NCBI GenBank assembly: GCA_963830235.1
Contig: CAWHLR010000026.1
Span: 4,792-68,791, forward strand
Origin: an uncultured Verrucomicrobiae bacterium
Lineage (GTDB): Bacteria > Verrucomicrobiota > Verrucomicrobiia > Limisphaerales > UBA11358
DNA: 64,000 bases
Direction of reading: 5' to 3'
The position numbers and the translations under genes were made by a program. The notes under the pieces were generated by a model, which made no database searches, was not told the origin of the DNA, and worked only from the letters and a program-made list of their open reading frames with translations. How positions within the stretch are numbered: position 1 is the first letter of the stretch; each line of letters starts with the position of its first letter. Below are positions 1 to 64,000 of this stretch, one piece after another.

Positions 1-73
1 CTGTCGCGCGCAGGCATGGCCAGTTCACCCCCGTGAGCGAGCCGGCGCGTTTTCAGGCGGTGACTATCTCAAA

Positions 74-102
74 TTGTCAAAGCCCCAGGTTTCGTCTATT
101 TA
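74..102 (+). promoter_or_regulatory. possible sigma70-type promoter upstream of the tRNA
   Basis: TTGTCA (74-79), 17-nt spacer, TATTTA (97-102), about 16 nt before the tRNA 5' end. Motif match only. Confidence 0.3.
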
Positions 103-118
103 TTAAGGACTATTTTGT

Positions 119-194
119 GGGCCTATAGCTCAGTGGTTAGAGCAGGCGACTCATAATCGCTTGGTCGGGGGTTCAAATCCCTCTGGGCCCACCA
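119..194 (+). tRNA. tRNA with CAU anticodon (Ile2/lysidine type or elongator Met)
   Basis: 76-nt cloverleaf read by eye: acceptor GGGCCTA/TGGGCCC, anticodon loop CTCATAA (CAT at 152-154), T loop TTCAAAT, encoded CCA. The D and anticodon arms resemble the ileX-type tRNA as I remember it. Confidence 0.9.
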
Positions 195-208
195 ATTTTG
201 TTTGGGTC

Positions 209-418
209 ATGGCATGGGTTTACACGTTGCGTGGGTCATCAGGCCCCTACTACCTCGGCTCCACCACCGATCGGCCACGACGGCTGGACCAGCATCGCAA
301 CGGCTACACCTATTTCACCCGGCGCTTGGGCATACACCTTGGTTTGATTCCAGTCTTCCCGCTGCCGGACGATTTGCATCTTGTAAAGATTGTCCCCAAT
401 TTTATCATCGCCGCATGA
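209..418 (+). CDS. short GIY-YIG (URI-domain) nuclease-like protein, C-terminally truncated
   Basis: MAWVYTLRGSSGPYYLGSTTDRPRRLDQHRNG matches the GIY-(x)-YIG-(x)-R-(x)-H-N-G pattern. It is only 69 aa and ends 4 nt into the next gene. Confidence 0.5.
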   Translation: MAWVYTLRGSSGPYYLGSTTDRPRRLDQHRNGYTYFTRRLGIHLGLIPVFPLPDDLHLVKIVPNFIIAA

Positions 419-3165
419 AATCACGTGATTGGGCATGGCTGGTTTTGTGTTTATTCTTTTTTTCGGGCGCAACGGCACTGGTTTACGAAGTCATTTGGTC
501 AAAGTTTCTCTCGCAGATGTTCGGCAGCACGATTTATGCGCAAACCGTCGTGCTGGCTGCTTTCATGGGAGGACTGGCCATCGGCAACCGGATTTTCGGG
601 AGTTGGGCGGGTCGGTTGCAACAGCCCGTCCGGGCCTATGGTTATCTTGAAATCATCATCGGCATTTATGCGTTTTCCTTTCCAATGGTTGAACAGTTGG
701 CTGACCGCGTCTTTGTCGGCATAGGCACCGGCATCGCTCAACACACCGGCTGGCTGCTTGCTTTGAAGGGGATTTTGAGCGCGGTATTGCTGCTTGGCCC
801 GACCATTCTGATGGGCGGCACACTGCCCTTGCTGGCAACGTGGCTGCAACATTTCTCCACGGATGCCGGGCGTTTTTCAGCCCGTTTTTACTCGGTCAAC
901 AGCTTGGGCGCGGTGGCGGGCGCGGGACTCGCCGGTTTCTGGCTCGTCCAAAATCTCGGCATGATTTCAGCGCTGCAAATGACGGCGCTGGTGAATGTGA
1001 TGATTGGCGCAACAGCCATCCTGATCAGCCGCGAGTTCCAAAAACAACCGACCCCGGACGGATCCACGACGGCAACCGAACCGGAGGTCACCCTGCCAGG
1101 CACATTGCGTTGGGCTGGGGCCATCGTCGCCCTGACCGGTGCGGTTTCAATGGGACTTGAGGTGCTGGCCTCGCGTTCGCTGGCCATGATCTTTGGTTCT
1201 TCCCTCCAATCGTTTGCTGTGGTGTTGATGGCCTTCATTCTGGGAATCGGTTTGGGCAGTGCGTGGATTGCCTCGCCCCGCCGCCGCGAACGTTCGAGTG
1301 AGAAGTTAATTGTTCTGTTGTTGTGCCTGGCGGCAGCGTGGGTGATCTTGCTGGTCTTCAACATCGAGCGGTGGGTGGATCTTTATCGCATTGCGCGCAC
1401 CGGTTTGGGCCGGACCAGCGTGGGTTACTTGTATCATGAATTGTTGTCGGCTGGGATTTCGCTTTTTATCTTTGGCCTGCCGGCAGCGTGCATCGGGGCG
1501 GTCCTGCCTTTGATGATCCGAGCCGTGTCGCATGGGGGCGGCGCGTCGCTGGGCTTGAAAGTTGGCACGTTGCTCACGTGGAACACGCTGGGCGCGGTCG
1601 CAGGCACATTGTTGAGCGGATTTGTGCTGATGCCGGTAGTGGGTTTGCGCAACGCTTTTGGCATACTGGCATTGGCTCTCGCTCTGGCGGCCTTTGTTCT
1701 TGCCCGGCGTTGCCGGTGGCGCATCGGTAATGGCCTGGCGACCGGGGTGATTGTGTTTGCCATCAGCTTGTTTATTTTCAGCGATGAAGGTTGGCGAAAT
1801 GTAATCAGTTCCGGTGCGTTTCGTTTGCAGGAGAAAGAATTTGACGCGAAGGCCATGTCGCTGCGGAAGCAGCATGTACATATTCTCTTCTATGAGGACA
1901 CGGCGGATGCGACGGTATCGGTGGAGCAAAGTGACGACATTCCCGAAATCTCCTCCGCAAGCGAACGTTGCTTGCGGGTGAATGGCAAGGCCGACGCGAC
2001 GAGTCATAGTGATCTCAGTACACAATTGCTCCTTGCTCACTTGCCCCTGATCGCAAAGCCCGGAGCCAGGGATGTCTTCTTGTTCGGTCTCGGTTCGGGA
2101 ATAACGGCCGGAGCTGCGCTGTCGTATCCCGTCGAAAAAATCGTGATTGCAGAAAATTGCGACCCGGTTGTCCGGGCCTCGTCGTTTTTCACGAACTGGA
2201 ACCGCTCGGTACTTGACGACCCTCGCACGCGTCTCTGGCACGAGGACGCACGCACTGTGCTCAAATTAAATCCACAACATTACGATGTAATTGTAGCTGA
2301 GCCGTCAAACCCGTGGACAGTTGGCATCGGCAGCGTCTTCAGTCGAGAATTTTATCAACTGGCCGCCAGCCGCCTCAAATCCGGCGGCATCATGGCACAA
2401 TGGTTTCATGTTTACGAAATGCATGATGGCATTGTGGAACTCGTCCTGCGCACTTTTTGTTCCGTATTTCCCCACGTCGAAATCTGGGATTCCTGTAGCG
2501 GTGACATAATCCTGCTCGGCTCGTTTGACCCTTGGCCGGCCGGCCCCGAAATCTACCGGCAAGGTTTCAACCTTCCGGGCGTGCAATCGGACTTGGCACA
2601 AATCGGCATCCGCTCACCCGAAGCCTTGCTCGCCCGTCAACTGGCCTCCCAACGGACGGCCTTCGCCATTGCCGGCGATGGTCCCATTCAAAGCGATCTT
2701 TTCCCGGTGCTGGAATACGCCGCACCACGCGCATTTTATATCGGCACCACCGCCAAAGTGCTGGAAAACTATGACGAACGCACGCGCCAGCAACTGCTCG
2801 CTCCTGCTGCCAAACTGGCAGTGCTCCGCGCTCTGCCGTCCGCGGACATGCAATCGGTTTTTTCCAACTACACGACGATAAACATGGAATTGCTCGTCTG
2901 TGTACGCGGGCTCTCCCGCGACATGAACGTGCCTTGTGTTTTCACCGGCAACCCCCTGCCCGCCATTGGCAAATCCATAAACACGGAAATGTTAACCGGG
3001 GCTGTCACGGCCCTCAATGCCGGGCAGTGGAAGGAAGCTGCCCGGCTGGCGGCGCTCGCGCTGAAACAATCTCCGGATGACCCACTGGCCGGCTACGTGG
3101 CTCGCATCGTGGAAAGGGAATGTCCGCCGCGCCAAACCGGCACCGGCGGACATCAAGCGCCATGA
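415..3165 (+). CDS. fused polytopic membrane / spermidine-synthase-like protein with TPR-like C-terminus
   Basis: The likely start is MKSRDWAWLVLCLFFFSG at 415; the ORF-track start at 202 overlaps the GIY-YIG frame. About 12 hydrophobic segments precede a spermidine-synthase-fold region (FLFGLGSGITAGAAL, YDVIVAEPSNPW). Confidence 0.8.
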   Translation: MKSRDWAWLVLCLFFFSGATALVYEVIWSKFLSQMFGSTIYAQTVVLAAFMGGLAIGNRIFGSWAGRLQQPVRAYGYLEIIIGIYAFSFPMVEQLADRVFVGIGTGIAQHTGWLLALKGILSAVLLLGPTILMGGTLPLLATWLQHFSTDAGRFSARFYSVNSLGAVAGAGLAGFWLVQNLGMISALQMTALVNVMIGATAILISREFQKQPTPDGSTTATEPEVTLPGTLRWAGAIVALTGAVSMGLEVLASRSLAMIFGSSLQSFAVVLMAFILGIGLGSAWIASPRRRERSSEKLIVLLLCLAAAWVILLVFNIERWVDLYRIARTGLGRTSVGYLYHELLSAGISLFIFGLPAACIGAVLPLMIRAVSHGGGASLGLKVGTLLTWNTLGAVAGTLLSGFVLMPVVGLRNAFGILALALALAAFVLARRCRWRIGNGLATGVIVFAISLFIFSDEGWRNVISSGAFRLQEKEFDAKAMSLRKQHVHILFYEDTADATVSVEQSDDIPEISSASERCLRVNGKADATSHSDLSTQLLLAHLPLIAKPGARDVFLFGLGSGITAGAALSYPVEKIVIAENCDPVVRASSFFTNWNRSVLDDPRTRLWHEDARTVLKLNPQHYDVIVAEPSNPWTVGIGSVFSREFYQLAASRLKSGGIMAQWFHVYEMHDGIVELVLRTFCSVFPHVEIWDSCSGDIILLGSFDPWPAGPEIYRQGFNLPGVQSDLAQIGIRSPEALLARQLASQRTAFAIAGDGPIQSDLFPVLEYAAPRAFYIGTTAKVLENYDERTRQQLLAPAAKLAVLRALPSADMQSVFSNYTTINMELLVCVRGLSRDMNVPCVFTGNPLPAIGKSINTEMLTGAVTALNAGQWKEAARLAALALKQSPDDPLAGYVARIVERECPPRQTGTGGHQAP

Positions 3166-3216
3166 TCCGCCCAAACGAAATTCGACGAAAGCCCCGGAAC
3201 GCGATAACCTGTTCGT

Positions 3217-5559
3217 GTGTGCAGCGCCTCGTCGCCATATCAGGTTGAATCGAATGCCGGGCACGGCCCCGGCGCCACGGAATTGCTCGTCGGCGGCATG
3301 AACTGCAACAATTGCGCGCGGCACGTCACCGAGGCGGTTCAGGGCGTGGCCGGAGTGCGCAGCGCCACGGTGTTGCTCGAAGCCGGCCGCGCATCGGTGC
3401 GCTGGAATTCCGGCGCGGAGCAAAACGTTCCCGCCGTCATCGAGGCCGTTCAGAAGGCCGGCTATACGGCAAAACAAATCCAGCCCGGCCCTTCCGCCGG
3501 TGGCGAATCCAGACACGCCGACTGGCAAATCAATCTCTGGCTCGGCATCACCGTTACTGCCGCGCTGATGGTTGGCGAATGGATTTTCCATCTCGCCATG
3601 AAACCGTGGTTTCAGTGGGTTGCCTTTGCGCTGGCCGGACTGGTGCAGGTCTTTGCCGGGGCAAAATTTTATCGCGGCGCATGGAACCAGCTCAAAATCG
3701 GCAACTCGAACATGGATACGCTCGTCGCGCTCGGTTCGACCACCGCGTTTGGCTACAGCGCGTGGGCTTTGCTGAGCGGTGTGGGCGGCCATCTCTATTT
3801 CATGGAAGCCGCCGCCATCATCACGCTCATCAGTTTCGGCCACTGGATCGAGGCTCGCGTGAGCATGCGCGCGTCGGGCGCGCTGGAAAATTTGCTGAAC
3901 CTCGCGCCGCAAACCGCGCGCCGGATTTCTCAATCCGAAATCCGAAATCCGAAATCCGAAATTGAAGTCCCTGTCGCCGAACTGAAAATCGGCGATCTGG
4001 TCGCGTTGCGCCCCGGCGACCGGGTGCCGGTGGATGGCACGGTGGCCGAAGGCGATTCCGCCGTGGACGAGGCGATGCTCACCGGCGAATCGGCGCCGGT
4101 GGACAAAAAAACCGGCGGCGAACTTTACGCCGGCACGGTGAATTTGAATGGCCAGCTCATCATGCGTGTGACCGCCACCGGCGAAAGCACTGCGCTGGCG
4201 CACATCATCGCCGCCGTGCAACGCGCCCAGACCAGCCGCGCCGATATCCAGCGCCTCGGCGACCGCGTGAGCAGCGTCTTCGTACCGGTCGTCGTCGCCA
4301 TCGCCGTCGCTGCTGCTTTGTGGTGGGGATTCATGCCGGAATCGGCGAAACACATTCACGACCTGCTCGCGCCGTTCCTCTGGCACGTCATGTCTCCGAC
4401 CGGCGCGGCGGCGGGTTTCATCATTGCTGCGGCGGTATTAATTGTGGCGTGTCCGTGCGCGATGGGTCTGGCGACGCCCGCCGCCATCATGGCCAGTGCC
4501 AACACCGCCGCGCGCCGCGGCATTCTGATTCGCGACGGTGTGGCGCTGGAGAAGGCCGGGAAAATCACTGCCGTAATTTTCGACAAGACCGGAACCCTCA
4601 CCCTTGGGAAGCCGGAAGTCGCAGTCATTGGAGCGCCGGTCTCCGACCCGGCGCGTTTCGAAACGATTGATCTTCGAGCCGGGTCGGAGACCGGCGTTCC
4701 AATCGCACAAATCGCCGCAGCGTTGGCGCGTTCCTCGAACCACCCCATCAGCCAGGCGATTGCCAAATTGTCTGCTCAGAACATTGACTTGAAAGACTGG
4801 CAGGAAATTCGCGGCTGTGGCGTTGAGGCCAACATTCAACATTCAACATTCAACATTCAACATCCAATGGGCAAAGCCCGGCTCGGTTCGCTCCGGTGGT
4901 TGAAGGAATCCGGCGTGGATTTGGCGGCAGGTGAAAAATTCATTGCCGAGTGGTCGCAACAGGGCGCAACGATTGTCGGGCTGGCGGTGGAGCAATCGCT
5001 CGCCGGGTTGTTCGCCGTCAAGGACACGGTGAAGCCCGGCGCACACACGGTGGTGGAACAATTGCACCGGCAGAATTTGAAGACGTTTTTGGTGACCGGC
5101 GACAACGCGTTGACCGCCGCCAGCATCGCCCGGCAGGCCGGCATCGCGGCGGAGAACGTCGCCGCCGAAGTGCGACCGGAACAAAAGGCGGAGTTTGTGA
5201 AAAAACTCCAGGCGCAAGGCGAGCGCGTGGCGTTCGTGGGCGACGGCATCAACGATGCGCCGGCGCTGGAGCAGGCCGATCTCGGCATCGCCGTGAGCCG
5301 CGCCAGCGACCTCGCGCGCGAGGCGGCGGACATCATTTTGTTGAAATCGGAAATCGAGGCCGTGCCGGAGGCGCTCGGCCTGGCGCGGGTGACGTTGCGG
5401 ACGATCAAACAGAATTTGTTCTGGGCGTTTTTTTACAACGCGCTGGGCGTGCCGCTGGCCGCGCTGGGTTTCATCAGCCCGATTTTATGCGCGGCAGCGA
5501 TGGGCGTGTCGGACTTGATTGTGATTGGCAATGCGCTGCGGCTTTTGCGGTGGCGCTGA
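3217..5559 (+). CDS. copA: copper/heavy-metal translocating P-type ATPase
   Basis: Contains the GMNCNNC metal-binding motif, TGES, CPC, DKTGT and GDGINDAP. Confidence 0.95.
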   Translation: MCSASSPYQVESNAGHGPGATELLVGGMNCNNCARHVTEAVQGVAGVRSATVLLEAGRASVRWNSGAEQNVPAVIEAVQKAGYTAKQIQPGPSAGGESRHADWQINLWLGITVTAALMVGEWIFHLAMKPWFQWVAFALAGLVQVFAGAKFYRGAWNQLKIGNSNMDTLVALGSTTAFGYSAWALLSGVGGHLYFMEAAAIITLISFGHWIEARVSMRASGALENLLNLAPQTARRISQSEIRNPKSEIEVPVAELKIGDLVALRPGDRVPVDGTVAEGDSAVDEAMLTGESAPVDKKTGGELYAGTVNLNGQLIMRVTATGESTALAHIIAAVQRAQTSRADIQRLGDRVSSVFVPVVVAIAVAAALWWGFMPESAKHIHDLLAPFLWHVMSPTGAAAGFIIAAAVLIVACPCAMGLATPAAIMASANTAARRGILIRDGVALEKAGKITAVIFDKTGTLTLGKPEVAVIGAPVSDPARFETIDLRAGSETGVPIAQIAAALARSSNHPISQAIAKLSAQNIDLKDWQEIRGCGVEANIQHSTFNIQHPMGKARLGSLRWLKESGVDLAAGEKFIAEWSQQGATIVGLAVEQSLAGLFAVKDTVKPGAHTVVEQLHRQNLKTFLVTGDNALTAASIARQAGIAAENVAAEVRPEQKAEFVKKLQAQGERVAFVGDGINDAPALEQADLGIAVSRASDLAREAADIILLKSEIEAVPEALGLARVTLRTIKQNLFWAFFYNALGVPLAALGFISPILCAAAMGVSDLIVIGNALRLLRWR
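3932..3963. repeat. heptanucleotide tandem array (AATCCGA x4) inside copA
   Basis: aatccgaaatccgaaatccgaaatccgaaatt, read in-frame as SEIRNPKSEI. A single complementary unit (cggatttc) sits just upstream. Confidence 0.9.
4634..4696. repeat. REPIN-like perfect inverted repeat inside copA (in-frame, 63 nt)
   Basis: cgccggtctccgacccggc (4634-4652) and its exact reverse complement gccgggtcggagaccggcg (4678-4696). Each arm holds a ggtc-tcc-gacc mini-hairpin. Confidence 0.9.
4831..4865. repeat. heptanucleotide tandem array (AACATTC x4 + AACATCC) inside copA
   Basis: aacattcaacattcaacattcaacattcaacatcc, read in-frame as NIQHSTFNIQHP. Confidence 0.9.
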
Positions 5560-5587
5560 TTTTCCCCTTGAACCGTCGCGCGCCGGT

Positions 5588-8500
5588 TTATTCCTCGCCG
5601 TTGCCGGATTCGGCCTTGCGTTCCCAGCGGCGCGGCGCGCGTTCGGGCAGCGAGGTGTCGACCTTGGCGTAATATGTTTCCTCGCCAAAACGCGCGTCGG
5701 CTTCCTGCTGCAATTTCAACGACGGCATGACGCCGAAACGTTCGTTGGTGTCCATGAAGATGACTTCGCCGCCGGGACGCATGAAACACAGCAGCAACGG
5801 GCATTTGCCCGGATGCGCGGCCACGAGTTCGCGCACGGATTCCAGTTGTTCCGGTTTCAGGTGCGCGGTGTGCAGCCGCAAATGAACCTGTTTGGTGAAT
5901 TTTCTGGGCGCGTCCTCCAGCGGCAGGATTTCCTGCGGAAAAATCTTTGGGCGGTCGTCACCGGTGTTCACTTCGCCGATGACCAGGATGGCTTTGTTCG
6001 GCACGAGCAACGCGCGGTATTTGTCGTAGTTCTCGTTCATGCAAAGAATCTGCACGGAGCCTTCGAGGTCTTCGAGCGTGACCATGGAGTAAGGCTTTCC
6101 GCTTTTCTTTGACACGCCGTTTTGCACCGCCGCAATCAATCCGCCGATGGCCGTCTGGCTGCGATTCGGCAGCTCCGCGAGCTTGGCGGTGTTCGCCAGC
6201 GTGTATTTTTCCAAAATCGGCGCAAACGGCGTCAGCGGATGGCCGGTGACGTAAAAGCCGAGCAGCTCCTTTTCGTGTGCGAGCAACTCATGCTGCGGCC
6301 ATTCGGGCAGGTTGCTGATGGCGTCCGGCATGGGCGGCGCTTTTTCCTCCAGCGCGCCAAAGAGCGAGCTTTGTCCCTTCTGCCGGTCGGAAAGAATGCT
6401 CGCGGCGCGGGCCAGGGTGCGTTCGATTTGCGCGGACAACGTGGCACGCGTCTGGCCGAAGCCGTCGCACGCGCCGGTTTTGATGAGCGCCTCAAGTGTT
6501 TTCCGGTTCACCGTGCGGCCATCCGCGCGCTCGCACAGATCCGAAAGCGAGGTGAATTTTCCGCGTTCGTTCCGGGCTTTCAAAATGGATTCCACCGCGA
6601 CTTCGCCCACGCCCTTGATCGCGGCGAGGCCGAAGCGGATGGCCTTGCCGTCGCGCGCCGGGGCGAAGTGGACCAGGCTCTCGTTCACATCGGGGCCGAG
6701 GACCTCGATGCCGAACGCCCGCGCCTCGTTGATGTACTGGCTCAACTTGGCGGTATCCGCCATGTCGTTGGTCATCATCGCGCAGAAAAATTCGACGGGA
6801 TAATTGGCCTTCAGATAGGCGGTCTGATACGCGACGATGGCGTAGGCGGCGGCGTGCGATTTGTTGAAGCCATAGCCGGCGAACTTTTCCAGCAAATCGA
6901 AAATCTCGTTCGCCTTTTTTTCGGGGATCTGGTTTTTATCCCTGCAGCCCTTGACGAAAATGGCGCGTTGCTTGGCCATTTCCTCCAGCTTCTTTTTGCC
7001 CATGGCGCGCCGGAGCAAATCCGCGCTGCCAAGCGTGAACCCGGCCAGCAACTGGGCGGCCTGCATCACCTGTTCCTGGTAAATCAAAATGCCGTAGGTC
7101 TCGCGCGCAATCGGTTCGAGCAGCGGATGTTCGTATTTGATCTCGATTTCACCGTGGCGACGCTTGATAAATTCAGGAATCAGCTCCATCGGGCCGGGCC
7201 GGTAAAGCGCGACCAAGGCGGTGATGTGTTCAACGGAACTGATTTGAAACTTGCGGCACAAATCGCGCATTCCGCCGGATTCCAACTGGAACACGCCGAG
7301 TGTTTCCGCGCGGTTGAGCAGGTCGTAGGTCTTTTGGTCGTCGAGCGGCAGATGGTCAATCGGCACCTCGATGCCGTGCGTGCGCTTGACCATTTCGCAG
7401 GTGTTGCGGATGACGGTGAGCGTCTTCAGGCCGAGAAAATCCATCTTCAGCAGGCCCAGCTCGCCGACGGGATTCATCGCGTATTGCGTGACGAGCGTGC
7501 CGCTTTCGTCCTGCTTGAGCGGCAGCAAATTCACCAGCGGCTGATCGCCGATGACGACGCCGGCGGCGTGGACGGAGGCGTTGCGCGTGATGTCTTCCAG
7601 GATGAGCGCGGTGTCAATCAATTCGCGCGTGACCTCCTCGGTTTGGTAGGCCTCCTTGAATTCCGGCGACTGCTTGAGCGCCTTCGTCAAATCCATTTTC
7701 AGATCGAACGGAATCATCTTGGCCAGCCGATCGCACTCGCCGTAGCTCAGGCCCATCACGCGGCCCACATCGCGCACGACGGATTTCGCGCCCATCGTGC
7801 CGAACGTGATGATTTGCGCGACGGAATCGCGGCCGTATTTCTCGCGGACATACTCAATGACATCGGCGCGCCGGTCGTCCGCAAAATCAATGTCAATATC
7901 CGGCGGGTTGACGCGCTCGGGATTGAGGAAGCGCTCGAACAGCAGGCCGTAGCGGATCGGGTCCACGTTGGAAATTTCCAGCAGGTAGGTGACGATGGAA
8001 CCGGCGGCGGAACCGCGCGCCACACAAGCAATGCCGTGTTCGTGACCGTACCGGATGAAATCGCCAACAATGAGAAAGTAACTGATGAAACCTGTCTTTT
8101 CGATGACCTTAAGCTCCAGTTGCAGCCGATCCAAAACGGCCTTGATGGCGGCAGCGATGGCGGGGTCTTTTATGTCGTAGCAGCCGACGTGAGGAGGCTC
8201 ATTCTTTTTCTGCCCGGCATCTTCCGAATCTGATTTGAGCCTCGTTACCTCGGCTGCTACGGAAGCATCGAAAGTCGGCAATCGCGTTGGATCGTCAATT
8301 CCCTCGAACGACAAATTCCTTGCCCTCGGCTTTGGCGTGAAGCGTGTAGCGCCGGAGCAATCCTTCCGCAACCAACTTGCGCAAATAACCTTCGCGCGTG
8401 AAATGTTCCGGCGGCGCAAAGACCGGGAAGTGCAATTTGCTGAAATCGATTTCCAGGTTGCACTGCTCAGCGACGGCGAGCGTGTTTTTGACGGCCTCGG

Positions 8501-9287
8501 GCGTTTCGGCGAAGCGCGCCTTCATTTCCTCCGCCGTGCGCAGGTAAAACTGCTCCGGCTCGTAGCGCATCCGTTTCGTCTCGGCCAGTTGCGTCTGCGT
8601 GCCGATGCAAATCAGGCAATCATGCGCGTGCGAATGGCTTTTCTCGATATAATGAACGTCATTCGTTGCGATGAGTTTGAGGCCGAATTCCTTCGCCCAC
8701 AGGATCAAATGCTTGTTGACCTTGGCTTGTTCGGCGATGCCGTGGTTTTGCAGTTCGAGATAAAAATTGTCCGGGCCGAGCGTCTGCTTGAACCAATCCA
8801 CCGCGTCGCGCGCCTTGTCCAACTGGTCCTTGAGGATCCAATCCGGGATTTCGCTCGCAAGGCAGCCGGACATGGCGATCAGGCCTTCCTTGTGCGCGGC
8901 GAGGATTTCCTTGTCAATGCGCGGCTTGTAATAATAACCCTCCAGATGCGCGGCGGTGGTGAGCTTGATGAGGTTTTTGTAGCCGGTCTCGTCCTTGGCC
9001 AGCAAGCCGAGATGATGATAAACATCGCGTCCGCCGCTGCTGGTTTTCTTTTCCAGCCGGCTGCCGGGTGCAACATAAACTTCGCAGCCGATGATGGGTT
9101 TGATGCCCTTTTCGCGCGCCGCCTTGTAAAAATCAATGACGCCATGCATCGCGCCGTGGTCGGTGATGGCGAGCGCGGGGAATTTCAGTTCATGCGCCTT
9201 GTCCACCAGCCGGTCCAGACGGCAGGCGCCATCGAGCAATGAATACTCGGTGTGCAGATGCAAATGGACAAAATCGGCGTGCGACAT
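5588..9287 (-). CDS. dnaE: DNA polymerase III alpha subunit; the reading frame is broken by a one-nt shift near 8300 (true frameshift or sequence error)
   Basis: The N-terminal PHP-domain ORF 8295-9287 (HLHLHTEYSLLDG) is followed by the remainder in ORF 5588-8419 (FLIVGDFI, FERFLNPERVNPPDIDIDF). The two ORFs overlap in different frames. Confidence 0.9.
8177..8260. repeat. REPIN-like inverted doublet inside dnaE (in-frame, 84 nt)
   Basis: GTAGCAGCCGACGTGAGGAGGCTC (8177-8200) faces GAGCCTCGTTACCTCGGCTGCTAC (8237-8260). It belongs to the same family as the solo REP at 34677-34700. Confidence 0.75.
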
Positions 9288-9349
9288 GGGGACAAGTTAC
9301 CGCTCGCCACGGCATCCGCGCAAGGCAGGGATGTTCACAACCGCAAATT

Positions 9350-9652
9350 TCAATCCAACGACCCCAAATCTGGCTCGTTTTGCGCACCATGCCAGTAACG
9401 CAGGATGTCCACGGAATTATCCTGCTTCCGAAACCGGTAGAAAATGATGTAAGGCCGCGAAACCAATTTGCGCACACCGGGACGTTTGGGATAAGGCGAA
9501 CCGAGCAAAGGGAAATTTTCGAGGATGGCCACGCGGTCAATCAGGGCGTTGCCAACGCGCGTGGCGGCATCGGGATTTTCCTCGGCAATGAAGCGAACGG
9601 CGGCTTCCAAATCCGCCAGCGCCTGGGGCGAGAAGATTATTTTGCAGCCCAT
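9350..9652 (-). CDS. type II toxin, RelE/ParE family
   Basis: 100 aa with a typical ParE-like layout (IIFSPQALADLEAAVRFIAEENP ... ILRYWHGAQ). It overlaps the upstream small gene by 16 nt. Confidence 0.8.
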   Translation of the reverse strand: MGCKIIFSPQALADLEAAVRFIAEENPDAATRVGNALIDRVAILENFPLLGSPYPKRPGVRKLVSRPYIIFYRFRKQDNSVDILRYWHGAQNEPDLGSLD

Positions 9653-9861
9653 GTGCCGACCCGCTTGCGAACCTCACCAATGGAAACCCCTTTGCCGGCA
9701 TCAATATCGTGAACGGCTTCATCCAGCGAGCGCAGCAGGCGTTGTTCCTCCAGCGCTGTCAGTTCCGGCTCGCTTTGAGAATTGAGCCAGAGTTGCAAAG
9801 CCTTCCGTTCGCGGTTCGGAAGCTGGGCGACAGCGTCTTGAATTTCAACCAACGTGCTCAT
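9637..9861 (-). CDS. antitoxin partner of the ParE-like toxin
   Basis: 74 aa, overlapping and immediately upstream of the toxin gene, with a helical, charged sequence. Confidence 0.65.
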   Translation of the reverse strand: MSTLVEIQDAVAQLPNRERKALQLWLNSQSEPELTALEEQRLLRSLDEAVHDIDAGKGVSIGEVRKRVGTWAAK

Positions 9862-9885
9862 GGCAATGGAAAACTACCGCGCCGC

Positions 9886-9898
9886 TGCCAATTTGGCA
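9886..9898. promoter_or_regulatory. palindrome upstream of the TA operon (possible operator)
   Basis: tgccaatttggca is a 6-1-6 palindrome located 25 nt upstream of the antitoxin start. Confidence 0.3.
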
Positions 9899-10016
9899 AA
9901 CGGCAATTCAGTCGTGGTTAGCACGTTTTTGTGAGCCACTGCATCCTTTCGCACAGATAATTCCGCACATCTTCGAGACTCGCCTCTTCAAGTCGCCACT
10001 CCTTTACAAGGCTGGC

Positions 10017-10304
10017 TCATGCTGGCCTTTGCCTGCCCCCGAAGGGGGGTCGGCAATCCAGCACGGCTTTGACAAAAACCGTTCCGGATTCTTCGGTGTA
10101 GTAAACGGCATACGGAAGCCGTTTGGAAAGCAGGCGGTGATTGCCAAAAGCTTTCGGGTGAATTCCGGCGTATAACCGCAGCGAGCCGATGTCGGAGAAA
10201 AGCGAATCCAGAAAGTATTCGCCGAGGAATTCCTGCTGGCGTTCGAAATACTGGAAGCCGGCTTCCAGATCGTCCCGGACCGAGGGCAGGATGACGATTT
10301 TCAT
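10017..10304 (-). CDS. type II toxin, RelE/ParE family (second copy, different sequence)
   Basis: MKIVILPSVRDDLEAGFQYFERQQ...VFVKAVLDCR. The start ATG overlaps the upstream gene's stop codon (ATGA). Confidence 0.7.
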   Translation of the reverse strand: MKIVILPSVRDDLEAGFQYFERQQEFLGEYFLDSLFSDIGSLRLYAGIHPKAFGNHRLLSKRLPYAVYYTEESGTVFVKAVLDCRPPFGGRQRPA

Positions 10305-10518
10305 GTGAGCCGTTCGCGCAACTGTTTTTTGGCGGCTTCCCAATCCATGAACGATTCCCGCCGGACTTGATGTGTTCCTCGCGGTCGCGCAGGACATTGC
10401 CGTGCCACGCGGGCGACTCGAATTGCGCCTCGTCACGGCTCGCGCCGGCCCAAAGCGATTCCAGGTCGCGCATTTTTTCCGCGACGCTCGTCTGGTTCGC
10501 TGGCGGTGTGGTTTCCAT
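10301..10518 (-). CDS. addiction-module antitoxin component, apparently frameshifted near 10350
   Basis: METTPPANQTSVAEKMRDLESLWAG...ESPAWHGNVLRDREEHIKSG continues sensibly only after a frame shift, as ESFMDWEAAKKQLRERLT*, ending in ATGA overlap with the toxin. Confidence 0.5.
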
Positions 10519-10530
10519 GTCGCGATTTCA

Positions 10531-11643
10531 TCAACCCTTCTTGAAGAAATCTTTGATGACCGCGGCGACGCGCTGGATTTGCGGGTCGGTCAATTCAGGG
10601 AAAATCGGCAGGCTGAGGCATTCGCGCGCGGCTTTTTCGGCTACGGGAAAATCACCGGGCTTGTGGCCGAGGCTGGCATAGCATTTTTGCAGGTGCAGCG
10701 GCAGCGGGTAATGCAGCGCGCAACCGACGCCATTGGCTTCGAGATGTTTCTTCAAATCATCGCGGCGCGGATGGCGCACGACGTAGAGATGATACGCGCT
10801 TTCGGCCCAGGCGGCTTCGCGCGGCAGTTGCAGCGGGGTGTCCGCCAGCAGTTCATGGTAGCGATGCGCCACGCGGCGGCGTTCCGCCGTCCATTTCACC
10901 AGATGTTTCAGCTTCACGCCGAGCACCGCGCCCTGAATGCCTTCCATCCGGTAATTGTATCCGACTTCGTCGTGATAATAACGCACGGTGGAGCCGTGTT
11001 CGCGGAGGGCGCGGGCGCGTTTGTCGAAAGCCGGGTTGTTGGTCAACAGCGCGCCGCCCTCGCCGCAGGCGCCGAGGTTCTTGCCCGGATAAAAACTGAA
11101 GCAGGAAATTTCGCCGAACGTGCCGACGATTTTGCCCTTGTATTTTGCGCCGTGCGATTGGGCGGTGTCTTCAACGAGCGGCAGCTTGTGTTTGCGGCAA
11201 ATCGCCAGGATCGGATCGAGGTCGAACGGATGGCCGTAGAGATGCACAGGCATGACGGCCTTGGTGCGCGGCGTGATGGCGCGTTCGACCAGTTTGGGGT
11301 CGAGATTGAAGATGGCGTCGTCAACATCCACAAAGACCGGTTTCGCGCCGACGTAGGAAATCGCCCAGCTCGTGGCGACAAACGTGAAGGGCGTGGTGAC
11401 GACCTCGTCGCCAGGGCCGACGCCGAGCAGCAGCATGGCCACGTGCAACGCCGAGGTGCCGCTGTTGAATCCGGCACAGTGTTCCGCGCCGATGAATTTG
11501 GCGAAGTCCTTTTCAAACTGCGCCACGTCGGGGCCGAGGCAAAAGGAGCAGTTGTCAATGGTCCGCGCAACGGCGGCGTCCAGTTCTTTGCGGAGCGGGC
11601 GCAATTGCGCCACCAGGTCGAGATAGGGAATTTTGTCGTCCAT
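10531..11643 (-). CDS. DegT/DnrJ/EryC1/StrS-family sugar aminotransferase
   Basis: IPYLDLVAQLRPLRKELDAAV, GDEVVTTPFTFVATS, and a PLP-type fold pattern. Confidence 0.85.
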   Translation of the reverse strand: MDDKIPYLDLVAQLRPLRKELDAAVARTIDNCSFCLGPDVAQFEKDFAKFIGAEHCAGFNSGTSALHVAMLLLGVGPGDEVVTTPFTFVATSWAISYVGAKPVFVDVDDAIFNLDPKLVERAITPRTKAVMPVHLYGHPFDLDPILAICRKHKLPLVEDTAQSHGAKYKGKIVGTFGEISCFSFYPGKNLGACGEGGALLTNNPAFDKRARALREHGSTVRYYHDEVGYNYRMEGIQGAVLGVKLKHLVKWTAERRRVAHRYHELLADTPLQLPREAAWAESAYHLYVVRHPRRDDLKKHLEANGVGCALHYPLPLHLQKCYASLGHKPGDFPVAEKAARECLSLPIFPELTDPQIQRVAAVIKDFFKKG

Positions 11644-11773
11644 TTCGGCGCTGAAAATAATCCGGTTGCGCGGCAATTAACAATCCAAATATTCCACGGT
11701 GTGTGCGGCGGCGGTCTGCGACCGTCACAATTCGGCCTTTGGAGGAGGCGATGCTCATAGAACGCCGCAACAA

Positions 11774-12769
11774 TTATTTTATGTTTTGCAAGGTGGCCAG
11801 AACCTGTTCCGGCGAAATTGCCGCCAGGCAGAAATTCGCGCTTTGACAAACGCTCCTGCCGGGACCACATGGACACAAACTACCCGTCAGGATGCGGTGG
11901 CGCGAGCCGATCGGCGCCCACCGCGCGGGGTCGCTGGGGCCAAACAGCGCGATGGTCGGCACGCCCGCTCCGGCGGCAAAATGCAGCGGGCCGGTGTCAC
12001 CGGTAATCAAAACTTCCGCCCGTTTCAACAGCGCGAGAAACAAGGCCAGCTCGGGCACGGCCGGCAACACCGTCGCGGCCGGGGCGAGTTTTTTTAATTC
12101 GTCCGTCAAGGATTGTTCCCGCGCGCCGGTCGCGGTGGTAAAGGCAAGCCGTTGCCCGGCGGCAGCGGCCAGGTGATAAAGATCCGCCCATTGCCGGACG
12201 GGCCACTGCCGGTTCGGCTGGCTCGAAGCCATGTGGCAAAGAACGGTTCGCTGCGGTAGCAACTCCGCCGCCAGCGCGTCCTTCGCCGGGTCGGTCCGGA
12301 TTTCCAGCTCCAGCGAAGATGGTGGCGCGATGCCCCACGCGGACAAAGCGTGCGCCATTCGCAGCGACTCGTACTGCGTCACCGGCGCTGTCGGCACGCG
12401 CTGGTTGTAACAAAAGCGCCGGCCCAAAAAACCGCCCGGTTCCAGCAACCCCAGCCGCTGTCGCGCGCCGCAGAGGAAGCTGAGGATGGCACCGCGATCA
12501 TTGCCGGCAAAATCCACGGAGCGGTCAAACCGTTCGCGGCGCAGGGCGCGGATGATGGGCCAGGTTTGGCCCGGCTTTGCGCTTCCGCGCCGGCGCGGCA
12601 TTGGCCACACCCGATTGATCCAGGGCAGGCCGTTGAAAATGGGCGCAACGGCCTCCAACACCAGCACGTGCAATTCGCCGTTCGGAAAATGGCCGCGAAT
12701 TGCCCGCAGCGCCGGGGTCATCAGCACGGCATCGCCGAAGTATTTGAACTGGAGGGCGAGGATTTTCAT
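11774..12769 (-). CDS. glycosyltransferase family 9 (heptosyltransferase-like)
   Basis: MKILALQFKYFGDAVLMTPALRAI and a C-terminal ITGDTGPLHFAAGAGVPTIALFGPS motif. Confidence 0.85.
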   Translation of the reverse strand: MKILALQFKYFGDAVLMTPALRAIRGHFPNGELHVLVLEAVAPIFNGLPWINRVWPMPRRRGSAKPGQTWPIIRALRRERFDRSVDFAGNDRGAILSFLCGARQRLGLLEPGGFLGRRFCYNQRVPTAPVTQYESLRMAHALSAWGIAPPSSLELEIRTDPAKDALAAELLPQRTVLCHMASSQPNRQWPVRQWADLYHLAAAAGQRLAFTTATGAREQSLTDELKKLAPAATVLPAVPELALFLALLKRAEVLITGDTGPLHFAAGAGVPTIALFGPSDPARWAPIGSRHRILTGSLCPCGPGRSVCQSANFCLAAISPEQVLATLQNIK

Positions 12770-12834
12770 AGTGGCACGGGCATCTTGCCCGTGCATTTCA
12801 AATTTTTATCGAACCGGCGGGACGCCTGTGCCAC
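12768..12834. repeat. REPIN doublet (GTGGCAC family)
   Basis: aTAGTGGCACGGGCATCTTGCCCGTGC faces GGCGGGACGCCTGTGCCAC. It has the same two half-types (ATCTT loop and TCC loop) as the element in the kinase gene. Confidence 0.8.
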
Positions 12835-12837
12835 CGT

Positions 12838-14652
12838 TCACGAGGCGAATTGCAATTCGTAAAGTTTTTGATAAACGCCGCCGCGCCGGACCAGTTCCGC
12901 GTGCGTGCCGGTCTCCACAATGCGGCCCTGATCCAGTACCACAATTAAATCCGCGTGCAGAATGGTCGAGAGGCGGTGCGCGATGCAAATCGTGGTGCGG
13001 GCCTTCATCAATCCGTCGAGTGCTTCCTGCACCGCCCGTTCGGACTCGGTGTCGAGCGCGCTGGTGGCCTCGTCGAGAATAAGAATCGGCGCATTGCGCA
13101 GCACGGCGCGGGCGATGGCGAGGCGCTGGCGCTGTCCGCCGGAAAACATGACGCCTTTTTCGCCGATCATGGAATCGTAACCTTTCGGGCTGGCCATGAT
13201 GAAATCGTGCGCGTTCGCGTGCCGGGCGGCGGCGATGATTTCCTCCTGCGTGGCGCCGGGCCGGCCGAGCTCAATGTTCCGGCTGACGGTGTCGTTGAAG
13301 AGGATGATTTCCTGGGTGACGACGGCCATCTGGCTGCGCAGATCGCGCGTGGTCACATCGCGAATGTCCACGCCGCCGATGCGAATGGCGCCGCGCGTGG
13401 GGTCGTAAAAGCGGAGCAGCAGATTGGAAAGGGTCGTTTTGCCGGAGCCGCTGGCGCCGACGAGCGCCACCATGCGGCCGGCGGGAACCGTGAGCTGGAT
13501 GTCCGTCAGCACCTCCTTGTCGCCGTAGGCGAAACAGACATGGTCGAAGCAAACCGCCGCGCCCGCCGCGCGCAGGGGCACGGGTTGGGCCGGTTCGCGC
13601 ACGGAATTTTCCATGGCCAGCAAATCGAAGACGCGCTGGCTGGCGGCGCGCGCCTGTTGCAACTGGCTCTGGACGCGGATGAGATTTTTGATGGGGCGAT
13701 ACATGAAGAACACCCCGATGGCAAAAGGAACAAATTTGACGGCGTGAGAACTCGGCTGAAAGGCGAAGTAGAGGCACATCAGGGCGACGCCGATGGCGGC
13801 GAGAAATTCATTCAGCGGCCCGGGAATTTCCTCCGAGCGGACGATGCGCATGCGGTGGCTGACAAAGCGTTGGGAAACCTCCTTGAATTGTTGAACCGCC
13901 TTTTCTTCGAGGTTGTAGGCCTTGATGATGCGGTTGCCGGTGAAGGATTCATGCATCACCGTTGACAGTTCGGAGTAACTGTTCTGGATGATGGTGCTGG
14001 ATTTGCGCACTTTGCGGCTGTAGATGACGATGGGGATGAGACAAACAGGAAAAATCAGCGCTATGACCAGCATGAGCTTGGCGTCCAAATACAACAAGCC
14101 CGCCAGGCAGCCCATTACCGTCACCGGATCCTTTACCACCACCGCCAGCGGCGCGGTGATGGTGTTCTGCAATGAGATGGTGTCCGAGTTGAGGCGCGAC
14201 ATCAGATCGCCGGTGCGGGACTGGACAAAAAAGCCGACGGAAAGGTTTTGGAGGTGGGCAAACAGCCGGGTGCGCAGGTCGGTGATGGCGCGGATGGCGA
14301 CCCATTGCAGGCAATACACATTCAGATACGCGAACAGGCCGCGCAGGATGAACATGAACGGGATCAGCAAAATCACGAGAATTTTCACCCCGGCAGTGGG
14401 CGCGGAGCCGGCTTGGGTAAACCAATCGGCGATCGTATGCGCAACGGTTTGCAACCAGGGTGACAGATTTTTCAGCACGGTCTCGGCGCTGTCCGCGCCT
14501 CCGCCGGTAAAGACCACCAGCCCCACCAGTGGAATGACCAGCATCAGCAGCGGGTCAACCAGGCCGCTCAGGAATCCAAATAAAATGCCCAAGGCCAGGC
14601 GCAACCGGTACGGCTTGGCCAGTCCCAGCAATCGGTGGAGAAATTCAATCAT
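12838..14652 (-). CDS. msbA: ABC transporter permease/ATPase, MsbA-like lipid exporter
   Basis: Six-TM N-domain, Walker A GASGSGKTT, signature LSGGQRQR, Walker B ILILDEATSALD. Confidence 0.85.
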   Translation of the reverse strand: MIEFLHRLLGLAKPYRLRLALGILFGFLSGLVDPLLMLVIPLVGLVVFTGGGADSAETVLKNLSPWLQTVAHTIADWFTQAGSAPTAGVKILVILLIPFMFILRGLFAYLNVYCLQWVAIRAITDLRTRLFAHLQNLSVGFFVQSRTGDLMSRLNSDTISLQNTITAPLAVVVKDPVTVMGCLAGLLYLDAKLMLVIALIFPVCLIPIVIYSRKVRKSSTIIQNSYSELSTVMHESFTGNRIIKAYNLEEKAVQQFKEVSQRFVSHRMRIVRSEEIPGPLNEFLAAIGVALMCLYFAFQPSSHAVKFVPFAIGVFFMYRPIKNLIRVQSQLQQARAASQRVFDLLAMENSVREPAQPVPLRAAGAAVCFDHVCFAYGDKEVLTDIQLTVPAGRMVALVGASGSGKTTLSNLLLRFYDPTRGAIRIGGVDIRDVTTRDLRSQMAVVTQEIILFNDTVSRNIELGRPGATQEEIIAAARHANAHDFIMASPKGYDSMIGEKGVMFSGGQRQRLAIARAVLRNAPILILDEATSALDTESERAVQEALDGLMKARTTICIAHRLSTILHADLIVVLDQGRIVETGTHAELVRRGGVYQKLYELQFAS

Positions 14653-14715
14653 GCCAACTGCCGGAGTTTGCCGAAAAACCGGCCCGTCTTACCAGACTTT
14701 TTACGGGTTTTGTAT

Positions 14716-15504
14716 TCAACGGGCAACCCGTTTATAAATTTTTTGAAACCATGCCGTTTTGCGCAAACGGCGATAAAGACGGGCGTGAGGCGGCAGCGGC
14801 CAGTTCTTGTGGATGTAATGGGCGTGTTTGTAGGTGGCCCGCAGATGGCCGTGGTTTTGCATCCACGAGTCAACCCGCTTCTCAAAGAGTTCGCCGCCAT
14901 ACTTCGGGTAGCGCGCGGAGGCGGGATGCGATTCGTTGTAGATGCGCTGGCGGAATTCCTCCGTGCGAACGAGGTAACATTGGTCAGAAAAACCGCCGGC
15001 TTCAATATGGAAATCGCCGGTTTCCTCCGCAGCTCCTTTTTTTGCCATACAATGATGTTTTTCCCAGTCAAGGTTGCACACCTTGACCCGCGAATCCTGC
15101 GACATCAATTGCACCGCTCTGGACACCCAGTCATAAGTGGCAGCCGGGATGCAATCGCCGGCGTAATGCAGAAGAAAATCGGAGCGGCACAAAAATATTC
15201 CCACGAGTTCGGCGATGGAATAGGAATAACCGATTCCCAGCGATTCGCGGCTGATGGCGAAGAAATCCAACGCTTCGACGGCGTGTTCCTCCACGAGAAT
15301 GAATTTGGAAATCCAGCCTTGCGCGACGGCGCGATCCGCTTGCCGGCAGACCACAGCGGGATGGGTGACGTTGTTGATCATCAGGATTTTTTCACTGAAG
15401 GGCCATGCGTTCCGTTCCGCCAGCAGGCGCAACCGTTCGCCGTCGAGAACGCGCTGCCAGTCCTGTTCCCAGCATTTCGTTTCGAGGGTAACGGTTGGCG
15501 TCAT
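14716..15504 (-). CDS. hypothetical protein within the glycan cluster
   Basis: Long ORF with coding-like composition on the same strand as its neighbours. I recognise no motif. Confidence 0.5.
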   Translation of the reverse strand: MTPTVTLETKCWEQDWQRVLDGERLRLLAERNAWPFSEKILMINNVTHPAVVCRQADRAVAQGWISKFILVEEHAVEALDFFAISRESLGIGYSYSIAELVGIFLCRSDFLLHYAGDCIPAATYDWVSRAVQLMSQDSRVKVCNLDWEKHHCMAKKGAAEETGDFHIEAGGFSDQCYLVRTEEFRQRIYNESHPASARYPKYGGELFEKRVDSWMQNHGHLRATYKHAHYIHKNWPLPPHARLYRRLRKTAWFQKIYKRVAR

Positions 15505-15520
15505 AAGAAAACCGGGAGAG

Positions 15521-16459
15521 CTAACGCTTGGCTTCTCCGCCGCTTTTGGGGGTTGCGCATGCCAGCTTGAAATCCACCTTGCCATCCCAATAATCGCGCA
15601 GGAACCGTTTCATCTCATCGCGCAGCCAGTCGGCGTCATACATGGAGTCCATTTTGCGGGCCTGTCCGTAAATCTGACCGCTATACCATTGGTGATAGGC
15701 CATCGGGGAGCCGTTGAAATTATAAACATGTCCCAGGCCGTAGCCGGTGTGCGCCGAGTCCAGGGTCAGTACCCCATCCGGCTGGTTGCGACGAACCAGT
15801 TCGGTCATGCCATAATAGCGTTCCAAGGGATGCTTTCCCCATTCGGCGTGCCAGATGAAAGGCTTGTTTGACCAGGCGCGAATGCGTGACACGTCCATCA
15901 CCATCAGGCTGGCATGGACGAATTCCGGTCGCGTGCGGAAGGAATGCCCCGCTGCCTTCGGATACCGCGCGCAGAAGTTGGCGTGAGTGGCAAGAAATTC
16001 GTCGCGCGGGCCCACAAGCATCTTTCCTGATCCAACCAGTTGGATGAGCAGATCCAGACGGGACAGCAGCACGCAATCCTGATCCAGAAAAACAGCCACG
16101 CGGCTGCGGACCTTCCGAAACATATAATTCAACAATCCCGTGTGCCGGTGTTTGCCCACCAGCGGATGCAGCTCGGCGCGATGCCGCCGGCAAACGGCTT
16201 TGGCCGCGACATACTCACGCCACGCCGAGCTGGCGTCAGCGACGATGACCCTTGCTTCGGGATGAAAACGACGCACAGCATGCAGGGTGGCGTCGAGAAA
16301 TTCTGGAGAATTGAAATGAGCGATGCAGAACGTCAGCGAATCCCGATTCGCCGACAGGATATTTCGCGTCAGCATGATCCGGAAACGGACCATTTCGCCG
16401 AATCGCGCAAAGACCCTCCGATCCATGTTGCATTGCAGGCCGCTGTTGGTTGTCGTCAT
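15521..16459 (-). CDS. putative glycosyltransferase (GT-A-like)
   Basis: FCIAHFNSPEFLDATLHAVRRF...VIVADASS...FLDQDCVLL resembles a GT2-type N-terminal pattern. It shares a 4-nt overlap with the upstream gene. Confidence 0.55.
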   Translation of the reverse strand: MTTTNSGLQCNMDRRVFARFGEMVRFRIMLTRNILSANRDSLTFCIAHFNSPEFLDATLHAVRRFHPEARVIVADASSAWREYVAAKAVCRRHRAELHPLVGKHRHTGLLNYMFRKVRSRVAVFLDQDCVLLSRLDLLIQLVGSGKMLVGPRDEFLATHANFCARYPKAAGHSFRTRPEFVHASLMVMDVSRIRAWSNKPFIWHAEWGKHPLERYYGMTELVRRNQPDGVLTLDSAHTGYGLGHVYNFNGSPMAYHQWYSGQIYGQARKMDSMYDADWLRDEMKRFLRDYWDGKVDFKLACATPKSGGEAKR

Positions 16460-17529
16460 GGTTGTTTGCCGCTGGTGCTGCTACAACCCGTCAACATTTG
16501 CCAGCCGATGCCGGCGATGCGAATGGTTCGAAGCAGATAATCTATGGATATTTGTCGTCGTCGCCGCGGCAGTGTGAACAATGCAGCCAGCAGGCAGACA
16601 GCCATGTGAAACGGTGTAATGATAATCCGGCCAAGCCGGTAGGCGGTTCGCGAAAATCTTCCCAGGTTTCCGTGCAAGCGGAGCAGGGCAACTGAGCGGC
16701 CCTCGTCGAAAGCAATTCCCGCCAGCGTGCGAAAATTGAGGCGGCCGGCTGGAAGCAGGTGAGAAATGCGGGCGGCCGGAAGCCACCAGATTTCGTAGCC
16801 CGCCTTGTGCAACCGGATGTTCAAATCGCTGTCTTCGTAACGCATCAGACTGGTATCAAACCCGCCGAAAGAGAGGGCCAGTTTCCGGCGATAGGCACAG
16901 TTGCCGCCGGCCAGATTTGTCCCGCAGGTCAAAATGCGCTTCTCGCCGCCAACATCAAACCCACCGTAATTCGGATTCATCCAAGTCGGCGGCGGAATTT
17001 CATGCTGCGCAATGTAAGGACCGCCTACACAGCCAATTCGGCCGGAAGGCAAATGTTTGAAAAAATCCGCATAAGCCTGCAACCAGCCCGCGTCCGCCAG
17101 TTCGTCGTCATCAAAAAATACGATGTATTCCCCCCTGGCATTGGCAAGCGCAGCATTGCGAGCGAAAGAAATACCAAGTCTTGGCTCGCGCCAGATTTTC
17201 ACACGCGAATCGGCCGCCGCCAGCCGTGCGGTGATCTCCGCCGTTTCGTCCGTTGAAGCGTTGTCCACAATCAGAAGTTCCGCCTCATCCGTTATTTGCG
17301 GCAAAACACTGGCGATGGCGCGTTGCAGGAGATTCGCGCGGTTCCGCGTGCAGATGGCCACCGTAATCAGTGGCGCGGTCGTTGCGGGGGGATTTATCAT
17401 CGGTTTGTTTCCGGTCACGGCGGCGTCCTTTGTCTGGTTTTGATCGTTCATCCTGCGAACACGGCTTTGTTGACATTGATGTTGGAAATACCGCGCCCAG
17501 AAGTTAGAATTTCCCATCTGGTTGTCCAA
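16456..17529 (-). CDS. glycosyltransferase family 2 (start uncertain, possibly 17451)
   Basis: ITVAICTRNRANLLQRAIASVLPQ...LLIVDNASTDETAE...FFDDDE. Confidence 0.8.
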   Translation of the reverse strand: MDNQMGNSNFWARYFQHQCQQSRVRRMNDQNQTKDAAVTGNKPMINPPATTAPLITVAICTRNRANLLQRAIASVLPQITDEAELLIVDNASTDETAEITARLAAADSRVKIWREPRLGISFARNAALANARGEYIVFFDDDELADAGWLQAYADFFKHLPSGRIGCVGGPYIAQHEIPPPTWMNPNYGGFDVGGEKRILTCGTNLAGGNCAYRRKLALSFGGFDTSLMRYEDSDLNIRLHKAGYEIWWLPAARISHLLPAGRLNFRTLAGIAFDEGRSVALLRLHGNLGRFSRTAYRLGRIIITPFHMAVCLLAALFTLPRRRRQISIDYLLRTIRIAGIGWQMLTGCSSTSGKQP

Positions 17530-17631
17530 TGAAATATGTCACATCTGCGCGTCGGAGCGACGGATGTTATCATGCGCACGGCTTTTCGGGTTAATTGGAT
17601 TTCCGCCTGACGCCGGGCTTTTGGAAAAATT

Positions 17632-18441
17632 ATGAGCGTTTCTGTCGAATACAAGGGCAGGTTTGGAAACTGGATGTTTCAATACGCCTGTGCCCGGAGC
17701 TTTGCTTTGCAAAACGGGCTCAAACTGGAAACAAACTTTCCCGATTGCCCAATTTTGTCCGCAACGGCGCATCCGGACGGGCGCTCCATCGCCGGCCAGC
17801 CGCAGGTCATCACCGATGATGACGCCGGCCTCTTTTCTCATCCATACCCGCCTGCCAGATATGTCCTGCGCGGATTTTTCCAGCGGCCGGAATGGTATGA
17901 AAACAGGGCGGAAATAAAAAAATTCTTCCTGCTCAAGGAGGAGCACAGGCAGGAACAAAACAGCACGGACATCGTAATCAATTTGAGGCTGGAGGATTAT
18001 AAACGCGTCCATTGCGTCATCCGTCCGGAATGGTATTTGAACATTCTCAAACAGGAATCGTTCCGCAAGCTGTATATCACCGGGACATACGACCTGTCCC
18101 AGTCCTTTGACCGGAAGTATCTTGGCTTGTTCTCGTCTTATTCGCCCATCCTGATCCCGCCCGACCCGGTTCAGAATTTTTATTTCCTGATGAGCTTCGA
18201 CAAAATCATCTGCTCCAACAGCACCTTCTGCTGGTGGGCGGCTTGGTTTGGCGAAGCGTCCAGAATTTATACGATCAAAAACTGGACCAACAACAGCCTT
18301 CCTTGGGCGAAACCTTCCAATCTTCGGCACGCCATCCAAGTGCCCGGCACGCTCATGACTGGGGCGGCAACGACACCAATCTCATTTGGCGTCCTCCGAC
18401 AATGGGACAGGCTCCGAAATCTGACGAGGCGGTCACGTTAA
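17632..18441 (+). CDS. GT11-like alpha-1,2-fucosyltransferase
   Basis: GRFGNWMFQYACARSFA near the N-terminus and CSNSTFCWWAAWFG near the C-terminus match the GT11 motifs as I recall them. Confidence 0.7.
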   Translation: MSVSVEYKGRFGNWMFQYACARSFALQNGLKLETNFPDCPILSATAHPDGRSIAGQPQVITDDDAGLFSHPYPPARYVLRGFFQRPEWYENRAEIKKFFLLKEEHRQEQNSTDIVINLRLEDYKRVHCVIRPEWYLNILKQESFRKLYITGTYDLSQSFDRKYLGLFSSYSPILIPPDPVQNFYFLMSFDKIICSNSTFCWWAAWFGEASRIYTIKNWTNNSLPWAKPSNLRHAIQVPGTLMTGAATTPISFGVLRQWDRLRNLTRRSR

Positions 18442-18476
18442 TTGTTTAGGGCGATCGGGGCGATCATTTTATCGCA

Positions 18477-19445
18477 CTATCGGGTCCAGATAACCGGCGC
18501 ATTGACATGATGTTTCTTGACCACAATCCAGCGGCGGAACTGGAAAAATTTCCGGCGCGCACCCACGGGCTGGATTGGCGTGGTGAAAATCCTGTCGAAG
18601 AAATCCAAGAACCGCTCGGTGCTGAAAAACTCATTGGGCTGGTCGTTGTGGAAGACGGGTTGCCGCAGGTATTCCAGGTAGAGTCCCGGATTCTTGTCAA
18701 TTTCGGTGATGCGTTCCACGAGCGCCTCTTCATTCGGAAAATCGAAATAGTTCAAGAAACTTTTGGGATTGAATTCCTCGTTAATCCGCGGACTGCCCCA
18801 GTAGATCGGGATGCAGCGCGCCAGCATCGCCTCATAGATTTTTTCCGTTGTGTAACCGGGAATGGATTTATTCTCGAAGCAGATATTGAACTTATATGGA
18901 CGCAGGAAGTTCTGCTTGGCGACCAGGCCGCCGGGAATGGGGCCACCGATATTGTTCAGTGCCCGTCCGCCCGAATCCACCTGCTTGTAGCGGCTCAAGC
19001 GGAGGAAAAAATCAATTCGCTTTTGGGTATTGCGATGGGTGTTGCCGACGACAAACGCGCAGAATTTTGTTTTACGAGCTAGCACCTGTTCGGGCGATTC
19101 CGACGGTGGCATGGGCCTTCGATGGAGTGGAGGAACGCAGGATAGATCATCGAGATCGGCCCAAGGCACGTAGAGCGGCAATCGCAAATAGCGTGGATCG
19201 TCCAGATAGTGAAACGTGAGTGCGTAGTCGCACTCGCGCCAAGGGGGCAGGGCAGACTCTGCAGTGTAGAAAATCCGCGGACAGGTATAAAGCCGATGTT
19301 GATAGCCGTAGTTGGAAAAAATCAGGAGGTCGGGCTGGTCGGTTATTTCAATGTCATACCTGGTCCGCAGAGTTTTCGTGAAGTAATTTGTTTCCTTGGG
19401 AAATCCGGGCCAGAAATCACAAAAATCAATGCGGATTTTTTTCAT
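18477..19445 (-). CDS. GT10-like alpha-1,3/4-fucosyltransferase
   Basis: MKKIRIDFCDFWPGF...CAFVVGN...YKFNICFENKSIPGYTTEKIYEAMLARCIPIYWG resembles FutA-type motifs. Confidence 0.7.
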   Translation of the reverse strand: MKKIRIDFCDFWPGFPKETNYFTKTLRTRYDIEITDQPDLLIFSNYGYQHRLYTCPRIFYTAESALPPWRECDYALTFHYLDDPRYLRLPLYVPWADLDDLSCVPPLHRRPMPPSESPEQVLARKTKFCAFVVGNTHRNTQKRIDFFLRLSRYKQVDSGGRALNNIGGPIPGGLVAKQNFLRPYKFNICFENKSIPGYTTEKIYEAMLARCIPIYWGSPRINEEFNPKSFLNYFDFPNEEALVERITEIDKNPGLYLEYLRQPVFHNDQPNEFFSTERFLDFFDRIFTTPIQPVGARRKFFQFRRWIVVKKHHVNAPVIWTR

Positions 19446-19570
19446 GCTCAACGGGTTCAATCTTATAAACTGGAGGCCGCTGAAAGCCACACAATAATTT
19501 GGATGTCCGTGCCGAACATTTCAATGAGACTTTGACTTGCTTTGGGCGTCCGTGTCAAGCTGACGCCGGT

Positions 19571-20332
19571 ATGCCGACAGCACAACCGGTCAGCCTTTAC
19601 ATCATTACGTTCAACGACGCCGACAATCTGCGCGCCGTGTTGCCGACGGTTTCGTGGGCGGACGAGGTGGTGGTGGCGGACTCGTTCAGCACGGACGACA
19701 CGGCGGCGGTCTGCGCGCAGTTCGGCGCGCGGCACGTGAACATCAAATTCGAGGGCTTCGGCAAATTGCGCAACGATGCGCTCGCGCTGCTCAAGCACAA
19801 CTGGGTCGTGAGCATTGATTCGGACGAGCGCAGCACGCCGGAATTTGCCGACGAGGTCCGCCGCACGCTCGCCGCGCCGCAGCACGCGGCGTATTTCGTC
19901 CCGCGGCGCAACACCTTTCTGGGGCATCCGATGCGATTCAGCGGCATGTATCCCGACTACCGCCAGCCGCAGGTTTTCGACCGGCGGAAATTCAAATACC
20001 GCGAAGACGCCGTGCATGAAGGTTTTGAATGCTCCGGCAGCACCGGCTATTTCAAAAATTTCATCTGGCAGCATCCGTGGCCGACGCTGGCGGTGATTTT
20101 TGCCAAGGGCGAACGCTATTCCACCCTCGTGGCGCAACGCCGGTTTGAACAGGGCCGGCGCGCCGGATTTGCCCAGCTGCTTTTCAATCCGCCCGCCGCG
20201 TTCGTGAAAAAATTCATCTTCGAGCAGGGCTTCCGCGACGGCACGTACGGCCTGGTGATCTCCCTGCAGCACGCCTGCTACACATTTCAAAAATACGCCA
20301 AACTTTGGGAGCTTGGCCGGAAACGCCAATGA
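19571..20332 (+). CDS. glycosyltransferase family 2
   Basis: VSLYIITFNDADNLRAVLPTVSWADEVVVADSFSTDDT. Confidence 0.8.
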   Translation: MPTAQPVSLYIITFNDADNLRAVLPTVSWADEVVVADSFSTDDTAAVCAQFGARHVNIKFEGFGKLRNDALALLKHNWVVSIDSDERSTPEFADEVRRTLAAPQHAAYFVPRRNTFLGHPMRFSGMYPDYRQPQVFDRRKFKYREDAVHEGFECSGSTGYFKNFIWQHPWPTLAVIFAKGERYSTLVAQRRFEQGRRAGFAQLLFNPPAAFVKKFIFEQGFRDGTYGLVISLQHACYTFQKYAKLWELGRKRQ

Positions 20333-21135
20333 AGCCCGCCGTTTCAGTTTCGCTGGTCATCAGCACGTTTAACCAACCGCGCGTGTTGGCAAAAGCGCTG
20401 GACAGTCTGCCGTTGCAAACGCGCCCGCCGGAGGAAATTTTGATTTCCGACGACGGCTCCGACGAACCCACGCGCGACCTCGTCAGAAAATTTTCCGAAC
20501 GTTCGTCCGTGCCGGTCAAACACATCTGGCATCCGCACGACGGCTTCCGCAAAACCGTCATCCTGAACCAAACCGTCCTCGCGGCCGGCGGCAATTATCT
20601 GGTTTTCACCGATGGCGATTGCGTGCCGCATCCGAAATTTGTCGCCGATCACGCGGCCCTGGCCGAGGCGGGCTGCTGGGTGCAGGGCCGGCGTTGTTTT
20701 GTCCGCGAAGAATTTGTCGCCGAATTTGAGCCAGGCCGGACTCCGGTATGGCGCTGGATGCTCGCCGGAAAAATCACCGGCGTGGTCAAGGGCTTTCGCT
20801 GGCCGGTTCCAGTCATTCGTCATGACACCAAACAGCGTGGCATCATCGGTTGCAACATGGCGTTCTGGCGCGAGGATATTCTGGCCGTAAACGGCTTCGA
20901 CGAAGATTATACCGGCTGGGGCACGGGCGAAGATTCCGACATCGGCACCCGGCTTTATCATCTGGGCCGCCGGCGCAAATTGGTCCATGGCCGCGCCATC
21001 ACGTTTCATCTGAACCATCCGCCCGTGTCGCGCGAACATCACGCCGCCAGCCTCGCGCGGCTCGCTGAAACCATCGCCAGCCGGAAAATTGCCTGCGTCA
21101 ACGGCCTCAACCGGCATCTGACGGCGGCCCGGTGA
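20329..21135 (+). CDS. glycosyltransferase family 2
   Basis: VSVSLVISTFNQPRVLAKALDSL...ILISDDGSDE...FTDGDC. ATGA overlap with the previous gene. Confidence 0.8.
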   Translation: MKPAVSVSLVISTFNQPRVLAKALDSLPLQTRPPEEILISDDGSDEPTRDLVRKFSERSSVPVKHIWHPHDGFRKTVILNQTVLAAGGNYLVFTDGDCVPHPKFVADHAALAEAGCWVQGRRCFVREEFVAEFEPGRTPVWRWMLAGKITGVVKGFRWPVPVIRHDTKQRGIIGCNMAFWREDILAVNGFDEDYTGWGTGEDSDIGTRLYHLGRRRKLVHGRAITFHLNHPPVSREHHAASLARLAETIASRKIACVNGLNRHLTAAR

Positions 21136-21139
21136 ATAT

Positions 21140-21218
21140 GGAGTGCGCGGACACGTCCGCGCTTTGGTTCGTCGCGACATGTCGCGTCGGGGAAAGCGGC
21201 GACGTGTCGCCGCACTCC
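21140..21218. repeat. REPIN-like triple-hairpin palindrome between convergent genes
   Basis: ggagtgcgcggacacgtccgcgc ... cgcgacatgtcgcg ... gcggcgacgtgtcgccgcactcc. The outer arms ggagtgcg/cgcactcc pair with each other. Confidence 0.8.
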
Positions 21219-21228
21219 AAATCAAAAA

Positions 21229-22104
21229 TTACCGCACGAGCCGGTAATGCTTCTTGCTGAATTGCACGCCGAATATTTTTTCCAGCTTCAGCATGAGGCG
21301 ATGCTTCTTTTCGCGGGAAGTGGGCCGGTGATTCGGGTCGGTTGGAAACAAGCCGCCGGCCGGCGGCAGCCAGTCCTGGACAATTTTCGGGTGCGTGCCG
21401 GTGAAAAGTTTCAACGCCGCCGGGTCAATTTTTGAGTAATCCACCTTCGCCGCCGGCTGGTCGTCCCAGTATTTGTGAACGGCGGCGGACTTCAAATTCA
21501 TCTGCGCCTCGCTCCGCACCCAGCCGTAATGATAAATCGTCGCGCCGGCGCTCGCCGCGCGCGGGTAGCGCGATTTTTTGTGGCCGACAACGACGTTGAA
21601 AAACAGCGCCTCGCTCGACCAGGCGGGAATCGTGTTGCGGATGACGCGGACTTCGCTACGATACCAGCCCGGCGACCAGACCAAAGTGTTCGCGTTGCCG
21701 TAAAAATGCAGGTAGTCGAACGCCAGCGCCTCAACCCGCCCGTCGTCCAGATGTTTTTCCATCGCCGCGCGGATTGTGGGCAGGTCGTTTTCGTGAACCA
21801 CTTCGTCGGCTTCGAGATAAAACGCCCAGTCGCCGGTGCAGTTGAACAAGGCCATGGATTTCTGCTGGCCATAGACAAAACCTTTGACGCTGTAATCGGG
21901 CTGGATTCGTTCGTTCCATTGCGTCGGGAGGATGCGGATTTTGGGATCGCCGATGGCGCGCAGCATTTTATCCGTGTCGTCATCACACGGACCGAGTGCC
22001 ACGACGAATTCATCCACGATTGGCAAAATGGAGCGGATGGATTCAACAAACGGATAGCCGAGCTTCTGCCCGTTGCGCAAAAAAGTGAACCCGCTGACTT
22101 TCAT
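21229..22104 (-). CDS. putative glycosyltransferase (GT-A-like)
   Basis: MKVSGFTFLRNGQKLGYPFVESIRSILPIVDEFVVALGPCDDDT...EADE. Confidence 0.6.
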   Translation of the reverse strand: MKVSGFTFLRNGQKLGYPFVESIRSILPIVDEFVVALGPCDDDTDKMLRAIGDPKIRILPTQWNERIQPDYSVKGFVYGQQKSMALFNCTGDWAFYLEADEVVHENDLPTIRAAMEKHLDDGRVEALAFDYLHFYGNANTLVWSPGWYRSEVRVIRNTIPAWSSEALFFNVVVGHKKSRYPRAASAGATIYHYGWVRSEAQMNLKSAAVHKYWDDQPAAKVDYSKIDPAALKLFTGTHPKIVQDWLPPAGGLFPTDPNHRPTSREKKHRLMLKLEKIFGVQFSKKHYRLVR

Positions 22105-22148
22105 GAGGTGATGATAACCGGCGACAGGGAAGTTGAACAGCCAACAAG

Positions 22149-23083
22149 TCAAACTTTCGTGGCGTGCCGGCGATTCCCCAAAATTGATCCGCGCAATTTT
22201 CGGAACGGCTGCATGATTTTCCGCTGGCACCAAAGAAAGGCATACCGGTCCCGGCCCAGAGCGCCCATCATCTCTTTGAGAGAGCTTTCGGCTTCCGCGC
22301 CGGAATTTTTCCGCAGTTCGTAAATTTGATCAAACAGCGCCTGCTGCCACTTGGATTCCGGCAAACCCAGCCGTTCAAACCAATGCTTGAACAGCGCCAG
22401 ACTTTCCGCTGAAGCCACGCCGCAGCGGCGGTCGGTCTCGCTTTGCTGCGCCCCATGCCGCCGGAAGGCGCTCAACGGCTCCGCCACATACGCAAACCGC
22501 CCCTGCTCCAACAGGTGAAACCACAAATCCAGATCCAGCCAGTGACAGAGTTGCTCATCGTAACCTCGCGCCGCCTGCTCCCGCCGGAACATCACCACCG
22601 ATGGTTCCCCAATCAGGTTCGACAGCCGGTCCAGACACTGCACCATCACCCGCCGCCGTCCACGATCCCCGGTTCAAAATATTCGCGCAACTCAATCACC
22701 CGCGAACCCTCGTCCAAAACCTGCAACATCGAACTGACCAGGGAAACTTCTGGGTGATGATCCAGCACCTCCGCCATTTTTAGGATGGCCAGCGGGGAAA
22801 TCAGTTTGTCGTCCTGCAAAACGTATTTGATGTATTCCCCCTTTGCCGCCCGCAGACAACAGTTGAAATTCCGTGCCAGACCCAGATTGGCCGGATTCTT
22901 CCACCACCGGATGCGGGAATCCCTGGTCGCATAACGTTCCACCAATGCCACCGAGCCATCCGTTGAGGCGTCGTCAGCGATCAGAATTTCCATATCCGCA
23001 AAATCCTGGGCCAGAATGGACTCCAGACACTCCGCCAGGAACGCCTCGCCGTTGCAGACTGGCACCAGAACGCTGACTTTCAT
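22149..23083 (-). pseudogene. glycosyltransferase family 2, frameshifted paralogue of 25035-25973
   Basis: Two ORFs (22646-23083 and 22149-22649) together align with the intact paralogue. One G is missing at about 22651-22657 (cgccgccgtc here, cgccggccgtc in the paralogue). Confidence 0.8.
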
Positions 23084-23108
23084 TCTGCGAGGTTAACGAG
23101 GATGCTTT

Positions 23109-24107
23109 TCATTGGCAGTGCAAAAATCGTTGATCATCCGTGCCGCTCTGCCGCCCGGATGAAAAACTGGCGCCTTGGTTGCGGATAAGCTGAATGGCAT
23201 CCGGATGTTTTGCCCGCATTTGCAGCAGGGGCAGGATTTGGTTAAAAGCCCGATGGCCCCGCCATTTCGCCTGATGGAACCGTTTTTCGCGCCCGAATTT
23301 CCGGATCGAGTCGTAAAAAATGCGGACCCGTTTGTGCAGCGTGAGGCTGGCCGGTGCTGGATTGGGCGAGTTCACCCACTCGAAAAGGAGATTGGAAAAT
23401 TCCATCGCCTCAACCAGTCGCAGCAGGTATGCCTCGCTGAGCCGGTGGGCGGGAATCAAATGCTTCAATTGGAGCGCCGCGAACACGCCCATCTCCAGGC
23501 CAAGGGTTTTTGCGCATCCGGCGAGATCCTTGTCGCCCGCCGAAACCAGACTGCTGCCGACCCGGTCCAACGCCAGTCTTAAGGGAAAAGCATTCACTTG
23601 TTGATAATAATGCCGGGCGACTGGACGGCGGACGCAAAGTCCCGCACCGATGGGCGAGATGCCGATATGATCCCCGGCTACTTCCTTGATGGCCAGCATT
23701 TCCCAGTAACCGCGCGTCCATTCCGGCGGCGGTTGTTCAAACTGCGGATGGACGGCGCCGCTCCACGAGCCGATGTGCGGATGTTTTTCGGCAAGCGCCA
23801 GTGCTTGTTCCAGATAATCCGCGCGGAGAACATTGTCGTCATCCACAAACACGAGCACGTCACCGCTGGTTTCAGCAATGCCACGCAACCGCGCGTGGGT
23901 CAGGCCGAGTTTTTCCTCGCGCACCACGTGCTGATGGGGATGCCAGGCGAGATTCAACCCCGGCGCGAGCGGCATGGTGGAGGCATTATCCACCACCAGA
24001 AGTTCCCACAACGGCTTCGGCAGCGTTTGGGCTTTCAAAGCCCCGATCACCTGAACCAGGAAATCCGGCCGTGGATCATACGTGCAAACTATGACGCTGG
24101 CTTTCAC
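23109..24107 (-). CDS. glycosyltransferase family 2
   Basis: MKASVIVCTYDPRPDFLVQVIGALKAQT...LLVVDNAST...FVDDDN. Confidence 0.8.
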   Translation of the reverse strand: MKASVIVCTYDPRPDFLVQVIGALKAQTLPKPLWELLVVDNASTMPLAPGLNLAWHPHQHVVREEKLGLTHARLRGIAETSGDVLVFVDDDNVLRADYLEQALALAEKHPHIGSWSGAVHPQFEQPPPEWTRGYWEMLAIKEVAGDHIGISPIGAGLCVRRPVARHYYQQVNAFPLRLALDRVGSSLVSAGDKDLAGCAKTLGLEMGVFAALQLKHLIPAHRLSEAYLLRLVEAMEFSNLLFEWVNSPNPAPASLTLHKRVRIFYDSIRKFGREKRFHQAKWRGHRAFNQILPLLQMRAKHPDAIQLIRNQGASFSSGRQSGTDDQRFLHCQ

Positions 24108-24288
24108 CGGGCATTAATCTAAGCGGGATGGCTAGTCTTGCAAATACCGGTTTGGCTTTTTCCTCCTTCACGGGCAATCCACAGCAGACCTTCGATCATT
24201 TTCAGTCACAGTGAATGCTCCAGTTGGCAGGCAAAACGGGGACAACGAATGCCGGAGGATGGCACCGCCTGGAAACCATTGCCGCTGG

Positions 24289-25038
24289 TCAAGGGATGAC
24301 CTTTTCCAGCCGGCTCAATATGTAATTCCTTTTGTCTTGGGCATGTTTAATGCCCGGCTCGAAATTTCCCCAACGATTCTTTTTGTCCACCTCGGACTTT
24401 CTCGCCCGGCGGTCGTCATAGTTTCTGGCTATTTTTTCGATGGGATGGATGTGATGAAAATGCAACAGGTAAGCCGGCGGCTCGGAAAGTTTCGTCGGGT
24501 TGTCCAATCTGGCTCCGGATTTCAGCGTGGCCCGGCATTCATGCGCGCCGGCTGTAAACTCGATGGATTCAATCAATTTCGGACTGAAAATCACCGGCTT
24601 GGCATACCAACGGTCGTCTCTGGCGCCAAATTTGACGACATCATAAATCTGCCCATTGGTGACCGGGTACGTTTCGCTGAACATCTCAAATCCATGCGGC
24701 TTGACCATCGGCAATCCTTGCGCCGAATAGGAATTGAGAGAATCCACCGCGCCCTTGGGGAAATAAATCAGTTCATCGGTGTCAACCACGATAACCCAAT
24801 CAGCATCCGTCCCGCGCCAGGCCTGTTCCTTGATTTGCTTGAGCAACAGGTTGTTGACCTCGTTTTTGCCGTCCACATGGCGAACTTCAATGCCAAATTG
24901 AGCGGCTATGTCCAAAGTGCCGTCCGTGCTGCCCAAATCGTGAAGAATGATACGATGGGCAAAAGTGGCATAGTGGCGGGCGGCGTAAATAAAAATCTCC
25001 GCTCCGTTATAGGCCAAAATGTGGGTTTCGATTTTCAT
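24289..25038 (-). CDS. putative glycosyltransferase (GT-A-like)
   Basis: MKIETHILAYNGAEIF...HDLGSTDGT...VVDTDE. It shares a 4-nt overlap with the upstream gene. Confidence 0.55.
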   Translation of the reverse strand: MKIETHILAYNGAEIFIYAARHYATFAHRIILHDLGSTDGTLDIAAQFGIEVRHVDGKNEVNNLLLKQIKEQAWRGTDADWVIVVDTDELIYFPKGAVDSLNSYSAQGLPMVKPHGFEMFSETYPVTNGQIYDVVKFGARDDRWYAKPVIFSPKLIESIEFTAGAHECRATLKSGARLDNPTKLSEPPAYLLHFHHIHPIEKIARNYDDRRARKSEVDKKNRWGNFEPGIKHAQDKRNYILSRLEKVIP

Positions 25039-25973
25039 TTCTTTTTTGGGCGGTTGTTTGCCAGGCGCAAAGCTTGTCTGCGCAATTCTTGAAACGGCCG
25101 TGTGATTTTCCGGTGCAGCCAAAACAGAACATACCAGCCGGTCCCGAACACCTGTTTCAGCCTCGCGCGCGACGCCTGCGTCCGTGTTCCACGCCGCCGG
25201 CGTGACAAGTAAATCTGCGCGAAGACCGCGCGGCGCGTCATCATCTCCCGCAACCGCGGCCTGGCATAATAATTCGCGAGCAAAATCAAATCTTCGTCTT
25301 CGGTTTCACCGCTCTGGCAGTGGATCTCGCTTTGCTGCGCCCCATGCCGCCGAAAGGCGCTCAACGGCTCCGCCACATACGCAAACCGCCCCTGTTCCAA
25401 CAGGTGAAACCACAAATCCAGATCCAGCAATTGATGGAATTGCTCATCGTAACCTCGCGCCGCCTGCGCCCGCCGGAACATCACCACCGACGGTTCGCCG
25501 ATCAGGTTCGACAGCCGTTCCAGACACTGCACCATCACCCGCCGGCCGTCCTCGATCCCCAATTCAAAATATTCGCGCAACTCAATCACCCGCGAACCCT
25601 CGTCCAAAACCTGCGACATCGAACTGACCAGGGAAACTTCAGGGTGATGGTCCAGCACCTCCGTCATTTTTAGGATTGCCTGCGGGGAAACCAGCTTGTC
25701 GTCCTGCAAAACGTATTTGATGTATTCCCCCTTTGCCGCCCGCAGACAACAGTTGAAATTCCGTGCCAGACCCAGATTGGCCGGATTCTTCCACCACCGG
25801 ATGCGGGAATCCCTGGCCGCGTAACGTTCCACCAATGCCACCGAGCCATCCGTTGAGGCATCGTCGGCGATCAAAATTTCCATGTCCGCAAAATCCTGGG
25901 CCAGAATGGACTCCAGACACTCGGCCAGGAACGCCTCGCCGTTGCAGACTGGCACCAGAACGCTGACTTTCAT
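25035..25973 (-). CDS. glycosyltransferase family 2 (intact paralogue)
   Basis: MKVSVLVPVCNGEAFLAECLESILAQDFADMEILIADDASTDGS. Confidence 0.85.
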   Translation of the reverse strand: MKVSVLVPVCNGEAFLAECLESILAQDFADMEILIADDASTDGSVALVERYAARDSRIRWWKNPANLGLARNFNCCLRAAKGEYIKYVLQDDKLVSPQAILKMTEVLDHHPEVSLVSSMSQVLDEGSRVIELREYFELGIEDGRRVMVQCLERLSNLIGEPSVVMFRRAQAARGYDEQFHQLLDLDLWFHLLEQGRFAYVAEPLSAFRRHGAQQSEIHCQSGETEDEDLILLANYYARPRLREMMTRRAVFAQIYLSRRRRGTRTQASRARLKQVFGTGWYVLFWLHRKITRPFQELRRQALRLANNRPKKK

Positions 25974-26004
25974 ACGCGTACGCGAGGCTAACCCGCACCG
26001 GGCT

Positions 26005-26307
26005 TCAGTCGCCAAACAATTTTTTCAATTGTTCGCGGGCGGCGGCTTCGCGCCGGTTGTCTCCGGCTTTCGGCGTCCAGGCCCGGCGCGCAAATTCAAA
26101 ATACTCGCAGAAATTGCCCAGGTGCTTTTCCATCACCGGCTCGGCCCGCCGTTCGCGGCATTGCTGCGCCACGCGCGGATCGTAATGCGCGCAGTTCAGG
26201 CAGACGCGCAGGTCGGCCCGGCATTTGAAACAGCTTTCGCCGCGTCCGGGCTGGCCGGTCAGCGTCCATTCCTCGCCGCAGTTGTGGCAATGACGGGTCA
26301 AAGACAT
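26005..26307 (-). CDS. zinc-ribbon / Cys-rich small protein
   Basis: CHNCG...CFKC...CLNC...C...FC cysteine pattern in 100 aa. Confidence 0.6.
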   Translation of the reverse strand: MSLTRHCHNCGEEWTLTGQPGRGESCFKCRADLRVCLNCAHYDPRVAQQCRERRAEPVMEKHLGNFCEYFEFARRAWTPKAGDNRREAAAREQLKKLFGD

Positions 26308-26389
26308 TTACGATTTGTGATTTACGATTGACGATGTCACGACACAAAAGATTAACCTCGTAAATCGCCAATCGTAAATCGTAAATTAG
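26305..26389. repeat. heptamer-array hairpin, GATTTAC family
   Basis: catttacgatttgtgatttacgattgacg faces cgtaaatcgccaatcgtaaatcgtaaat. It lies in the divergent intergenic region. Confidence 0.85.
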
Positions 26390-26404
26390 TGCAAACCATC
26401 CGGT

Positions 26405-28771
26405 ATGAAAAGGGTTCTGGCGCCAATCTTCTGGCTGCTGCTTGCACTGGCCGGCGCGGACGCCTATGCCACGCTGGCGTTTCGCCGGAGCGAGCCGGTC
26501 AATTCAGCCTATATTCTCATCGCGGCGGTCTGCACCTATGCCATCGGCTACCGGTTTTATTCCAAATGGATTGCCGCGCGCGTGCTCACGCTCAATGACC
26601 GCCGCGCCACGCCATGCGAAGTCCACGACGACGGCAAGGATTTCGTGAGAACGAACAAATGGGTTGTCTTTGGCCATCATTTCGCGGCCATTGCCGGGCC
26701 GGGACCGCTGGTCGGGCCGGTGCTGGCGGCGCAATTCGGTTACCTGCCTGGCACACTGTGGATTTTAATCGGCGCCGTGCTCGGCGGCACGGTGCAGGAT
26801 TTCGTCATCTTGTTTTGCTCGATGCGGCGGGATGGCAAATCGCTCGGCCAGATGGTCAAGGAGGAATTGAATTCGCCGGTTGGCTTCATCGCGGGGCTGG
26901 CGATCCTGGCCATTCTGGTGATTATGCTCGCAGTCCTCGCACTCGTTGTGGTCAAGGCTCTCGCGGAAAGTCCGTGGGGTATTTTCACCGTTGGCGCAAC
27001 CATTCCCATCGCGTTGTTGATGGGCTGTTACCTGCGTTTCTTGCGCGTCGGAAAGATTCTGGAAGCCTCAGCCTTTGGTGTTACAATGCTGCTGCTCGCG
27101 GTGTGGGGCGGCAAACTGGTCTATGAAAATCCGCACTGGTCGCAGGTCTTTGGACTGCGCGACCTCACGGTTGCCTGGGTCATCATTGGCTACGGCGTCA
27201 TCTCCAGCAGCCTGCCGGTGTGGCTGCTGCTCGCGCCGCGCGATTACCTCAGCACGTTCATGAAACTCGGCACCATCTTCGCGCTCGCCCTCGGCATCCT
27301 GCTGCTCCTGCCCAATTTGCAAATGCCCGCGCTGACGCAATTCATTGACGGTTCCGGCCTGGTCGTGGCCGGAAAGGTTTTTCCGTTCTGCTTCATCACC
27401 ATCGCGTGTGGCGCGATTTCCGGTTTTCACACGCTCATCGCCAGCGGCACGACGCCGAAACTCATCACTCGTGAAGGTTATGCGCGGCCCATCGGTTATG
27501 GCGCGATGTGCTGCGAATCCTTCGTGGCCATCATAGCGATCATTGCCGCCTGCACCCTGGACCCGGGCGTCTATTTCAGCATGAACGTCAAAGGCGATCC
27601 CGCCGCCACCGTGGCCCTGGTCGCCTCGCATGGTTTTCCGGTGACCACCGGCCAGATGGCTGCGCTGGCCCATGAACTCGGCGAGAAAACCCTGTTCGGT
27701 CGCACTGGTGGCGCGGCCACGCTGGCCGTCGGCATGGCGCACATTTTTTCCAAGGCCGTCAACGGCCGCTGGCTCGACCTCTGGTATCACTTCGCCATCA
27801 TGTTTGAGGCGCTGTTCATCCTGACCACGGTGGACGCCGGCACGCGCGTGGGACGTTATCTGATTCAAAGTGTGCTCGGCCGGGTTTGGAAACCCCTGGG
27901 CGACCCGAAATATTTTCTCACCACACCGGTGGCCGCCGCGTTGATGGTAGGCGCGTGGGGATATTTTTTGATTCAAGGCGTGCGTGATCCGCTCGGCGGC
28001 GTCAACTCGCTCTGGCCGCTGTTTGGTATTGCCAACCAGATGCTTGCCGCCATCGCGTTGTGCCTGGCCACAACCGTCATTTTGAAAATGCAGCTTGGAG
28101 CGTCGGCCTCCGGCACGGCACGAATCGAGAAGCCCGCCGTGCCGGAGGCCGACGCTCCAAAACATTTGCCTGCGCTCGCGCTCATCACGTTCATTCCACT
28201 GGTCTGGCTGGCAGCGGTAACATTCACGGCAGGAGTTGAGAAAATTTTCCATCCCGACCCGCGCATCGGATTTCTGGCGCAGGCGCAAAAGCTGGCTGAA
28301 AAAGCACCCGCCTTGCAAAGTGCGCTCACCAACGCGAACGCTGCGGGTGATGCGGCCGCAATTGACACCGCTCAAATAGCATTGCGCGCCAACCGCACGC
28401 TCCGGTTCAACAACCTTCTCGACGCCGCCGTGGCCGGAATTTTTCTGGCTCTGGTCATCGCGATTGTTCTGTTAAGCTTGCGCGAGTGGATTTTGCTGCT
28501 GTCGCGGCGCAAACCGGCGGTGTTGCACGAAACCGGGCCGGTCTGGCTGCCGGATTACGCCGTCGTGGAGGGCGGGCGCAAGTTCAGCGGCGCGGCCGGC
28601 GCCGCCGCCCTGGCCCTGGCGCTGGCGAAGGAATGGTCCGGCGAATCGCATCTGGAACGCGCGCAGCAGCAGCAAACGCAGGCGGTTTGCCAATGCCATT
28701 CCGCGAACGCACAGCAGGTTTACGTCGAAGCCACGGAACAGCGGTTCAACGGTGTGCGGCGGTGTTGTTAA
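26405..28771 (+). CDS. cstA: carbon starvation protein A family transporter with a YbdD/YjiX-like C-terminal tail
   Basis: Polytopic protein with CstA-like blocks (VVFGHHFAAIAGPGPLVGP, ISGFHTLIASGTTPK). The C-terminus ends in ...EQRFNGVRRCC. Confidence 0.85.
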   Translation: MKRVLAPIFWLLLALAGADAYATLAFRRSEPVNSAYILIAAVCTYAIGYRFYSKWIAARVLTLNDRRATPCEVHDDGKDFVRTNKWVVFGHHFAAIAGPGPLVGPVLAAQFGYLPGTLWILIGAVLGGTVQDFVILFCSMRRDGKSLGQMVKEELNSPVGFIAGLAILAILVIMLAVLALVVVKALAESPWGIFTVGATIPIALLMGCYLRFLRVGKILEASAFGVTMLLLAVWGGKLVYENPHWSQVFGLRDLTVAWVIIGYGVISSSLPVWLLLAPRDYLSTFMKLGTIFALALGILLLLPNLQMPALTQFIDGSGLVVAGKVFPFCFITIACGAISGFHTLIASGTTPKLITREGYARPIGYGAMCCESFVAIIAIIAACTLDPGVYFSMNVKGDPAATVALVASHGFPVTTGQMAALAHELGEKTLFGRTGGAATLAVGMAHIFSKAVNGRWLDLWYHFAIMFEALFILTTVDAGTRVGRYLIQSVLGRVWKPLGDPKYFLTTPVAAALMVGAWGYFLIQGVRDPLGGVNSLWPLFGIANQMLAAIALCLATTVILKMQLGASASGTARIEKPAVPEADAPKHLPALALITFIPLVWLAAVTFTAGVEKIFHPDPRIGFLAQAQKLAEKAPALQSALTNANAAGDAAAIDTAQIALRANRTLRFNNLLDAAVAGIFLALVIAIVLLSLREWILLLSRRKPAVLHETGPVWLPDYAVVEGGRKFSGAAGAAALALALAKEWSGESHLERAQQQQTQAVCQCHSANAQQVYVEATEQRFNGVRRCC

Positions 28772-28778
28772 AAAATTT

Positions 28779-29341
28779 GGAGGGCACTGCTTCGTCAGTG
28801 CCCCAACTAAATTAAATTGATGCGGGAATTGCAATCAAACGGAGAAATCGGGCGTAAACATCCCGTTCACCAGCCCGTTTTTCAACAGGGCAATCAAGCG
28901 GTTATTGTCTTTGTCACAGTCAATGCCCACCAACGAAAACCCATCCTTGCCAAAACAGATGTGGCAAACATTGTTCTCACCACGTGGGAGCAGGCTGACA
29001 CGTGGCTGGTTGGACGTTATGTCATCATGCCCGACCACATTCACTTTTTTTGCGCACCGCGTGATGTGTCGGTAAACTTGAAGCGTTGGATGAAGTTCTG
29101 GAAGAGCCAGGTTTCTTTGCGCTGGCCGCGATCCGCCGAACAGCCCGTCTGGCAGCTTGATTTTTGGGACACGCAATTGCGTCGCGGCGAGAGTTATTCG
29201 GAGAAATGGGATTATGTTTGTCGAAACCCCGTGCGAAAAGGCCTTGCGGCAAGGCCGAAAGATTGGCCTTATGCAGGCGAATTGAATGTCCTGTCCTGGC
29301 ACGACAAATGAAATTAGGGCACTGACGAAGCAGTGCCCTCC
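28779..29341 (+). mobile_element. RAYT-like unit: Y1/HUH transposase gene bracketed by perfect inverted hairpin REPs
   Basis: ggagggcactgcttcgtcagtgccc (28779-28803) and its exact reverse complement (29317-29341). Each is itself a hairpin (gggcactg/cagtgccc). Confidence 0.85.
28817..29311 (+). CDS. IS200/Y1-type (REP-associated-like) tyrosine transposase
   Basis: HUH motif MPDHIHFFCAP and Tyr motif WDYVCRNPVRKGL. About 160 aa. Confidence 0.75.
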   Translation: MMRELQSNGEIGRKHPVHQPVFQQGNQAVIVFVTVNAHQRKPILAKTDVANIVLTTWEQADTWLVGRYVIMPDHIHFFCAPRDVSVNLKRWMKFWKSQVSLRWPRSAEQPVWQLDFWDTQLRRGESYSEKWDYVCRNPVRKGLAARPKDWPYAGELNVLSWHDK

Positions 29342-29346
29342 AAAAT

Positions 29347-29919
29347 ATGAAGCTTGGAATTTTTGGCGGCTCGTTTGACCCGGTTCACCTGGGACACCTG
29401 CTCGTCGCGCAGGCGGCGATGGAGGAACTGGGTCTGGACCGGCTGTTTTTCATTCCGGCGGCGCAATCGCCGTTCAAGCCGGAAAACCAGCCTGCGTCCG
29501 CATCCGTCCGGTTGCAATGGCTCCGGCTCGCCCTCGCCGGTAAAACGAATTGTGAAGTGGACGATCAGGAAATCCGCCGGGGCGGTGTTTCCTACACCAT
29601 CGACACCCTGCGTGATTATGCAAGACGATTTCCCAACGCGCATTTGTTTTGCCTCATCGGCGCCGACAACGCGGCCAAGCTCAACGAATGGCGGGAGGCC
29701 GGCGAACTGGCGAAGCTCGCGGAATTTGTCGCGATTCCGCGCCCGGGCGGGGCAACGGCAAACTTCCCGCCGCCGTTTCACGGACGGATGTTGAAAGGTT
29801 TTCCGCTGGGCGTGTCTTCGTCGGAAATCCGCGCGCGGGTGAAGGCCGGTTTGCCGATTGATCATCTTGTGCCGCCGCTGGTGGCCGAGGCGATTGGCAA
29901 TAACCGGCTTTATGTCTGA
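29347..29919 (+). CDS. nadD: nicotinate-nucleotide adenylyltransferase
   Basis: MKLGIFGGSFDPVHLGHL and ISSSEIR-like VSSSEIRARV. Confidence 0.9.
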   Translation: MKLGIFGGSFDPVHLGHLLVAQAAMEELGLDRLFFIPAAQSPFKPENQPASASVRLQWLRLALAGKTNCEVDDQEIRRGGVSYTIDTLRDYARRFPNAHLFCLIGADNAAKLNEWREAGELAKLAEFVAIPRPGGATANFPPPFHGRMLKGFPLGVSSSEIRARVKAGLPIDHLVPPLVAEAIGNNRLYV

Positions 29920-29923
29920 ACTA

Positions 29924-30003
29924 TCGTCCTCCTCCTCGTCCTCGTTCTCGTAATCGAAATTGAACAATCGAGGACGATGGACGAGGACGAGAACGAGGAG
30001 GAT
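29924..30003. repeat. GAGGACG-type periodic repeat with partially complementary arms
   Basis: tcgtcctcctcctcgtcctcgttctcgtaatcg ... atcgaggacgatggacgaggacgagaacgaggaggat. The arm register is imperfect. Confidence 0.6.
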
Positions 30004-30066
30004 TCAGCCCCAAAAATTTATTCGTGTCCATCCGTGTCCATTCGTGGTTATATTCTCCCGGCAACT

Positions 30067-30435
30067 ATGGATTCAAAGAAACTCGCCAAACTCTGCCGCG
30101 ATTATGCGGACAACAAAAAGGCCGAAAACATTGTCATCCTTGACGTGCGTGATTTGTCGTCGGTGACGGATTATTTTGTGATTGCGTCCGGCACGAGCGA
30201 ACCGCATTTGCGCGCCATTGTGGACGAAATCACGGATCGGTTGCGCGACGATCATGGGGTGCGTCCGCGCGCGGTGGATGGCACGGTGCATGGCGCGTGG
30301 GTGGTGCTGGATTTCTTTGACGTGATTGTCCACGTCATGCGGCAGGAGGCGCGCGAGCGTTACGACCTGGAAAGCCTCTGGGGCGACGCGGCGCGGGTGA
30401 AATTGAGGAAGAAATCCAGCCGTAAAAACCTGTAA
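30067..30435 (+). CDS. rsfS: ribosome silencing factor (iojap family)
   Basis: ENIVILDVRDLSSVTDYFVIASGTSEPHLRAI...WVVLDFFDVIVHVM. Confidence 0.9.
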   Translation: MDSKKLAKLCRDYADNKKAENIVILDVRDLSSVTDYFVIASGTSEPHLRAIVDEITDRLRDDHGVRPRAVDGTVHGAWVVLDFFDVIVHVMRQEARERYDLESLWGDAARVKLRKKSSRKNL

Positions 30436-30487
30436 AAGCCGCCGGCAAAAGGCTCGCTTGTGCCGGTGCCAGAAAATCAGAGACGCC

Positions 30488-30790
30488 TCAGGGCATCTCC
30501 GGCGGCGGGGCGCTTTTCATCGGTATTTCGTTCGACGCCTTCACCATGTCTTCGAGGAGCTTTTTGAAATCATCCAATCCCGTGGACGGGATGATGATGG
30601 TGTCGCGTCGTCCGCCGACATCTTCGGTGATGCGCAGGAACCGGCCGCGCGGGTTTTCCTTGAGCGTGAACACAAAGGTTTTGCGCTCGATTTGAATCTT
30701 GTCGCTCTTCAGGGTGTCTTCCTGAACCGGCGGCTTGGGCTGGCTGTAAGGCCGAAACCCAAATGGTGATGGTCGTTCGTTTGATATCAT
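30488..30790 (-). CDS. bacterial PUR-alpha-like nucleic-acid-binding protein (DUF3276-like)
   Basis: LKSDKIQIERKTFVFTLKENPRGRFLRITEDVGGRRDTIIIPSTGLDDF fits the PUR repeat pattern as I recall it. Confidence 0.6.
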   Translation of the reverse strand: MISNERPSPFGFRPYSQPKPPVQEDTLKSDKIQIERKTFVFTLKENPRGRFLRITEDVGGRRDTIIIPSTGLDDFKKLLEDMVKASNEIPMKSAPPPEMP

Positions 30791-30891
30791 ACTACTTGCT
30801 ACTTTTCCCGCTGAAGACGCCCTAAGCGCACAATCCAGCTTTGACAATAATTTCAACCGAAATGGTTATTTGTCAAATGGGAAATTTTAAC

Positions 30892-32202
30892 CTACAAAAT
30901 GTTCGCCGCCAGCTCGGCCAGCTCGGATCGCTCGCCCTTTTGCAATTCAATATGCGCCGCAATGGCTTCGGAACGGAACCGGCTGACGATGTAATTGAAT
31001 CCGTTTGACGATGAATCCACGTAGGGATTGTCAATCTGATAGGGGTCGCCGGTGAAGATGATCTTCGTGCCGTTGCCGACGCGGGTGATGATGGTCTTGG
31101 TTTCAAGCGGCGTGAGGTTTTGCGCTTCGTCAATGATCATGAACTGATTCGCAATGCTGCGTCCGCGAATGTAGCTGAGCGCCTCCACCACGATGCTGCC
31201 GGAACGCATCAGGTCGGCGCTGCGGCGATGGTCATGCCCCATGTTGAGGTCGCTGAGCATTTCCAGCGCGTCGTGGATCGGCTGCATCCACGGCGCCAGT
31301 TTTTCTTCGAGCGATCCCGGCAAAAAGCCCAGTTCCTTGCCCATCGAAATCGTCGGGCGGGCGACAACCAGCCGGCGGAATTCACGGTCGTTGACGACCC
31401 GCTTGAGTCCGGCGGCCATGGCGAGCAGCGTTTTGCCGGTGCCGGCCTTGCCCATGAGCGTGACCAGCTTGACGCGGTCATCGAGCAGCGCGTCCAGGGC
31501 GAAATGCTGTTCGCGGTTGCGCGGTTTGATGCCCCAGATGCCTTCGCGGCAGTCAATGATGGGAATCAGCTTGGTGCCGGTGGCGTCCACCTTGGTGAGC
31601 GCGGTGCGTTTGGGATTCGCTTCGTCAGTGAGCGTGCAGTATTCGTTCGGAAAATATTTCTTGCCGGCGGCCAGGGCGAGTTCGCCGTTGGTTCGGAACG
31701 CGGCCATTTTGTCCGGGGCCACGGCCATGGCCATCACGCCGGTGTAAAGGTCGGTGATGAACACCCGGTCGGTCTCGTAATCCTCGGCCTGCAAACCCAG
31801 CGCGTCGGCTTTGATGCGCAGATTGATGTCCTTGCTGACCAAAATCGTCGGGTTTTTTGGCTGCGACTTTTGAATGCTCGCGGCGAGCGAAAGAATCCGA
31901 TTGTCCACGCTGTTGCCATTGACGTGAACGTCACCGTTGACCTGTCCGTTTTTTTGAAAGGCGATTTGCAACTGGCCGCCGTTGGGCAATTTCACGCCCT
32001 CGCTCAGGTGCCCAGCGCCGCGGAAACTGTCGAGCATCCGGGACACGCTGCGCGCGTTCTGGCCCAGTTCGCTGGACTCGCGTTTGAAATGGTCAATTTC
32101 CTCGATGACTTCAATGGGAATCAGGACATGGTTGTCCGCAAAGTTCAGCAGCGAGTTGGGGTCGTGGAGCAGAACGTTGGTGTCAATGATGTAATTTTTC
32201 AA
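30892..32202 (-). CDS. PhoH-family ATPase with N-terminal PIN domain (YlaK-like)
   Basis: MKNYIIDTNVLLHDP (PIN) and Walker A GKAGTGKTLLA. Confidence 0.85.
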   Translation of the reverse strand: MKNYIIDTNVLLHDPNSLLNFADNHVLIPIEVIEEIDHFKRESSELGQNARSVSRMLDSFRGAGHLSEGVKLPNGGQLQIAFQKNGQVNGDVHVNGNSVDNRILSLAASIQKSQPKNPTILVSKDINLRIKADALGLQAEDYETDRVFITDLYTGVMAMAVAPDKMAAFRTNGELALAAGKKYFPNEYCTLTDEANPKRTALTKVDATGTKLIPIIDCREGIWGIKPRNREQHFALDALLDDRVKLVTLMGKAGTGKTLLAMAAGLKRVVNDREFRRLVVARPTISMGKELGFLPGSLEEKLAPWMQPIHDALEMLSDLNMGHDHRRSADLMRSGSIVVEALSYIRGRSIANQFMIIDEAQNLTPLETKTIITRVGNGTKIIFTGDPYQIDNPYVDSSSNGFNYIVSRFRSEAIAAHIELQKGERSELAELAANIL

Positions 32203-32863
32203 GGCGTTGGGCGTGTTTCAAAGTTTTCATCCGGCGATGCCAGGCGATGATTTGCGGGTGGGCGGCGGGCAGCCGGTGGTGGCCGGAGTAAAGAAAATTC
32301 CCAAGCATCCCGAACAAATCGAAATCCACAAACCGCGGCTGCGCGCCGAGCAAAAACGGCTGGTGCGCGAGCATTTCCTCAAAGGGAACCAGTTTTTGTT
32401 CCAGTTGTTTGAGCCATTCGCCCCGTTGCGCACGCCATTGGTCAAAGCAGCCACGGCCAAACTTGCGCTCCTTGAACCGCAGACATTGCAGTTGATCGGA
32501 TGCCGGCACGTTTTCCTTCCAGTAAATGTCGTTCAGCCGGAACGTCGCGCCCTCGATGTCGTTTTCAATGAACTGCCAGAGAATGGACTGGACGCCTTCA
32601 ATGTTGGCGGGGAAAAGTCCGAGCTGCAATTCTTCGTCGAGGTATTTCGCGATGACCTGCGTCTCATCGCCGACTTCAAACAGCACGTTTTTGCCGTCCC
32701 GGATGATCGGCACGTTGTAATAGCGCTGCTTCGTCAACTTCCAAACCAGCGAGCGGTCCTGGCTGGGAATGTTGATGATTTTGAAGCGGACGCCGGCAAA
32801 TTCCAAAATACGCCGTTGAACAATGCAAAACGGACTCCACGGAATCTGGATCAGTTCAATCAT
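32183..32863 (-). CDS. glutathione S-transferase / glutaredoxin-like protein
   Basis: The N-terminal thioredoxin-like segment IQIPWSPFCIVQRRILEFAGV...VPIIRDG is followed by a helical C-domain. Confidence 0.6.
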   Translation of the reverse strand: MIELIQIPWSPFCIVQRRILEFAGVRFKIINIPSQDRSLVWKLTKQRYYNVPIIRDGKNVLFEVGDETQVIAKYLDEELQLGLFPANIEGVQSILWQFIENDIEGATFRLNDIYWKENVPASDQLQCLRFKERKFGRGCFDQWRAQRGEWLKQLEQKLVPFEEMLAHQPFLLGAQPRFVDFDLFGMLGNFLYSGHHRLPAAHPQIIAWHRRMKTLKHAQRLEKLHH

Positions 32864-32971
32864 GTCAAAAATTCACCGCGTCACCAACCAGTGCAATTTA
32901 GGTCCCGAACGGCGGGGTGACAAGTGCAAACACCACTTTACACTTTCGCGCGGCGGGACTAAAGTCGCCAC

Positions 32972-33641
32972 ATGGCTTCTGATTATGATGCAACGGAGTT
33001 TGTGGACACCGACTTTCAAGCGCACAAATCGCCCTACGGCACGCCCGCGCCCAACGACCCGCTCCGCGCGCCCACGCGCGACGAGGTGGACCGCAAGGTC
33101 GTCGAGGCGCAGCAAAAACTCGCCGAGCTGAAACGGGCGCAGGATGACCTGGAGCGCGAACGCGCCGCGCTCGAGGAATTGCGCCGCCGCCAGACGGAAT
33201 TTCAAACCGGCCGCCAGGAAATGATCCATCACCTCACGCGCGGCCTCGGCCTGCTCGAAGAGGCCGAGTTCAATGCCCGCCGCGACGCCGAGCAAATGGT
33301 CAAGACCGTGGCCGATTTTCGCGACGCGCTCGATAAAATCCAGGCCATCCACGATGAAACCTGGACCGAAGGACAATTTCAGCATCGAACTCACCCGCGG
33401 CCTCACCACCATCGAAAACGCGCGCATGGAATGGAATTCCGCCCGGCTCAAATTTCCCGTCCTGGAAGGCGAGGCAAAGAAAGGAGCCGAAGCGGAAGAA
33501 GCTCCGGCGCCCGCCATATCGCCGTTTGCCAGCCTAAGCGTGGGAGAACTCTGTAAAATTGGTTTTGCGATGACCTGGCCGCTGGCTTTGGTGGCGCTGG
33601 TCGCCTTGGGCGTGTTCCTCGCCATTTTGTTGCGCCACTGA
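32972..33641 (+). CDS. coiled-coil protein with C-terminal TM anchor; frame break near 33368
   Basis: ORF 32972 reads sensibly up to ...IHDETWTE. The sequence then continues in the frame of ORF 33273 as DNFSIELTRGLTTIENARMEW...WPLALVALVALGVFLAILL. Confidence 0.5.
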
Positions 33642-33651
33642 AATTTGTCGT

Positions 33652-34164
33652 ATGGCGTTCGCGAAGAAAAAAATTGACCCGATTTCCGACCGTTCGCGCG
33701 CACTCAACGACCAGATTGCCGCCCTCGAAACCGAAATCAAAAAGCTCGACGCGCAGCTTCAGCGCGCGCCCGCTCCCAAATTTCGTTCCACCGCCATTCC
33801 ACACGCCGCGACCGTTGCCCGCGCACACGAGGCTCCGCCTCCAACACCGCCGGTGCAGGAGCCGGTTTTTGAAGAGATAAAACCATTGTCCGACACCGAG
33901 GAAATTGCCGCGCCCGAACAGTTCAACGATCTCGGCGTGCGCAAATACGATTTGCCCGCGCTGTTCCACCGCATCCGGACCCATTTCCGCCGGCCGACCA
34001 CGAACAATCCGCGGCTCGTCGCCTATCTGGCCGCCGGCGGCGTGCATGGCCTGCGCCCGATGCGCTACGAGAAACGCGTCGCGCGCAACCGCTTCATCTT
34101 TTTCGCCGCCGCGCTGTTTTTGTTGCTGCTTGGCCTGATCCTGATGTATGCCCACAACCATTAA
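33652..34164 (+). CDS. hypothetical protein with coiled-coil N-terminus and C-terminal TM anchor
   Basis: ORF with coding-like composition and the hydrophobic tail FIFFAAALFLLLLGLILMY. Confidence 0.55.
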   Translation: MAFAKKKIDPISDRSRALNDQIAALETEIKKLDAQLQRAPAPKFRSTAIPHAATVARAHEAPPPTPPVQEPVFEEIKPLSDTEEIAAPEQFNDLGVRKYDLPALFHRIRTHFRRPTTNNPRLVAYLAAGGVHGLRPMRYEKRVARNRFIFFAAALFLLLLGLILMYAHNH

Positions 34165-34174
34165 CCATCTGCGC

Positions 34175-34681
34175 ATGAAAACCCCATTCGTCGAACTGCC
34201 GGTTTCCACGCGTGACGGTCAATTCGTCGCCCGTTATTCGGAAAAAGGACTGGCGGAACTGGATTTCCCCGCCAGTGGCAGGGCGGGGCTGCCGCCCCGC
34301 CAGGACGCGCGGCAGCGCGTCCCTGCCAAAATATCCCGCTGGCATCGCGCAACCGCCGCCGCGTTGAAGGCGGTTCTCGCCGGGCGCGCGGCGAAAACAC
34401 TGCCGCCGCTCGATTGGTCCGGCAAAACGGAATTTCAGAAAAGCGTCTGGCGCGCGCTGCGCAAAATCCGCCGCGGCCAGACCAAAAGCTACGGCGAAAT
34501 TGCCCGTGCCATTGGCAAACCGAAGGCCGTTCGCGCCGTGGGCGGCGCATGCGGCGCGAATCCAATCCCGGTTTTAATTCCGTGTCACCGCGTGCTCGCC
34601 GCGAATGGAAAAATTGGCGGTTTCTCCGGCGGATTAAATCGGAAGCGCGAACTGCTCGCGCGCGAAGGGGTTTTCTTGTAG
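34175..34681 (+). CDS. ogt: methylated-DNA-protein-cysteine methyltransferase
   Basis: IPCHRV active-site motif and GEIARAIGKPKAVRAVGGACGANP. Confidence 0.9.
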   Translation: MKTPFVELPVSTRDGQFVARYSEKGLAELDFPASGRAGLPPRQDARQRVPAKISRWHRATAAALKAVLAGRAAKTLPPLDWSGKTEFQKSVWRALRKIRRGQTKSYGEIARAIGKPKAVRAVGGACGANPIPVLIPCHRVLAANGKIGGFSGGLNRKRELLAREGVFL

Positions 34682-34700
34682 CAGCCGACGTCAGTCGGCT
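34677..34700 (+). repeat. solo REP hairpin (GTAGCAGCCGAC family) overlapping the ogt stop codon
   Basis: GTAGCAGCCGACGTCAGTCGGCT has stem agccgac/gtcggct. The TAG of GTAG serves as the ogt stop codon. Confidence 0.75.
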
Positions 34701-34716
34701 CAAAAATCACGTGGTT

Positions 34717-35316
34717 ATGATAGAAGCACTAAATTCAGACAAAGCTATGGCATTTCGCTTTTTGTTCAGCGTTTTTATATGTTTAATGCTGCCATTTGCG
34801 AGCTTCTTTCTCTCTGCCAGAGTACGAACCAAACTCGGAAAACGTAAAGTCATCACAGGATTGATTCTACTTCTAGTCATCTTCCCGGTTGCGCTCGCAG
34901 TCGTTGCACCATATTTGCTCAAGTCGCCCTATATTCGTTTCACGGAGAAAGACCAACACTATTATGCCGAGATCGCCAAAGCTTCTGATTTGCTGCTACA
35001 GCAACACACGATTTTCTCTAAGCATTCAGAGCCACTTTCGCAACAGCACCCAAAAACTGATTTCTTTTGGATGGATACCAACAACAATGTCTGGGATATG
35101 ATTAACATTTCAGGGCAAGATCCGACGCTTCCCAAAGCCATCCAAGCACTGCATCCCCACCAAATCCTCATTGCGCCAAATCGTGTTTGTATTTGTATCG
35201 GTGTAAGACCTGACTACACGATAATTTGGGCACAAGATGAGATGCAAACTAACTCTTGGACTCTAACGTGCGGCGGTGAAGGCGTGGGGGAAAGCCTTTA
35301 CGCAGAGAAGCGGTAA
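34717..35316 (+). CDS. ORFan membrane protein in a visibly AT-richer segment
   Basis: 199-aa ORF with two hydrophobic segments. Its composition is clearly AT-richer than the flanking sequence. Confidence 0.5.
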   Translation: MIEALNSDKAMAFRFLFSVFICLMLPFASFFLSARVRTKLGKRKVITGLILLLVIFPVALAVVAPYLLKSPYIRFTEKDQHYYAEIAKASDLLLQQHTIFSKHSEPLSQQHPKTDFFWMDTNNNVWDMINISGQDPTLPKAIQALHPHQILIAPNRVCICIGVRPDYTIIWAQDEMQTNSWTLTCGGEGVGESLYAEKR

Positions 35317-35361
35317 TAAACCACAACGACAAGCCGCCAATTCTCTCCGTTACCTACTGCT

Positions 35362-35461
35362 CACCCTGCCGTCAGCCGGATGATCTCGCGCAGCGTCGTG
35401 CGCGGGCGGAATTTCACGAAGCGTTCGAGCTTTTTCACCAGTGGCTTGCGCCGGCGGGGTT
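35362..35461 (-). pseudogene. relic copy of the 3' end of the epimerase gene
   Basis: About 85 percent identical by eye to 35661-35757, the C-terminal ~31 codons of the gene at 35659-36669. No upstream coding part is present. Confidence 0.7.
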
Positions 35462-35483
35462 TCGTCCCGCAGGGACAACCGAG

Positions 35484-35632
35484 AATAGCCCGCAGTTTCA
35501 ACTGCGGGTTTTGATGCCATAAAAATCACAAGCCCCGGAGGGGCGGATCGAATCTGCAACGATTTTGTCTGCCGCCCCTCCGGGGCTTGATTGATATTGG
35601 GCTGTTACCCGGCGTTGAAACGCCGGGCTATT
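35484..35632. repeat. three-hairpin structured element, copy 1
   Basis: agcccgcag-tttcaa-ctgcgggtt; agccccggaggggcgg...ccgcccctccggggct; tacccggcg-ttgaaa-cgccgggcta. Confidence 0.8.
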
Positions 35633-35658
35633 GTCGGTCGTCGCTCTGCGACTACAAT

Positions 35659-36669
35659 TCAACCCGCCGTCAGCCGGATGATTTCACGCAATGGCGTGCG
35701 CGGGCGGAACTTCACGCAGCGTTCCAGCTTTTTCACCAGCGGTTTGCGGCGGCGCATGTCGTCAAATTCCGGCGCACCGGTGACCCCGGAGCTTTTTGGC
35801 ACCGGCCCATAAGCTTTGGCATACGGCACGAGTTGAATCTTCGATTTTGAATCCAGCGTTTTCACCACGAGCCGGCCCAGTTTGAGGATGCTGACTTCCT
35901 CCGTGCCGCCCACATTGAAAATTTCGCCGCGCGCCTTCGGACAATTTTGCAGCCGCACCAGCGCCTCCACCGCGTCGCCGACGTGGCAGAAACACCGCGT
36001 TTGCGCGCCGTCGCCGAAAACTTTGAGCGGTTCGCCCTTTTTCGCCGCTGCGATGAACCGGGGCAGCACCATGCCGTAGCGGCCGGTCTGGCGCGGGCCG
36101 ACGGTGTTGAACAGCCGCGCGATGATGACCGGCAGCGACTTTTCCCGCGCATAAGCCAGCGCCAGAAATTCGTCGGTGAGCTTCGAGCACGCGTAGCTCC
36201 AGCGCGATTGTCCGGGCGGCCCAATGAGCAAATCATCATCCTCGCCGAACGCCGGCTTCGCGCTCTTGCCATAGACCTCCGAAGTTGAAGTCAACAGCAG
36301 CGGTGTGCGTCTGGTCGTGGCGGCCCGCAACAAGATTTGGGTCTCGTGAAAACTAGATTCCAAAACGCTCAACGCCGATTTCACCACCAGTTCAACGCCC
36401 ACCGTCGCTGCCAGATGAAAGATGAACTCCGCGTTCGCCGCCAGCTTCGGCAGTTCACGGCACGCGGATATTTTCGATTGAATCACGAGCAGCCGCCGAT
36501 GCGATTTGACCGCGCGCAAATTTTCCAGGCTGCCCGTGGAAAGATCGTCAATGACGACAACCGTTTTGCCATCGGCCAGCAATCGTTCGACGAGGTGCGA
36601 CCCGATGAAACCCGCGCCGCCGGTGACAAGGATGTGCGAGGATGAAGGATGGAGGATGGAGGATGGCAT
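35659..36669 (-). CDS. NAD-dependent sugar epimerase/dehydratase (SDR family)
   Basis: VTGGAGFIGSHL Rossmann motif and the YACSK catalytic motif. Confidence 0.85.
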   Translation of the reverse strand: MPSSILHPSSSHILVTGGAGFIGSHLVERLLADGKTVVVIDDLSTGSLENLRAVKSHRRLLVIQSKISACRELPKLAANAEFIFHLAATVGVELVVKSALSVLESSFHETQILLRAATTRRTPLLLTSTSEVYGKSAKPAFGEDDDLLIGPPGQSRWSYACSKLTDEFLALAYAREKSLPVIIARLFNTVGPRQTGRYGMVLPRFIAAAKKGEPLKVFGDGAQTRCFCHVGDAVEALVRLQNCPKARGEIFNVGGTEEVSILKLGRLVVKTLDSKSKIQLVPYAKAYGPVPKSSGVTGAPEFDDMRRRKPLVKKLERCVKFRPRTPLREIIRLTAG

Positions 36670-36681
36670 TCTCGTTTTGTT

Positions 36682-37785
36682 TCACCGCAGCGCGTCCGCG
36701 ACGGCTTCCGCGAGTTTCTGGCGGAAATCCGGGCTTTCGATCAACTTGGCCTCGCGGGGATTGGACATGAAGCCGCCTTCAATCAAAATCGCCGGGCGGT
36801 TTTGTCCGCGCAGAACCGTATCGAATCGCGAATGGCTGACGCCGCGATCGTCCAAGCCCGTTGCGCGTGACAATGCGCTTTGGACGCGGACGGCGAGTTG
36901 AAGGTTTTGCGCGTCATAAGTGTTGTTGGGAAAAACCAGCGACCAGCTATCGGGATAACCGCGCGTCAACGTGGACGGCATGCCGGCGGGCGTAATGCAA
37001 TAGGTTTCCAGGCCGCCGGGCTTTTTATCGCGATCAGACGTGGAATTGAAATGCAGGCTGATGAACAGATCAGCGTGATGCGCCTCGGCGAAAACGACCC
37101 GGTCCAGATTCGACACGGTTATATCGCTGGTGCGCGTCAAAAACACCTGCCAGCCCTCCTGTTCGAGCAGCGGCGCGAGCCGTTTCGCCCAGTCGAGCGT
37201 GAATTCTTTTTCAAACCGGCCGTCGAGAACGCTGTGGGTGCCGACGTTGGAGCCGCCATGGCCGGGATCAATCACGATGACGCGATTGCCAAAGGTCAGC
37301 GGCGGCCCGAGCAGCAGCGGCTCAATATTCTTCTGCAAATCCACGCCATGAACGAAAACCTGGTCGTCAATGAATTCCGGGGCGAAACCAAGATTGACCA
37401 CCGTGTCGTTCCAGGCCGCTTCGCGGCTGCCGATTTCCAAAGCCATCGTGCCGTTCGGCGAACTCACCGCATACGCGGCCACGGGCGTGTCGGACAACCG
37501 CTGCGGCGCGCTGATTTTGTTTTCGGCGGCCCAGCGGTTGAGTGAAGTCCACGTCGTCACCGGCGCGGCGGACGTTGGATTGGATCCTGGCGGTATGGTG
37601 TCACCGGCCCGAATGACCGTGCGCGCGGGGAATTTTTTAGCGGCGTTGGTGTCCGTCCAGTTGAACGAGGACGCTCCAGCGGACCGGGCGGCGACGAAAT
37701 GGTTTCTTTCCGGAATGGTGGGTGTGGAGGAACACCCCGCCAGGAGAATCGCCGCGCCGACAATGATGGCCGCTCGTTTGAACAT
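36682..37785 (-). CDS. N-acetylmuramoyl-L-alanine amidase (Amidase_3 type)
   Basis: Signal/lipobox-like N-terminus (LLAGCSS) and VIVIDPGHGG...DLFISLHFNS...IEGGFMSNPRE. Confidence 0.85.
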   Translation of the reverse strand: MFKRAAIIVGAAILLAGCSSTPTIPERNHFVAARSAGASSFNWTDTNAAKKFPARTVIRAGDTIPPGSNPTSAAPVTTWTSLNRWAAENKISAPQRLSDTPVAAYAVSSPNGTMALEIGSREAAWNDTVVNLGFAPEFIDDQVFVHGVDLQKNIEPLLLGPPLTFGNRVIVIDPGHGGSNVGTHSVLDGRFEKEFTLDWAKRLAPLLEQEGWQVFLTRTSDITVSNLDRVVFAEAHHADLFISLHFNSTSDRDKKPGGLETYCITPAGMPSTLTRGYPDSWSLVFPNNTYDAQNLQLAVRVQSALSRATGLDDRGVSHSRFDTVLRGQNRPAILIEGGFMSNPREAKLIESPDFRQKLAEAVADALR

Positions 37786-37830
37786 CCGGTCATTGTGCGG
37801 ATGCGGAAACCGGACTTAAGCTGTTTCATG

Positions 37831-37902
37831 CATTTGCGATTTACGATTTGCGATTGACGCGTCCTCTGCCATTTACTCGTAAATCGTATATCGTGAATCG
37901 CC
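37831..37902. repeat. heptamer-array hairpin, GATTTAC family
   Basis: catttgcgatttacgatttgcgattgacg faces tttactcgtaaatcgtatatcgtgaatcgcc. Confidence 0.85.
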
Positions 37903-37967
37903 AGTTGCCGGTTCGGAAATTTTGTTGCGCTTGCCGCAATCGCCCTGGAACGCCATCATTTGCTTGC

Positions 37968-38525
37968 TTGAAAATTTTGATTGCCATTACCGGGGCCAGC
38001 GGCGCGCTTTATGCCCAGCGCCTGCTCGACAATCTCGACCCGAGCACGCACGAAATCCACGTCGTGCTCAGCAACTACGCGCCGCAGGTCATCGCCGGGG
38101 AACTGCCCGGCGGCCTGCGCCTGCCCGATGGCGTCAAGACGCACAGCATCAAAAGCATGAACGCGCCGTTCGCCAGCGGCTCGAACCCGCCGGATGCCAT
38201 GGTGGTCATTCCCTGCACGATGGGCACGATGGGCCGCATTGCGCATGGTTACAGCGAGGATGTTTTGCTGCGCGCGGCGGACGTGGTGCTGAAGGAGCGG
38301 AAAAAACTGATTTTGGTCCCGCGCGAGACGCCGCTCAGTCTGGTGCATGTCAAAAACATGGAACTGCTGCTGCTGGCGGGCGCGGTGATTCTGCCGGCGA
38401 ACCCAAGTTTTTATGCGGGTCCCAAAACGATCCAGGAAGTGGTGGATACCGTGGTCGCCCGTGTGCTGGATCATCTCGGCGTGCCGAACCAGCTCGCGCC
38501 GCGCTGGAGTGAGGAAAAGGAGTAA
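37968..38525 (+). CDS. ubiX: flavin prenyltransferase UbiX family (TTG start inferred)
   Basis: (M)KILIAITGASGALYAQRLL...VIPCTMGTMGRIAHG...LILVPRETPL. Confidence 0.85.
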   Translation: MKILIAITGASGALYAQRLLDNLDPSTHEIHVVLSNYAPQVIAGELPGGLRLPDGVKTHSIKSMNAPFASGSNPPDAMVVIPCTMGTMGRIAHGYSEDVLLRAADVVLKERKKLILVPRETPLSLVHVKNMELLLLAGAVILPANPSFYAGPKTIQEVVDTVVARVLDHLGVPNQLAPRWSEEKE

Positions 38526-38538
38526 AATGCGAAAAAGG

Positions 38539-39066
<528 letters not shown>

Positions 39067-39073
<7 letters not shown>

Positions 39074-39963
39074 TCTTAATTAAAAAGTGGGCTTCCTTCG
39101 TGCGCTTCCCGCACACGGTCTTCGCGCTGCCGTTCGCGCTGGCGGCGATGGCTGTGGCGGCGCGGGACAATCGCGGCTGGCCGGGTTGGAAAACTTTCGC
39201 GCTGATCCTCGCGGCCATGGTCTGCGCGCGCACCTGTGCCATGGCATTCAACCGAATCGCCGATCGCAAATTCGACGCGTTGAATCCGCGCACGGCCAGC
39301 CGCCACCTGCCCACCGGCCAGATTTCTTTGTTCAGCGCCTGGCTGCTTTGCCTGTTGAGCGGCGTCGGTTTGATAGCGGCCAGCTTCTTTCTGAATCCGC
39401 TGTGTTTTTACCTCTCGCCCGTTGCGCTGGTGGTGATTTGTTTTTATTCACTGACGAAGCGGTTCACGGATTACACGCACGTTTTTCTCGGCCTCGCGCT
39501 CGCGCTCGCGCCCGTGGGCGCGTGGCTGGCGGTGAAAGGAACGAATGTTTCGATATTGGAAATCTTGCAAATGACCATGCTCGCGCTGGCGGTTATGCTG
39601 TGGCTCGTCGGCTTCGACATCATTTACTCGCTACAGGATTACGAGTTCGACAAATCGCATGGCCTGCATTCGCTCGTCGTGGCGTGGGGACAAAAGAATG
39701 CTCTCCAAGCGGCGTTTCTCGCGCATATGGTCATGTGCGGCCTGCTGCTGGCGTTCGGTTTGCTCTGCCGGTTTCGCATCGCGTATCTCGTCGGCTGGAT
39801 GATCATCGTCGGCTGCCTGGTGCTGGAACATTGGATTGCCCGCCGCCGCAGCCTGAACTGGATCAACGTCGCGTTCTTCCGGCTCAACGCCGTTGTGAGC
39901 GCCGTTTTTTTAATCGTGACGGTGGCGGAAGTGGTGTTTCAGGGTGGGTTTCGGCTGCGTTGA
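39067..39963 (+). CDS. ubiA: UbiA-family aromatic prenyltransferase
   Basis: Polytopic protein with the NRIADRKFD Asp-rich motif and a second DxxxD-like motif (DIIYSLQDYEFD). Confidence 0.8.
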
Positions 39964-39965
39964 TT

Positions 39966-40070
39966 GGGGCAAAACATCGAACATCCAACATCGAACGCTG
40001 AACATCGAACGCTTGTTGAAAATGCCCCGATTCGATGTTGGGAGTTCGATGTTCGATGTTCAGCGTTTCC
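39966..40070. repeat. GAACATC-heptamer inverted pair without cargo
   Basis: ggggcaaaacatcgaacatccaacatcgaacgctgaacatcgaacgc ... gccccgattcgatgttgggagttcgatgttcgatgttcagcgtttcc. Confidence 0.8.
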
Positions 40071-40529
40071 GATTAAGTATTTTGGTAACATCCGTCGTGA
40101 TTTGCTTCTGAGTTGGGTGTATGAGTGGCATCCAAGTGACCCCGTCAGACAACCCGAAATGTCCGCAATGCGGCACGCCGCTGCCGGCCGGCGCGCTCGC
40201 CGGCCTTTGCCCCGCCTGCCTGCTGAAACAGGGCGCGGCCGACGAAACCGCCACGGGCGGGCAGACGCCGCCGTTCCAGCCGCCATCCATCGCCGAACTG
40301 GCGCCGTTGTTCCCGCAGCTCGAAATTCTTGAACTCATTGGCAAGGGCGGCATGGGCGCGGTCTATAAGGCGCGGCAAAAGGAACTGGATCGCTTTGTCG
40401 CGCTGAAAATTCTTCCGCCGGGCATCGGCCGCGACGCCGCCTTCGCCGGGCGTTTCGCGCGCGAAGCCAGGGCGCTCGCGAAGCTGAATCACCCGGGCAT
40501 CGTCACGCTTTACGAGTTTGGGCAGGTCG

Positions 40530-40610
40530 GTAGTGGCACAGGCGTCCCGCCTGTGAGTGTCGGAGAAACCGCAAACGAGAAACTCACAGGCAAGATGCCT
40601 GTGCCACTAT
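40530..40610. repeat. REPIN doublet (GTGGCAC family) in-frame inside the kinase (81 nt)
   Basis: GTAGTGGCACAGGCGTCCCGCCTGTGAGT faces ACTCACAGGCAAGATGCCTGTGCCACTAT. It is translated as GSGTGVPPVSVGETANEKLTGKMPVPL. Confidence 0.85.
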
Positions 40611-40848
40611 TTTATTTCCTCATGGAATTCGTGGATGGCGTGAACCTGCGGCAATTGCTTCACGCCGGCCGCATCGCGCCGCGCGAGGCGCTGGCCATTG
40701 TGCCGCAAATTTGCGACGCGCTTCAGTTCGCGCATGATCAGGGCATCGTCCATCGCGACATCAAGCCGGAAAATATTTTGCTGGACTGCCGCGGCCGCGT
40801 GAAGGTGGCGGATTTTGGGCTGGCAAAACTGGTGGGGGTAGATGCGTT

Positions 40849-40909
40849 GGAGTTCCGCCTTCAGGCGGTTCCGACGCGACAAACCCGGACCGGCTGAAGC
40901 CGGAACTCC
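40849..40909. repeat. 61-nt palindromic element that disrupts the kinase frame
   Basis: ggagttccg-ccttcagg-cgg...ccggctgaagccggaactcc. The outer 9-bp arms are ggagttccg/cggaactcc, and there is an in-frame TGA inside. Confidence 0.85.
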
Positions 40910-42434
40910 AAACCCCCGCCTTGACCGCCGCCGGCAAGGTCATGGGCACGCCGAATTACATGGCGCCGGAACAGATGGAACATCCGGATGCCGTGGACAA
41001 TCGCGCGGACATTTACGCGCTGGGCGTGGTGTTTTACCAGATGCTCACCGGCGAACTGCCCGGCAAACAACTCCAGCCGCCGTCGTCGAAAGTTCAAATT
41101 GACGTGCGGCTGGATGAAGTCGTGCTGCGCGCGTTGGAAAAGAAACCTGAACTTCGCTACCAACAGGTCAGCGTGTTCAAGACGCAAATCGAAACGATCT
41201 CCCAAACTTCGCCGGCGGGAAATGCGCCGACAATTTCAGAAAAGCATCATCCAGCGCCCTGGAGCCAAGGGCTTGTTCTCGCGTCATTGTTGTGCATGGG
41301 TGCGTGCCTGTGGCCGGCGTTTGAGTTGTTCAAGCAGGGCGGCGGCTCCTCACTTCTGGTGGGATCGCTGTTGGTGGCGTTAACCATCGTGTGCGCTCTT
41401 TTTGCCATCCGTGGTTACACCATCACAGCCGATGCCATTCTCATTCACCGCTTGTTTTGGGCGACCCGACTGCCGCTCGCCGGACTGAAGTCTGCCCGTT
41501 TCGAAATAGCTGCCACGCGATGGGGCATTCGCGCCGGCAACGGCGGTTTCTTTTCCTGCACCGGATTCCGTTATAACCGACTGCTGGGTTTTCACCGTGT
41601 GTTTGTTACCGACGGAGCTCGAACCGTGGTGCTGCGCTACGCCAACCGCACCGTGGTCATTTCACCCGCCGACCCCGAAGCCTTTGTCCGCGACCTCGCC
41701 ATTCCAATGAAGGCAATGACGTGGGATGAGCAAGCACGCGTCAACGAAGCGGAGTGGCAAAACCCGGTCAATTGGACCGGACCGAAATGGCTGTCGGTTT
41801 ATTTCAGCAAACGCGATTCGCGCGCGTGGGTGCCGAAACAAATTCCCGCTTTGGGCTCGACGGTAAACCTGGGAAATCCGCAAGGCGCGTTCGCGCTGCT
41901 GGCCATCGTCAGCGCAATCATCATTGCCTTGGTTGTCCTGGCCGTTGTGCTGCTGGCGGTTTTCAAACCTGTCCACCCCAATTCGATCAGGTCGGATTAC
42001 ATCGGCCAAACCTGGTTTCCCAAAGGCGATTCCATTGAAATAACCTCGGTTGAGCGGACCGAGAAGCGGATGGTGGTCAAAGGCCATTACAATCTGGTAA
42101 GCCATGATCAGGCGACGCTGGCGCTTTACATCACTTCGACCAATAAAAATCTTCCAGAAGACAAGGAACAGCGGATGCAAATTTCCAAAGGACGCGGCGA
42201 TTTTGAATTGGTTCATTCCCATGTTATTCCCGGTCTTCCGCATGTGGTGATGGATGCCAACGGAGAAAATATTGCCAACCTGTATTTTGGAACCCAGGCC
42301 GAATCGCTGGAAGAAAGCAAGGCCAGTTGGAACTCGGGTGCCAACCAAATTGGTGAGGAGCCGGGCAAAATGGCGGCGCCCCTCAAATTCCCCCGCCGAT
42401 CAAAACCATTGTCCTGACGCGGGCGACGAATCAG

Positions 42435-43262
42435 GTGGTCGGTGCATCGAATGATGTGCGAACCGTGACTCTGTGGACCGATTCGATGGTTCAGCCGGGT
42501 GAAACTTTTTCGGCTCTGGTGAAACTTGGCGACGGACAACAGATTGACATGGGCTCGGAGTTATTCATCAACTGGGAGCCGGATACCATCGGGACTTCTT
42601 CTGCTTTTACATGGTGGTTTGGCAACCCCAGTTTTGCACAGGGATTCGGCCAGAATGAAGCCGAAGCCGCAGTCGCCCAATTGCGCGACTGGAGTGAAAA
42701 GCCACTCACACTTGGTTCCGGAAATCCGCTGGAATTGTTTTCGGTAACGAACAAGTCCGGCGAAATCATGGCCGGGTATCTTGAGTTCAAGCGCAACATG
42801 CCGACCCCGCCGGTGGATTCGCCTGCCGCAAAAGTTCAGGCCATCGTTCACATCCGCGGATTCTCCACATTTTTTCCAACTCTTAATTACAGCGTTAAAT
42901 TGCCACCAGGCTATGCTTTGCGGGCAACTGCCAATCGGGGTCGGGTTCAGACAAGCGTTGCTAAAAGGCCTCCGATGATCGGTGATTATCGTTCTGACTG
43001 GTCGGATGTCTCCCGGCCCAAGCCATCATTTCTGCAACCCGGTCAACGCCCTCAACTTCAACCTCAAAGAATGGAAACGTTCGCAGAGCGCGAAGCACAA
43101 CGCGCAGCTTTGGAGTCGCAGTTTCAAGCACTGCAAGACCAGGGTCCGATTCCGGTTTTCCTCGGCGAACCAAAATTATTATTCTCAACCACCAACAACA
43201 CAGGCGAGGTATATCAGGGCTTCCTTGAACTGGTCGGTCCACCCACTCCGACAAATAACTGA
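42435..43262 (+). CDS. hypothetical protein with an internal two-fold repeat
   Basis: PLELFSVTNKSGEIMAGYLEFK and PKLLFSTTNNTGEVYQGFLELV repeat motifs. GTG start taken from the ORF track. Confidence 0.5.
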   Translation: MVGASNDVRTVTLWTDSMVQPGETFSALVKLGDGQQIDMGSELFINWEPDTIGTSSAFTWWFGNPSFAQGFGQNEAEAAVAQLRDWSEKPLTLGSGNPLELFSVTNKSGEIMAGYLEFKRNMPTPPVDSPAAKVQAIVHIRGFSTFFPTLNYSVKLPPGYALRATANRGRVQTSVAKRPPMIGDYRSDWSDVSRPKPSFLQPGQRPQLQPQRMETFAEREAQRAALESQFQALQDQGPIPVFLGEPKLLFSTTNNTGEVYQGFLELVGPPTPTNN

Positions 43263-43263
43263 T

Positions 43264-44013
43264 TTGACCTCCGAACATTCAACACCAGCCTCGACCGCGC
43301 CGGGCGACATTTTCGCCACGACGCACTGGACGGTCGTCCTCGCGGCGGGTAAGCGTTCGACGCCCCAATCCGATTTGGCGCTGGAGGAATTGTGCCGTGC
43401 CTACTGGTTTCCGCTTTACGCCTACGTCCGCCGGCGTGGGCACAACAAGGAGGACGCGGAGGATTTGACCCAGGCTTTTTTCGCACGATTCCTGGAGAAA
43501 AATTATCTCGCCGGCCTGAGCGCTGAGCGCGGACGTTTCCGCGCCTTTCTGCTCGCGTCGCTGAAACATTTTCTCGCCAACGAATGGGACAAATCGCGCC
43601 GCCAGAAACGCGGCGGCGGCATGACGCCGCTGTCCCTGGACTGGCAGACCGCCGACACGCAATTTCAAATCGCCGCCACCGCCGGGCCGAGTCCCGACAA
43701 GGCGTTCGACCGCGAATGGGCCGTGACCCTGCTCGCCAAGGTCATCGAACGGCTACAGGCCGAGTGCGAGACTGATGGTCGGGGGAAACAGTTCGCGGAG
43801 TTGAAAATCTTTCTCACCGCCGGCAAGGGCGAGTTGTCCCACACTGACGCCGCCAAAGCACTGGATATGGATGAAGGCGCGATCCGCGTGGCGGTGCATC
43901 GCCTGCGAAAGCGCTACCGGCAACTGCTCCGGGACGAAATCGCGCAAACCCTGGCTGATTCGGCGGACGTGGATGAAGAGATGCGCGCGCTGTTCGGCGC
44001 GTTTGCTCAATAA
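43264..44013 (+). CDS. ECF-type RNA polymerase sigma factor (kinase-associated type; TTG start inferred)
   Basis: TTHWTVVLAAG...LCRAYWFPLYAYVRRRGHNKEDAEDLTQAFF...AIRVAVHRLRKRYRQLL. Confidence 0.75.
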   Translation: MTSEHSTPASTAPGDIFATTHWTVVLAAGKRSTPQSDLALEELCRAYWFPLYAYVRRRGHNKEDAEDLTQAFFARFLEKNYLAGLSAERGRFRAFLLASLKHFLANEWDKSRRQKRGGGMTPLSLDWQTADTQFQIAATAGPSPDKAFDREWAVTLLAKVIERLQAECETDGRGKQFAELKIFLTAGKGELSHTDAAKALDMDEGAIRVAVHRLRKRYRQLLRDEIAQTLADSADVDEEMRALFGAFAQ

Positions 44014-44081
44014 ATTTCTTTTGTCAAAGACGTGCGTGCGAACATTTGTGAAACGATTTAAATCGCGGAGCGACGGACGAT

Positions 44082-44232
44082 AATAGCCCACGGTAAAACC
44101 GTGGGTTCAACGAACAAAATAAAACCAGCCCCGGCAGGGGCGGCAGAAAACATACGAACGGTTTTATCTGTCGCCCCTGCCGGGGCTTGTGATTTTTGTC
44201 CGACCAACCCACGGCTGACGCCGTGGGCTACT
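44082..44232. repeat. three-hairpin structured element, copy 2
   Basis: agcccacgg-taaaa-ccgtgggtt; agccccggcaggggcggcaga...tctgtcgcccctgccggggct; aacccacggc-tgac-gccgtgggcta. Confidence 0.8.
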
Positions 44233-44370
44233 TTCTGCCGCCTCCGGCGCTGAACGCGCAATTTGCCAAGCGGCAACTGACTTGGTTCCGCGCCCGGAAA
44301 ATCCAGAGTGGATTGAATTGAAGCCGGAGGAATCGCTGGAAAGATGTGCGCAGAAAATTTGTGAAACGAT

Positions 44371-44907
44371 TTAACCTTGTTTCTCTTGTGCATCGTCTCC
44401 TGAAAGAAAATGAGGATTAAGCTCGTTCAGGATTTCTTCCCGTATTTGTTTGATATTTACCTTCAAATTCTTGAGAACCATTGTGGCCACACCTTTACCT
44501 TCAAGCAGTATTCCAAGAAGAAGATGTTCAGTTCCGATGTAAGTGTGATTAAGCAACTTGGCATCGTTTCTCGCCATTTTGAATACTTCTTTCGCTCGCG
44601 GCGTAAATGGAAGAGTGAAAGTCACTTTTCGATCTGGTCCGCGCCCGTCTATTTTTTCAACCCCAATGCGAACTTTTTCAAGATTTAACCCTAATTTGAT
44701 AAGCACATTGGCGGCTACGCCATTTCCCAATTTAACAAGGCCAAGCAAAATATGTTCAGTACCAATAAAATTGTGATTCAAACGCAGCGCCTCTTCGTTT
44801 GCAAAAACAATTGTTTGTTTTGCGCGTGGCGTAAAATTTTCCAAAAGTTCATGCGAATTTGATTTGCGAGTTTTTAACTTCGCCAAAAATTTTCTGAACC
44901 AATTCAT
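44371..44907 (-). CDS. stand-alone Clp N-terminal (double Clp_N repeat) domain protein in an AT-richer segment
   Basis: Two repeats: FTPRAKQTIVFANEEALRLNHNFIGTEHILLGL and FTPRAKEVFKMARNDAKLLNHTYIGTEHLLLGI. No ATPase domain is present. Confidence 0.75.
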   Translation of the reverse strand: MNWFRKFLAKLKTRKSNSHELLENFTPRAKQTIVFANEEALRLNHNFIGTEHILLGLVKLGNGVAANVLIKLGLNLEKVRIGVEKIDGRGPDRKVTFTLPFTPRAKEVFKMARNDAKLLNHTYIGTEHLLLGILLEGKGVATMVLKNLKVNIKQIREEILNELNPHFLSGDDAQEKQG

Positions 44908-44923
44908 CGGAAAAAATTTGATT

Positions 44924-45609
44924 TTAACTTTCCCTCGGTCGTTTGACGACGACGTCAATTTCCGCCTTGTTCTTGGCGATCATGTTCGCGGGCAGGATGC
45001 CGCGCCAGAAGACATTCGGGTAAACCACCGCGCCGCGCCCGAGGATGCTGCCGGGGTTCAGCACGGCGTTGCAGCCAACTTCCGCGCCGTCGCCGAGCAG
45101 CGCGCCGAACTTCCGCAGGCCGGTGTCGAATGGCACGCCGTCCACTTCCACCTCAATGTTGCCGGGGAACAGTTTGTAGTTGGAAATTTTCACCCCCGCG
45201 CCGAGATGCGCCTTGTGGCCGAGAATCGAGTCGCCCACGTAATTGAAATGCGGCACCTGCGCGTTGTTGAACAGCAGCGAGTTTTTCAGCTCGCTGGAAT
45301 TGCCGACAACGCAGCCGTCGCCGATGATGACGTTTTCGCGGATGTAGGCGTTGTGGCGAATCTGGCAGCCCGGCCGATGATGGCCGGGCCTTTGATCATG
45401 GCGCCGTCCTCGACGACCGTGTCCGGGCCGATGAAAACCTGTTCGCCGATGAAGGCCCGTCCCTCGCAGCGGTTGTGCAGGGCGGGTTTCAAATTGGCGG
45501 CGAGGTAGCTCTTGATTTTTTTGAGCGCGTCCCAGGCGAATTTGCCGCCGTCGAAAATGGCGGCGTGTTCGGTCTGGCCCAGGTCAAACAAGTCGGCTGG
45601 CGTGAACAT
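44924..45609 (-). CDS. left-handed beta-helix (hexapeptide-repeat) transferase; frame break near 45370
   Basis: ORF 45286-45609 ends junk-like after GPAIIG. The third frame continues PGCQIRHNAYIRENVIIGDGCVVGNSSELKNSLLFNNAQVPHFNYVGDS and joins ORF 44924-45256. Confidence 0.65.
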
Positions 45610-45657
45610 GGCGGCAGGCTAGGCGAAACGGCGGCGGCGGAAAAGCGAAATGGGCAT

Positions 45658-45695
45658 GGGAATTTAGTCATTAGGGTTTGGGAATTAGTCATTCC
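45658..45695. repeat. ATGACTA-family repeat units (TTAGTCATT x2)
   Basis: gggaatttagtcattagggtttgggaattagtcattcc. Confidence 0.7.
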
Positions 45696-45751
45696 GCAGG
45701 GCGGCATGGGCTTGCCATTCGTTGCGGCGGGGGTATTTTTGCGGCGGGCGC

Positions 45752-45827
45752 GCCCCCATAGCTCAAATGGATAGAGCAGCGGTTTCCTAAACCGTGGATT
45801 CCCGTTCAATTCGGGATGGGGGTACCA
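45752..45827 (+). tRNA. tRNA-Arg (CCU)
   Basis: 76-nt cloverleaf: acceptor GCCCCCA/TGGGGGT, anticodon loop TTCCTAA, T arm TCCCG-TTCAATT-CGGGA, encoded CCA. Confidence 0.85.
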
Positions 45828-45983
45828 AACCGAGGGCTCCGGCTCCCTTCCGGGCGGAGGGAACCCAGCAGTCCTTGGCGCCTCATAATTACAGGGTTGC
45901 ATGGCCAATGAAGATTTGTTGTAACCAAACGGTTACTGTATTGTTCTATTTAAGAGAACAGCAAATTAACAACAACCTTTTTT

Positions 45984-47696
45984 ATGAAAATCAAACTCTT
46001 TCAAAAGCGCATTCTTGGGACGGCCATTACGGTTTTGTTTTTGATGGGCGTCGGTTCAATTATGAATTCCCCGGCGCAGGAACAATCCGCCCCGCCCTCG
46101 CCGGACAGTTCTGTGGAATCCGGCGCGCTGCCGGCGGATATTCTGCCCGCCAGCCCGCTGGCCCAGGTCATCCGGCTGATGCAGGCCGGCGTGAATGAAG
46201 GCGTCATCATGACTTTCGTCACGAATTCCACCAGCACGTTTAATCTTAACCTGGACAAAATCATTTATTTGAAGGACATCGGCCTGCCGGATGAAATCGT
46301 CACCGCCATGATGCAGCGCGACCAGCAGTTGCAGCAGCAAATGACGGCGACGACGTATCCGCCGCCGGCTCAACCCGCTCCCGCAACGACCGATCAGCCG
46401 GAAACCGCGCCGGCGCCGCAGCCGGTGGAACAGCCGGCGGAGGTTACCGTGAATTATTTTTATGACAACCTGACGCCGTATGGCACCTGGGTGGACGTGG
46501 ACGGGTATGGCCGTTGCTGGCGGCCCAGCGTGGTGGTTTACAATCCCAACTGGCAGCCGTATTGCGATCATGGGCACTGGGTCTATACCGATCGCGGCTG
46601 GTATTGGTTCTCGGATTATTCCTGGGGCTGGGCGCCATTTCATTATGGCCGCTGGTTCCGAAATCCGCGCTGGGGCTGGTGCTGGGCGCCGGACACCGTC
46701 TGGGGTCCGTCCTGGGTGACCTGGCGGTACTCCGACACTTACTGCGGCTGGGCGCCGCTGCCGCCGCATGCGGTGTATCGCGAAGGCGTGGGATTCTTTT
46801 ATAACGGGGTTGCCGTCGGCGTTGGATTTGATTTCGGCCTGAGTTGGAATTGTTTCGCGTTTGTGCCGATTGGACATTTTTGTGATCCGCGCCCGTACCG
46901 CTACCGCGTCGCTGTCACGCAGGTAACGCAGATTTATAATCACACCACGGTCATCAACAACTTCAATGTTCATGATCATAACTTTGTCAACCATGGGATT
47001 GATCCGGAACGCATCACCGCTGTTACCCGACAACCCATTCATCCCGTCTCCATCCGGGATAGCGGCTCGCCGTTCGAACGCGGCCAGCGCGGCGATCAAC
47101 TCAGTCACGACGGCAGCACCCTGGTCGTGCATCGCCCTCTGCCGCCGGGGTCTCCGGCACAAAACCATTCTTCGCCACCGAACGGCAATCGGCCGGTGAC
47201 TCCCCCACATCAAACGGGACAGCCGCAGATTCCCAATAGCACTCCCCATGGCCCGCAAGACCGCAATGTTTTGCCACCGAACAGCCATCAACCGGTGCAG
47301 CCAACACAGCAGATGAAACCGGCACAAGTTCCTGTCGTCACCACCCGTGACCCGCAGGAACGCAACATGATCTCCGTCCCGGCGCAACACCCGTCACCGC
47401 CGGCTGTGACGGGACCGAACTATGACAACCGGACTTATTCTCCACGAGCGCAGGAACACCAACCGTCGGGAGCATCACGCGGCAACACGCATGACTCCGA
47501 AGCGCCGGTGGTCATACCACCCTCCAACCAGGGTCAATCCGGCGCATCTGAAGCCAGCCGCCACAGCGCGCCCGTTGCGGCGCCAGCTCAACCACAACCG
47601 CAACATAGCCAGTCGTCATCGTCGCCAAGATCGTCGGGACAAAATCAGAATCAAGGCGGCTCCGGCGACAATTCGGGCAATGGCTCGAAGCATTGA
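45984..47696 (+). CDS. secreted protein with a Trp/Gly-rich repeat core and a Pro/Gln-rich tail
   Basis: Signal peptide MKIKLFQKRILGTAITVLFLMGVG and repeated W-x-x-G-W / YxWGW-type motifs (YSWGWAPFHYGRWF, RWGWCWAPDTVWGPSWVTW). Confidence 0.7.
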   Translation: MKIKLFQKRILGTAITVLFLMGVGSIMNSPAQEQSAPPSPDSSVESGALPADILPASPLAQVIRLMQAGVNEGVIMTFVTNSTSTFNLNLDKIIYLKDIGLPDEIVTAMMQRDQQLQQQMTATTYPPPAQPAPATTDQPETAPAPQPVEQPAEVTVNYFYDNLTPYGTWVDVDGYGRCWRPSVVVYNPNWQPYCDHGHWVYTDRGWYWFSDYSWGWAPFHYGRWFRNPRWGWCWAPDTVWGPSWVTWRYSDTYCGWAPLPPHAVYREGVGFFYNGVAVGVGFDFGLSWNCFAFVPIGHFCDPRPYRYRVAVTQVTQIYNHTTVINNFNVHDHNFVNHGIDPERITAVTRQPIHPVSIRDSGSPFERGQRGDQLSHDGSTLVVHRPLPPGSPAQNHSSPPNGNRPVTPPHQTGQPQIPNSTPHGPQDRNVLPPNSHQPVQPTQQMKPAQVPVVTTRDPQERNMISVPAQHPSPPAVTGPNYDNRTYSPRAQEHQPSGASRGNTHDSEAPVVIPPSNQGQSGASEASRHSAPVAAPAQPQPQHSQSSSSPRSSGQNQNQGGSGDNSGNGSKH

Positions 47697-47821
47697 CCAG
47701 TTGCTGGCTTTATTTGTCAAACGCCGTGGCGTGCCGGTCGCGCCCGGCGTTTTTCCTTTTGCAACACCTCCGCCGCTGGCAAAATCCGCCGGTGAGCATC
47801 ACGCGGCGGCAATTTGAACAA

Positions 47822-48403
47822 ATGCAGGAACGCCTCGGCGGCGCTTCCCCGCGCGCGGTTTCGCCGGTTTTCACATCGGCCTTGCGCGCCGCGCCCAATG
47901 CTCATCGCGTCATTCTCGGCGTGGACCCGTCGCTGCGCGGCACCGGCTTCGGCATCATCAAACTGGCAAAACCGCATCCCGAAACGTTAACCCACGGCAC
48001 GATTTCCTGCCCGGCCGGGTGGGAATGCTCGCGCTGCCTCGTAAAAATTTCCCAAATCCTGCGCGAAGCCATCCAAAAACATGGCCCGACGGTATGTGTC
48101 ATCGAGGGCCTTTTTTACGCGCAAAATTTGCAAACCGCGCTCATCATGGGCGAGGCGCGCGGCGCGGCGATGGCAGCCGTTGCCGAGGCCGGCCTGGAAA
48201 TTTTTGAAATCGCCCCGCGCAAGGTGAAACAAGCCGTGGTCGGCTACGGCGCGGCGCAAAAGTCTGCTGTCGCCAAAATGGTCCAGCGGATGTTGAATCT
48301 GCCCAAGCCGCCCGCGCCCGACGCGGCGGATGCGCTGGCGCTGGCGCTGGCGCACGCGCAGGGAACCAGCCGGTACAATTTGACGCCGGCGAAGACAATT
48401 TAG
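47822..48403 (+). CDS. ruvC: crossover junction endodeoxyribonuclease (start uncertain)
   Basis: ILGVDPSLRGTGFGII...VIEGLFYAQNLQTALIMGEARG...PDAADALALALAH. Confidence 0.85.
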   Translation: MQERLGGASPRAVSPVFTSALRAAPNAHRVILGVDPSLRGTGFGIIKLAKPHPETLTHGTISCPAGWECSRCLVKISQILREAIQKHGPTVCVIEGLFYAQNLQTALIMGEARGAAMAAVAEAGLEIFEIAPRKVKQAVVGYGAAQKSAVAKMVQRMLNLPKPPAPDAADALALALAHAQGTSRYNLTPAKTI

Positions 48404-48407
48404 ATTT

Positions 48408-48638
48408 ATGGAATTTCGTTGTCCATATTGCGACGCGCCAATTTACAGCCGCAAAAATAAAATTTGCGGCGTGTGCGAGAAGCCTTTGCCCAAAGAATTG
48501 CTTTTGTCTGATGAACAGATCGCCGCTTTAAAAAAAGAAACGGATGCGGAAGAAAAAGAGTTGAAACAATTTAAACAACAGATGGACGATGTCGGCCCAC
48601 ACGATGCCCACGGGGGCATCGGTGGTATCGCACGTTAA
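48408..48638 (+). CDS. small zinc-ribbon protein
   Basis: CPYC...CGVC pair in 76 aa with an acidic/coiled tail. AT-richer than its neighbours. Confidence 0.5.
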   Translation: MEFRCPYCDAPIYSRKNKICGVCEKPLPKELLLSDEQIAALKKETDAEEKELKQFKQQMDDVGPHDAHGGIGGIAR

Positions 48639-48643
48639 TAACC

Positions 48644-49249
48644 ATGATCACATTTCTCCACGGCAAACTCGTCGAGGCGCTGCCCACGCAGGTGGTGGTG
48701 GATGTCAACGGCGTCGGCTACGAGGCGCTCATTCCGCTGTCGTCGTTTGACAAGCTGCCGCAGCCGGGCGAGACAGTGAAGCTGCTCACGCAACTGGTCG
48801 TCCGCGAGGACGCGCACATTCTTTACGGCTTCGCGAGCGCGGCGGAACGCGATTTGTTCCGCCTGCTCGTTAACAGCGTCAGCGGCATCGGACCGAAGAC
48901 GGCGCTGAACATTTTGAGCGGCATCAGCGTGACGGCGTTTCGCGGCGCGGTGGCCGGCGGCGATGTGAAAGCACTCTCGCAAATATCCGGCGTCGGCAAA
49001 AAAACCGCCGAGCGCATCATTGTTGAACTGCGTGATAAAATCGGCGCGGCGGGAGCCTGGGAGGCGACGAGCGCGCAGCGGGCGTTGTCGCCGGACGACC
49101 AAAAGGTCAACGACGCCGTGCTGGCCCTGATGGCGCTCGGTTACAAACAGATTGACGCGCACGACGCCGTTCGCACCGCCCAGGCCATGCTCGGCGCGAA
49201 GGCGACGGTCGAAGACTTGGTGCGCGCGTGCCTGAAAAAAGGAGCGTGA
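48644..49249 (+). CDS. ruvA: Holliday junction DNA helicase subunit A
   Basis: MITFLHGKLVE...VVVDVNGVGYE...GIGPKTALNILSG...GVGKKTAERII. Confidence 0.9.
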   Translation: MITFLHGKLVEALPTQVVVDVNGVGYEALIPLSSFDKLPQPGETVKLLTQLVVREDAHILYGFASAAERDLFRLLVNSVSGIGPKTALNILSGISVTAFRGAVAGGDVKALSQISGVGKKTAERIIVELRDKIGAAGAWEATSAQRALSPDDQKVNDAVLALMALGYKQIDAHDAVRTAQAMLGAKATVEDLVRACLKKGA

Positions 49250-49974
49250 TGGCTGAAGCGAGTTCATCACCGGAAAAAACGGGCCCGCCGGCCAGGAAAA
49301 GAAAATCCGGCGTGATTGTGCCGCACCAGGCGAAGTGGCATCAACGCATCGGCGCGTTTTTGGTGTTCATTTCGTTGCGCACGCTCATGGCCACAGTGCG
49401 CTGCCGTCTGCGCAACCCCTCGGAATTCCTGGCGCCCAACGCCCCCGGCCCGGTGATTGTTTGTTTCTGGCACAACCGGCTGGCGTCCTGCATCAAAGTT
49501 TATGAGAGCTTTCGCAAGCCGCACGCGTCCACCAGGGGCATGGCGGCGCTGATCAGCGCCAGCCGGGACGGCGCGTTTCTCACGGGCATTCTGGAATGGT
49601 TTGGCGTGCAGGCGGTGCGCGGATCCAGCAGCCGGCGCGGCCCGCAGGCGTTGCTCGAACTCACCACCTGGGCCGAGCGCAACTATGACCTGACCATCAC
49701 GCCGGACGGCCCGCGGGGGCCGTGCTACCAGTTTCAGGAGGGCGTGATGTCGCTGGCACAGGTAACGGGTTTGCCGGTGATGCCGATTGCGTTCAACGTG
49801 AATTGGAAACTGCGCGTGAAAAGCTGGGACCGGTTTCAGATTCCGCTGCCCTTTGCCTGTTGTGAAGTCGTCGTCGGCAAGGTCATGCGCGTGCCAGCCG
49901 AAGCCACGGACGCCGAACGCGAGTCGCTGCGTCAACAGCTTGAAGCCGACCTGCGCGCCATTTCCGGCGATTGA
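49249..49974 (+). CDS. DUF374-type lysophospholipid acyltransferase family protein
   Basis: CFWHNRL...ISASRDGAFLTGILEWFGVQAVRGSSSRRG...ITPDGPRGP. Confidence 0.7.
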   Translation: MAEASSSPEKTGPPARKRKSGVIVPHQAKWHQRIGAFLVFISLRTLMATVRCRLRNPSEFLAPNAPGPVIVCFWHNRLASCIKVYESFRKPHASTRGMAALISASRDGAFLTGILEWFGVQAVRGSSSRRGPQALLELTTWAERNYDLTITPDGPRGPCYQFQEGVMSLAQVTGLPVMPIAFNVNWKLRVKSWDRFQIPLPFACCEVVVGKVMRVPAEATDAERESLRQQLEADLRAISGD

Positions 49975-50001
49975 AATTCGGAGGGGCGTCACGGTTCTTG
50001 A

Positions 50002-50033
50002 CACTCAACTTCCAACCCTCAACCCTCAACTCC
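50002..50033. repeat. CTCAACC-type heptamer array just upstream of the priA start
   Basis: cactcaacttccaaccctcaaccctcaactcc, preceded by TTGACA at 49998-50003. Confidence 0.6.
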
Positions 50034-50035
50034 GC

Positions 50036-52978
50036 ATGATTGCCCGCGTCAGTCTTGAAATCGCGCTCCGCAAGGAGTTCGATTATTTGATTCCGCCCGG
50101 ATTGGCGGGGCAAATCGAGGTGGGCAGCCGCGTGCAGGTGCCGTTCGGCCCGCGAAAAATTTTAGGCTGCGTCACCGCGCTCGCCGAGGAATCGGCTCAC
50201 ACCAATCTCAAACCCATTTTGAAAGTCATCGGGGCGCAGACGCTTGTCACGCCGAAGGTTCTGAAGCTTGCGCGCTGGATTGCCGAGTACTACTGCTGCG
50301 CACCGGAAACCGCGTTGAAATCCGTCTTGCCCGAGGCCGTGCGCAAGGAGGAATCCGGCTGGCGCGAGCGGCTGTTTGTCCGCGCGCTGCCGGTGAGCGG
50401 CGAATTTCCGAAGCTGCCGAAACGCCAGCAGGAAGTCTGGAACATCATCGAGGAGCGACGCGAGCTGCCATTGTCGGAACTGGTCGAACTGGCCGAAACC
50501 ACCGCCGCCACCATCCGCAAACTCGAAGACCGCGGACTGCTTGAGGTCGCCCCGCAAATTTCCGAACGCGATCCGTACGCCCGCGAACACATCCTGCCGT
50601 CGCAACCGCTCCCGTTGAACCCGGCACAGGCTGCCGCGCTGGAGAAGATTGAGACGGCTATGAATGGCCGTTGTAGCACCCGCGTCCCGCGGGTGGAGGC
50701 GGGCGTCGCGCCCGCCTCTCGTCCGACAGTCAAGCCCGGCCCGATATGGGAAACCACCGCCCGCAAACGCAGCCTGCCGCATTTTGAAATTCCGGGTTTT
50801 ACCTATCACGTCACCTGGCAAACGCAGGACAAACTGATTCTTTCGCCCGAAGCCCGCGCAAAGACTTTGGAAGCCTGCCATTTCTGGCACGGGAACAAAA
50901 TCAAATGTTACGCCGCGTGTGTAATGCCCGACCATGTTCATTTGCTGATTCAACCTTTGCCGGTTCAGGAAGCCGGGAAAGAAGGCGTTCATCCGCTCTC
51001 GGAAATTCTTCACAGCATCAAATCATTTTCCGCCCATGAGGTGAACAAGGCCATGAAACGCAGCGGTCCGGTCTGGATGGATGAATCGTTTGACCGGATG
51101 ATCCGTTCGGAGGCCGACTTGCACAAGACGTGGGATTACATCTGGAACAATCCGCGCAGGATTGGATTGGTTGGACCAATGGAGGAATATCCTTACCTTT
51201 GGACGCCAACCGCACCCGACACACCCCAAGGTGTCCGGCGCGACGCCGGACACGACCCGCGGGACGCGGGTGCTACACCACAGACATCGGACGGCGCAAA
51301 GTCATCTCAAGTTTTCCTGCTTCATGGAGTGACCGGCAGCGGCAAAACCGAGGTTTATCTGCAAGCCCTCGCCCACGCGCTCGAACAGGGCAAGGGCGCC
51401 ATTGTGCTTGTGCCGGAGATTTCGCTCACGCCGCAGACCGTCGAGCGGTTTAAAGCACGTTTCAGCTCCGGCAAACTCCAGACGCTTGTTGCCGTGCTGC
51501 ACAGCCACCTGTCCGCCGGCGAACGTCACGATGAATGGCACAAAATCCGCCAGGGCCGCGCACGCATCGTCATCGGCGCGCGCTCGGCGATTTTTGCGCC
51601 GGTTGAACCGCTCGGCCTCATCATCGTGGACGAGGAACACGAGCACTCTTACAAGCAGGAGGAGGCGCCGCGCTACCACGCCCGCGACGTGGCCATCATG
51701 CGTGGCCAGATGGAAAACGCCGTCGTCGTGCTCGGTTCGGCCACGCCGTCGCTGGAAAGTTATTACAATTGCAAGAAGGGCAAATTCACGCTGCTCGAAC
51801 TGCCGGAGCGCGTGGACGACCAGAAAATGCCGCACGTCCGGGTCGTGGACATGCGGCAAGCCGCGTCCCAGCAGCGCGGAAAGGAAGGCATCCCGATTTT
51901 TTCGCCGCAACTCAAGGAAGCCATCACCCAGCGGCTCGAACGCGGCGAGCAGACGATTTTGTTTTTGAACCGGCGCGGTTATTCGACGTCGCTGCAATGC
52001 CCGAAGTGCGGCGAGGTTGTTCAGTGTCCGAATTGCAGCCTCGCGCTCACGTTTCACCGGCAGGAACAAAAGCTCGCCTGTCACATCTGCGGCCACGTCG
52101 CGCCCGTGCCGTCGGTTTGCCCAAATGCGAAATGCAAAAACCCGGCGATCCGTTTTGCCGGCACGGGCACGCAGCGGGTCGAGGAAACGCTTGCCAAGCT
52201 TTTCCCGCAGGCGCGCATCAAGCGCATGGACGCCGACACGATGAAACGCAAGGACGATTACCGGAAGGTGCTCGGCGATTTCCGCACGGGCAAAACCGAC
52301 ATCCTCGTCGGCACACAGATGATCGCCAAGGGGCTGCATTTCCCGAACGTCACGCTCGTCGGCATCATTTACGCCGACCTCGCGCTGCATCAGCCGGATT
52401 TTCGCGCGGGCGAACGGACCTTCCAACTGCTCACGCAAGTCGCCGGACGGGCCGGGCGCGGGGATGTCGAGGGCGAGGTGTTCGTGCAGGCATTCGCGCC
52501 ATTTCATCCGGCGATTCAATATGCGCGCCGCCACGACTTCACCGGCTTTTATGAACAGGAAATTGAATTCCGCGAGCAACTGAAATATCCGCCCGTCAGC
52601 CGCGTGGCGTTGCTCACGCTCAAGGGCCGCAACGAAGACAAGGTGAAATTTAGCGCCGAACACCTGAAACGGGAGCTGGAGAAAAATCTTGTGGCGGCGG
52701 TCTGTGACCGCCGCCAATCAGATGAAAAGAATGCAACTGCAAAAAACAAGGATAGTGCGGCGGTCACAGACCGCCGCTACAGCTTCGGTGATTTAATCAT
52801 CGCCGGTCCGGCGCCGGCGCCGTTGCTGCGCGCGGAAACTTTTTATCGGTACCAGATCATGCTGCGGACGCGCGCGATGAGCAAATTGAGCCAGGCCCTG
52901 GCAAAAATCATTGGGACGCTTGCCCTACCGGATGACGTGACCCTGGCGGTGGACATTGACCCGGTTAATTTGGGGTAG
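50036..52978 (+). CDS. priA: primosomal protein N' (replication restart helicase) carrying two in-frame insertions
   Basis: N-terminal ARVSLEIALRKEFDYLIP...VQVPFGPRKILG, Walker A HGVTGSGKTEVY, DEEH box IIVDEEHE, and the Cys cluster CPKCGEVVQCPNCSLALTFH...CHICGH. Confidence 0.9.
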   Translation: MIARVSLEIALRKEFDYLIPPGLAGQIEVGSRVQVPFGPRKILGCVTALAEESAHTNLKPILKVIGAQTLVTPKVLKLARWIAEYYCCAPETALKSVLPEAVRKEESGWRERLFVRALPVSGEFPKLPKRQQEVWNIIEERRELPLSELVELAETTAATIRKLEDRGLLEVAPQISERDPYAREHILPSQPLPLNPAQAAALEKIETAMNGRCSTRVPRVEAGVAPASRPTVKPGPIWETTARKRSLPHFEIPGFTYHVTWQTQDKLILSPEARAKTLEACHFWHGNKIKCYAACVMPDHVHLLIQPLPVQEAGKEGVHPLSEILHSIKSFSAHEVNKAMKRSGPVWMDESFDRMIRSEADLHKTWDYIWNNPRRIGLVGPMEEYPYLWTPTAPDTPQGVRRDAGHDPRDAGATPQTSDGAKSSQVFLLHGVTGSGKTEVYLQALAHALEQGKGAIVLVPEISLTPQTVERFKARFSSGKLQTLVAVLHSHLSAGERHDEWHKIRQGRARIVIGARSAIFAPVEPLGLIIVDEEHEHSYKQEEAPRYHARDVAIMRGQMENAVVVLGSATPSLESYYNCKKGKFTLLELPERVDDQKMPHVRVVDMRQAASQQRGKEGIPIFSPQLKEAITQRLERGEQTILFLNRRGYSTSLQCPKCGEVVQCPNCSLALTFHRQEQKLACHICGHVAPVPSVCPNAKCKNPAIRFAGTGTQRVEETLAKLFPQARIKRMDADTMKRKDDYRKVLGDFRTGKTDILVGTQMIAKGLHFPNVTLVGIIYADLALHQPDFRAGERTFQLLTQVAGRAGRGDVEGEVFVQAFAPFHPAIQYARRHDFTGFYEQEIEFREQLKYPPVSRVALLTLKGRNEDKVKFSAEHLKRELEKNLVAAVCDRRQSDEKNATAKNKDSAAVTDRRYSFGDLIIAGPAPAPLLRAETFYRYQIMLRTRAMSKLSQALAKIIGTLALPDDVTLAVDIDPVNLG
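50673..51276 (+). mobile_element. RAYT-like Y1/HUH transposase module with inverted GTAG-REP flanks, embedded in-frame in priA
   Basis: GTAGCACCCGCGTCCCGCGGGTG (50673-50695) faces ACCCGCGGGACGCGGGTGCTAC (51255-51276). Inner hairpins sit at 50696-50718 and 51231-51253. The segment encodes PDHVHLLIQP and WDYIWNNPRRIGL. Confidence 0.8.
52691..52780. repeat. REPIN doublet (GCGGCGGTC-TGT-GACCGCCGC family) in-frame inside priA (90 nt)
   Basis: GTGGCGGCGGTCTGTGACCGCCGCC faces GCGGCGGTCACAGACCGCCGCTAC. It is translated as VAAVCDRRQSDEKNATAKNKDSAAVTDRRYS. Confidence 0.85.
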
Positions 52979-53082
52979 CACAGGCCTCCGGCCTGTTGTT
53001 TCGTGCGTCGCGCCCGAAACCGTCGCGGGACGAACGCCTATTTCACATTTGCCCGATTGCCTGCAACCTGTGTCGCCCAACG

Positions 53083-53128
53083 GAATTCGGCGGGACGCCG
53101 AATTCAACCCGCGAGACGCGGGTGCTAC
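53083..53128. repeat. bipartite REP, same family as the priA RAYT flank
   Basis: gaattcggcg-gga-cgccgaattc followed by ACCCGCGAGACGCGGGTGCTAC. It overlaps the 3' end of the gene at 53125-53520. Confidence 0.8.
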
Positions 53129-53520
53129 CGCATAATTTCCGAGGTGCTTGCGTTGCCGGTCAATTTGATTTGAGCGATGCGGCGTTCGTATTCCTCGGCG
53201 CTGACTTCGCGTGGGATCGCGTGGCAAACTTTTTCAAAGCCGGGGAATTTCCAGAGGTTCGGAAAATCGCGGCACTGCTGGGGTTTCACGGATTGCACGG
53301 CGCAGTCGTTGCCCTCCAGGAAAATGCATCCGCCATCCGGCTTTTCCTGCAAGGCCAGGCCGCCGCGATCCCAGCGCAGCCGCGTGAATTGCTGGATGAA
53401 ATCGGATTCGCTCAAGCCCTTGAACGCGGCGAGCCGGGTGATTTCCGCCTCCGTCAAACGCACCTGCCCCGGCCAGCGGCAGCAGGCCGTGCAACGTTGA
53501 CATTCAAGAAAAATCGGCAC
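53125..53520 (-). CDS. YkgJ-family (CxxCxxCC) cysteine-cluster protein
   Basis: CQRCTACCRWPG ... GGCIFLEGNDCAV ... PQQCRDFP. Confidence 0.75.
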   Translation of the reverse strand: MPIFLECQRCTACCRWPGQVRLTEAEITRLAAFKGLSESDFIQQFTRLRWDRGGLALQEKPDGGCIFLEGNDCAVQSVKPQQCRDFPNLWKFPGFEKVCHAIPREVSAEEYERRIAQIKLTGNASTSEIMR

Positions 53521-53537
53521 GCGAACCAGCTTGGCAA

Positions 53538-54095
53538 TTACGCCATTTTAATTCCCCTTTGCCACAGATCGAAGTGATATAGCGCAACGACGACAAGGGG
53601 GTGGCTGATTTTTTCGTCAGCGACGAGTTTCGTCACTTCCGACACCGGCACGAGGCGCGTTGACAGATCCTCGCCGTGATCGAATTCCACGCCGTGCTTC
53701 AAGCGGCAGTTTTCAATCAGCACGGTGTAAGTTTTGTTGCTCAAGATGGCCGGGTTTGACCAGATCTGTCCAAGCAGGCGCGCGTTCCCGCCTTCGTAGC
53801 CGGTCTCCTCGCGCAACTCGCGCACGGCGGTCGCCACCGGGTCGGTCTCGCCCGGGTCCATCATGCCGCCGGGAATTTCGAGTTCCACTGTGTTCGAGCC
53901 GTGGCGGTATTGCTCCACCATCACCAGTTTTTGGTCGGGCGTCACGGCGACGACGTTGACCCAGTTGACGCTTTCAAGGACGTAAAAATCATGTTCCTTG
54001 CCGGTGCGCGGCGAGATTTTTACATCCGAGCGCAGCTTGAAGATGCGGAAATCGCCGACGAGCTTCGAACTGATTTGTTTCCAGGGCTTAACCAT
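53538..54095 (-). CDS. NUDIX hydrolase (ADP-ribose pyrophosphatase-like)
   Basis: Nudix box GGMMDPGETDPVATAVRELREETGY. Confidence 0.85.
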   Translation of the reverse strand: MVKPWKQISSKLVGDFRIFKLRSDVKISPRTGKEHDFYVLESVNWVNVVAVTPDQKLVMVEQYRHGSNTVELEIPGGMMDPGETDPVATAVRELREETGYEGGNARLLGQIWSNPAILSNKTYTVLIENCRLKHGVEFDHGEDLSTRLVPVSEVTKLVADEKISHPLVVVALYHFDLWQRGIKMA

Positions 54096-54166
54096 TTTCG
54101 ATTTATGATTTACGATTTACGCGTCCGGCGTATGGGTCGCGTCAATCGTAAATCTTAAATCGAAAA
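54096..54166. repeat. heptamer-array hairpin, GATTTAC family
   Basis: tttcgatttatgatttacgatttacgc faces gcgtcaatcgtaaatcttaaatcgaaaa. It abuts the NUDIX start codon. Confidence 0.85.
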
Positions 54167-54167
54167 T

Positions 54168-54362
54168 TCAAAGTTCTTTTCCCTGAGCCGCCCAGCCTTG
54201 TTTCATCAGGTTGAGCAGGTGTTGCAACGCTTCCTCGTAGCTGCGTCCCTTTTGTTCGGCAAGCTGGCGGGCGCGCTTGTCCAGTTGTGCGGCCATCTCC
54301 GCGGATTTTTCGGCGGGACAGCCAAGCGCCTCCAGGACTTTGGCCAGTTCGGACGTTTCCAT
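54168..54362 (-). CDS. small helical hypothetical protein
   Basis: 64-aa ORF with coding-like composition and no motif I recognise. Confidence 0.45.
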   Translation of the reverse strand: METSELAKVLEALGCPAEKSAEMAAQLDKRARQLAEQKGRSYEEALQHLLNLMKQGWAAQGKEL

Positions 54363-54369
54363 TTGCTTC

Positions 54370-54427
54370 GTAGCCGCGTTTGTAAAAACGCGGAAAATAG
54401 CGCCGCGCTCTTACGAGACGCGGCTAC
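54370..54427. repeat. REPIN doublet (GTAGCCGCG family)
   Basis: GTAGCCGCGTTTGTAAAAACGCGG faces GCCGCGCTCTTACGAGACGCGGCTAC. Confidence 0.8.
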
Positions 54428-54428
54428 A

Positions 54429-54929
54429 TCATTTGACCGCGTCACGCGGAACGATTTTAATGCTGACGATGCCCATGCGTTTGTCGGGCCGGTCCTGCGG
54501 ATGCGTGGGCGTGGTGCCGATTTTTTCCAAAACGTCATCGCCTTTGATCAGCTTGCCGAACGTGGTGTATTGACGGTCGAGAAATGTCGGGTCGCCGTGG
54601 CAGATGAAAAACTGGCTGCCGGCGGAATCAGGATGGTTGGAGCGCGCCATGGAAATGACGCCGCGCGTGTGCGAACGGTCGTTGAACTCGGCCTTGATGG
54701 TATGGCCCGGCCCGCCCGTGCCCCACATGCTTTCCTTGGCCGGATCCTTGGTCAGCGGGTCGCCGCCTTGAATCATGAATCCCGGAATCACGCGGTGGAA
54801 ACACGTGCCGTCGTAAAAGCCCTTGTTGGCCAGCGTCTTGAAATTCTCGACGGTTTTGGGCGCGACCTCCGGCCAGAATTCGATGACCATTTCGCCTTCG
54901 GTGGTGGTGATGACAGCAACTTCGTTCAT
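54429..54929 (-). CDS. ppiB: cytoplasmic cyclophilin-type peptidyl-prolyl isomerase
   Basis: FHRVIPGFMIQGGDP...SMARSNHPDSAGSQFFI. Confidence 0.9.
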   Translation of the reverse strand: MNEVAVITTTEGEMVIEFWPEVAPKTVENFKTLANKGFYDGTCFHRVIPGFMIQGGDPLTKDPAKESMWGTGGPGHTIKAEFNDRSHTRGVISMARSNHPDSAGSQFFICHGDPTFLDRQYTTFGKLIKGDDVLEKIGTTPTHPQDRPDKRMGIVSIKIVPRDAVK

Positions 54930-54935
54930 AAATAA

Positions 54936-55640
54936 TTATCTGATTATGTCATTCTTTGCAGGCAATTCTACCGACAATATGGTCGCAGACTTGATGTAGT
55001 CAAGGTTCGGGAAATCTTTTTTCAAGTAGGTGTTGCCTTCCATCTGCACGCGGCCTTGATCCGGCCCGCGACCGCGGGGAGCGCCTTCGCCATACTCGCC
55101 GTTTATTTTGTCCACCACGTCCATTCCCTCGGTCACTTTGCCGAACGGCGAGAACCCCATGCTGTCGAGATTGATGTTATCGGCGAAGTTGATGAACAAT
55201 TGCGTGGTGCGCGTGTTGGGACCGGCGGTGGCGAAGGTGATCGTGCCGCGCGTGTTGCTGCCTTTGACAGGATCGTCGGCAATCGCCGCCGCGCGCCACT
55301 TGGCGGAAACATTCGGGTCGCCGTGGATGCCGAACTGGCACATGAAACCGGGAATCACGCGGAAGAAGGCGAGGTCCTTGAAGTAGCCGGATCGAACGAG
55401 GTTGTAAAAGCGGTCCGCGCCGTTGGGCGAGAGCGACCGGGTGACTTCAATCGTGAACTTTCCTTTGGTCGTGTCGAACTGAGCCTTGAAGGTCTCGGGC
55501 GCCTGCCCGGTGAGTTTGGCGGGATCCGTAAAGCCCGGCGAAGCCGTCGAAGGTTTCTCCTCCTTTTTGGCATCTTCGGCCTGAACCGTCGCCACGGCGG
55601 CAAAAAGGCCGAGCGCACACAGTAAATGAATTGTTTTCAT
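54936..55640 (-). CDS. ppiA: secreted cyclophilin-type peptidyl-prolyl isomerase
   Basis: Signal peptide MKTIHLLCALGLFAAVATVQA and FFRVIPGFMCQFG...TFATAGPNTRTTQLFIN. Confidence 0.85.
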   Translation of the reverse strand: MKTIHLLCALGLFAAVATVQAEDAKKEEKPSTASPGFTDPAKLTGQAPETFKAQFDTTKGKFTIEVTRSLSPNGADRFYNLVRSGYFKDLAFFRVIPGFMCQFGIHGDPNVSAKWRAAAIADDPVKGSNTRGTITFATAGPNTRTTQLFINFADNINLDSMGFSPFGKVTEGMDVVDKINGEYGEGAPRGRGPDQGRVQMEGNTYLKKDFPNLDYIKSATILSVELPAKNDIIR

Positions 55641-55648
55641 GGACGCGA

Positions 55649-55687
55649 AATTTTCCAGACCCGCAGCCAAAAGTCACGCGCGGAATT
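55649..55687 (-). promoter_or_regulatory. conserved 39-nt upstream motif, copy A (possible promoter)
   Basis: Identical at 37 of 39 positions to 56308-56346. On the coding strand it reads AATTCCGCGCGTGACTTTTGGCTGCGGGTCTGGAAAATT and ends 8 nt before the ppiA ATG. Confidence 0.45.
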
Positions 55688-55694
55688 TGCCATT

Positions 55695-56300
55695 TCAAGC
55701 CATCGGCGGCGGCGCGTTTTTGTCTTCGTGCGATTTTTGGTCCTCGTTCAACGCGCTCGTGATCAAGCTCCCTTGCGACGCGATGTGGGAACGCCACCAC
55801 ATTAAAATCGCCAGAGCAACCACCAAAACAACCACGCCACCAGCCAAAATACCCTTGCGACCGGCCCAGGAACTTTCGGTCGGTGGAGCAGCGGCATTTG
55901 CTGGTGTCAGCGGCTTGATGGTGGATTCAGTTTGAGCGGGAACAGCGCTGGTTTGCGCCGATGGCTCGATGACCGGTGGTTTCACCTCGTTGACCGCCGC
56001 GGGTGCGGGCGCCGAGGTTGCGGTCATGGTTGCCGGGGCAACGGCCTTGGGCGATGTGCGCGGCGCAGCGGGGACACGGGGTTGAGCGGGAACGGCACTG
56101 GTTGGCGCCGATGGCACAACGGCCGGTGGTTTTGCCTCGTTGGCTGCTGCGGGCACCGGGGTTGCGGCCGGCGGCGGGACGGCAACTTCGCCGGCGTTGG
56201 GGATGGCGCTGGTTGGCGTGTTGGTTTTGGTTTCCTGACCCAAAGCCGTAACCATTCCGGCGGCAAGGACGACGGTGTAAATGTAAATCCAAGCTTTCAT
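55695..56300 (-). CDS. proline-rich repeat protein with signal peptide and C-terminal TM anchor
   Basis: MKAWIYIYTVVLAAGMV signal, repeated modules (AANEAKPPAVVPSAPTSAVPAQ / AAVNEVKPPVIEPSAQTSAVPAQ), and TM segment ILAGGVVVLVVALAILMWW. Confidence 0.65.
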   Translation of the reverse strand: MKAWIYIYTVVLAAGMVTALGQETKTNTPTSAIPNAGEVAVPPPAATPVPAAANEAKPPAVVPSAPTSAVPAQPRVPAAPRTSPKAVAPATMTATSAPAPAAVNEVKPPVIEPSAQTSAVPAQTESTIKPLTPANAAAPPTESSWAGRKGILAGGVVVLVVALAILMWWRSHIASQGSLITSALNEDQKSHEDKNAPPPMA

Positions 56301-56307
56301 ATAAGTG

Positions 56308-56346
56308 AATTTTCCAGACCCGCGGCCAAAAGTCACGGGCGGAATT
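56308..56346 (-). promoter_or_regulatory. conserved 39-nt upstream motif, copy B
   Basis: AATTCCGCCCGTGACTTTTGGCCGCGGGTCTGGAAAATT ends 7 nt before the ATG at 56300. Confidence 0.45.
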
Positions 56347-56387
56347 AAACCTTTTTTCGTTGAACCAGCCATAAAGCTGCCACCCGG

Positions 56388-57419
56388 CTAACGGGTGCGG
56401 CGCAACAGGAAAACCACCAGACCACCCGCCAGAAATGCCACGCCAATGGCCAGGACGTTTTTAAAGCTCATCCCGGAACTTTCAGGCGGTGGGGCGGGGG
56501 CTTTTGCCGGCGTCGGTGGCGCGGCGGTGATATTGGTTTGAACGGGAATGGGGCTGGTTGGCGCCAACGGCACTACATCTGGCCGTTTCACCTCGTTGAC
56601 TACCGCGGGTGCGGGCGCTGATGTTGCAGCCATCGGCGGCGGATTGGTCGGTGCCGGTTTCGGCGCCGACGGCACGCGATTGGTGCGGGGCGTGCCGATA
56701 ATGATGAGTGACGGGACGGTGGATCGTGGCGGTGCGGACACAGCCGCAACCGACGGCGCGTGGGTAACCTCGGGCAGGGCAGGAAACTCCGGAAGGCTCA
56801 CCGGCTCGGGCGGGAAACTCACCATGCACCCGGCGTATTGGCCGCGTTGCGAGCGCAACGCTATCACGACGGGCAGCCGCTCCTTCTGCCGTTCTTTCTG
56901 GCGTTGCTGTAAAATTTGATTGATGCCGGCATCGAATGGTGTTCCGTGAATTCCCCCCCTGCCGTCGCAAAAAATCAGCACCGTCAGCCGCTCGGAACGC
57001 TGCACGACCTGATTCAGCAGCGGTTGCAGCGCGGCCAAACCCGTTTCGTTCAAGTAGTGCTGTTTTTTGACAAACTTGACGATGTTCGACGCAATCACCG
57101 GCGCATCCTCCGGCTTCCAGTATTGCAACGGAAACTGTCCGGTGTGCAAACTCTGGTCGAACGTCCACACGCCAACGCTGTCCCCCGGATGCAACTGCCC
57201 GCCCGCACCGGTCGCCAGCAGGGCGTCGAGCGCGCTTTGCACCGCCGGCAAACGCGCTCTCATGTCCGACGAAGTGTCAAAGATGAGCAGAAATCGGTTG
57301 TCCACCTTCCGCTCCGCCGGTTGCGCGTGCAATGCCGTAACCCAAAGAACTCCGGCGAACAGCACCGCGAGAACCAACGCCTGGCGGACCATCCGATTTT
57401 GGTGCGTTCGTGTCTTCAT
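56388..57419 (-). CDS. VWA-like domain protein with a proline-rich linker and C-terminal TM anchor
   Basis: Signal peptide, then FLLIFDTSSDM (MIDAS-like DxSxS) ... LTVLIFCDG. The Pro-rich module ATSAPAPAVVNEVKRPDVVPLAPTS is shared with the neighbouring gene. Confidence 0.6.
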   Translation of the reverse strand: MKTRTHQNRMVRQALVLAVLFAGVLWVTALHAQPAERKVDNRFLLIFDTSSDMRARLPAVQSALDALLATGAGGQLHPGDSVGVWTFDQSLHTGQFPLQYWKPEDAPVIASNIVKFVKKQHYLNETGLAALQPLLNQVVQRSERLTVLIFCDGRGGIHGTPFDAGINQILQQRQKERQKERLPVVIALRSQRGQYAGCMVSFPPEPVSLPEFPALPEVTHAPSVAAVSAPPRSTVPSLIIIGTPRTNRVPSAPKPAPTNPPPMAATSAPAPAVVNEVKRPDVVPLAPTSPIPVQTNITAAPPTPAKAPAPPPESSGMSFKNVLAIGVAFLAGGLVVFLLRRTR

Positions 57420-57901
57420 TTTAATTTGTGCGGCTGACTTCGGTTGAACCGGTTCCGTTCCGTGCGATTGTAATCCCGCAATTCATCCTGCAATTCCGTC
57501 AGCGCGCTTTCCACCATGCGGATGAAATTCGCGCAGCTCGACGCCAGGCCGCCCATGCCCGTCACCGTTTCGCGCTCGGCAATATCGTCCGTGACCGCCA
57601 GAACCTCGCCATAAGCGCTGAACCGGTGCGCCGCGCGCTCGATCATTTGATCGGCGGTCTGCCCCGCGCGCGAAAACAAAACCTCAACGGCCGGATTCGA
57701 TTCGGGCGGCGGTGTTCCCGCCGGCGCTCCGGAACCATCAAAAAAAATGGTGACCGGCGTGCCCGTCGCGTCGTGATAACGCGTGAGAATGTAAATCAAT
57801 TCCTCGCGCGCGCGGGCCGCATGACGCGGTTGGCCGGGAGCCAGTTCCGGCCAGTTGTGCAACAGGCTGTAGCCATCCACCAAAATGCGCGCCAGCGCCA
57901 T
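57416..57901 (-). CDS. NYN/PIN-like YacP-family predicted RNase
   Basis: MALARILVDGYSLLHNW...VTIFFDG...VEVLFSRAGQTADQMIE...VTDD. Confidence 0.7.
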   Translation of the reverse strand: MALARILVDGYSLLHNWPELAPGQPRHAARAREELIYILTRYHDATGTPVTIFFDGSGAPAGTPPPESNPAVEVLFSRAGQTADQMIERAAHRFSAYGEVLAVTDDIAERETVTGMGGLASSCANFIRMVESALTELQDELRDYNRTERNRFNRSQPHKLK

Positions 57902-57964
57902 GAACGGAGCATAATCATTCCCGCCCCGAGTCCAAAGGCCAAAGTTGGCGCGACTTTGGACATC

Positions 57965-58028
57965 GGGCTTCGGACTTCGGACTTCGGACTTCATTCGGGC
58001 TTGAATCTTGAAACCTGAGGCTTGAAAC
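57965..58028. repeat. GGACTTC / CTTGAAA heptamer arrays in a divergent intergenic region
   Basis: gggcttcggacttcggacttcggacttcattcgggcttgaatcttgaaacctgaggcttgaaac. Confidence 0.8.
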
Positions 58029-58036
58029 TGTCCTTC

Positions 58037-58561
58037 ATGGCTGCTGCCAACACCATCTTTCAAAAATCCAATCGCGGGATTGCCGCGCTCGCGCTGGTTG
58101 TGTTCGCCCTCGACCAGTTCACCAAATGGCTGGTGCTGCGCACGCTCAACATGGGCGACGACAGGATTGTCATCCCCGGTTTCTTCAAACTGGTTCATTG
58201 GGGCAACACCGGCGCGGCATGGAGCCTCTTCAGCGGCAACAACGCCGCGCTCGCCCTGGTCGCCCTGTTCGCGCTCATCGCGCTGTTTCTCACGCGCCAC
58301 CATTTCAATTCCGAAACTCTCTCCGGCCAGATTGCTTTCGGCCTGATTTTTGGCGGCATCGCCGGCAACCTCACCGACCGCCTCCTGCCCAGCCGCCACG
58401 CCGTCGTGGATTTTCTCTACTTCTACCTGCAACAGCGCGGCGGCCGCGTCATTGATTTTCCCGCCTTCAACGTCGCCGACACCGCCATCTGCACCGGCGT
58501 GGGGCTGATTTTTCTCATCACCTGGAAAACCGAGCATACTCCCAAACCCGCGTCTGATTGA
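58037..58561 (+). CDS. lspA: lipoprotein signal peptidase II
   Basis: DQFTKWLV...VHWGNTGAAWSLF...GGIAGNLTDRL...VVDFL...FNVADTAICTG. Confidence 0.9.
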   Translation: MAAANTIFQKSNRGIAALALVVFALDQFTKWLVLRTLNMGDDRIVIPGFFKLVHWGNTGAAWSLFSGNNAALALVALFALIALFLTRHHFNSETLSGQIAFGLIFGGIAGNLTDRLLPSRHAVVDFLYFYLQQRGGRVIDFPAFNVADTAICTGVGLIFLITWKTEHTPKPASD

Positions 58562-58567
58562 TGCGCC

Positions 58568-59512
58568 ATGCCCACGCGCACGGAAAATTTAATCGTCGAA
58601 AAATCGATCCCGTACGGGCGGATGGACACCTATTTGCGCGAAAAATTTCCCGCCGCCTCGCGCGGCGCGTTGCAACGGCTGATGGAACAGGGCCATATCC
58701 TCGTCAATGGTCACACAGTCAAACCCACGCACAGCCCGCGCGCCGGCGAAAAAATTGAAGTCCGTTGGCCGGAGGCAATACCCGCCGAAGCCCAACCGGA
58801 GGAAATCCCGCTCGCCATTCTTTTTGAGGACCAGTCGCTGCTCGTGCTGAACAAACCCGCCGGAATTGTCGTGCATCCCGGCGCCGGACACGAGGAACAC
58901 ACGCTCGTCAACGCCCTGCTGCACCATTGCCAGGGTTCGCTCAGCGGCATCGGCGGCGTCGCGCGGCCCGGCATCGTACACCGGCTCGACAAGGATACCA
59001 GCGGCTGCCTCGTCGTTGCCAAGAATGACGAAACCCATCTCGCGCTTTCCACGCAGTTCGCCAAACGGCAGGTCGGTAAAATTTACAATGCGATTGTGTG
59101 CGGCGAACTCGCCCGCGAATCCGGCGAAATCCGCGCCGCCATCGCCCGGCATCCGTCGCACCGCAAGCGCATGGCGGCGCGCGACGACGATTCCGGCCGC
59201 GCCGCCCACACGAGTTACCGCGTGCTCGAACGGCTGAACGCCGCGACGCTCGTTGAGGCGCAAATCCATACCGGCCGCACCCACCAGGTCCGCGTGCATT
59301 TTCAATTCATCGGCCACCCGCTCGTTGGCGATGAAACCTACGGCGCGCGGCAGAATGCGCGGTTGAAGGAGTTGACGGACTACGCCGCGCCGCGGGTGAT
59401 GCTGCACGCGCGCGAGCTTTCGTTCATCCATCCGCGCACGGAGGAGCAGATGAGCTTTGAAGCGCCGCTGCCTAAGGATTTCCGCGAAGCGTTGAAATTA
59501 TTGCGCGTTTGA
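58568..59512 (+). CDS. rluD: RluA-family 23S rRNA pseudouridine synthase
   Basis: S4-like N-terminus, then LLVLNKPAGIVVHPG and HRLDKDTSG. Confidence 0.9.
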   Translation: MPTRTENLIVEKSIPYGRMDTYLREKFPAASRGALQRLMEQGHILVNGHTVKPTHSPRAGEKIEVRWPEAIPAEAQPEEIPLAILFEDQSLLVLNKPAGIVVHPGAGHEEHTLVNALLHHCQGSLSGIGGVARPGIVHRLDKDTSGCLVVAKNDETHLALSTQFAKRQVGKIYNAIVCGELARESGEIRAAIARHPSHRKRMAARDDDSGRAAHTSYRVLERLNAATLVEAQIHTGRTHQVRVHFQFIGHPLVGDETYGARQNARLKELTDYAAPRVMLHARELSFIHPRTEEQMSFEAPLPKDFREALKLLRV

Positions 59513-60061
59513 AACCTGCTGCCATTCCGTTTCCAAACCCTGCCGCTGAATCCATTCATTCAAGGCTGGACGATCCAGTTGTTCACCCGACACGGCCAGC
59601 ATGGCGCGGATGTCGCGCAGATGTTTTTCTGCGTGGCCTTCGCGATAGTATTCCAATTTCCGCACGATAACGTATTCCGGCGGCGCGAGCAGGACCGTTT
59701 CGCCCTCAAACTCGACCGCGCGTTTGCCGCGAAACGCCCAAGCGTTCAATTCATCGCGTCCGGTCGGATACAGGTCCGCTTTGAAGCCGGTGTCGCGGTG
59801 AATGAGGTTGAAGTGGCCGCGATGTTCACGGGCGGTTTCTGCCAGAATGGTCTCCTGCGGCGGCAGATAAAATTCCGTTGCCGGAAAAACGGCAAACAGC
59901 TTTTGAATGTCGTTGGTGTTGAGAAACACGACGAAGTCCACGTCATGGGTGAGGCGCGGTTCGCCGTAGAAAATGGCGGCCACGCTGCCGCTGACGACAT
60001 AGCGGATGCCCGCGCGATTCAGCGGACGCACGAAGAGCAGAAAGAGTTCAGGTTCGGGCAT
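59498..60061 (-). CDS. minimal nucleotidyltransferase-fold protein
   Basis: GS-x10-DxD pattern: VVSGSVAAIFYGEPRLTHDVDFVV. Confidence 0.6.
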   Translation of the reverse strand: MPEPELFLLFVRPLNRAGIRYVVSGSVAAIFYGEPRLTHDVDFVVFLNTNDIQKLFAVFPATEFYLPPQETILAETAREHRGHFNLIHRDTGFKADLYPTGRDELNAWAFRGKRAVEFEGETVLLAPPEYVIVRKLEYYREGHAEKHLRDIRAMLAVSGEQLDRPALNEWIQRQGLETEWQQVSNAQ

Positions 60062-60251
60062 GGCTGAAAATCCGGCGCACTTCGTCGGTGAGACGTTGTT
60101 CCGGCCAGTCGGGATGCTGGCTGCGCAAGCCCGCCGCCTTCATTTTGCGCGCCGACCAGTAAAGCTGCTCGGCCAGACGCAGCCGTCGCGCGCCGGTCAT
60201 CGCGCGCAACGCGGCGAACTGCTCGGGGCTGGTTTGCTCATCCGTCAGCAT
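60048..60251 (-). CDS. small helical protein overlapping the nucleotidyltransferase gene (possible partner)
   Basis: 67 aa with a 14-nt overlap with the downstream gene. Confidence 0.45.
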   Translation of the reverse strand: MLTDEQTSPEQFAALRAMTGARRLRLAEQLYWSARKMKAAGLRSQHPDWPEQRLTDEVRRIFSHART

Positions 60252-60429
60252 GGATTAAACATGAGCCAAAGGAATGGTCCGTGCAAGTCCGGGCTTTCAT
60301 TCATCCGCGCGCAGGCGGTGGTGTTGAACCTTCCCCACTTGACGAACGACCGCCGCCGGACCAAGACCTTTCCCGACGTGGACTTCGAGTTTGTTTGAAC
60401 CGGCAATTGGGGGAGGCTCTGAAATTTTT

Positions 60430-61191
60430 CTACGGCACGATATTGGTTGATGTCGTAGTTCCAGAAAGCACACCAAACCTGACTAATGCTTGCCTCGCAG
60501 CTTTTCTTGGAGACGCACCAGCATTTTTGTCATTCATGAGTCGGGTTAGCGCTGGAATCACAATGTCAAGCTCTTGGTGAATACACATCAAACTGAATGC
60601 GGCATGATGTGCGATATGAGGATTTGGGTCTCGTAATTCCGCTACCAATGCTGGGACAGCTACTTCTGCGTCACGCTGAAACTGAAGAACAGCATCGTTG
60701 GTTGCCTCCAATGCCTCTGGAAACCCAAGCATTGAGACCGACCAGAAGCGAACTTCGGAGTCGGTGTTAGTAAAACCATTTGTGAGAGCCTGAAAACCAG
60801 CACGGCCAAGAAATCGAAGGGCGTCAGAAACCGCTATGACGTGCTTTCGATCCTGCAACAGCTTAATCAACGCTGGGATGGCTGGTTCGGCTTTGCCTTC
60901 TAAACAAATAAGGCCATCTCTGCCGCGCCACGGCAAGATATTGTTCGTGTCGGTGGAGTCTGTAGCCAACATTTTAAGTAAATATGGCAAGGCATTTGTG
61001 CCGATGCTCCTGATGGCAACGGTTGCTTCATTGGTACGATTGCCAATCGCCGGGTATTCTGGCAAACGCTCGATCCATGAACTTAATGAAACAGCATCAT
61101 AGCTTGGTTCTTTTAAGGGTTGTGTTTGAGCAAAAACACCAACAGCTAAAACTTCAACAAAAGCCAGCGCAAAAATAATTCTTTTATTCAT
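60430..61191 (-). CDS. secreted HEAT/ARM-like repeat protein in an AT-richer segment
   Basis: Signal peptide MNKRIIFALAFVEVLAVGVFA and repeated helical units with AIPALIKLL / AVPALVAELRDPN motifs. Confidence 0.6.
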   Translation of the reverse strand: MNKRIIFALAFVEVLAVGVFAQTQPLKEPSYDAVSLSSWIERLPEYPAIGNRTNEATVAIRSIGTNALPYLLKMLATDSTDTNNILPWRGRDGLICLEGKAEPAIPALIKLLQDRKHVIAVSDALRFLGRAGFQALTNGFTNTDSEVRFWSVSMLGFPEALEATNDAVLQFQRDAEVAVPALVAELRDPNPHIAHHAAFSLMCIHQELDIVIPALTRLMNDKNAGASPRKAARQALVRFGVLSGTTTSTNIVP

Positions 61192-61363
61192 TCAAACTAT
61201 TGAATTATCCAAACGCTAAACCTTCATTTTCGCCGCGTCCAGTTTGATTTCTCGGAGGGGCGAGTTTCACGAGACCCTGAAATTTGGGACTTGCAGAGCT
61301 CGCCCCTCCGAAAATGGAAAATTTGTTCGCCTGACGCACGGGATTTTTGCATATTCCACCCCA

Positions 61364-62245
61364 ATGAAATCCATGACGGGCTACGGCCGGGGCGAGAGTG
61401 CGCGGGACGGCTTCAAAATCACCGTGGAACTCAGCGCGGTGAACCGACGGCAAACGGAAATTTCCGTGAACCTGCCGCGCGAACTGGAAATGCTTGAGGC
61501 GCCCATCCGCGACGCCATTAACGCCCGGGTCGCGCGCGGTCGCGTCACAGCGCGCATCACCCTCCACGCCGCCAATGGCAAGTCGGCGGCCCGCGCCCAC
61601 ATCAACCTCCCGCTCGCCAAAGCTTACGCGACGGAACTGGCGCGGCTGGCCAAGCAGTTGAAACTGTCCGGCGAAATATCGCTGGATCAAATCGTCCGCG
61701 CGCCGGGGGTTTTCCAGACGGATGAGGAGCTGGTGGACGCGGAAAACATCTGGCCGGTCGTCGAAAAGGCGTTGAAGCAGGCGCTGGCCGCGCTGGTAAA
61801 GATGCGCGAACGCGAAGGCGCACATCTGGCGCAGGACCTGGCCGCGCGCGTCAGTTTTATGCGCCAATGCGCCGGACGCGTCCAGAAACAGGCGCCCCAG
61901 ACGGCGGAGCGTTACTGCCAGCAACTCATCGAGCGCATCAAGAATGCCGGGCTGGAATCGCCCGCGCCGGATGACGAGCGGCTGTTGAAGGAAATCGTTT
62001 TGTTCGCCGACCGTTCGGATATTTCGGAGGAGCTGACGCGGCTGCAAAGCCATTTCCAGCAGTTTGAGGATTGCGGCAAGTCGAAGGAGCCGGTGGGCCG
62101 CACGCTGGATTTTCTCGCGCAGGAAATGAACCGCGAAATCAACACCATCGGCTCCAAGGCGAATGACGCGCTGATTGCGCGCGAGGTGGTGGCGCTGAAG
62201 GCGGAGTTGGAAAAATTCCGCGAACAGGCGCAGAATGTGGAATGA
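61364..62245 (+). CDS. yicC: YicC-family stress-induced protein
   Basis: MKSMTGYGRGE...VELSAVNRR... C-terminal DISEELTRLQSH...GRTLDFLAQEMNREINTIGSKAN. Confidence 0.9.
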   Translation: MKSMTGYGRGESARDGFKITVELSAVNRRQTEISVNLPRELEMLEAPIRDAINARVARGRVTARITLHAANGKSAARAHINLPLAKAYATELARLAKQLKLSGEISLDQIVRAPGVFQTDEELVDAENIWPVVEKALKQALAALVKMREREGAHLAQDLAARVSFMRQCAGRVQKQAPQTAERYCQQLIERIKNAGLESPAPDDERLLKEIVLFADRSDISEELTRLQSHFQQFEDCGKSKEPVGRTLDFLAQEMNREINTIGSKANDALIAREVVALKAELEKFREQAQNVE

Positions 62246-62389
62246 CACTTGGAATGACTAATGACTAAACCATAATGACTAAAGAATGCCCAATGACTAA
62301 TCCTGACAATTCCGCGACCAACGCCGGAGACGTTTTGTCATTCGAGCTTCGTCATTATTTAGTCATTAGGATTTAGCAATTAGTCATTT
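62241..62389. repeat. ATGACTA-family periodic repeat with inverted arms
   Basis: aatgacacttggaatgactaatgactaaaccataatgactaaagaatgcccaatgactaatcc ... gtcattcgagcttcgtcattatttagtcattaggatttagcaattagtcatt. Confidence 0.85.
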
Positions 62390-62395
62390 TTTACA

Positions 62396-63013
62396 ATGCC
62401 AGACGCCAGTCCATTGCTCATCCTGATCTCCGCCCCGTCCGGCGGCGGGAAGACGACGTTGTGCCAGCAGTTGCTCGCCGCGCGGCCGGACATGACGCGC
62501 GCCGTCACCTGCACGACGCGCGCGCCGCGGCCGGGCGAGAAAAACGGCGTGGATTATTATTTTCTGGACCCGGCGGATTTTCAACGGAGCGTGCAGGCGG
62601 GCGAATTCATCGAACACGCCACGGTTTTTGGCCGCGGTTACGGCCTTTTGCGCTCCGAGCTGCTGGACAAGTTGCGGCGCGGCCAGGATGTGCTGCTGAA
62701 CGTGGACGTGCAGGGCGCGGCGACAATTCGCGGCCGGGCGCTGGCGGATCCGGAATTGAAACACGCGCTGGTGACGGTGTTTTTGACTCCGCCGTCCATC
62801 ACCGTACTGGAAGCGCGGTTGAAAAAACGCGCGTCGGACGCGCCGGAAGAAATCCAAAAGCGGCTGGGCATCGCGCGGAAGGAAATCGCGCAGTGGGAAA
62901 ATTTCGATTACCTTTTGATCAGCACGAGCATCCCGGAGGATTTGCGGCGGATGCTGGCGATTGTTGAGGCGGAAAAGATGCGCGCCGCGCGGGCGCCGGC
63001 GCCGGAGTTTTAA
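62396..63013 (+). CDS. gmk: guanylate kinase
   Basis: ISAPSGGGKTTL P-loop, GVDYYF, and EHATVFGRGYG. Confidence 0.9.
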   Translation: MPDASPLLILISAPSGGGKTTLCQQLLAARPDMTRAVTCTTRAPRPGEKNGVDYYFLDPADFQRSVQAGEFIEHATVFGRGYGLLRSELLDKLRRGQDVLLNVDVQGAATIRGRALADPELKHALVTVFLTPPSITVLEARLKKRASDAPEEIQKRLGIARKEIAQWENFDYLLISTSIPEDLRRMLAIVEAEKMRAARAPAPEF

Positions 63014-63099
63014 GCGGGCGGGTTTTGTATTACGTGTTGCGTCGAGCCGCATTCACGGCCATTACTTGACGCAGCACGCAACCCGCAACACGGTTGACT

Positions 63100-63642
63100 A
63101 TGAACAAGAACATCATTTTAGGCGTGACCGGCTCGATTGCCGTGCACAAGGCGGCGGACCTGGCCAGCCTGCTGACCAAACAAAAATGCAGCGTGCGCGT
63201 GGTGATGACCGCCGACGCGCAGCGGTTCATCACGCCGCTGCCGTTCCAGGTGCTTTCGCGCCAGCCGGTCGTGACCGATCTCTTCGACGCGGAGGAAGGC
63301 TGGAAACCAACGCACATTGAAATGGCCGATCAAGCCGGCCTGCTGCTCATCGCCCCGGCCACGGCCAATGTCATCGCGAAACTGGCGCACGGCCTGGCGG
63401 ATGACGCGCTGACGTGCATGGCGCTGGCGTTGAATCCCAAGGCGGACATTTTGATCGCGCCGGCCATGAACGGCAAAATGTGGTTGCACCCGGCCACGCA
63501 GCAGAATGTGAAAATGCTGAAGGCGCGAGGCGTGGAATTCATCGGGCCGGACGAGGGAATGCTTTCCTGCGGTTACGAAGGCATTGGCCGCATGTGGCCG
63601 GTGGAGGCGATTGCACAACGCGCGTTGAAATTGTTGAGCTGA
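63100..63642 (+). CDS. coaC: phosphopantothenoylcysteine decarboxylase-type flavoprotein (stand-alone CoaC half)
   Basis: ILGVTGSIAVHKAADL...PATANVIAKLAHGLADD...APAMNGKMW. No CoaB domain follows it. Confidence 0.8.
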   Translation: MNKNIILGVTGSIAVHKAADLASLLTKQKCSVRVVMTADAQRFITPLPFQVLSRQPVVTDLFDAEEGWKPTHIEMADQAGLLLIAPATANVIAKLAHGLADDALTCMALALNPKADILIAPAMNGKMWLHPATQQNVKMLKARGVEFIGPDEGMLSCGYEGIGRMWPVEAIAQRALKLLS

Positions 63643-63671
63643 GATATTTTCCGGCCGACCGCGAGCTTTTT

Positions 63672-64000
63672 ATGAAACCAAGCCATGCCCAGTGGCTGAA
63701 ACGGCTGTTTACCGCGCTGGAAATCCCGGCGCCCGACCCATCGCAGTTGCTCCATCGCATTGCCAGCATGGAGCGGAACATCATGCTGCCGGTCCGGGCG
63801 GTCTCCATCGGCGCCATTTTTTATTCATTTGTTTCGACGCCGTGGTTCGGAATGGCATTAAGCACGCTGGATGTGGCGGTTGAAACCGTTCAGTATATTT
63901 TCTGGTTTTACGCGCTCGCCAGCGTCGCGCTGGCAATCCTGCTGCTGAACATGGGACGGCTGCCGCTGGCGGTTGTGCAATGGACGGTGGTTACGAGCAG
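63672..64000 (+). CDS. partial ORF running off the window end; membrane protein N-terminus
   Basis: My own translation from the ATG at 63672 (MKPSHAQWLKRLFTALEIP...) has no stop codon up to position 64000 and includes two hydrophobic segments. Confidence 0.45.
   Translation, partial: MKPSHAQWLKRLFTALEIPAPDPSQLLHRIASMERNIMLPVRAVSIGAIFYSFVSTPWFGMALSTLDVAVETVQYIFWFYALASVALAILLLNMGRLPLAVVQWTVVTS

Follow-up and report, generated by a model that had tools for sequence, protein, structure and literature searches.

A probable REPtron between cstA and nadD in an uncultured Verrucomicrobiae bacterium, and a family of REP hairpins dispersed in related genomes

RAYTs (REP-associated tyrosine transposases) have been described as single-copy genes which are inherited vertically and show a housekeeping-like evolution (PMC5581495). 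The use of the term REPtron follows Ton-Hoang 2012 (PMC3333891) and Corneloup 2021 (PMC8266576), and doublets are called REPIN-like sensu Bertels and Rainey. The best match in both sequence and fold for the unit described below is the E. coli K-12 REPtron (RAYT group 2; 4ER8; PMC3333891, PMC3479197, PMC8266576), with the same HUH/Y1 fold. As in E. coli, the gene lies between inverted REP hairpins, the REP family is dispersed (here in related genomes) as singlets and inverted doublets, and the gene is found at a single locus, is vertically inherited and is present in some relatives and absent from others. Unlike E. coli TnpA-REP, to which it is about 21% identical, the protein comes from a different phylum. 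The REP also differs from that of E. coli in having the head TGGAGGG instead of GTAG and a perfect 8-bp stem with a 6-nt loop and no AA/GC bulge, and the REP density appears to be much lower here.

The REPtron Sm of S. maltophilia (RAYT group 3; PMC8266576) resembles the present unit in REP architecture, as a perfect 8-bp palindrome directly follows a conserved tetranucleotide. In REPtron Sm the stem shape and the loop matter, and mutations in the head are tolerated for binding (PMC8266576). Its head is GTAG and its loop 3 nt, whereas TGGA(GGG) and an invariant 6-nt CTTCGT loop are found here. The REPINs of P. fluorescens SBW25 (PMC3116915, PMC3337134) are likewise inverted REP pairs, from a few to tens of nt apart, and the single-copy RAYT is flanked by the same REP. 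The sequences are unrelated, however; the doublet halves of the present family often differ in the stem (GGGCACTG with GGGAAGCG), and its abundance is probably lower. TIRYT genes and TIRtrons (PMC3733652) are comparable in that a RAYT-like gene is placed within non-GTAG inverted repeats of a moderately abundant family. By their description, published TIRs are long and share the motif GGGGWSAS, which was not seen here, and the present flanks are short REP-like hairpins. Finally, the TnpA transposases of the IS200/IS605 family (IS608, ISDra2) have the same catalytic fold and motifs and recognize hairpins on single-stranded DNA. Unlike these elements, the unit is confined to a single locus with no near-identical second copies, and its hairpins are identical and inverted.

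The unit was found in a 64,000-nucleotide stretch of DNA, which was analysed as a whole and is called the window. The features of the locus are:

26405-28771, plus strand: cstA, the upstream boundary of the spacer (the ORF end includes the stop)
28776-28803, plus strand: left REP, head TTTGGA, then GGGCACTG-CTTCGT-CAGTGCCC; exact inverted repeat
28820-29311, plus strand: RAYT gene, 163 aa (NF047646, 4er8_A, predicted fold)
29317-29344, minus strand: right REP, exact reverse complement of the left REP
29347-29919, plus strand: nadD, the downstream boundary of the spacer (TIGR00482, 160 bits)
29977-30435, plus strand: rsfS, 3' of nadD (TIGR00090, 114 bits)

The unit at 28776-29344 is very probably a REPtron, i.e. 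a domesticated HUH/Y1 RAYT (TnpA-REP) gene between two inverted cognate REPs. The evidence for this consists of its anatomy, family, fold, purifying selection, synteny and empty sites, together with REP dispersal and stem covariation, which were observed in related genomes. As cstA ends at 28771 and the ATG of nadD is at 29347, the REP-RAYT-REP unit fills the cstA-nadD spacer. The identity of both neighbours, proposed in an earlier note on this DNA, was confirmed by profiles, in the case of cstA with a score for model NF011590 of 736 bits, which is under the model's cut-off of 1188 bits; Pfam CstA is present in the CstA proteins of orthologous loci.

The earlier note had described perfect 25-nt inverted flanks around the ORF, each with a hairpin, the right one ending 5 nt before the nadD ATG. 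The 25-mer GGAGGGCACTGCTTCGTCAGTGCCC was indeed found at 28779-28803 on the plus strand and its exact reverse complement at 29317-29341, in agreement with the spacing given to nadD; an inverted pair of this kind occurred in none of 100 shuffles. The exact inverted repeat is even longer, 28 nt (28776-28803 and 29317-29344), and complementarity reaches 38 nt at 89%. Folding produced a separate hairpin for each arm, GGGCACTG-CTTCGT-CAGTGCCC, with a stem of 8-9 bp and a loop of 6 nt. As single-stranded DNA the arms have folding energies of -9 to -10 kcal/mol (z = -3.4 to -5.7), with -9.1 kcal/mol (z = -3.75) for the left REP and -9.9 kcal/mol (z = -5.7) for the right REP. The left REP begins 5 nt past the cstA stop with its head facing away from the RAYT gene. 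The head of the right REP reads CCCTCCAAA on the plus strand and finishes 2 nt short of the nadD ATG, and in orthologous loci the right REP likewise abuts the nadD start. Because the stem is a palindrome, the true inversion of the two REPs is visible from the loop and the TTTGGA head only; in direct orientation their similarity is 74%. No third copy of the 25-mer was detected in the 64-kb window, even when 3 mismatches or a relaxed pattern with a free stem were allowed, so that its reported absence elsewhere in the window holds. The window thus contains two copies of this REP, both flanking the RAYT gene, and the pair spanning the gene is its only doublet of this REP; the dispersed copies described below are those of related genomes.

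The REP head (28778-28784 and 29336-29342) includes GGAGG, the Shine-Dalgarno consensus. For the REP in front of nadD, it is the complement CCUCC which is found 5 nt upstream of the ATG. A Shine-Dalgarno sequence for nadD was not visible in any relative. That the REP head next to nadD might affect translation is pure speculation.

The ORF comprises 164 codons when read from the alternative start TTG at 28817, as given in the earlier note. The ATG at 28820 is the more likely start, since all orthologues are 163 aa long from that methionine. The HUH and tyrosine motifs that had been noticed correspond to H73-I-H75 and to Y132 as the catalytic tyrosine, and these three residues are invariant in an alignment of 56 homologues. 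The interpretation depended on the ORF matching Y1-transposase profiles. A score of 99.4 bits was obtained with the NCBIfam equivalog NF047646 (REP-associated tyrosine transposase; cut-off 80). The NCBIfam IS200 model NF033573 failed (13.6 bits, cut-off 55), and Pfam Y1_Tnp was sub-threshold (16.7 bits, cut-off 23). The sole significant PDB sequence match was 4er8_A, E. coli TnpA-REP (E = 7e-8), in which H73-I-H75 is paired with the PEHMH motif, and Y132 with the tyrosine of DYIYINPV. An AlphaFold2 model (pLDDT 88.3, pTM 0.82) gave 4er8_A as the top Foldseek hit (E = 7.6e-8, TM 0.61), followed at ranks 2-30 by IS200/IS605 TnpA proteins. By profile, sequence and predicted fold, the ORF between the hairpins is thus assigned to the RAYTs rather than to IS200.

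The flanking REPs belong to a family with the pattern TGGAGGGCAnnG-CTTCGT-CnnTGCCC, called the TGGAGGGCAnnGCTTCGTCnnTGCCC family here. A count of the 25-mer beyond the window had been suggested earlier. A scan with the pattern GGARGGCANNGCTTCGTCNNTGCC, in one genome per species and with about 2 matches expected by chance (own estimate), revealed that its family is dispersed in related genomes, with at least 116 stretches, almost all from Verrucomicrobiota. The groups represented include Limisphaerales, Chthoniobacterales/Terrimicrobiaceae, Opitutales (Cerasicoccus, Pelagicoccus) and Verrucomicrobiales. There are several stretches per genome, up to 8 from one genome among the matches listed, which is a lower bound. 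Among the same matches a RAYT homologue was present within the 8-kb piece in 6 of 116 cases and missing in 110, and the scarcity of RAYTs so close to the REPs indicates that the family is dispersed. The REP density appears to be low compared with E. coli or Pseudomonas. Adjacent REPs are in +/- orientation in 34 of the 35 pairs among the matches listed, with gaps of 7-60 nt, and these doublets of related genomes have a REPIN-like arrangement.

The family consensus is TGGAGGGCA-n-y-G CTTCGT C-r-n-TGCCc. Across 160 copies the head was TGGA followed by GGG, and the GTAG tetranucleotide, found at the 5' foot of the palindrome in the GTAG-tagged REP superfamily (PMC3733652), was absent. The T preceding GGAGGG is 87% conserved, even though it lies outside the scan pattern. 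The two stem positions left free by the pattern were Watson-Crick complementary in 115 of 129 copies, with 10 different pair types (chance about 6%). Orthologous loci in metagenomes (RAYT identity 70-91%) have 1-4 REPs to the left and 1-3 to the right of the RAYT gene. Their loop is always CTTCGT and their stems carry paired changes (CACTG/CAGTG, CATTG/CAATG, CAGCG/CGCTG and CATCG/CGATG). The REPs were less often located in coding sequence than random sites. When all stop-free frames of 200 codons or more were counted, the values were 49% and 80%, respectively; this test is too permissive in GC-rich DNA and was repeated with a GC3 filter, which placed 37% of the REPs and 74% of random sites in supported ORFs. 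The use of stop-to-stop frames makes the comparison crude. Distant RAYTs (56-61% identity) occupy other loci. At two of the three examined (L208, L210) the flanks are related GGAGGG-headed doublets with the loops CTCCGT or CTCTG, and from these it appears that the RAYT clade and the REP family travel together; no flanking REP was recognized at the third locus (L211).

The same REP pattern was seen in MAGs labelled Acidobacteriota, Limnocylindrales, Spirochaetota and one betaproteobacterium (L025, L036, L040, L063-L065, L087, L090, L098, L109, L125), which may reflect either mis-binned Verrucomicrobiota contigs or genuine spread. In another set of loci (L001 6560-6650; the same in L002-L006, L141, L143, L150 and L111), the RAYT-proximal REP of the right flank is cut after GACGAAGCAG. 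It is followed by a 44-nt segment with a variant REP in opposite orientation and then by a repeat of the 17-nt GGGCACTGACGAAGYAG. The arrangement resembles an insertion within the REP stem or the product of a template switch, and it may preserve a trace of REP processing.

By analogy with the TnpA-REP proteins of E. coli, S. maltophilia and Marinomonas, the RAYT protein would bind one strand of the REP, folded as a DNA hairpin. The features recognized would be the conserved head (TGGA/GGG) on the 5' side, the CTTCGT loop, which is invariant, and the stem by its shape, any complementary stem being accepted. The constant head and loop and the free, covarying stem fit such a model. Tyr132 and a metal bound by H73/H75 would cleave and rejoin the DNA beside the hairpin, and in this way REPs would multiply across the genome as singlets and as +/- doublets (REPINs). 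On this reading the RAYT gene itself does not move; it has resided in the cstA-nadD spacer since before these lineages diverged, and most relatives have lost or replaced it. Single-strand binding, the cleavage chemistry, the bases read and current activity in the source genome are what we infer from this analogy and from the literature model of RAYT/REP systems (PMC8266576, PMC3333891, PMC3479197, PMC5581495). In published systems, the GTAG located 5' of the palindrome helps to choose the cleavage site (PMC8266576, PMC3479197), and it is essential for E. coli TnpA-REP (PMC8266576). The tetranucleotide of the present REPs is TGGA (or GGAG), and the cleavage dinucleotide should therefore differ, if the same logic applies.

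The history of the site was followed in every displayed contig for P0002, P0005 and P0014 and in every tblastn match. RAYT homologues at 68-91% identity were seen only between cstA and nadD, and the window has one RAYT copy of the present clade. Compared with its orthologues, the RAYT gene had a dN/dS of 0.14-0.23, and nadD had 0.10-0.15. The dS values are of the same order, 0.30-0.36 for RAYT and 0.26-0.50 for nadD; the rows of L048 and L007 were left out of the dN/dS comparison, as their nadD extraction was partial or frameshifted. Judged by these sequences, the RAYT is under purifying selection and evolves in a housekeeping-like manner. The comparable dS of the two genes and the fact that RAYT clusters mirror those of nadD argue that the RAYT is old at the cstA-nadD site.

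A survey of 80 metagenomic contigs with NadD 78-95% identical showed a patchy distribution. The RAYT gene was present in 7 contigs, and the other 73 had neither the gene nor any copy of the REP hairpin. The empty site, for which a comparison of this junction in related genomes had been proposed, was found at 28 loci and consists of the cstA TGA, 6 nt and the nadD ATG. Other spacers hold a GTAG-headed doublet, GTAGCCGCGAACGTGAGTTCGCGGC and its inverse, or another doublet, GTGGGACAGGCATCTTGCCTGTCTCC and its inverse, and further palindromes are found in the spacers of more distant relatives. At the junctions inspected, the three filling types follow a TAA stop, except in L145 (type B, TGA), and the empty ones follow TGA. 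In an alignment, homology is lost exactly at the cstA stop and regained at the nadD ATG. Loci with nadD 97-98% identical nevertheless differ in their filling (L141 vs L138, L001 vs L140), and RAYT-positive loci are scattered on a neighbour-joining tree of nadD, which is a short tree without bootstrap support. Apart from this stop-codon pattern, a comparison of filled and empty spacers gave no convincing target-site duplication and no fixed target motif where the unit begins and ends. The RAYT reads as an old resident which was repeatedly deleted, or replaced by recombination through the conserved flanks; re-insertion of the unit is a possible alternative to loss and replacement. The patchy pattern matches the REPtron deletions reported for E. 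coli strains in a passage of PMC3733652 that cites PMC3333891.

The region in front of nadD has further peculiarities. At least three unrelated families of palindromic doublets occupy the 70-130 nt in front of nadD in L130, L132-L149 and others, and in L162-L207 long palindromes precede nadD as well, even where the upstream gene is not cstA. Hairpin elements could have a hotspot in the nadD-upstream spacer, or a hairpin before nadD could be selected for. A GTAG-type REP doublet, gtagccgcgtttgtgaaaacgcgg...ccgcgaactcacgttcgcggctac, lies within the coding sequence of cstA near its 3' end, about 130-190 nt ahead of the stop, in L136, L138 and L141. It is common to L141, which has the RAYT, and L138, which has not; L001, L140 and the window lack it. 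Two orthologues deviate from the others. In MAG SMAG_U6377 (L029 6730-7220) the RAYT appears frameshifted, with three tblastn segments, although this MAG has 7 or more REP stretches. The orthologue in a contig from an Acidiferrales bin (L125 5120-5611) has PGLIH in place of PDHIH. These defects may be due to decay, assembly error or mis-binning.

A role of the hairpins as plain terminators or regulatory stem-loops for cstA and nadD, with an incidental ORF between them, is highly improbable. The hairpins do lie directly after the cstA stop and before the nadD start, and a terminator scan called both, on the minus strand only. However, neither hairpin is followed by a T-run on the plus strand, the strand of all three genes, and T-rich tails are found on the minus strand only, which has no gene end there. 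A bidirectional terminator which is also present in relatives lacking the ORF had been named in the earlier note as the observation that would speak against a RAYT unit. All 73 of these nadD relatives were without the hairpins too. Together with the absent T-run on the coding strand, this argues against an ordinary terminator predating the gene, a reading that was regarded as refuted. Furthermore, the same hairpin is dispersed at more than 100 other places, and the ORF is a conserved RAYT under purifying selection. An Rfam match of the hairpin region to CsrB was sub-threshold and was taken as chance. An orphan or relic REPtron, in which a genuine RAYT is flanked by the sole REP copies of this genome, is quite unlikely. 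The REPs would then never have expanded, or would have decayed, and the protein would be retained for a host function unrelated to REP spread. The lack of additional copies within the 64 kb is in line with this, as is the finding of only one extra copy (L141 at 7464) in the contigs around nadD from close relatives, about 400 kb in total, and REPtrons are known from species without a matching REP family (Di Nocera 2013, PMC3733652). On the other hand, a minimum of 4 additional REP loci was counted in each of the closest MAGs with an orthologous RAYT at the cstA-nadD site (CAVUVT and JBAVOO, 85-87% identity). The two flanking copies match exactly over 28 nt, and the number of flanking REPs varies among orthologous loci, which points to ongoing REP turnover.

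Insertion of REP-RAYT-REP as one unit, possibly repeatedly, in the manner of a mobile cassette or an autonomous IS200/IS605-like element, is very unlikely. Such insertion would explain the presence or absence of the gene in the L141/L138 and L001/L140 pairs, the break of homology exactly at the spacer edges, the other palindromic doublets in the same spacer and the scattered RAYT-positive loci. The tree behind this last point is the short one without bootstrap support, though, and the patchiness is explained equally well by repeated loss or allelic replacement through homologous flanks. Close RAYT homologues (68-91%) were never found at a second site, and a RAYT dS as large as that of nadD, with clusters mirroring those of nadD, speaks for a gene that is old at the site. 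The ends of IS200/IS605 elements lie on the same strand. The present hairpins are inverted, the IS200 profile failed as described above, and no tnpB is present. The spacer could also be a landing pad for hairpin elements, at which the RAYT unit arrived like a giant REPIN with its own transposase. This is unlikely. From the cstA stop to the nadD ATG, four kinds of filling are met in close relatives, namely none, two unrelated REPIN-like doublets and REP-RAYT-REP. If the giant-REPIN reading were true, a RAYT would have been caught still acting as a mobile element, and its clade would be one whose guide head is not GTAG (TGGA/GGAGG) and whose loop is conserved phylum-wide. The preferred reading remains that of a resident REPtron.

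A second RAYT in the window is of a different kind. The priA ORF at 49853-52978 (plus strand, 1041 aa) scores 638 bits with PriA TIGR00595, and its aa 310-448 also match NF047646 (82.4 bits, cut-off 80). The RAYT insert at 50672-51277 is 606 nt, exactly 202 codons, in frame and without a stop. Its borders are formed by a 41-nt inverted repeat whose hairpins are GTAG-headed. The earlier note had counted two RAYT/REP pairs in the window, each with a REP of its own, and this stands, as the REP at priA is GTAG-headed and the REP at cstA-nadD is not. An architecture of PriA, Y1_Tnp and helicase is also found in relatives at 60-84% identity; most PriA homologues are without it. A RAYT fused into the replication-restart helicase looks far more unusual than the RAYT at cstA-nadD. 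A reverse-complement copy of the priA REP core is located just downstream of priA (53117). Further GTAG-headed REP-like hairpins were seen at 52975, 53083-53130, 54370-54430 (a doublet), 8177, 34678 and 40537-40603, and on this account the GTAG-type family seems to be commoner in the window than the TGGAGGG family.

In the published RAYT/REPIN literature searched, no description of a TGGAGGG/CTTCGT REP family was found. The one remark on Verrucomicrobiota in the RAYT/REPIN papers searched is that GTAG repeats are abundant in Opitutus terrae (PMC3733652). For the field, the findings at cstA-nadD are nothing unexpected, and the unit is an ordinary yet intact example of a known system. It adds a documented RAYT/REP system from Verrucomicrobiota to the known kind. 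It is set apart from the described REPtrons by its non-GTAG head, its perfect 8-bp stem with an invariant 6-nt loop and its apparently low density. Several orders of the phylum share the head and the loop, and the stem changes by compensatory substitutions, which leads to clear predictions of what the protein reads. Near-identical strains with and without the RAYT could serve as a natural test of the proposed dependence of REPIN populations on their RAYT.

Follow-up and report, generated by a model that had tools for sequence, protein, structure and literature searches.

A permissive surface turn of a functional Ser/Thr kinase appears to have received an in-frame insertion of a GTAG-type REPIN, which would be translated there as a disordered loop; we put the probability of this reading at roughly 0.7. 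The element (REPIN-1) lies at positions 40530–40610, plus strand, of the window, by which is meant the whole 64-kb stretch of DNA analyzed. It is an 81-nt head-outward doublet of two REP hairpins with GTAG/GTGG heads, and in the kinase frame it encodes the peptide GSGTGVPPVSVGETANEKLTGKMPVPL. In the history proposed here, a non-autonomous GTAG-type REP doublet mobilized by a RAYT tyrosine transposase would have landed in the codons of the beta4-beta5 turn, in an ancestor of the lineages of the window and of two related loci, L001 and L083. It may have survived there because its length kept the frame (+72 nt net), because it entered in the one frame per strand that meets neither an internal TGA nor the TAG contained in the GTAG head, and because the resulting peptide, rich in Gly, Pro, Ser, and Thr and probably disordered, would be carried on a solvent-exposed turn far from the catalytic cleft. 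At present it would be transcribed and translated within a functional 1047-aa receptor-type kinase as an essentially tolerated passenger, and the beta4-beta5 and activation loops of such kinases seem to have been filled repeatedly by different REP families, in orthologs and paralogs alike.

Sequence, folding, and reading frame of REPIN-1

REPIN-1 starts and ends with the letters GTAGTGGCACAGGCGTCCCGCCTGTGAGT...ACTCACAGGCAAGATGCCTGTGCCACTAT. The sequence is exactly as quoted in an earlier reading of this DNA from its letters (the sequence-only reading), which had called it an 81-nt REPIN, and both folding and matches to other family members confirm the palindrome. The left REP arm (40531–40561, plus strand; TAGTGGCACAGGCGTCCCGCCTGTGAGTGTC) forms its own hairpin, CACAGGCG-tcc-CGCCTGTG, as does the inverted right arm (40579–40609, minus strand; CACAGGCA-aga-TGCCTGTG). 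Each arm follows the scheme GTAGTGG-CACAGGCG-tcc-CGCCTGTG, with an 8-bp stem and a 3-nt loop, and the right arm departs from the left in one compensated stem pair, making the element a heterodimer. Over their 31 nt the arms are 87% complementary, and the spacer between them is 17 nt. The whole strand folds into a single long hairpin, at −30.1 kcal/mol as DNA (z = −8.9 relative to shuffled sequences) and −54 kcal/mol as RNA (z = −9.1), and the fold was matched by none of 200 shuffles. An Rfam identity was considered and discarded, as only miRNA-precursor models matched and these were below threshold (26–28 bits, with 57–268 required), which describes a generic long hairpin.

Both arms agree with the description of a GTAG-type REP unit, a 20–40-nt imperfect palindrome with a terminal GTAG or GTGG, and the two units in inverted orientation produce one long hairpin. 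An extragenic location is found for the copy at 12768–12834 (below) and not for REPIN-1, which is inside an ORF. Intragenic members of the GTAG family are documented, in the passages of Di Nocera et al. (2013; PMC3733652) dealing with them, so the coding location does not exclude REP membership.

In the kinase frame (ORF 40121–40897), REPIN-1 stands between LYEFGQV and FYFLMEFVDG, where the sequence-only reading had placed the insert. Two of the six frames through it are free of stops, the kinase frame and the equivalent one on the reverse strand; among the others, one is closed by the TAG of the GTAG head and another by a TGA from CTGTGAGT. The integrity of the ORF and selection on its flanks (below) suggest that REPIN-1 is translated. 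Tryptic peptides that span the insert include, for example, LNHPGIVTLYEFGQVGSGTGVPPVSVGETANEK and MPVPLFYFLMEFVDGVNLR.

Other copies of the REP family

The REPIN-1 family is represented in the window by two doublets, the second of which (12768–12834, minus strand) is in the opposite orientation and has a different spacer. At up to three mismatches, GTGGCACRGGCRTCYYGCCYGTG has four matches in the window, namely the two halves of each doublet, where 0.01 would be expected by chance. The reverse complement of 12764–12840 aligns arm for arm with REPIN-1, the spacer alone differing, and the REP stems of the copies differ by compensated pairs. This copy occupies the 68 nt that separate two minus-strand genes, filling the space from the Glyco_transf_9 start codon (CAT at 12767–12769) to the ABC-transporter stop codon (12838). 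The earlier suggestions that the two-half element is also present between genes here, and that it is non-coding at one locus and coding at the other, are both borne out. The mechanically called ORF of the GT9 gene (11774–12796, minus strand) begins within the intergenic REPIN, as MHGQDARAT..., and its true start is likely MKILALQ at 12769. REP-derived N-terminal extensions of this type can contaminate protein databases.

A further doublet of the family is present in the related locus L003, and a DNA-pattern scan of metagenomes gave at least 149 matches to the REP core in at least 120 contigs, in many unrelated contexts. Among the 149 matches listed, 48 are in open frames, i.e., with at least 60 codons open on either side, and all ten of the in-frame matches tested lie in Pfam-supported proteins. 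The REP-carrying metagenomic proteins are AlaRS, Mfd, UvrD, UvrC, PBP1A, CarB, DPP-IV, FGE (FGE-sulfatase), Type ISP, and another Ser/Thr kinase, in which the insert is again in the activation loop. Their REP peptides are of the types GTGV(P/S)PV, TG(K/G)(M/T)PVP, and H(G/R)QDARAT; GKMPVP and HGQDARAT, which the sequence-only reading had proposed as footprints to search for, thus have counterparts of both types in real metagenomic proteins. Gly/Pro-rich peptides such as GTGVPPV, TGKMPVP, and HGQDARAT can be taken as annotation footprints of REPs.

The dispersed copies bear directly on the simplest alternative, that the insert is an ordinary, lineage-specific kinase loop which is palindromic by chance and no mobile element. 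Variable beta4-beta5 loops are known in many kinases, and to that extent a loop of this kind would be unremarkable. However, the same two-arm element is found between genes at 12768–12834 and again in L003, the REP recurs in unrelated contexts in the metagenomic contigs just described and flanks a RAYT gene in locus L196 (below), and a fold z-score of about −9 is hardly what chance would give. We regard this alternative as extremely improbable and, given the dispersed copies, effectively refuted.

Further palindromic doublets, of several REP families (TTGGAGCGCCGG..., GTAGCACAGGCC..., GCGGCGGTC..., and others) lie at 4627–4703, 28095–28160, and 44117–44197, with more at 34282–34322, 52692–52777 (near the 3′ end of the priA ORF), and 52973–53128. 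The source genome is very REP-rich.

RAYT genes and their flanking REPs

Two RAYTs were called in the window with the NCBIfam equivalog model NF047646 (cut-off 80 bits). RAYT-2 (28817–29311, plus strand) scored 99.4 bits; it has nothing in Pfam at E ≤ 0.001 and was identified via NCBIfam. RAYT-1 (50717–51232, plus strand), which is in frame within the priA ORF (49853–52978), scored 87.2 bits and also matches Y1_Tnp at 31 bits. Both are flanked by inverted REPs. Those of RAYT-2 (28776–28813 and 29307–29344; TTTGGAGGGCACTG...) belong to the TTGGAG-headed family, the same as that of a second element in the kinase gene (REPIN-2, below). Those of RAYT-1 (50672–50712 and 51237–51277; GTAGCACCCGCGTCCCGCGGGTG...) are a close variant of the REPIN-1 REP, with GTAG-CAC vs. 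GTAG-TGG-CAC, so that a cognate pairing of RAYT-1 with REPIN-1 is no more than plausible. An exact correspondence is seen in the metagenomic locus L196: the exact GTGGCACAGGC REP of the REPIN-1 family (AGTGGCACAGGCATCCTGCCTGTG) there flanks a RAYT with 44% identity to RAYT-1. Via L196, a RAYT (Y1/HUH transposase) flanked by the same REPs is found for this family, and the REP-RAYT association that defines REPINs holds for it. These arrangements suggest that REPIN-1 was itself inserted by a RAYT.

The REP-RAYT-REP unit in priA is 606 nt (202 codons) long and lies between the LNPAQAxALxxI motif and Walker A (GVTGSGKTEVY); the stretch read shows no separate ATG for it. At the same site, RAYTs are also present in eight PriA proteins whose overall identity to the window segment is 53–85%. 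Their RAYTs are of two subtypes, and the HUH motif (MP[DN]HVH) and Tyr motif (YIxNNP) are invariant in them. In L196 (3998–7984, minus strand) a 1329-aa carB ORF (carbamoyl-phosphate synthase large chain) has an in-frame Y1_Tnp/RAYT domain at aa 628–704, flanked by GTGGCACAGGC REPs at 5757–5780 and 6475–6498, giving a second example of a housekeeping gene with a RAYT inside it. A literature search found no paper on RAYTs inside host ORFs, the priA case included, and the in-frame RAYT in priA is potentially more novel than the kinase finding.

The host kinase and the insertion site

The host gene encodes a Hanks-type Ser/Thr kinase, with the motifs GKGGMGAVY, VALK, HRDIKPEN, DFG, and YMAPE, and is divided among three ORFs in the window. 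The first (40121–40897, plus strand; PF00069, 113.9 bits) runs from a Zn-ribbon-like CPxC..CPxC N-terminus and the Pkinase N-lobe through DFG, ending at a TGA created by a frameshift. The second (40921–42417, plus strand; PF00069, 36.9 bits) comprises the C-lobe from the APE motif onward, TM segments, and bPH_5, and continues the first in protein P0126 of contig L082. The third (42435–43262, plus strand) is the C-terminal domain, split off at 42362 (GGG vs. GGGG) and contiguous with the rest in P0126.

The best solved relative is M. tuberculosis PknB (E = 2e-35). The alignment has a gap of ~20 residues at the insert, between beta4 (IVAVYDTGE) and beta5 (YIVMEYV) of PknB. In an AF2 model of the 258-aa ORF, which is of moderate quality (mean pLDDT 62) because the ORF is truncated, strands at residues 129–136 and 163–169 are joined by coil, with pLDDT below 50 at residues 141–156. 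Alignment and model together place the REPIN-1 site in the beta4-beta5 turn, at the back of the N-lobe and 6–7 residues ahead of the gatekeeper Met. Of the earlier assignment to the N-lobe/hinge region, the N-lobe stands, but the hinge does not. The description as a 27-aa insert likewise holds in part, there being 27 codons, but the net gain over orthologs with an empty site is 24 residues. A loop at this point is likely to be structurally neutral.

REPIN-2 and the kinase frameshift

REPIN-2 (40846–40911, plus strand) is a 66-nt palindrome with TTGGAG heads in the activation loop, between DFGLAKLVG and LTAAGKVMGTPNYMAPE. Neither it nor the kinase frameshift was mentioned in the sequence-only reading. 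Here, 236 nt downstream of REPIN-1, the window kinase passes from frame 2 to frame 1, with a TGA at 40895–40897, and the Pkinase domain is split between two ORFs at Pfam profile positions 148/156. A cluster look-up found P0126, on contig L082, to be a single intact 1047-aa kinase ORF that reads through both REPINs (...LAKLVGVDAFGVPPSGGSDATNPDRLKPELQTPALTAAGKVMGTP...), REPIN-2 giving FGVPPSGGSDATNPDRLKPELQ in frame. Over 39075–45791 of the window, its identity to L082 is 99.35%. Within genes the two differ by just three indels, all of them 1-nt homopolymer shortenings in the window: TT for TTT at 40846–40847, which throws the kinase out of frame 2 and into frame 1; GGG for GGGG at 42362; and CCC for CCCC at 45368. 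Each breaks an ORF that is intact in L082, the kinase twice and a hexapeptide-repeat gene (45368) once. Together with record names of the form contig_N, which suggest a long-read assembler, these ORF-breaking shortenings indicate that the kinase frameshift is probably an assembly error rather than a sign of a pseudogene; a long-read assembly in which some indel errors remain is the probable source of the window. A programmed frameshift or split kinase at REPIN-2 was also considered and was rejected, since all three indels are ORF-breaking homopolymer shortenings. Other apparent pseudogenes in the window deserve caution, as homopolymer errors in long-read assemblies can give such genes the look of pseudogenes.

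Were the kinase instead a pseudogene broken by REPIN-2, REPIN-1 would be untranslated and its open frame a leftover. The window ORF does stop within REPIN-2 and resume in another frame, a second shift follows at 42362, and the L001 kinase is also frameshifted, inside its own, different activation-loop REPIN. However, the ORF is intact both in L082 and in L083, where the ortholog has 695 aa and a third kind of activation-loop element, and the indels between the window and L082, one of them in an unrelated gene, have the signature of long-read error. Comparison of the window with L001 (dS ~0.4–0.5) gives dN/dS values near 0.1 before as well as after the break: 0.09 in the N-terminal portion of the kinase, excluding the REPIN, and 0.10 in the C-lobe downstream of the frameshift. 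These values point to strong purifying selection on the kinase codons flanking REPIN-1, and the kinase gene has therefore stayed functional during essentially all of the divergence between the window and L001. Nearly all related kinases are also in frame across the activation-loop site (below). A pseudogene thus seems a distinctly unlikely explanation, and insertion into a functional kinase is preferred.

The activation-loop element differs in all three lineages (window/L082, L001, and L083). Enlarged activation loops are found in 60 of 82 related kinases, and those inspected in syntenic orthologs are mostly REP-like palindromes.

Empty, filled, and refilled sites in related kinases

A protein search gave thousands of close verrucomicrobial kinases, and a genome scan 80 loci; in 86 kinase copies, the lengths of both loops were taken between anchored conserved peptides that bracket them. 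The beta4-beta5 loop has its basal length of 15–21 nt in 50 copies and is longer in the other 36, by 12–186 nt, with all 86 in frame. The interval in the window kinase is 90 nt, in keeping with the statement in the sequence-only reading that kinases normally have only a few residues here. For the activation loop, the basal length is 33–42 nt (22 copies) and the longer loops (60 copies) have at least 66 nt, with 80 of 82 in frame. Strong palindromes, with GTAG at each outer end, account for many of the longer inserts at beta4-beta5, and several unrelated REP families are represented among them.

The gene order UbiX-UbiA-kinase-ECF sigma is kept in at least 16 loci, and these kinases are therefore orthologs. 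Among them, the beta4-beta5 site is empty (a 6-residue loop) in L011, L021, and L025 and filled by the same REPIN in L001, L082, and L083, each time with the DNA palindrome, and the remaining syntenic orthologs have other elements there, including different REP families. Homologous kinases with the same insert and no palindrome, which the sequence-only reading had named as counting against it, were not found in this set. The spread of empty, identically filled, and differently filled sites indicates that the REPIN-1 insert is, on comparison of the orthologs, a derived state. The insert has also been stable in evolution. The palindromes at the beta4-beta5 site have decayed in L002, L003, and L009, where the kinase gene persists, and in the first two a decayed left arm (SSAGVPPAS and SNVSILPAS, respectively) is followed by a translated heptamer array. 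When empty and filled sites were compared, no target-site motif or duplication was evident beyond a host Gly codon, GGT, which often provides the G of the GTAG head. A kinase family with empty, filled, and refilled sites at two loops is a natural experiment on insertion tolerance and might be used as such.

Possible constraint within REPIN-1

Between the window and L001, no synonymous differences are found inside REPIN-1, where ~6.4 would be expected. Its two changes are both non-synonymous, one in the spacer and one in the outermost stem extension. Across the window, L001, and L083, none of the 27 third positions in REPIN-1 is variable, whereas 73 of 212 flanking third positions are (Fisher one-sided P = 2.6e-5), and the peptide has 2 substitutions in 27 residues. 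REPIN-1 is the least variable 81-nt stretch in the first 717 nt. Recombination between lineages is unlikely to be behind this, as divergence is back within 12 nt on both sides. The pattern indicates that some constraint or homogenizing process acts on the nucleotide sequence of REPIN-1, and the deficit of synonymous change is the only result here not predicted for a purely tolerated or neutral passenger.

The palindrome could, then, be under selection as DNA or RNA in addition to being translated, as a dual-coding element rather than a mere passenger; roles of this sort would include binding a RAYT or another protein, pausing replication or transcription, and forming a hairpin that affects mRNA stability or pauses translation. 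The invariant third positions, the missing synonymous differences, the low variability with its sharp limits, and the confinement of the only two changes to the spacer and outermost stem extension would all fit, as would the stability of the RNA hairpin. Yet the comparison comprises three independent lineages, and the sequence of a functionless element could also stay unchanged, through concerted evolution with other genomic copies or through repair of one arm templated by the other. The decayed palindromes of L002, L003, and L009, and the orthologs with none at all, also argue against it since the gene persists in them, as does the free replacement of the activation-loop element between the very lineages compared. 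We hold selection of this kind to be a tentative possibility, and one compatible with the origin proposed here for REPIN-1. A broader proposal, which is speculative and somewhat doubtful, would make REPIN-1 a dual-constraint element whose hairpin is kept, in an essential segment of a working kinase gene, by selection or RAYT-dependent homogenization, with both kinase loops as preferred landing pads and REP turnover as a source of regulatory-loop diversity. If this were true, REP/RAYT systems would be a source of protein innovation and not only tolerated junk. The absence of synonymous change in REPIN-1 opens the way to a direct test of nucleic-acid-level selection on REPIN hairpins.

In kinases, the beta4-beta5 and activation loops are both hot spots of regulation, and the 24–27-residue loop and the activation-loop insert might instead have been kept as a new regulatory or docking surface. 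Near-identity of the peptide in three lineages would agree with such an exaptation, and related peptides outlast the decay of the palindrome in L002 and L003. It is nevertheless improbable, as orthologs in the same synteny lack the insert or have unrelated peptides from other REP families, and the peptide is of low complexity and predicted to be disordered. That both changes in REPIN-1 are non-synonymous and none synonymous also points to constraint on the DNA and not on the protein. A specific function is also made less likely by the occurrence of the same REP peptides in unrelated enzymes, and Di Nocera et al. (2013) likewise argue against one in their treatment of intragenic elements. An in-frame REPIN insertion tolerated in a functional kinase is still the preferred reading.

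Comparison with known systems

In the passages of Di Nocera, De Gregorio, and Rocco (2013; BMC Genomics 14:522, PMC3733652) that survey them, GTAG-tagged REPs are reported from Proteobacteria, Cyanobacteria, and the PVC superphylum, with GTGG heads in one Opitutus terrae family and head-to-head heterodimers with 20–100-bp spacers. According to the same passages, they are mostly intergenic, with some wholly inside known ORFs, more than half being dimers or groups that encode 20–30 aa; certain ORFs have received two insertions, and the elements are most numerous in O. terrae. Intragenic inserts are argued there to be probably neutral when in loops. REPIN-1 resembles these dimers in its GTAG stem-loops, its head-outward heterodimeric arrangement, its intragenic position and length in the 20–30 aa range, its link to RAYTs, and its verrucomicrobial source. 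The likeness is one of description and not of a sequence match to a numbered family. The host here is a Ser/Thr kinase, whereas those passages stress replication and repair genes.

The Rickettsia palindromic elements (RPEs; Ogata et al., 2000), as summarized in the relevant parts of PMC3733652 and PMC3184786, are also palindromic repeats inserted in frame in probably functional genes, with members of the same element family in non-coding DNA. By those descriptions they differ in being ~105–146 bp long, AT-rich, of the CGTC type or unrelated, and found in an obligate intracellular alphaproteobacterium, with no dedicated transposase known. REPIN-1 (81 nt, GC-rich, GTAG-headed) is therefore set apart from RPE-1 to RPE-8, as far as the published descriptions go, and is best seen as an analogue. 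With the REPIN/RAYT system (Bertels and Rainey, 2011; Park et al., 2021, PMC8049555) it shares the inverted-REP doublet forming one long hairpin, dispersed copies, and a REP-flanked RAYT gene in the same genome region, but classical REPINs are described as extragenic and REPIN-1 is coding. In-frame MITEs (Delihas, 2007, 2011, PMC3184786) are similar as small non-autonomous repeats with open frames, within or at the ends of protein genes, but have terminal inverted repeats of IS origin and lengths of 100–400 bp, and are not GTAG-headed hairpins mobilized by Y1 transposases.

As judged from the passages cited, an in-frame translated REP dimer is thus no new phenomenon, having precedents in Di Nocera et al. 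(2013) and Ogata et al. (2000). What appears to be new is the kinase host, the orthologous empty, filled, and replaced sites at two loops, the synonymous-site deficit, and the recurrent colonization of the same two kinase loops by many REP families; a literature search found no paper on REPs in kinase loops. In REP-rich phyla (Verrucomicrobiota, Planctomycetota), “extragenic” palindromes would routinely turn into protein sequence, and insert-rich loops in conserved enzymes should be checked for a mobile-element origin before they are interpreted functionally.

Heptamer arrays in and near the kinase gene

In some of the kinases, the beta4-beta5 loop includes translated tandem heptamer arrays (CTCAACC or CGACCCT type), which are read in frame, for example as PSTLNSQP. 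They are found at L002:6403–6477, L003:6376–6450, L027:6367–6414, and L007:6367–6516. Such arrays keep the frame only in multiples of three units, and they resemble arrays flanking IVP genes, as in the window: inverted AACATCG heptamer arrays at 38541–38571 and 39035–39071 lie on either side of a 23S_rRNA_IVP gene (38600–39031; four-helix bundle, PF05635, 43 bits). A second inverted heptamer pair (39973–40010 and 40031–40061), with no gene between its halves, immediately precedes the kinase. The L001 IVP gene lies elsewhere, between epimerase and amidase genes, and this difference in position suggests that the IVP cassette is mobile.

Follow-up and report, generated by a model that had tools for sequence, protein, structure and literature searches.

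A translated GTAG-headed REP doublet within the C-terminal domain of a verrucomicrobial PriA

One of the questions raised by the priA gene described here, in which a pair of inverted hairpins is translated as part of the replication-restart helicase, concerns how a mobile repeat can come to lie in frame within such a gene. What is it about the repeat, and about the site that it occupies, that permits such an arrangement, and does the encoded peptide serve any purpose? The gene is found in the window, by which is meant the whole 64-kb stretch of DNA that was analysed, and the features at the locus are the following:

50036..52978, plus strand: priA, the host gene, with likely start ATG at 50036 (MIARVSLE..., homologue-like), 980 codons, frame open from 49853
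50672..51277, plus strand: RAYT cassette, a REP-associated tyrosine transposase flanked by TGTAGC-hairpin ends, read in the priA frame in the interval from the LNPAQ motif to Walker A
52691-52780: REPIN doublet, two 24-nt GTAG-headed hairpins, inverted, around a 42-nt A-rich spacer
52691..52714, plus strand: left REP arm, head GTGG and then hairpin GGCGGTC-TGT-GACCGCC, translated as VAAVCDRR
52715..52756, no strand: spacer, 42 nt, of which 22 are A
52757..52780, minus strand: right REP arm, GTAGC-GGCGGTC-TGT-GACCGCC-GC on the minus strand, translated on the plus strand as AAVTDRRY
52975..53128, no strand: transposase-less element of 154 nt, with a two-hairpin end structure like that of the RAYT cassette and a GTAG head that provides the priA stop TAG (52976-52978)

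The REP doublet and its place in PriA

The preliminary description of this locus had recognised an in-frame REPIN close to the C-terminal end of priA, built of exact inverted copies of a 21-nt core around an A-rich spacer and translated as VAAVCDRRQSDEKNATAKNKDSAAVTDRRY(S), and all of this holds, with the coordinates unchanged and the translation in the frame of the ORF that contains every PriA domain. The core GCGGCGGTCTGTGACCGCCGC occupies 52694-52714 and returns, exactly reverse-complemented, at 52757-52777, and the inverted repeat reaches arms of 25 nt (52690-52714 and 52757-52781, 96% complementarity) that are 42 nt apart, giving a total of 92 nt, with each arm by itself forming a hairpin with a stem of 9-11 bp and a 3-nt loop. 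The core was matched in 0 of 100 dinucleotide-preserving shuffles, and a folding energy of -35 kcal/mol was obtained for the 102-nt region as DNA (z = -9.9), and one of -60.5 kcal/mol as RNA (z = -11.3); an Rfam search of the element gave only sub-threshold matches of a generic long-hairpin type (microRNA-precursor models). With GTAG (GTRG) directly 5' of a palindrome, a short stem-loop and an inverted pairing around a short spacer, the element has the features by which REPs and REPINs are recognised, save that its place is not extragenic but within priA, whose frame reads through it; intragenic exceptions exist among the published GTAG REPs (PMC3733652). A classical MITE was rejected, as a target-site duplication is absent (flanks ...AATCTT / AGCTTC...). 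All that the copies have in common at their ends is a preceding T and a following A, both of which extend the palindrome.

Within the protein the REPIN codes for residues 886-915 of the PriA C-terminal domain, where it splits the Pfam PriA_C profile between positions 27 and 28, and the TIGR00595 match ends at ORF residue 946, one residue ahead of the insert. Placed on K. pneumoniae PriA, the insert falls between residues 676 and 685, in a short surface loop of this domain that is lengthened by about 29-30 hydrophilic residues. These residues may be disordered, as is hinted by their pLDDT of less than 50 in a structure predicted for the C-terminal half, although the confidence of that model is low overall (mean pLDDT 59), too low for fold searches.

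The RAYT fused in frame into the same gene and common to several relatives is an observation in its own right, and a more striking one than the 90-nt element. The PriA-RAYT fusion is a single ORF in at least six assemblies, with intact HUH and Tyr motifs, and in the literature that was searched nothing was found on a RAYT together with PriA.

The insertion site and the repeat family in other genomes

The comparison with PriA orthologues that the preliminary description had asked for shows both empty and filled sites. The site is empty in about 20 of 119 PriA homologues, and across the remaining homologues at least eight unrelated palindromic elements are found at the same loop. P0001, P0005 and P0033 bear the element type of the window at this loop, and the same element occurs at the same priA site in three independent assemblies; P0033 is its most distant carrier, with retention down to 82% PriA identity. 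Nearly all indels of four residues or more fall at this loop, which, within the C-terminal half of PriA, stands alone as a hot spot for indels, and the simplest reading is that it represents the one permissive site, although nesting or replacement of elements at the loop may contribute to the pattern. Filled and empty sites differ by a net 63 or 87 nt with the flanking codons altered, the ends of the inserted unit being only approximate. Between the window copy and its orthologue L120 the head of the left arm changes from GTGG(C) to GTAG(C), and a 24-nt in-frame segment of the window spacer is missing from L120, where the spacer is 18 nt long.

Beyond priA, the element belongs to a GTAG-tagged REP/REPIN family of wide distribution, with the same arms recurring across many Verrucomicrobiota and Acidobacteriota assemblies. 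Among the matches listed in other genomes, 70 of 121 family hairpins have a GTAG head, against about 3% by chance, and the matches listed include 36 heads-outward doublets, a count that takes in both priA copies and excludes one spurious pairing. One MAG (isolate MFD00008.bin.2.151) has family copies at six loci at least; the 64-kb window has one doublet of the family only, and the RAYT of the window bears REP ends other than those of the 90-nt element. Arms identical to those in priA do flank RAYT genes in two other genomes, L100 (4109-4624) and L101, where the genes score 99.8 and 98.2 bits, respectively, against NF047646 (cut-off 80). The RAYT of L100 and the GTAG-headed REP sequence GTAGCGGCGGTCTGTGACCGCCGC form a candidate cognate pair.

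Reading frames, element length and the origin of the insert

How can a repeat of this kind be read through at all? Entry via the GTAGC head leaves a single frame open, in which GTA GCG GCG GTC is read as VAAV.DRR, the two other entry frames being blocked by the TAG in the head and by a TGA at the loop-stem junction, whereas none of the three frames is closed in the exit arm. Each of seven independent in-frame copies (7/7) has the VAAV(C/Y/S)DRR entry reading, and among the seven all three exit frames are used. We favour, with a probability of roughly 0.85, a reading in which the 90 nt are a REPIN that was mobilised by a RAYT into a tolerant priA loop, with the peptide mostly a passenger. The REPIN would then be a transposase-less pair of GTAG-headed REPs, equivalent to the ends of a RAYT cassette minus the transposase gene, and a RAYT, an HUH/Y1 single-strand DNA transposase, would have mobilised the element that landed in priA. 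The survivors would be those insertions in which the entry frame was open, the host frame was restored and the loop was tolerant. The encoded peptide, at 6 of whose 30 residues the closest relative differs, against 1.3% in the flanking PriA, would for the most part simply be carried along.

A different line of argument had been drawn from element lengths, and for this the two comparator doublets of the window are needed:

8177..8260, minus strand: dnaE comparator doublet, 84 nt, GTAGC..GCTAC, in frame (VAAEVTRLK...HVGCY), in the variable PHP-palm linker
40849..40909, plus strand: kinase comparator doublet, 61 nt, GGAG-headed, located where the frame of a Ser/Thr kinase gene is broken, between positions 148 and 155 of the Pkinase profile

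The preliminary description had counted four intragenic doublets of 63, 84, 81 and 90 nt, all multiples of three, and had taken this for the trace of purifying selection. The window contains five in-frame doublets, in a P-type ATPase, DnaE, CstA, a Ser/Thr kinase and PriA, and their lengths as defined by the inverted repeats are, in that order, 77, 86, 66, 79 and 92 nt; the internal position of the CstA doublet in a functional protein is only putative, as the 202 residues downstream of it are without any Pfam match. Of the earlier lengths, 84 (DnaE, GTAGC..GCTAC) and 90 (PriA, GTGGC..GCTAC) recur only with the ends set at the GTAG heads, and 63 and 81 do not recur. In other genes, the in-frame copies of the family that were verified span 67, 67, 71 and 97 nt from GTAG to CTAC, in addition to 54 and 66 nt. 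Across genomes, among the matches listed, lengths divisible by three account for 3/7 intragenic and 8/28 intergenic copies (Fisher p = 0.38), and the excess on which the argument depended is thus not seen.

The lengths hinge on the ends that are chosen, and the selection argument built on them is unsupported; moreover, an element that is recognised inside an intact ORF is guaranteed to be a net insertion of 3n. Divisibility by three is therefore a product of boundary choice, which matters to any genome-wide use of such a rule. That frame-breaking insertions are purged is reasonable as a general idea, and the purging of inactivating insertions has already been argued (PMC3733652). As to the 61-nt element at 40849, which was said to coincide with a broken gene, the kinase gene does have a frame break there. 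The association is not a specific one, however, because dnaE in the window has a frame break that lies outside any repeat, and broken frames here are thus not specific to such elements.

Among the other readings of the locus, one is that insertion was targeted rather than subject to a tolerance filter alone, either through a local DNA feature or through a resident REP that attracts, or is replaced by, other REPs. This is possible, if doubtful, and draws on the at least eight element families housed by one loop, on compound or hetero-doublet inserts (L123, L125), on a homologue (P0079) that resembles a remnant of one family followed by another family, and on the two different RAYT families at the second priA site. 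In L121, furthermore, the empty-site DNA is one of only two perfect 7-bp hairpins in the gene, but the hairpin is missing from three other empty-site loci (L127-L129), and a native hairpin was rejected as the insertion target. Nor is there a target motif beyond the T before GTAG and the A after CTAC, both of which may be bases of the element, and with the loop as the sole indel-tolerant place in this half of PriA the filter alone suffices.

Could the insert instead have been co-opted, such that its hairpins, as DNA or mRNA structure, or its peptide are now useful to priA or to the cell and maintained by selection? The argument for this lies in the rate of change. The 66 nt of the element that are shared show 5-6 differences in every pairwise comparison of three sequences, in which the third codon positions of flanking priA differ by 18% and 29.5%, and the divergence of the element thus does not scale with that of the gene. 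In a comparison based on those three sequences, the arms and shared spacer change about fourfold more slowly than host synonymous sites (5/66 vs 109/369, Fisher p = 6e-5). That the nucleotides of the element are slow to change counts against a pure passenger, which is expected to decay faster, and the retention in more distant homologues points the same way. Yet the slow change would be explained equally well if other REP copies had converted the element, or if it had inserted anew at the hot spot; the 20 or so close homologues without any insert, the unrelated elements that others bear at the site, the fast peptide change in the closest pair and the tolerated 24-nt indel in the spacer all speak against a function, and co-option is considered unlikely.

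A decaying priA pseudogene, carrying the RAYT cassette and the REPIN in a frame left open by coincidence, is very improbable. Two mobile-element inserts within one gene, and the broken frames of dnaE and the kinase gene in the same window, might suggest it; against this, all 980 codons are open with a third-position GC of 0.72, like that of other genes, all PriA domains are found and the score against the NCBIfam PriA equivalog exceeds its cut-off, the residues flanking the insert are 88-98% identical to those of homologues, and the reading frame runs through both inserts in independent assemblies as well. The notion of a palindrome arising by chance or as an artefact of assembly, for which only the general error-proneness of metagenome assemblies could be cited, is refuted by the shuffles and fold z of about -10, by the recurrence of the family in many genomes and by the copies at the same site in three independent assemblies.

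Relation to known repeats and significance

The priA REPIN is an event of an already described kind, intragenic GTAG-REP dimers having been published in 2013 from Opitutus terrae and other bacteria by Di Nocera, De Gregorio and Rocco (BMC Genomics 14:522; PMC3733652). Those REPs likewise have a GTAG (sometimes GTGG) head beside a stem of 6-9 bp and form inverted dimers with spacers of 20-100 bp, which lie inside known genes and code for 20-30 residues. In that survey the highest frequency of intragenic dimers was that of a verrucomicrobium, many of them lying in genes for replication and repair, and different REPs were found at about one recB site in two Xanthomonas species (PMC3733652). However, priA is absent from the genes named there, as is any single codon-level site that hosts at least eight element families across close relatives. 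The REPINs of Pseudomonas fluorescens SBW25 (Bertels and Rainey; reviewed in PMC3337134) are, as here, inverted REP pairs with a short spacer that form one long hairpin. In SBW25 the REPs flank a RAYT gene, as they do here in L100 and L101, and what distinguishes the priA copy is that it is translated. The SBW25 REPINs of Bertels and Rainey are reportedly essentially extragenic, with hundreds of copies per genome.

In the REP/BIME elements of E. coli, which are extragenic, the GTAG 5' of the hairpin is the recognition and cleavage determinant of the Y1 HUH transposase TnpA-REP; the priA element has GTAG in the same position, here known from sequence. The palindromic elements of Rickettsia (RPE), which Ogata et al. 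in 2000 are said to have found inserted in frame in protein-coding genes, are read through in conserved and even essential genes, including dnaE, and are thought to add tolerated surface peptides. The likeness drawn here is one of way of life, that of an in-frame coding palindrome. RPE belong to another phylum and another sequence family, RPE-1 being longer, AT-rich and of the CGTC type. CGTC repeats, the REPs to which RPE are related, are without a dedicated transposase (PMC3733652).

A far-reaching conjecture, improbable on present evidence, is that priA in this verrucomicrobial clade has become a heritable landing pad for REP/RAYT and is no random target, that the PriA-RAYT chimera functions as a protein and carries REP processing to replication forks that have stalled, and that the intragenic arms are held near consensus by selection or conversion; between them, the two priA sites hold eight REP-type families or more, together with two RAYT families, and the unbroken fusion ORF with its intact motifs and the slow change of the arms are compatible with the conjecture. 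What the locus does provide is a clean and well-documented translated REP doublet in a replication-restart helicase, one in which the repeat sequence itself, being open to a single frame on entry and to three on exit, restricts the insertions that can be survived. Together with the in-frame RAYT, the inserts of the priA loop represent a natural system for the question of tolerance versus targeting.

A hairpin doublet read through by priA

The priA ORF is open from 49853 to 52978 and its product, which clears the NCBIfam PriA equivalog cut-off, contains all the PriA domains, namely the 3' DNA-binding domain, DEAD, a Cys-rich zinc ribbon, Helicase_C and PriA_C. Homologues place the start at MIARVSLE, the ATG at 50036, which gives 980 codons, and counted from this ATG the 90-nt element forms residues 886-915. 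The preliminary description of an in-frame hairpin doublet at 52691-52780, with exact 21-nt inverted cores and an A-rich spacer, was borne out, and its parts are as follows.

Left arm, 52691 onward: GTGGC-GGCGGTC-TGT-GACCGCC-GC
Spacer between the arms: 42 nt, 52% A
Right arm, up to 52780: GC-GGCGGTC-ACA-GACCGCC-GCTAC

The 21-nt cores are exact mutual reverse complements and both arms form hairpins individually. Extended outward by one further base on each side, the inverted repeat has 25-nt arms (52690-52714 and 52757-52781) of 96% complementarity. Shuffles of the window contained no match to the core, and the region folds far more stably than its shuffles (DNA, -35 kcal/mol, z = -9.9; RNA, -60.5 kcal/mol, z = -11.3); an Rfam search of the region returned no family at threshold.

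Within the protein, the TIGR00595 match ends at ORF residue 946, one residue short of the insert, and the Pfam PriA_C match begins at profile position 28, directly after it. When aligned to the solved Klebsiella pneumoniae PriA, 37 residues around the insert map between residues 676 and 685, a region that is a short loop in the C-terminal domain, joining its first helix to the strand that follows. The insert has pLDDT < 50 in an AlphaFold model of low overall confidence (41 close homologues; mean pLDDT 59), a hint that it may be disordered.

A scan for GCGGCGGTCNNNGACCGCCGC in one genome per species found at least 119 loci, mostly in Verrucomicrobiota and Acidobacteriota assemblies; further copies of the family were not found in the 64-kb window, and the loci listed include none from the window's own genome. 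Among the matches listed, 70 of 121 are GTAG-headed (GTA directly upstream or TAC directly downstream), where chance would give about 3%, and 36 doublets have their heads outward, with spacers of 4-76 nt, a count that includes both priA copies and follows removal of one spurious pairing. In two Verrucomicrobiae MAGs (loci L100 and L101) arms identical to those of the 90-nt element, as far as the CAAT after the left hairpin, flank a gene for a REP-associated tyrosine transposase (RAYT), scoring 99.8 and 98.2 bits against the NCBIfam RAYT model (cut-off 80). Because identical arms flank these RAYT genes, the 90-nt element corresponds to the two ends of a RAYT cassette minus the transposase, the arrangement that defines a REPIN. 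An identical GTAG-headed 21-nt core occurs in assemblies assigned to two phyla, Verrucomicrobiota and Acidobacteriota (for example L024, L042, L045, L052 and L054 versus L012, L015 and L028), which points to either cassette transfer between phyla or mis-binned contigs.

Element length and reading frame

The intragenic doublets of the window had been described as 63, 84, 81 and 90 nt long, all multiples of three. Such a claim is informative only if the element ends are set independently of the ORF, because the net insert in an open ORF must be a multiple of three, and on those terms it fails. Five doublets lie inside ORFs that remain open:

4627-4703: P-type ATPase, inverted repeat of 77 nt; Pfam match spans the insert
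8176-8261: DnaE, inverted repeat of 86 nt; in a variable linker between regions alignable to solved DnaE structures
28095-28160: CstA, inverted repeat of 66 nt; region after the insert without match
40531-40609: Ser/Thr kinase, inverted repeat of 79 nt; Pfam match spans the insert
52690-52781: PriA, inverted repeat of 92 nt

Delimited in this way the lengths (77, 86, 66, 79 and 92 nt) are not all multiples of three, and the priA element reaches 90 nt only with its ends placed at GTGG and CTAC. The rule also fails when the T and A that are constant beside the heads are counted in. The doublets of the ATPase, which is of the copper type, and of CstA consist of GGAGC-headed hairpins; the former sits within the HAD/nucleotide-binding region and the latter after profile position 538 of 560, with 202 residues beyond it that have no Pfam family.

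In other genomes, copies of the 90-nt element's family lie in frame with Pfam matches across them or on both sides. Their GTAG-to-CTAC lengths are:

L015: aminotransferase, 71 nt
L030: GH127 glycosidase, 97 nt
L086: class-III aminotransferase, 67 nt
L033: leucyl-tRNA synthetase, 67 nt, placed by motif continuity only
L075: RibD, 66 nt
L042: P-type ATPase linker, 54 nt

Multiples of three account for 3/7 intragenic and 8/28 intergenic doublets among the matches listed, with priA counted once (Fisher p = 0.38), in what is a small sample drawn from many genomes; the expected excess in genes was not seen, the outcome that the preliminary description itself had named as refuting the claim.

The 61-nt element said to coincide with a broken gene is a GGAG-headed doublet (40849-40909) located between Pkinase profile positions 148 and 155, and the frame does change there. 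As evidence this coincidence is weak, because the frame of dnaE is also broken, outside any repeat. On the minus strand, dnaE is split over two frames: ORF 8295-9287 encodes the PHP domain and 5588-8521 the remainder. The in-frame GTAG doublet 8177-8260 lies some 35-70 nt downstream of the shift (8290-8335), which falls in ordinary sequence and reflects either single-base assembly indels or, in this essential gene, genomic frameshifts unrelated to repeats. The 61-nt frame-breaking and 79-nt frame-keeping elements fall into the same class, one modulo three. Both lie in one Ser/Thr kinase gene, the second being GTGG-headed and in frame in the N-lobe.

What limits insertion is the sequence of the entry arm. 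All seven independent in-frame copies are entered as VAAV(C/Y/S)DRR, because the other two frames carry stops: one meets the TAG of the GTAG head, the other a TGA formed by the loop-final T and the GAC of the stem, exactly where, in L100, the upstream gene terminates. In the exit arm no frame is closed, and each of the three is used (AAV.DRRY, GHRPPLQ and RRSQTAAT). With one open entry frame and three open exit frames, about 1/9 of random insertions would leave a gene open. Outside priA, 6/34 doublets among the matches listed lie within verified genes, a low count that suggests purging or avoidance if most bacterial DNA is assumed to be coding.

The priA loop in relatives

The 119 closest anchorable PriA homologues, all from Verrucomicrobiota-type metagenome bins and 72-98% identical in their C-terminal halves, diverge sharply exactly at the insert site. 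In around 20 the site is short and empty (...LEK.L.EFKDLI...), three share the window's element (proteins P0001, P0005 and P0033, the latter two with shorter spacers), and the remainder carry other inserts that fall into recognisable groups. Nearly all indels of at least 4 residues in a 41-sequence alignment of the C-terminal 402 residues are at query positions 307-316, with two elsewhere. Empty and filled forms are interspersed in neighbour-joining order, in a tree without support values from which independent gains are not counted. The nature of the inserts was read from the DNA of seven loci:

L120: the window's REPIN, GTAG on both heads, 18-nt spacer, 66 nt in total
L121: empty site
L122: doublet with GTGG heads and a stem that differs from the window's
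L123: hetero-doublet of two unlike GTAG/GTGG hairpins
L124 and L126: heptamer repeats in inverted arrays
L125: hairpins with GGAGC heads and two further hairpins between

Inverted tandem-heptamer arrays (AACATCG..., ATTTACG...) also form a second palindromic class in the window (39966-40082, 38541-38581, 39034-39072, 54094-54167, 26305-26386 and 37831-37898), of the type found in L124 and L126 with different heptamers. In L121, L122, L123 and L126 priA is called as at least two ORFs, through either sequencing indels or real splits by inserted elements; the split is 3' of the DEAD domain in L122 and L123, and in L126 it separates the 3' DNA-binding region from the helicase core, at the place of the RAYT cassette in the window. 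The 9.2-kb contig of L124 holds two priA copies in opposite orientations (2969-4627 and 4703-6457) and NUDIX genes outside both, probably a fold-back assembly artefact.

The 66 nt common to the window, L130 (P0001) and L120 (P0005) show 5-6 differences in every pair, while third codon positions of flanking priA differ by 18% between window and L130 and by 29.5% between window and L120 (element versus third positions in the latter pair, Fisher p = 6e-5). Element divergence thus appears uncoupled from gene divergence in these sequences. In the closest pair the element peptide differs at 6/30 residues versus 1.3% in the flanks, so that protein-level constraint on the insert is relaxed. The hairpins remain near the family consensus despite the relaxed peptide, which, across three sequences only, could mean that DNA or RNA structure is constrained, that other REP copies convert the element or that it has been re-inserted at a hot spot.

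REP insertions and a RAYT cassette within priA

An in-frame REP doublet in a gene is an already described kind of event, of which priA is a further case, and Rickettsia genes with in-frame palindromic elements are an older parallel. GTAG-tagged REPs were defined by Di Nocera et al. 2013 (PMC3733652), with intragenic REPs in several species, many of them hosted by replication and repair genes, and two Xanthomonas species whose recB genes carry unlike REPs at nearly one position; where an insertion inactivated its host gene, the population has presumably lost that gene (PMC3733652). The text and tables of that paper do not mention priA.

Other repeats of the window include a 154-nt transposase-less element (52975-53128) with two-hairpin ends built like those of the RAYT cassette; it begins where priA ends, its GTAG head supplying the stop codon TAG (52976-52978). 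A sequence of about 635 nt is present twice in direct orientation (22320-22954 and 25209-25844) at a distance of 2.9 kb, and the copies share 96% identity in one 300-nt block but 79% in the other. A 150-171-nt unit occurs three times (61-74% identity) within 55866-56642, and a 39-nt direct repeat of 95% identity (55649-55687 and 56308-56346) is found in the same region.

The RAYT cassette itself (50672-51277, 606 nt) has TGTAGC-hairpin ends and is read in frame by priA, with the LNPAQ motif on one side of it and Walker A on the other; its RAYT scores 87.1 bits against NF047646 (cut-off 80). A single ORF of PriA N-terminus, REP-derived linker, RAYT, linker and helicase occurs in at least five other assemblies (P0121-P0125, L125), with 65-85% identity over the query region and HUH and Tyr motifs intact, and in three more (P0139, P0145 and P0062) the same site holds a second, unlike RAYT family. 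A literature search found no paper linking RAYT and PriA. Of the two insertions in priA, the RAYT cassette rather than the 90-nt element seems the worthier subject of separate follow-up.

Follow-up and report, generated by a model that had tools for sequence, protein, structure and literature searches.

In the 64-kb stretch of DNA that was analyzed (the window), yicC, encoding a YicC-like endoribonuclease (61364..62245, forward strand; Pfam YicC-like_N, 1.9e-45, and YicC-like_C, 2.3e-42), is followed on the same strand by gmk, encoding guanylate kinase (62396..63013; Pfam Guanylate_kin, 1.9e-32). The gap of ~150 nt between the two genes is filled by a hairpin-shaped repeat with arms of decayed 7-nt tandem repeats. 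The spacer is an old foldback (hairpin) repeat, one of many in this group of soil Verrucomicrobia. The left arm (62234..62305, forward strand) is a decayed AATGACN tandem array of ~10 unit slots with phase shifts of 5 and 4 nt, and its five AATGAC cores lie at 62241, 62253, 62260, 62274, and 62292 (span, 62241-62297). The final yicC codons and the TGA stop make up its first slots, AATGTGG and AATGACA. A nonrepetitive, more G+C-rich loop of 28 nt (62306..62333), with no periodicity by autocorrelation and no open reading frame (ORF), leads to the right arm (62334..62393, forward strand), a complementary NGTCATT array with four GTCATT cores at 62337, 62351, 62362, and 62383 (span, 62337-62388). 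The eight slots of the right arm read TTTGTCA, TTCGAGC, TTCGTCA, then, after a 4-nt shift (ttat), TTAGTCA, TTAGGAT, TTAGCAA, TTAGTCA, and TTTTTTA, and the arm ends 2 nt 5' of the gmk ATG. The exact sequence AATGACTA occurs eight times in the window and is confined to two places, with copies in this spacer at 62253, 62260, 62274, and 62292 (forward strand) and at 62360 and 62381 (reverse strand) and at 45665 and 45686 (reverse strand) elsewhere.

The original prediction held that inverted periodic arrays fill the yicC-gmk spacer and that the array begins in the yicC stop region. Both statements agree with the sequence: five AATGAC units face four GTCATT units, the inverted arms 62253-62293 and 62348-62388 (41 nt each) are 83% complementary, and the yicC stop (62243-62245) sits within the first unit, GAATGAC (62240-62246). 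The predicted periodicity was likewise recovered by autocorrelation, with lag-7 z scores of 3.8 (left arm), 4.1 (right arm), and 6.0 (whole spacer), a level that none of 500 shuffles attained. Tandem units are real, but their predicted length of 9 nt is not: lag 7 is the sole strong peak of the spacer, with lags 14 and 21 secondary (right arm lag 14, z = 3.9), and autocorrelation gave no lag-9 signal in the spacer, so that the unit is a heptamer rather than a 9-mer. Tandem Repeats Finder (TRF) placed a 7-nt period at 62253-62268 and a 14-nt period at 62357-62383. Both arrays have degenerated, with core spacings of 12, 7, 14, and 18 in the left arm and 14, 11, and 21 in the right arm, and this irregularity is due to decayed units and to the 4- to 5-nt phase shifts.

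Relatives indicate how the two genes came to be parted. In deep relatives the yicC-gmk spacer is only 0 to 30 nt long, and the ancestral arrangement was an overlap of the two genes at GGAATGA (ATGA stop/start). Orthologous spacers are in frame with an ATG, GTG, or TTG overlapping the yicC stop in 99 of 148 cases, and in 74 of the 148 relatives this overlapping ORF is open into gmk; from these reading frames, the in-frame spacer of most relatives appears to be translated as an N-terminal extension of Gmk. In the lineage of the window the hairpin parts yicC from gmk, and units containing TAA or TGA close the old frame: the ORF from the ATG overlapping the yicC stop ends at a TAA after eight codons. 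In this lineage gmk has its own, new ATG 3' of the foldback, 5 nt past the stem. Units of the AATGA type seem to have been copied from the ancestral GGAATGA stop/start junction.

The element has been inherited at yicC-gmk in at least 10 related Limisphaerales genomes; the orthologues that align over both arms are those of L002, L016, L081 to L084, L087, L091, and L122. Relatives L001 to L160 derive from peat and soil metagenomes (SPRUCE, Stordalen-type, and MFD samples). The nearest relatives available have 89 to 92% protein identity, and the best metagenome relatives have 92% (none of them strain level). Mean pairwise identity among the 10 copies is 0.79 for the left arm, 0.83 for the right arm, and 0.455 for the loop, the values for the arms being possibly inflated by the alignment of repeats, and 4-fold sites in the same comparison have identities of 0.68 to 0.69. 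The gmk-proximal (right) arm is the only part of the element conserved above synonymous sites: its identity exceeds that of 4-fold sites in nine of nine pairwise comparisons with the window, it reaches 0.98 in L084 and L091 (4-fold sites, 0.82 and 0.755, respectively), and it is gapless across the 10 genomes. Left-arm indels of 14 nt and 12 nt occur in relatives, arm indels between species include 7 nt, and the loop of L091 has been replaced outright (identity to the window, 0.27). The AATGAC array is not hypervariable, as it is kept across species in which synonymous sites are only 57 to 82% identical. The units held by this one spacer differ among species (AATGACN, GAATGAA, AATCCGA, AGCTCCA, GTGACAA plus AGTCGAG, AAGTCCA, and AGCCAGA), and such differing units in one orthologous spacer fit a shared generating process. 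Spacer types are intermixed in a neighbor-joining (NJ) tree of YicC plus Gmk; the tree was too weak to serve as a test of a single hairpin origin and was set aside.

The spacer RNA is predicted to form a long imperfect hairpin involving both arms (62251..62390, forward strand), the stem ending 5 nt 5' of the gmk ATG. Its minimum free energy (MFE) is -48.5 kcal/mol versus -28.1 +/- 3.8 for shuffles (z = -5.4; 0 of 200 shuffles as stable), and that of the opposite strand is -54.4 (z = -5.6). The orthologous spacers of L002 and L016 fold with z scores of -3.4 and -3.9, and hairpin stability among orthologues ranges from -27.7 to -68.8 kcal/mol. Several RNA-level analyses gave no support for selection on this structure. 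Among the 10 orthologues a double change was found in 3 of 30 consensus pairs, with a positive covariation term, and a comparison of three orthologues likewise gave no support for covariation; both were uninformative because the pairs are mostly invariant. Chimeras of left and right arms from different species revealed no coevolution of the arms (-44.6 versus -44.9 kcal/mol for native pairs; p = 0.43). When sense versus antisense folding was used as a G.U signature of RNA-level selection, no strand bias was found among 37 hairpins between same-strand genes (sense more stable in 17 and antisense in 20; p = 0.42). The palindromy looks like a DNA-level legacy and not like an RNA structure under selection. 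No Rfam family matched the spacer at the gathering score, permissive matches being at chance level (E, 0.19 to 2.3), a terminator scan of the spacer made no call, and a promoter scan returned only a weak TTGGAA-N16-CATAAT inside the left arm that is not conserved in all orthologues. No Shine-Dalgarno enrichment was found in the lineage of the window, and an argument for translational coupling from the missing Shine-Dalgarno sequence at gmk was dropped because it is the whole lineage that lacks this enrichment. Judged from its sequence conservation, the right arm probably now provides gmk with an AU-rich leader or expression signal, in a host that makes no use of Shine-Dalgarno sequences.

A second copy lies 5' of a tRNA gene. 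The two TTAGTCATT units predicted upstream of tRNA-Arg are present, at 45664-45672 and 45685-45693, and the match extends beyond them: 45662-45693 and the outer right arm at 62357-62388 are identical at 29 of 32 positions. This paralogous half copy of the outer right-arm module ATTTAGTCATTAGGGTTTGGGAATTAGTCATT (45661..45694, forward strand) has GGCATGG direct repeats on both sides and is located just 5' of a promoter-like TTGCCA-N16-TATTTT (45712-45739, forward strand), which has hexamers invariant in four relatives and is the putative promoter of the tRNA-Arg(CCT) gene outside the element (45752-45827, forward strand; ARAGORN, Rfam). At the orthologous site, L166 has no insert, L167 has a full hairpin of ~148 nt, and L161 has an unrelated insert. 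The nonperiodic parts of the L167 hairpin are colinear with the yicC-gmk element, and this copy folds no better than shuffles. As the tRNA-Arg site can be empty, whole, or half occupied, at least one copying event has carried the element to a second site, 5' of the tRNA-Arg promoter, and the half copy in the window is a half-deleted state of the full hairpin. In ~1.9 Mb of DNA from relatives, AATGAC clusters occur almost only at yicC-gmk, plus the tRNA-Arg copies, and no further AATGAC/GTCATT clusters or diverged copies were detected (blastn) in the ~1.9 to 2.0 Mb of fetched loci, which are mostly yicC neighborhoods. One unrelated AATGACA hairpin was seen in L047.

The yicC-gmk element belongs to a larger class. 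Among high-scoring tandem repeats in ~1.9 Mb from relatives, periods of 7, 14, and 21 are dominant, and 52 of 78 adjacent period-7 array pairs are inverted-complementary while one is direct. The arms have ~4 units each, and loop lengths vary. When a hairpin lies between two called genes, these are usually on the same strand (36 of 42), and most start less than ~20 nt past the upstream stop and end less than 25 nt before the next start. The members at 26306-26386 and 37832-37900 lie between divergent genes and abut start codons. Their ATTTACG unit family recurs in an (ATTTACG)4/(CGTAAAT)4 hairpin that abuts the start of a NUDIX gene (54094..54167), the orthologues of which (L166, L007, L008, L111, and L015) have conserved arms and an unalignable loop. 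An ORF-less AACATCG/CGATGTT hairpin follows ubiA (39973..40061, forward strand). The flanking genes of the other unit families have no function in common, and no class-wide target-site duplications were evident in 51 hairpins, with flanking direct repeats of 3.9 nt versus 4.1 nt in mismatched controls. These data support a lineage-wide class of period-7 arrays in Verrucomicrobia of the Limisphaerales/Pedosphaerales type; the arrays lie between genes, show dyad symmetry, and are built of units unrelated in sequence. The same organization had been anticipated for the GATTTAC and GAACATC loci and is found at 26306-26386, 37832-37900, 54094-54167, and 39973-40061. The accompanying suggestion of a common mechanism rather than a common ancestor sequence fits the class, with its unrelated units, but not the two TTAGTCATT loci, which share an ancestor (L167, L166), and the expectation that the arms covary in unit number failed (r = -0.01, both arms having ~4 units).

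One member of the class brackets a gene. The cassette at 38527..39071 (forward strand), between ubiX-like and ubiA genes, carries a gene for a 23S_rRNA_IVP four-helix-bundle protein (PF05635, 5.7e-11; TIGR02436, 1.4e-21) between inverted AACATCG (38541-38575) and CGATGTT (39035-39071) arrays, and the variant unit AACGCTG is common to this cassette and the ORF-less hairpin at 39973..40061, 900 nt downstream of it. An interpretation of the bracketed ORF as a small HUH/Y1 transposase was rejected in favor of the IVP protein. Neither this cassette nor the in-frame spacer of most relatives figured in the original prediction. The 5' array is read as the N-terminal tail of the protein in homologues, and the copy in the window has a 1-nt frameshift (A5 versus A4, at 38532-38536); in its corrected form the protein has 167 amino acids. 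A hexapeptide-transferase gene is split as well, and such breaks may be indel errors of the assembly that also bear on unit counts. In L168 and L176 the synteny of the cassette is conserved and the arms have changed together. Diverse IVP proteins have N-terminal tails of the RTSNIEH or RTSNVER type, which are heptanucleotide arrays read in three frames. From such reading frames, stop-free heptamer arrays appear to be read through in all three frames as peptide tails or insertions of housekeeping proteins (Gmk, a P-type ATPase, and the IVP protein). No other IVP genes were found in the fetched loci by tblastn, and the only other ORFs bracketed by inverted arrays there belong to orthologous IVP cassettes. 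The 610-nt insert in the loop of the L108 hairpin contains no complete ORF of ≥70 amino acids and does not resemble the IVP protein of the window. In its architecture the class resembles the intervening sequences (IVS) of 23S rRNA, with a heptamer stem of ~4 x 7 bp and a loop that is either short or IVP carrying.

We propose that the yicC-gmk spacer is an old IVS-like foldback of an inverted-heptamer class, with an origin in slippage and inversion and an RNase III-type action, and consider this account as a whole to have an even chance of being correct. Arrays would lengthen and shorten by replication slippage in steps of 7 nt, as suggested by indels of 7 and 14 nt in relatives, and a duplicated GGAATGA junction may have been the seed of the AATGA-type units. 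The second arm could have arisen from an inverted duplication or a template switch; alternatively, the whole hairpin may have arrived as an IVS-like insertion. In the folding model, the element would be cotranscribed with yicC and gmk and form an interrupted double-stranded RNA (dsRNA) stem of ~55 bp. By analogy with IVS excision and with the heptamer hairpin of Haemophilus hmw, such a stem would be a natural RNase III substrate, and cleavage would separate the yicC and gmk cistrons. A broader and more speculative reading, which we regard as unlikely, is that these hairpins are an undescribed population of IVS-like foldbacks, that the IVS of rRNA are the tip of a wider mobile hairpin family, and that the heptamers are the cis sites of a copying mechanism. 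Elements would then settle at operon stop/start junctions, in the promoter regions between divergent genes, and even within genes, in frame; some would carry the S23p/23S_rRNA_IVP gene, most, like the yicC-gmk hairpin, would be ORF-less derivatives, and the pentameric IVP protein would perhaps bind the heptamer arrays.

The elements could instead be purely local microsatellites, formed at each locus by heptamer slippage (with a 7-nt bias from the polymerase footprint) and a template-switched arm, and immobile, functionless, and unrelated to IVS. This explanation, the one closest to the original prediction, is improbable, if by no means negligible. Orthologous spacers do differ in unit among species, four close relatives each fill the DUF374-priA spacer differently, the GAATGAA and GAATGAC units match the GGAATGA(A) junction of their own locus, indels are multiples of 7, and neither class-wide target-site duplication, RNA strand bias, nor covariation was found, while a heptameric simple sequence repeat (SSR) excess in other bacteria has been attributed to polymerase slippage (PMC4692102). 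Local slippage cannot, however, yield a tRNA-Arg copy that is colinear with the yicC-gmk element, including the nonperiodic AAACCATAATGACNAAAGAA, at a site that is empty in L166. It also fits poorly with the repetition of the same units, 4+4 architecture, and inner variants (ATTGACG/CGTCAAT; AACGCTG) at unrelated loci and genomes, with a unit number that is stable over long divergence, unlike that of ordinary microsatellites, and with conservation of the right arm above synonymous sites. [quoted passage not shown] We think this quite unlikely. It would account for the presence/absence polymorphism of the tRNA-Arg site with its flanking GGCAYGG(G) direct repeats, for the position of the L016 hairpin between direct GGAATGA...GGAATGA copies, for terminal inverted repeats with GGAATGAC ... 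GTCATT(CC) termini at both loci, and for the different element with an 8-bp duplication, GCGGTTGG, in the L108 hairpin loop. Against this, the flanking direct repeats of the 51 hairpins are no longer than those of mismatched controls, the AATGAC family has just two insertion sites in ~1.9 to 2.0 Mb (mostly yicC neighborhoods), no transposase was seen among the few window proteins scanned, dozens of unrelated units would require equally many transposase specificities, and the yicC-gmk "duplication" is equally explicable as a tandem copy of the junction.

Two further explanations invoke a direct role in expression. The GTCATT repeats, spaced by 11 and 21 bp on one helix face, might be operator, activator, or UP-like sites for gmk and tRNA-Arg; an analogous case is the cooperative binding of heptad operators by ribbon-helix-helix repressors, omega of pSM19035 among them. 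The 98% identity of the right arm where synonymous sites are ~75% identical would be expected of such sites, as would the retention of a half copy directly 5' of the -35 hexamer of a conserved tRNA promoter with the 21-bp spacing of its two TTAGTCATT units intact. Yet L166 and L161 lack the module and have an intact tRNA promoter, no sigma-70-like promoter was found 3' of the module at gmk, the genes flanking other families share no function, the many unit sequences would need many regulators, and no candidate binding protein was found, all of which make a protein-binding array very unlikely. It is more improbable still that the hairpin and the T run at 62387-62392 form an intrinsic terminator or attenuator ending yicC transcripts. 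TTTTTT directly follows a strong hairpin, and most class members are 3' of a same-strand gene, but the terminator scan made no call, the stem has an AU-rich base and extends over ~140 nt with bulges, and the T run is not conserved (ATTATTTCC in L002 and TTTTCAAG in L122). Members of the class also lie between divergent genes at start codons (26306-26386 and 37832-37900), and termination here would leave gmk without a recognizable promoter.

This locus and its relatives bring together two old questions, the overrepresentation of heptamers in some bacterial genomes and the purpose of rRNA IVS and S23p/IVP proteins. In the present data set one inverted-heptamer architecture occurs both with an IVP gene and without it, outside rRNA and at stop/start junctions, and the set includes datable gains and losses and one copy event. 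It also demonstrates that genes tightly coupled through an ATGA overlap can be driven apart by a repeat. In practice, assemblies from short reads are probably broken at heptamer arrays, and gene callers probably misled by them, in this lineage, which is abundant in soil and peat.

The yicC-gmk foldback is a variation on known kinds of element. Like the IVS of 23S rRNA, it has terminal inverted repeats that form a stem (~28 bp in IVS) around a variable loop. IVS, as in Coxiella, Leptospira, and Salmonella, are considered selfish elements that may have transposed, and RNase III excises them; that of Coxiella has a 28-bp terminal stem, cut by RNase III, and its 5' stem region contains two to three tandem GACAGAT heptamers, the number varying by strain (PMC4990558). 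The IVS loop may carry an S23p gene, and the class member at 38527-39071 in the window has such a cassette. In contrast, IVS lie in helices 25 and 45 of 23S rRNA, while the yicC-gmk element lies between two protein-coding genes and the 64-kb window contains no rRNA; the loop of some IVS holds an S23p/23S_rRNA_IVP ORF, whereas the yicC-gmk element has none; and the yicC-gmk stem, at ~55 bp with bulges and decayed, is longer than that of IVS.

In the 5' untranslated region of Haemophilus influenzae hmw1A, RNase III processes an (ATCTTTC)n hairpin that influences expression (PMC12721329). As at yicC-gmk, a heptamer array forms an arm of a long hairpin just 5' of a start codon. The hmw1A hairpin has one repetitive arm, and its hypervariable repeat number drives phase variation, whereas at yicC-gmk both arms are arrays, unit number is stable across species, and the downstream gene encodes a housekeeping kinase. 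Heptanucleotide SSRs also include the cyanobacterial STRR, GGGAATC of Xanthomonas, and GGGGAYT of Nostoc (PMC4692102). As in the Limisphaerales class, tandem heptamers between genes are in excess in particular lineages, a genome carries several families of unit, some arrays form inverted stem-loop pairs, and related species keep the positions but differ in length and sequence. They are, however, mostly single G-rich arrays studied as quadruplex formers. In the Limisphaerales class the paired inverted form is dominant (52 of 78 adjacent pairs), most members occupy same-strand stop-to-start spacers, some are in frame in genes, and one family brackets an IVP gene.

Among other bacterial repeats, ERIC/IRU, REP/BIME, and Rickettsia palindromic elements are imperfect palindromes located between the genes of operons, in transcribed DNA. 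Elements of this type exhibit presence/absence polymorphism among strains and may affect mRNA processing, and those of Rickettsia can sit in frame within genes. Unlike the foldback, each such family follows a single conserved consensus within a genome and lacks tandem periodicity inside the element. REPs are short (20 to 40 nt) and G+C rich, with GTAG/CGTC heads, and form doublets associated with a RAYT transposase; no GTAG/CGTC head was found in the yicC-gmk arms, which are AT-rich heptamer arrays of ~60 nt. REPINs (PMC3116915) are grouped with the REP/BIME elements of proteobacteria. Eukaryotic Foldback transposons have long terminal inverted repeats composed of short tandem repeats around a variable and maybe coding middle (PMC4079207). 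They are of kilobase size and transposase associated, and their likeness to the yicC-gmk element is architectural only and implies no homology.

The spacer between yicC and gmk (150 nt, from the yicC stop codon TGA at 62243-62245 to the gmk start codon ATG at 62396) is filled by a foldback (hairpin) repeat. The left arm has the AATGAC core on the + strand at 62241, 62253, 62260, 62274, and 62292, and the right arm has its complement, GTCATT, at 62337, 62351, 62362, and 62383. In register, the left arm has ∼10 heptamer slots (AATGTGG AATGACA cttgg AATGACT AATGACT AAACCAT AATGACT aaag AATGCCC AATGACT AATCCTG) and the right arm has 8 (TTTGTCA TTCGAGC TTCGTCA ttat TTAGTCA TTAGGAT TTAGCAA TTAGTCA TTTTTTA). 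All eight copies of the exact octamer AATGACTA in the 64-kb window lie in this spacer or at 45665/45686. Autocorrelation of the spacer gave a single strong peak, at lag 7 (z of 3.8 for the left arm, 4.1 for the right arm, and 6.0 overall), which none of 500 dinucleotide shuffles matched; lags 14 and 21 were echoes of it, lag 9 gave no signal, and the 28-nt center was aperiodic. The arms show 83% complementarity across 41 nt, and the predicted fold is one long interrupted hairpin (62251-62390; −48.5 kcal/mol; z, −5.4), with an equally good predicted fold on the opposite strand. The core positions and arm complementarity confirm the original prediction of ATGACTA-type units with inverted arms; the 9-nt unit also proposed was not borne out, the unit being a degenerate heptamer.

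YicC and Gmk relatives (best protein identities, 89 to 92%) place the window in Verrucomicrobia subdivision 3, among Limisphaerales/Pedosphaerales-like metagenome-assembled genomes from peat and soil, and 160 orthologous loci were fetched. The yicC-gmk pair is conserved, with 0 to 30 nt between the genes in distant relatives, and yicC ends in GTGGAATGA or GTCGAATGA in nearly all relatives. An ATG or GTG overlapping the yicC stop codon is in frame with gmk at 99 of 148 loci, and at 74 of the 148 the frame from that start is open into gmk. Together, these yicC ends, in-frame starts, and open frames identify an ATGA stop/start overlap of the two genes as ancestral. The “spacer” of many relatives seems to extend Gmk at the N terminus and is built of stop-free heptamer arrays [(AAGTCCA)n, (AGCCAGA)n, or (AGTCGAG)n]. 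In about half of the 160 loci, gmk opens at an ATG or GTG over the yicC stop codon (ATGA/GTGA), and its first 10 to 20 codons are heptamer arrays, e.g., (AAGTCCA)n read as KSKVQSP, so that guanylate kinase would carry an N-terminal tail of variable, low-complexity sequence. The overlapping frame of the window shuts after 8 codons (ATG ACA CTT GGA ATG ACT AAT GAC TAA), with the gmk start at 62396.

The AATGAC hairpin is an inherited feature: the whole element is alignable at the same position in nine other loci (L084, L091, L081, L082, L083, L002, L087, L016, and L122) and is partially kept in L105 and L159. Copies differ by left-arm deletions of 14 nt and 12 nt and by a 7-nt right-arm insertion in L016, sizes that would be expected of whole-unit slippage. 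Mean pairwise identity among copies is 0.79 for the left arm, 0.83 for the right arm, and 0.455 for the loop, against 0.68 to 0.69 at four-fold degenerate sites of the flanking genes; repeat alignment may inflate arm identity, but the asymmetry between arms and loop is robust. Right-arm identity is above the synonymous benchmark in nine of nine comparisons (in that with L091, 54 of 55 positions are identical, compared with 75 to 76% of synonymous sites, and the loop has been replaced), and the left arm is about level with it. The part that is maintained is the gmk-proximal arm.

Intergenic hairpins with inverted heptamer arms form a lineage-wide class. Tandem Repeats Finder, run on the window and the 160 loci, with a Markov control made for the period counts, returned 73 high-scoring arrays (score of ≥50) at period 7, 35 at 14, 15 at 21, and 0 to 2 each at 5, 8, 10, and 11. 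The window's clade has 2 to 5 arrays per 10 kb, and deep relatives have close to none. Adjacent array pairs (n = 78) were inverted and complementary in 52 cases and direct in 1. Arms comprise ∼4 units (28 nt) each and differ by 1.1 units on average, loops span 11 to 88 nt, and the possible covariation of unit number between arms, raised at the outset, found no correlation across class hairpins. An approximate gene caller placed 42 hairpins between two called genes, 36 of them between same-strand genes and 4 between divergent genes; most start less than ∼20 nt past the upstream stop codon and end <25 nt before the next start codon. The (ATTTACG)4/(CGTAAAT)4 hairpin adjoining a NUDIX gene (54094-54167) has orthologues in five relatives, in which the arms are conserved and the loop cannot be aligned, and the same unit family recurs at 26306 and 37832, beside unrelated genes (cstA and genes for an amidase and a UbiX-like flavoprotein).

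Turnover is fast: the DUF374-priA spacer is filled in four different ways in four close relatives (window, 49975-50035; L161, 6700-6822; L163, 7220-7358; L166, 13885-13997). The fills include hairpins with 9- to 10-nt periods, and foldbacks of this clade are not all heptameric. The L161 fill has 9-nt repeat arms (CGAAATACA), and a similar hairpin (AACCACGAAATACA) lies 3′ of ubiA in L168 and L174. Where a YacP-like NYN gene starts, an AAGTCCA/GACTTTG hairpin is orthologous in the window (57930-57992), L108 (6645-7344), L006 (7275-7364), and L002 (6763-6826); the L108 loop holds a 610-nt AT-rich insert with an 8-bp direct repeat (GCGGTTGG) on either side, which looks like an insertion into the loop. 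Two arrays, (AATCCGA)4.4 (3932-3962, encoding SQSEIRNPKSEIE) and (CAACATT)5.4 (4830-4867, encoding NIQHSTFNIQHP), lie in frame within one 780-amino-acid heavy-metal P-type ATPase open reading frame (ORF) (HMA, E1-E2, and HAD), which suggests that an enzyme can accommodate stop-free arrays as inserted peptides. One more array at a gene start, (CATCCTC)4 (36638-36666, minus strand), makes up the opening codons (MPSSILHPSSSH) of an NAD-dependent epimerase, immediately ahead of the GGAGFIG motif.

A second copy lies upstream of tRNA-Arg(CCT) (45752-45827): 45662-45693 is identical to 62357-62388 at 29 of 32 positions and matches the left arm, reverse complemented, equally well. The orthologous site, recovered in four relatives via the adjoining DUF6600 gene, is bounded by invariant flanks, GCGAAATGG and GGCTTGCCATTCG, in the window and relatives. 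Between them, L166 has CACGG alone (an empty site), L167 a 148-nt hairpin whose left arm (AATGACCAATTCCGAAACCATAATGACGAAAGAA) shares 88% identity with that of the L087 yicC-gmk copy and whose right arm ends in TTAGTCATTCC, the window the right half of the element only, and L161 (from the same genome as L002) a G+C-rich insert of unrelated sequence. A non-periodic stretch common to both loci rules out independent slippage, so the element was copied at least once; separate origin of the arrays, with no common ancestor sequence, does not hold for the two AATGACTA loci. No further copies were found in the ∼1.9 to 2.0 Mb of fetched DNA, nearly all of it yicC neighborhood. A probable tRNA promoter, TTGCCA-N16-TATTTT (45712-45739), precedes tRNA-Arg(CCT) by 12 nt and does not vary among four relatives; the stretch directly upstream of its −35 element is a hot spot for insertions, where one site is empty and three fills differ from one another.

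Each test for selection on an RNA structure was negative or uninformative. In a 30-pair consensus fold, most pairs were invariant, 3 had a double change, and the covariation term was unfavorable. Native orthologue hairpins span −27.7 to −68.8 kcal/mol, and cross-species chimeras were as stable as native hairpins (−44.6 versus −44.9 kcal/mol; permutation P = 0.43). Sense RNA was the stabler strand in 17 and the less stable in 20 of 37 class hairpins between same-strand genes (P = 0.42). The dyad symmetry therefore behaves as a slowly decaying DNA-level legacy rather than a maintained RNA helix.

With confidence that is about evenly balanced for the reading as a whole, we propose an old inverted-heptamer foldback that displaced the ATGA coupling of yicC and gmk, was vertically inherited, gave rise to a single copy in the tRNA-Arg promoter region, and is decaying except in its gmk-proximal arm. 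Its arrays would change by 7-nt slippage, and the AATGA-type units (GAATGAA, GAATGAC, and GAATGGC) resemble an amplified GGAATGA junction; the inverted arm could stem from a template switch, or a ready-made hairpin like those of 23S rRNA intervening sequences (IVSs) could have been inserted. A purely local microsatellite would share the slippage and is unlikely, set beside the stretch common to the two loci. A transposase-driven MITE would involve copying, and direct repeats do flank the tRNA-Arg copy [GGCAYGG(G)] and the L016 hairpin (GGAATGA...GGAATGA); across 51 class members, flanking repeats were no longer than in mismatched controls (3.9 versus 4.1 nt), so classical cut-and-paste with target duplication is not established, and we consider a MITE quite unlikely. 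A protein-binding array is very unlikely, and a terminator is less likely still.

If the operon is still co-transcribed, the foldback would yield a transcript with an ∼55-bp interrupted double-stranded stem, which RNase III should cut, by analogy with IVSs and hmw, leaving the AU-rich right arm as the gmk leader. Shine-Dalgarno-like motifs precede 4 to 10% of predicted starts in the window and close relatives, compared with 9% of random 17-mers; translation initiation in the lineage therefore appears to proceed without Shine-Dalgarno sites.

The class also includes a cassette (38527-39071) located between ubiX-like and ubiA genes in every relative examined. Its AACATCG array (38541-38575) and inverted CGATGTT partner (39035-39071) enclose an ORF for a 23S_rRNA_IVP/TIGR02436 four-helix-bundle protein. 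Close homologues have 167 amino acids and the N terminus MRKGKHRTSNIEHRTLNE, with the 5′ array translated as KHRTSNIEHRTLNE; HRTSNIE is (CGAACAT)3 read in three frames, which makes the 5′ array part of the coding sequence. Many of 150 diverse IVP-family representatives have the N-terminal tail RTSNIEH, RTSNVER, PTSNIQH, or NPKSEIK, often in tandem, as expected when a heptanucleotide array is translated in three successive frames; such arrays are thus a general 5′ feature of IVP genes. In L168 both arms are altered together, to CAACATT/GAATGTT, and an ORF-less hairpin with AACATCG-type units, including the variant AACGCTG, lies 3′ of ubiA (39973-40061). In the window, one extra A in a homopolymer (38532-38536; A5 versus A4) disrupts the frame, through either a real frameshift or an assembly error. 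A hexapeptide-repeat transferase (44924-45609, minus strand) is likewise split into two ORFs (110 and 107 amino acids), is a single 228-amino-acid gene in L161 and L167, and aligns to that of L161 with a one-base length difference; together, the two cases suggest indel errors in the source assembly. Elsewhere in the window, the Rfam Acido-Lenti-1 RNA motif has three matches above the gathering score (37.7 to 49.9 bits), at 35463-35508 (−), 35608-35653 (+), and 44208-44251 (+).

In the literature searched, we found no description of abundant paired inverted arrays in Verrucomicrobia, of their stop-codon-to-start-codon placement or in-frame presence inside genes, of a general link between IVP genes and heptanucleotide arrays outside rRNA, or of tandem array-derived N-terminal tails as an IVP-family feature. 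Heptameric simple sequence repeats, IVS stems with heptamers, and palindromic intergenic repeats are already known. Xanthomonas and Nostoc have an excess of heptameric repeats, with occasional inverted pairs, tentatively attributed to a polymerase footprint (PMC4692102), and the (ATCTTTC)n array in the hmw1A 5′ untranslated region of H. influenzae forms a long hairpin that RNase III cuts (PMC12721329). The Coxiella burnetii IVS has an S23p ORF, a 28-bp terminal stem cleaved by RNase III, and strain-dependent numbers (two or three) of GACAGAT heptamers (PMC4990558), and the IVP cassette of the window matches it in combining an IVP/S23p ORF with heptamer arrays.
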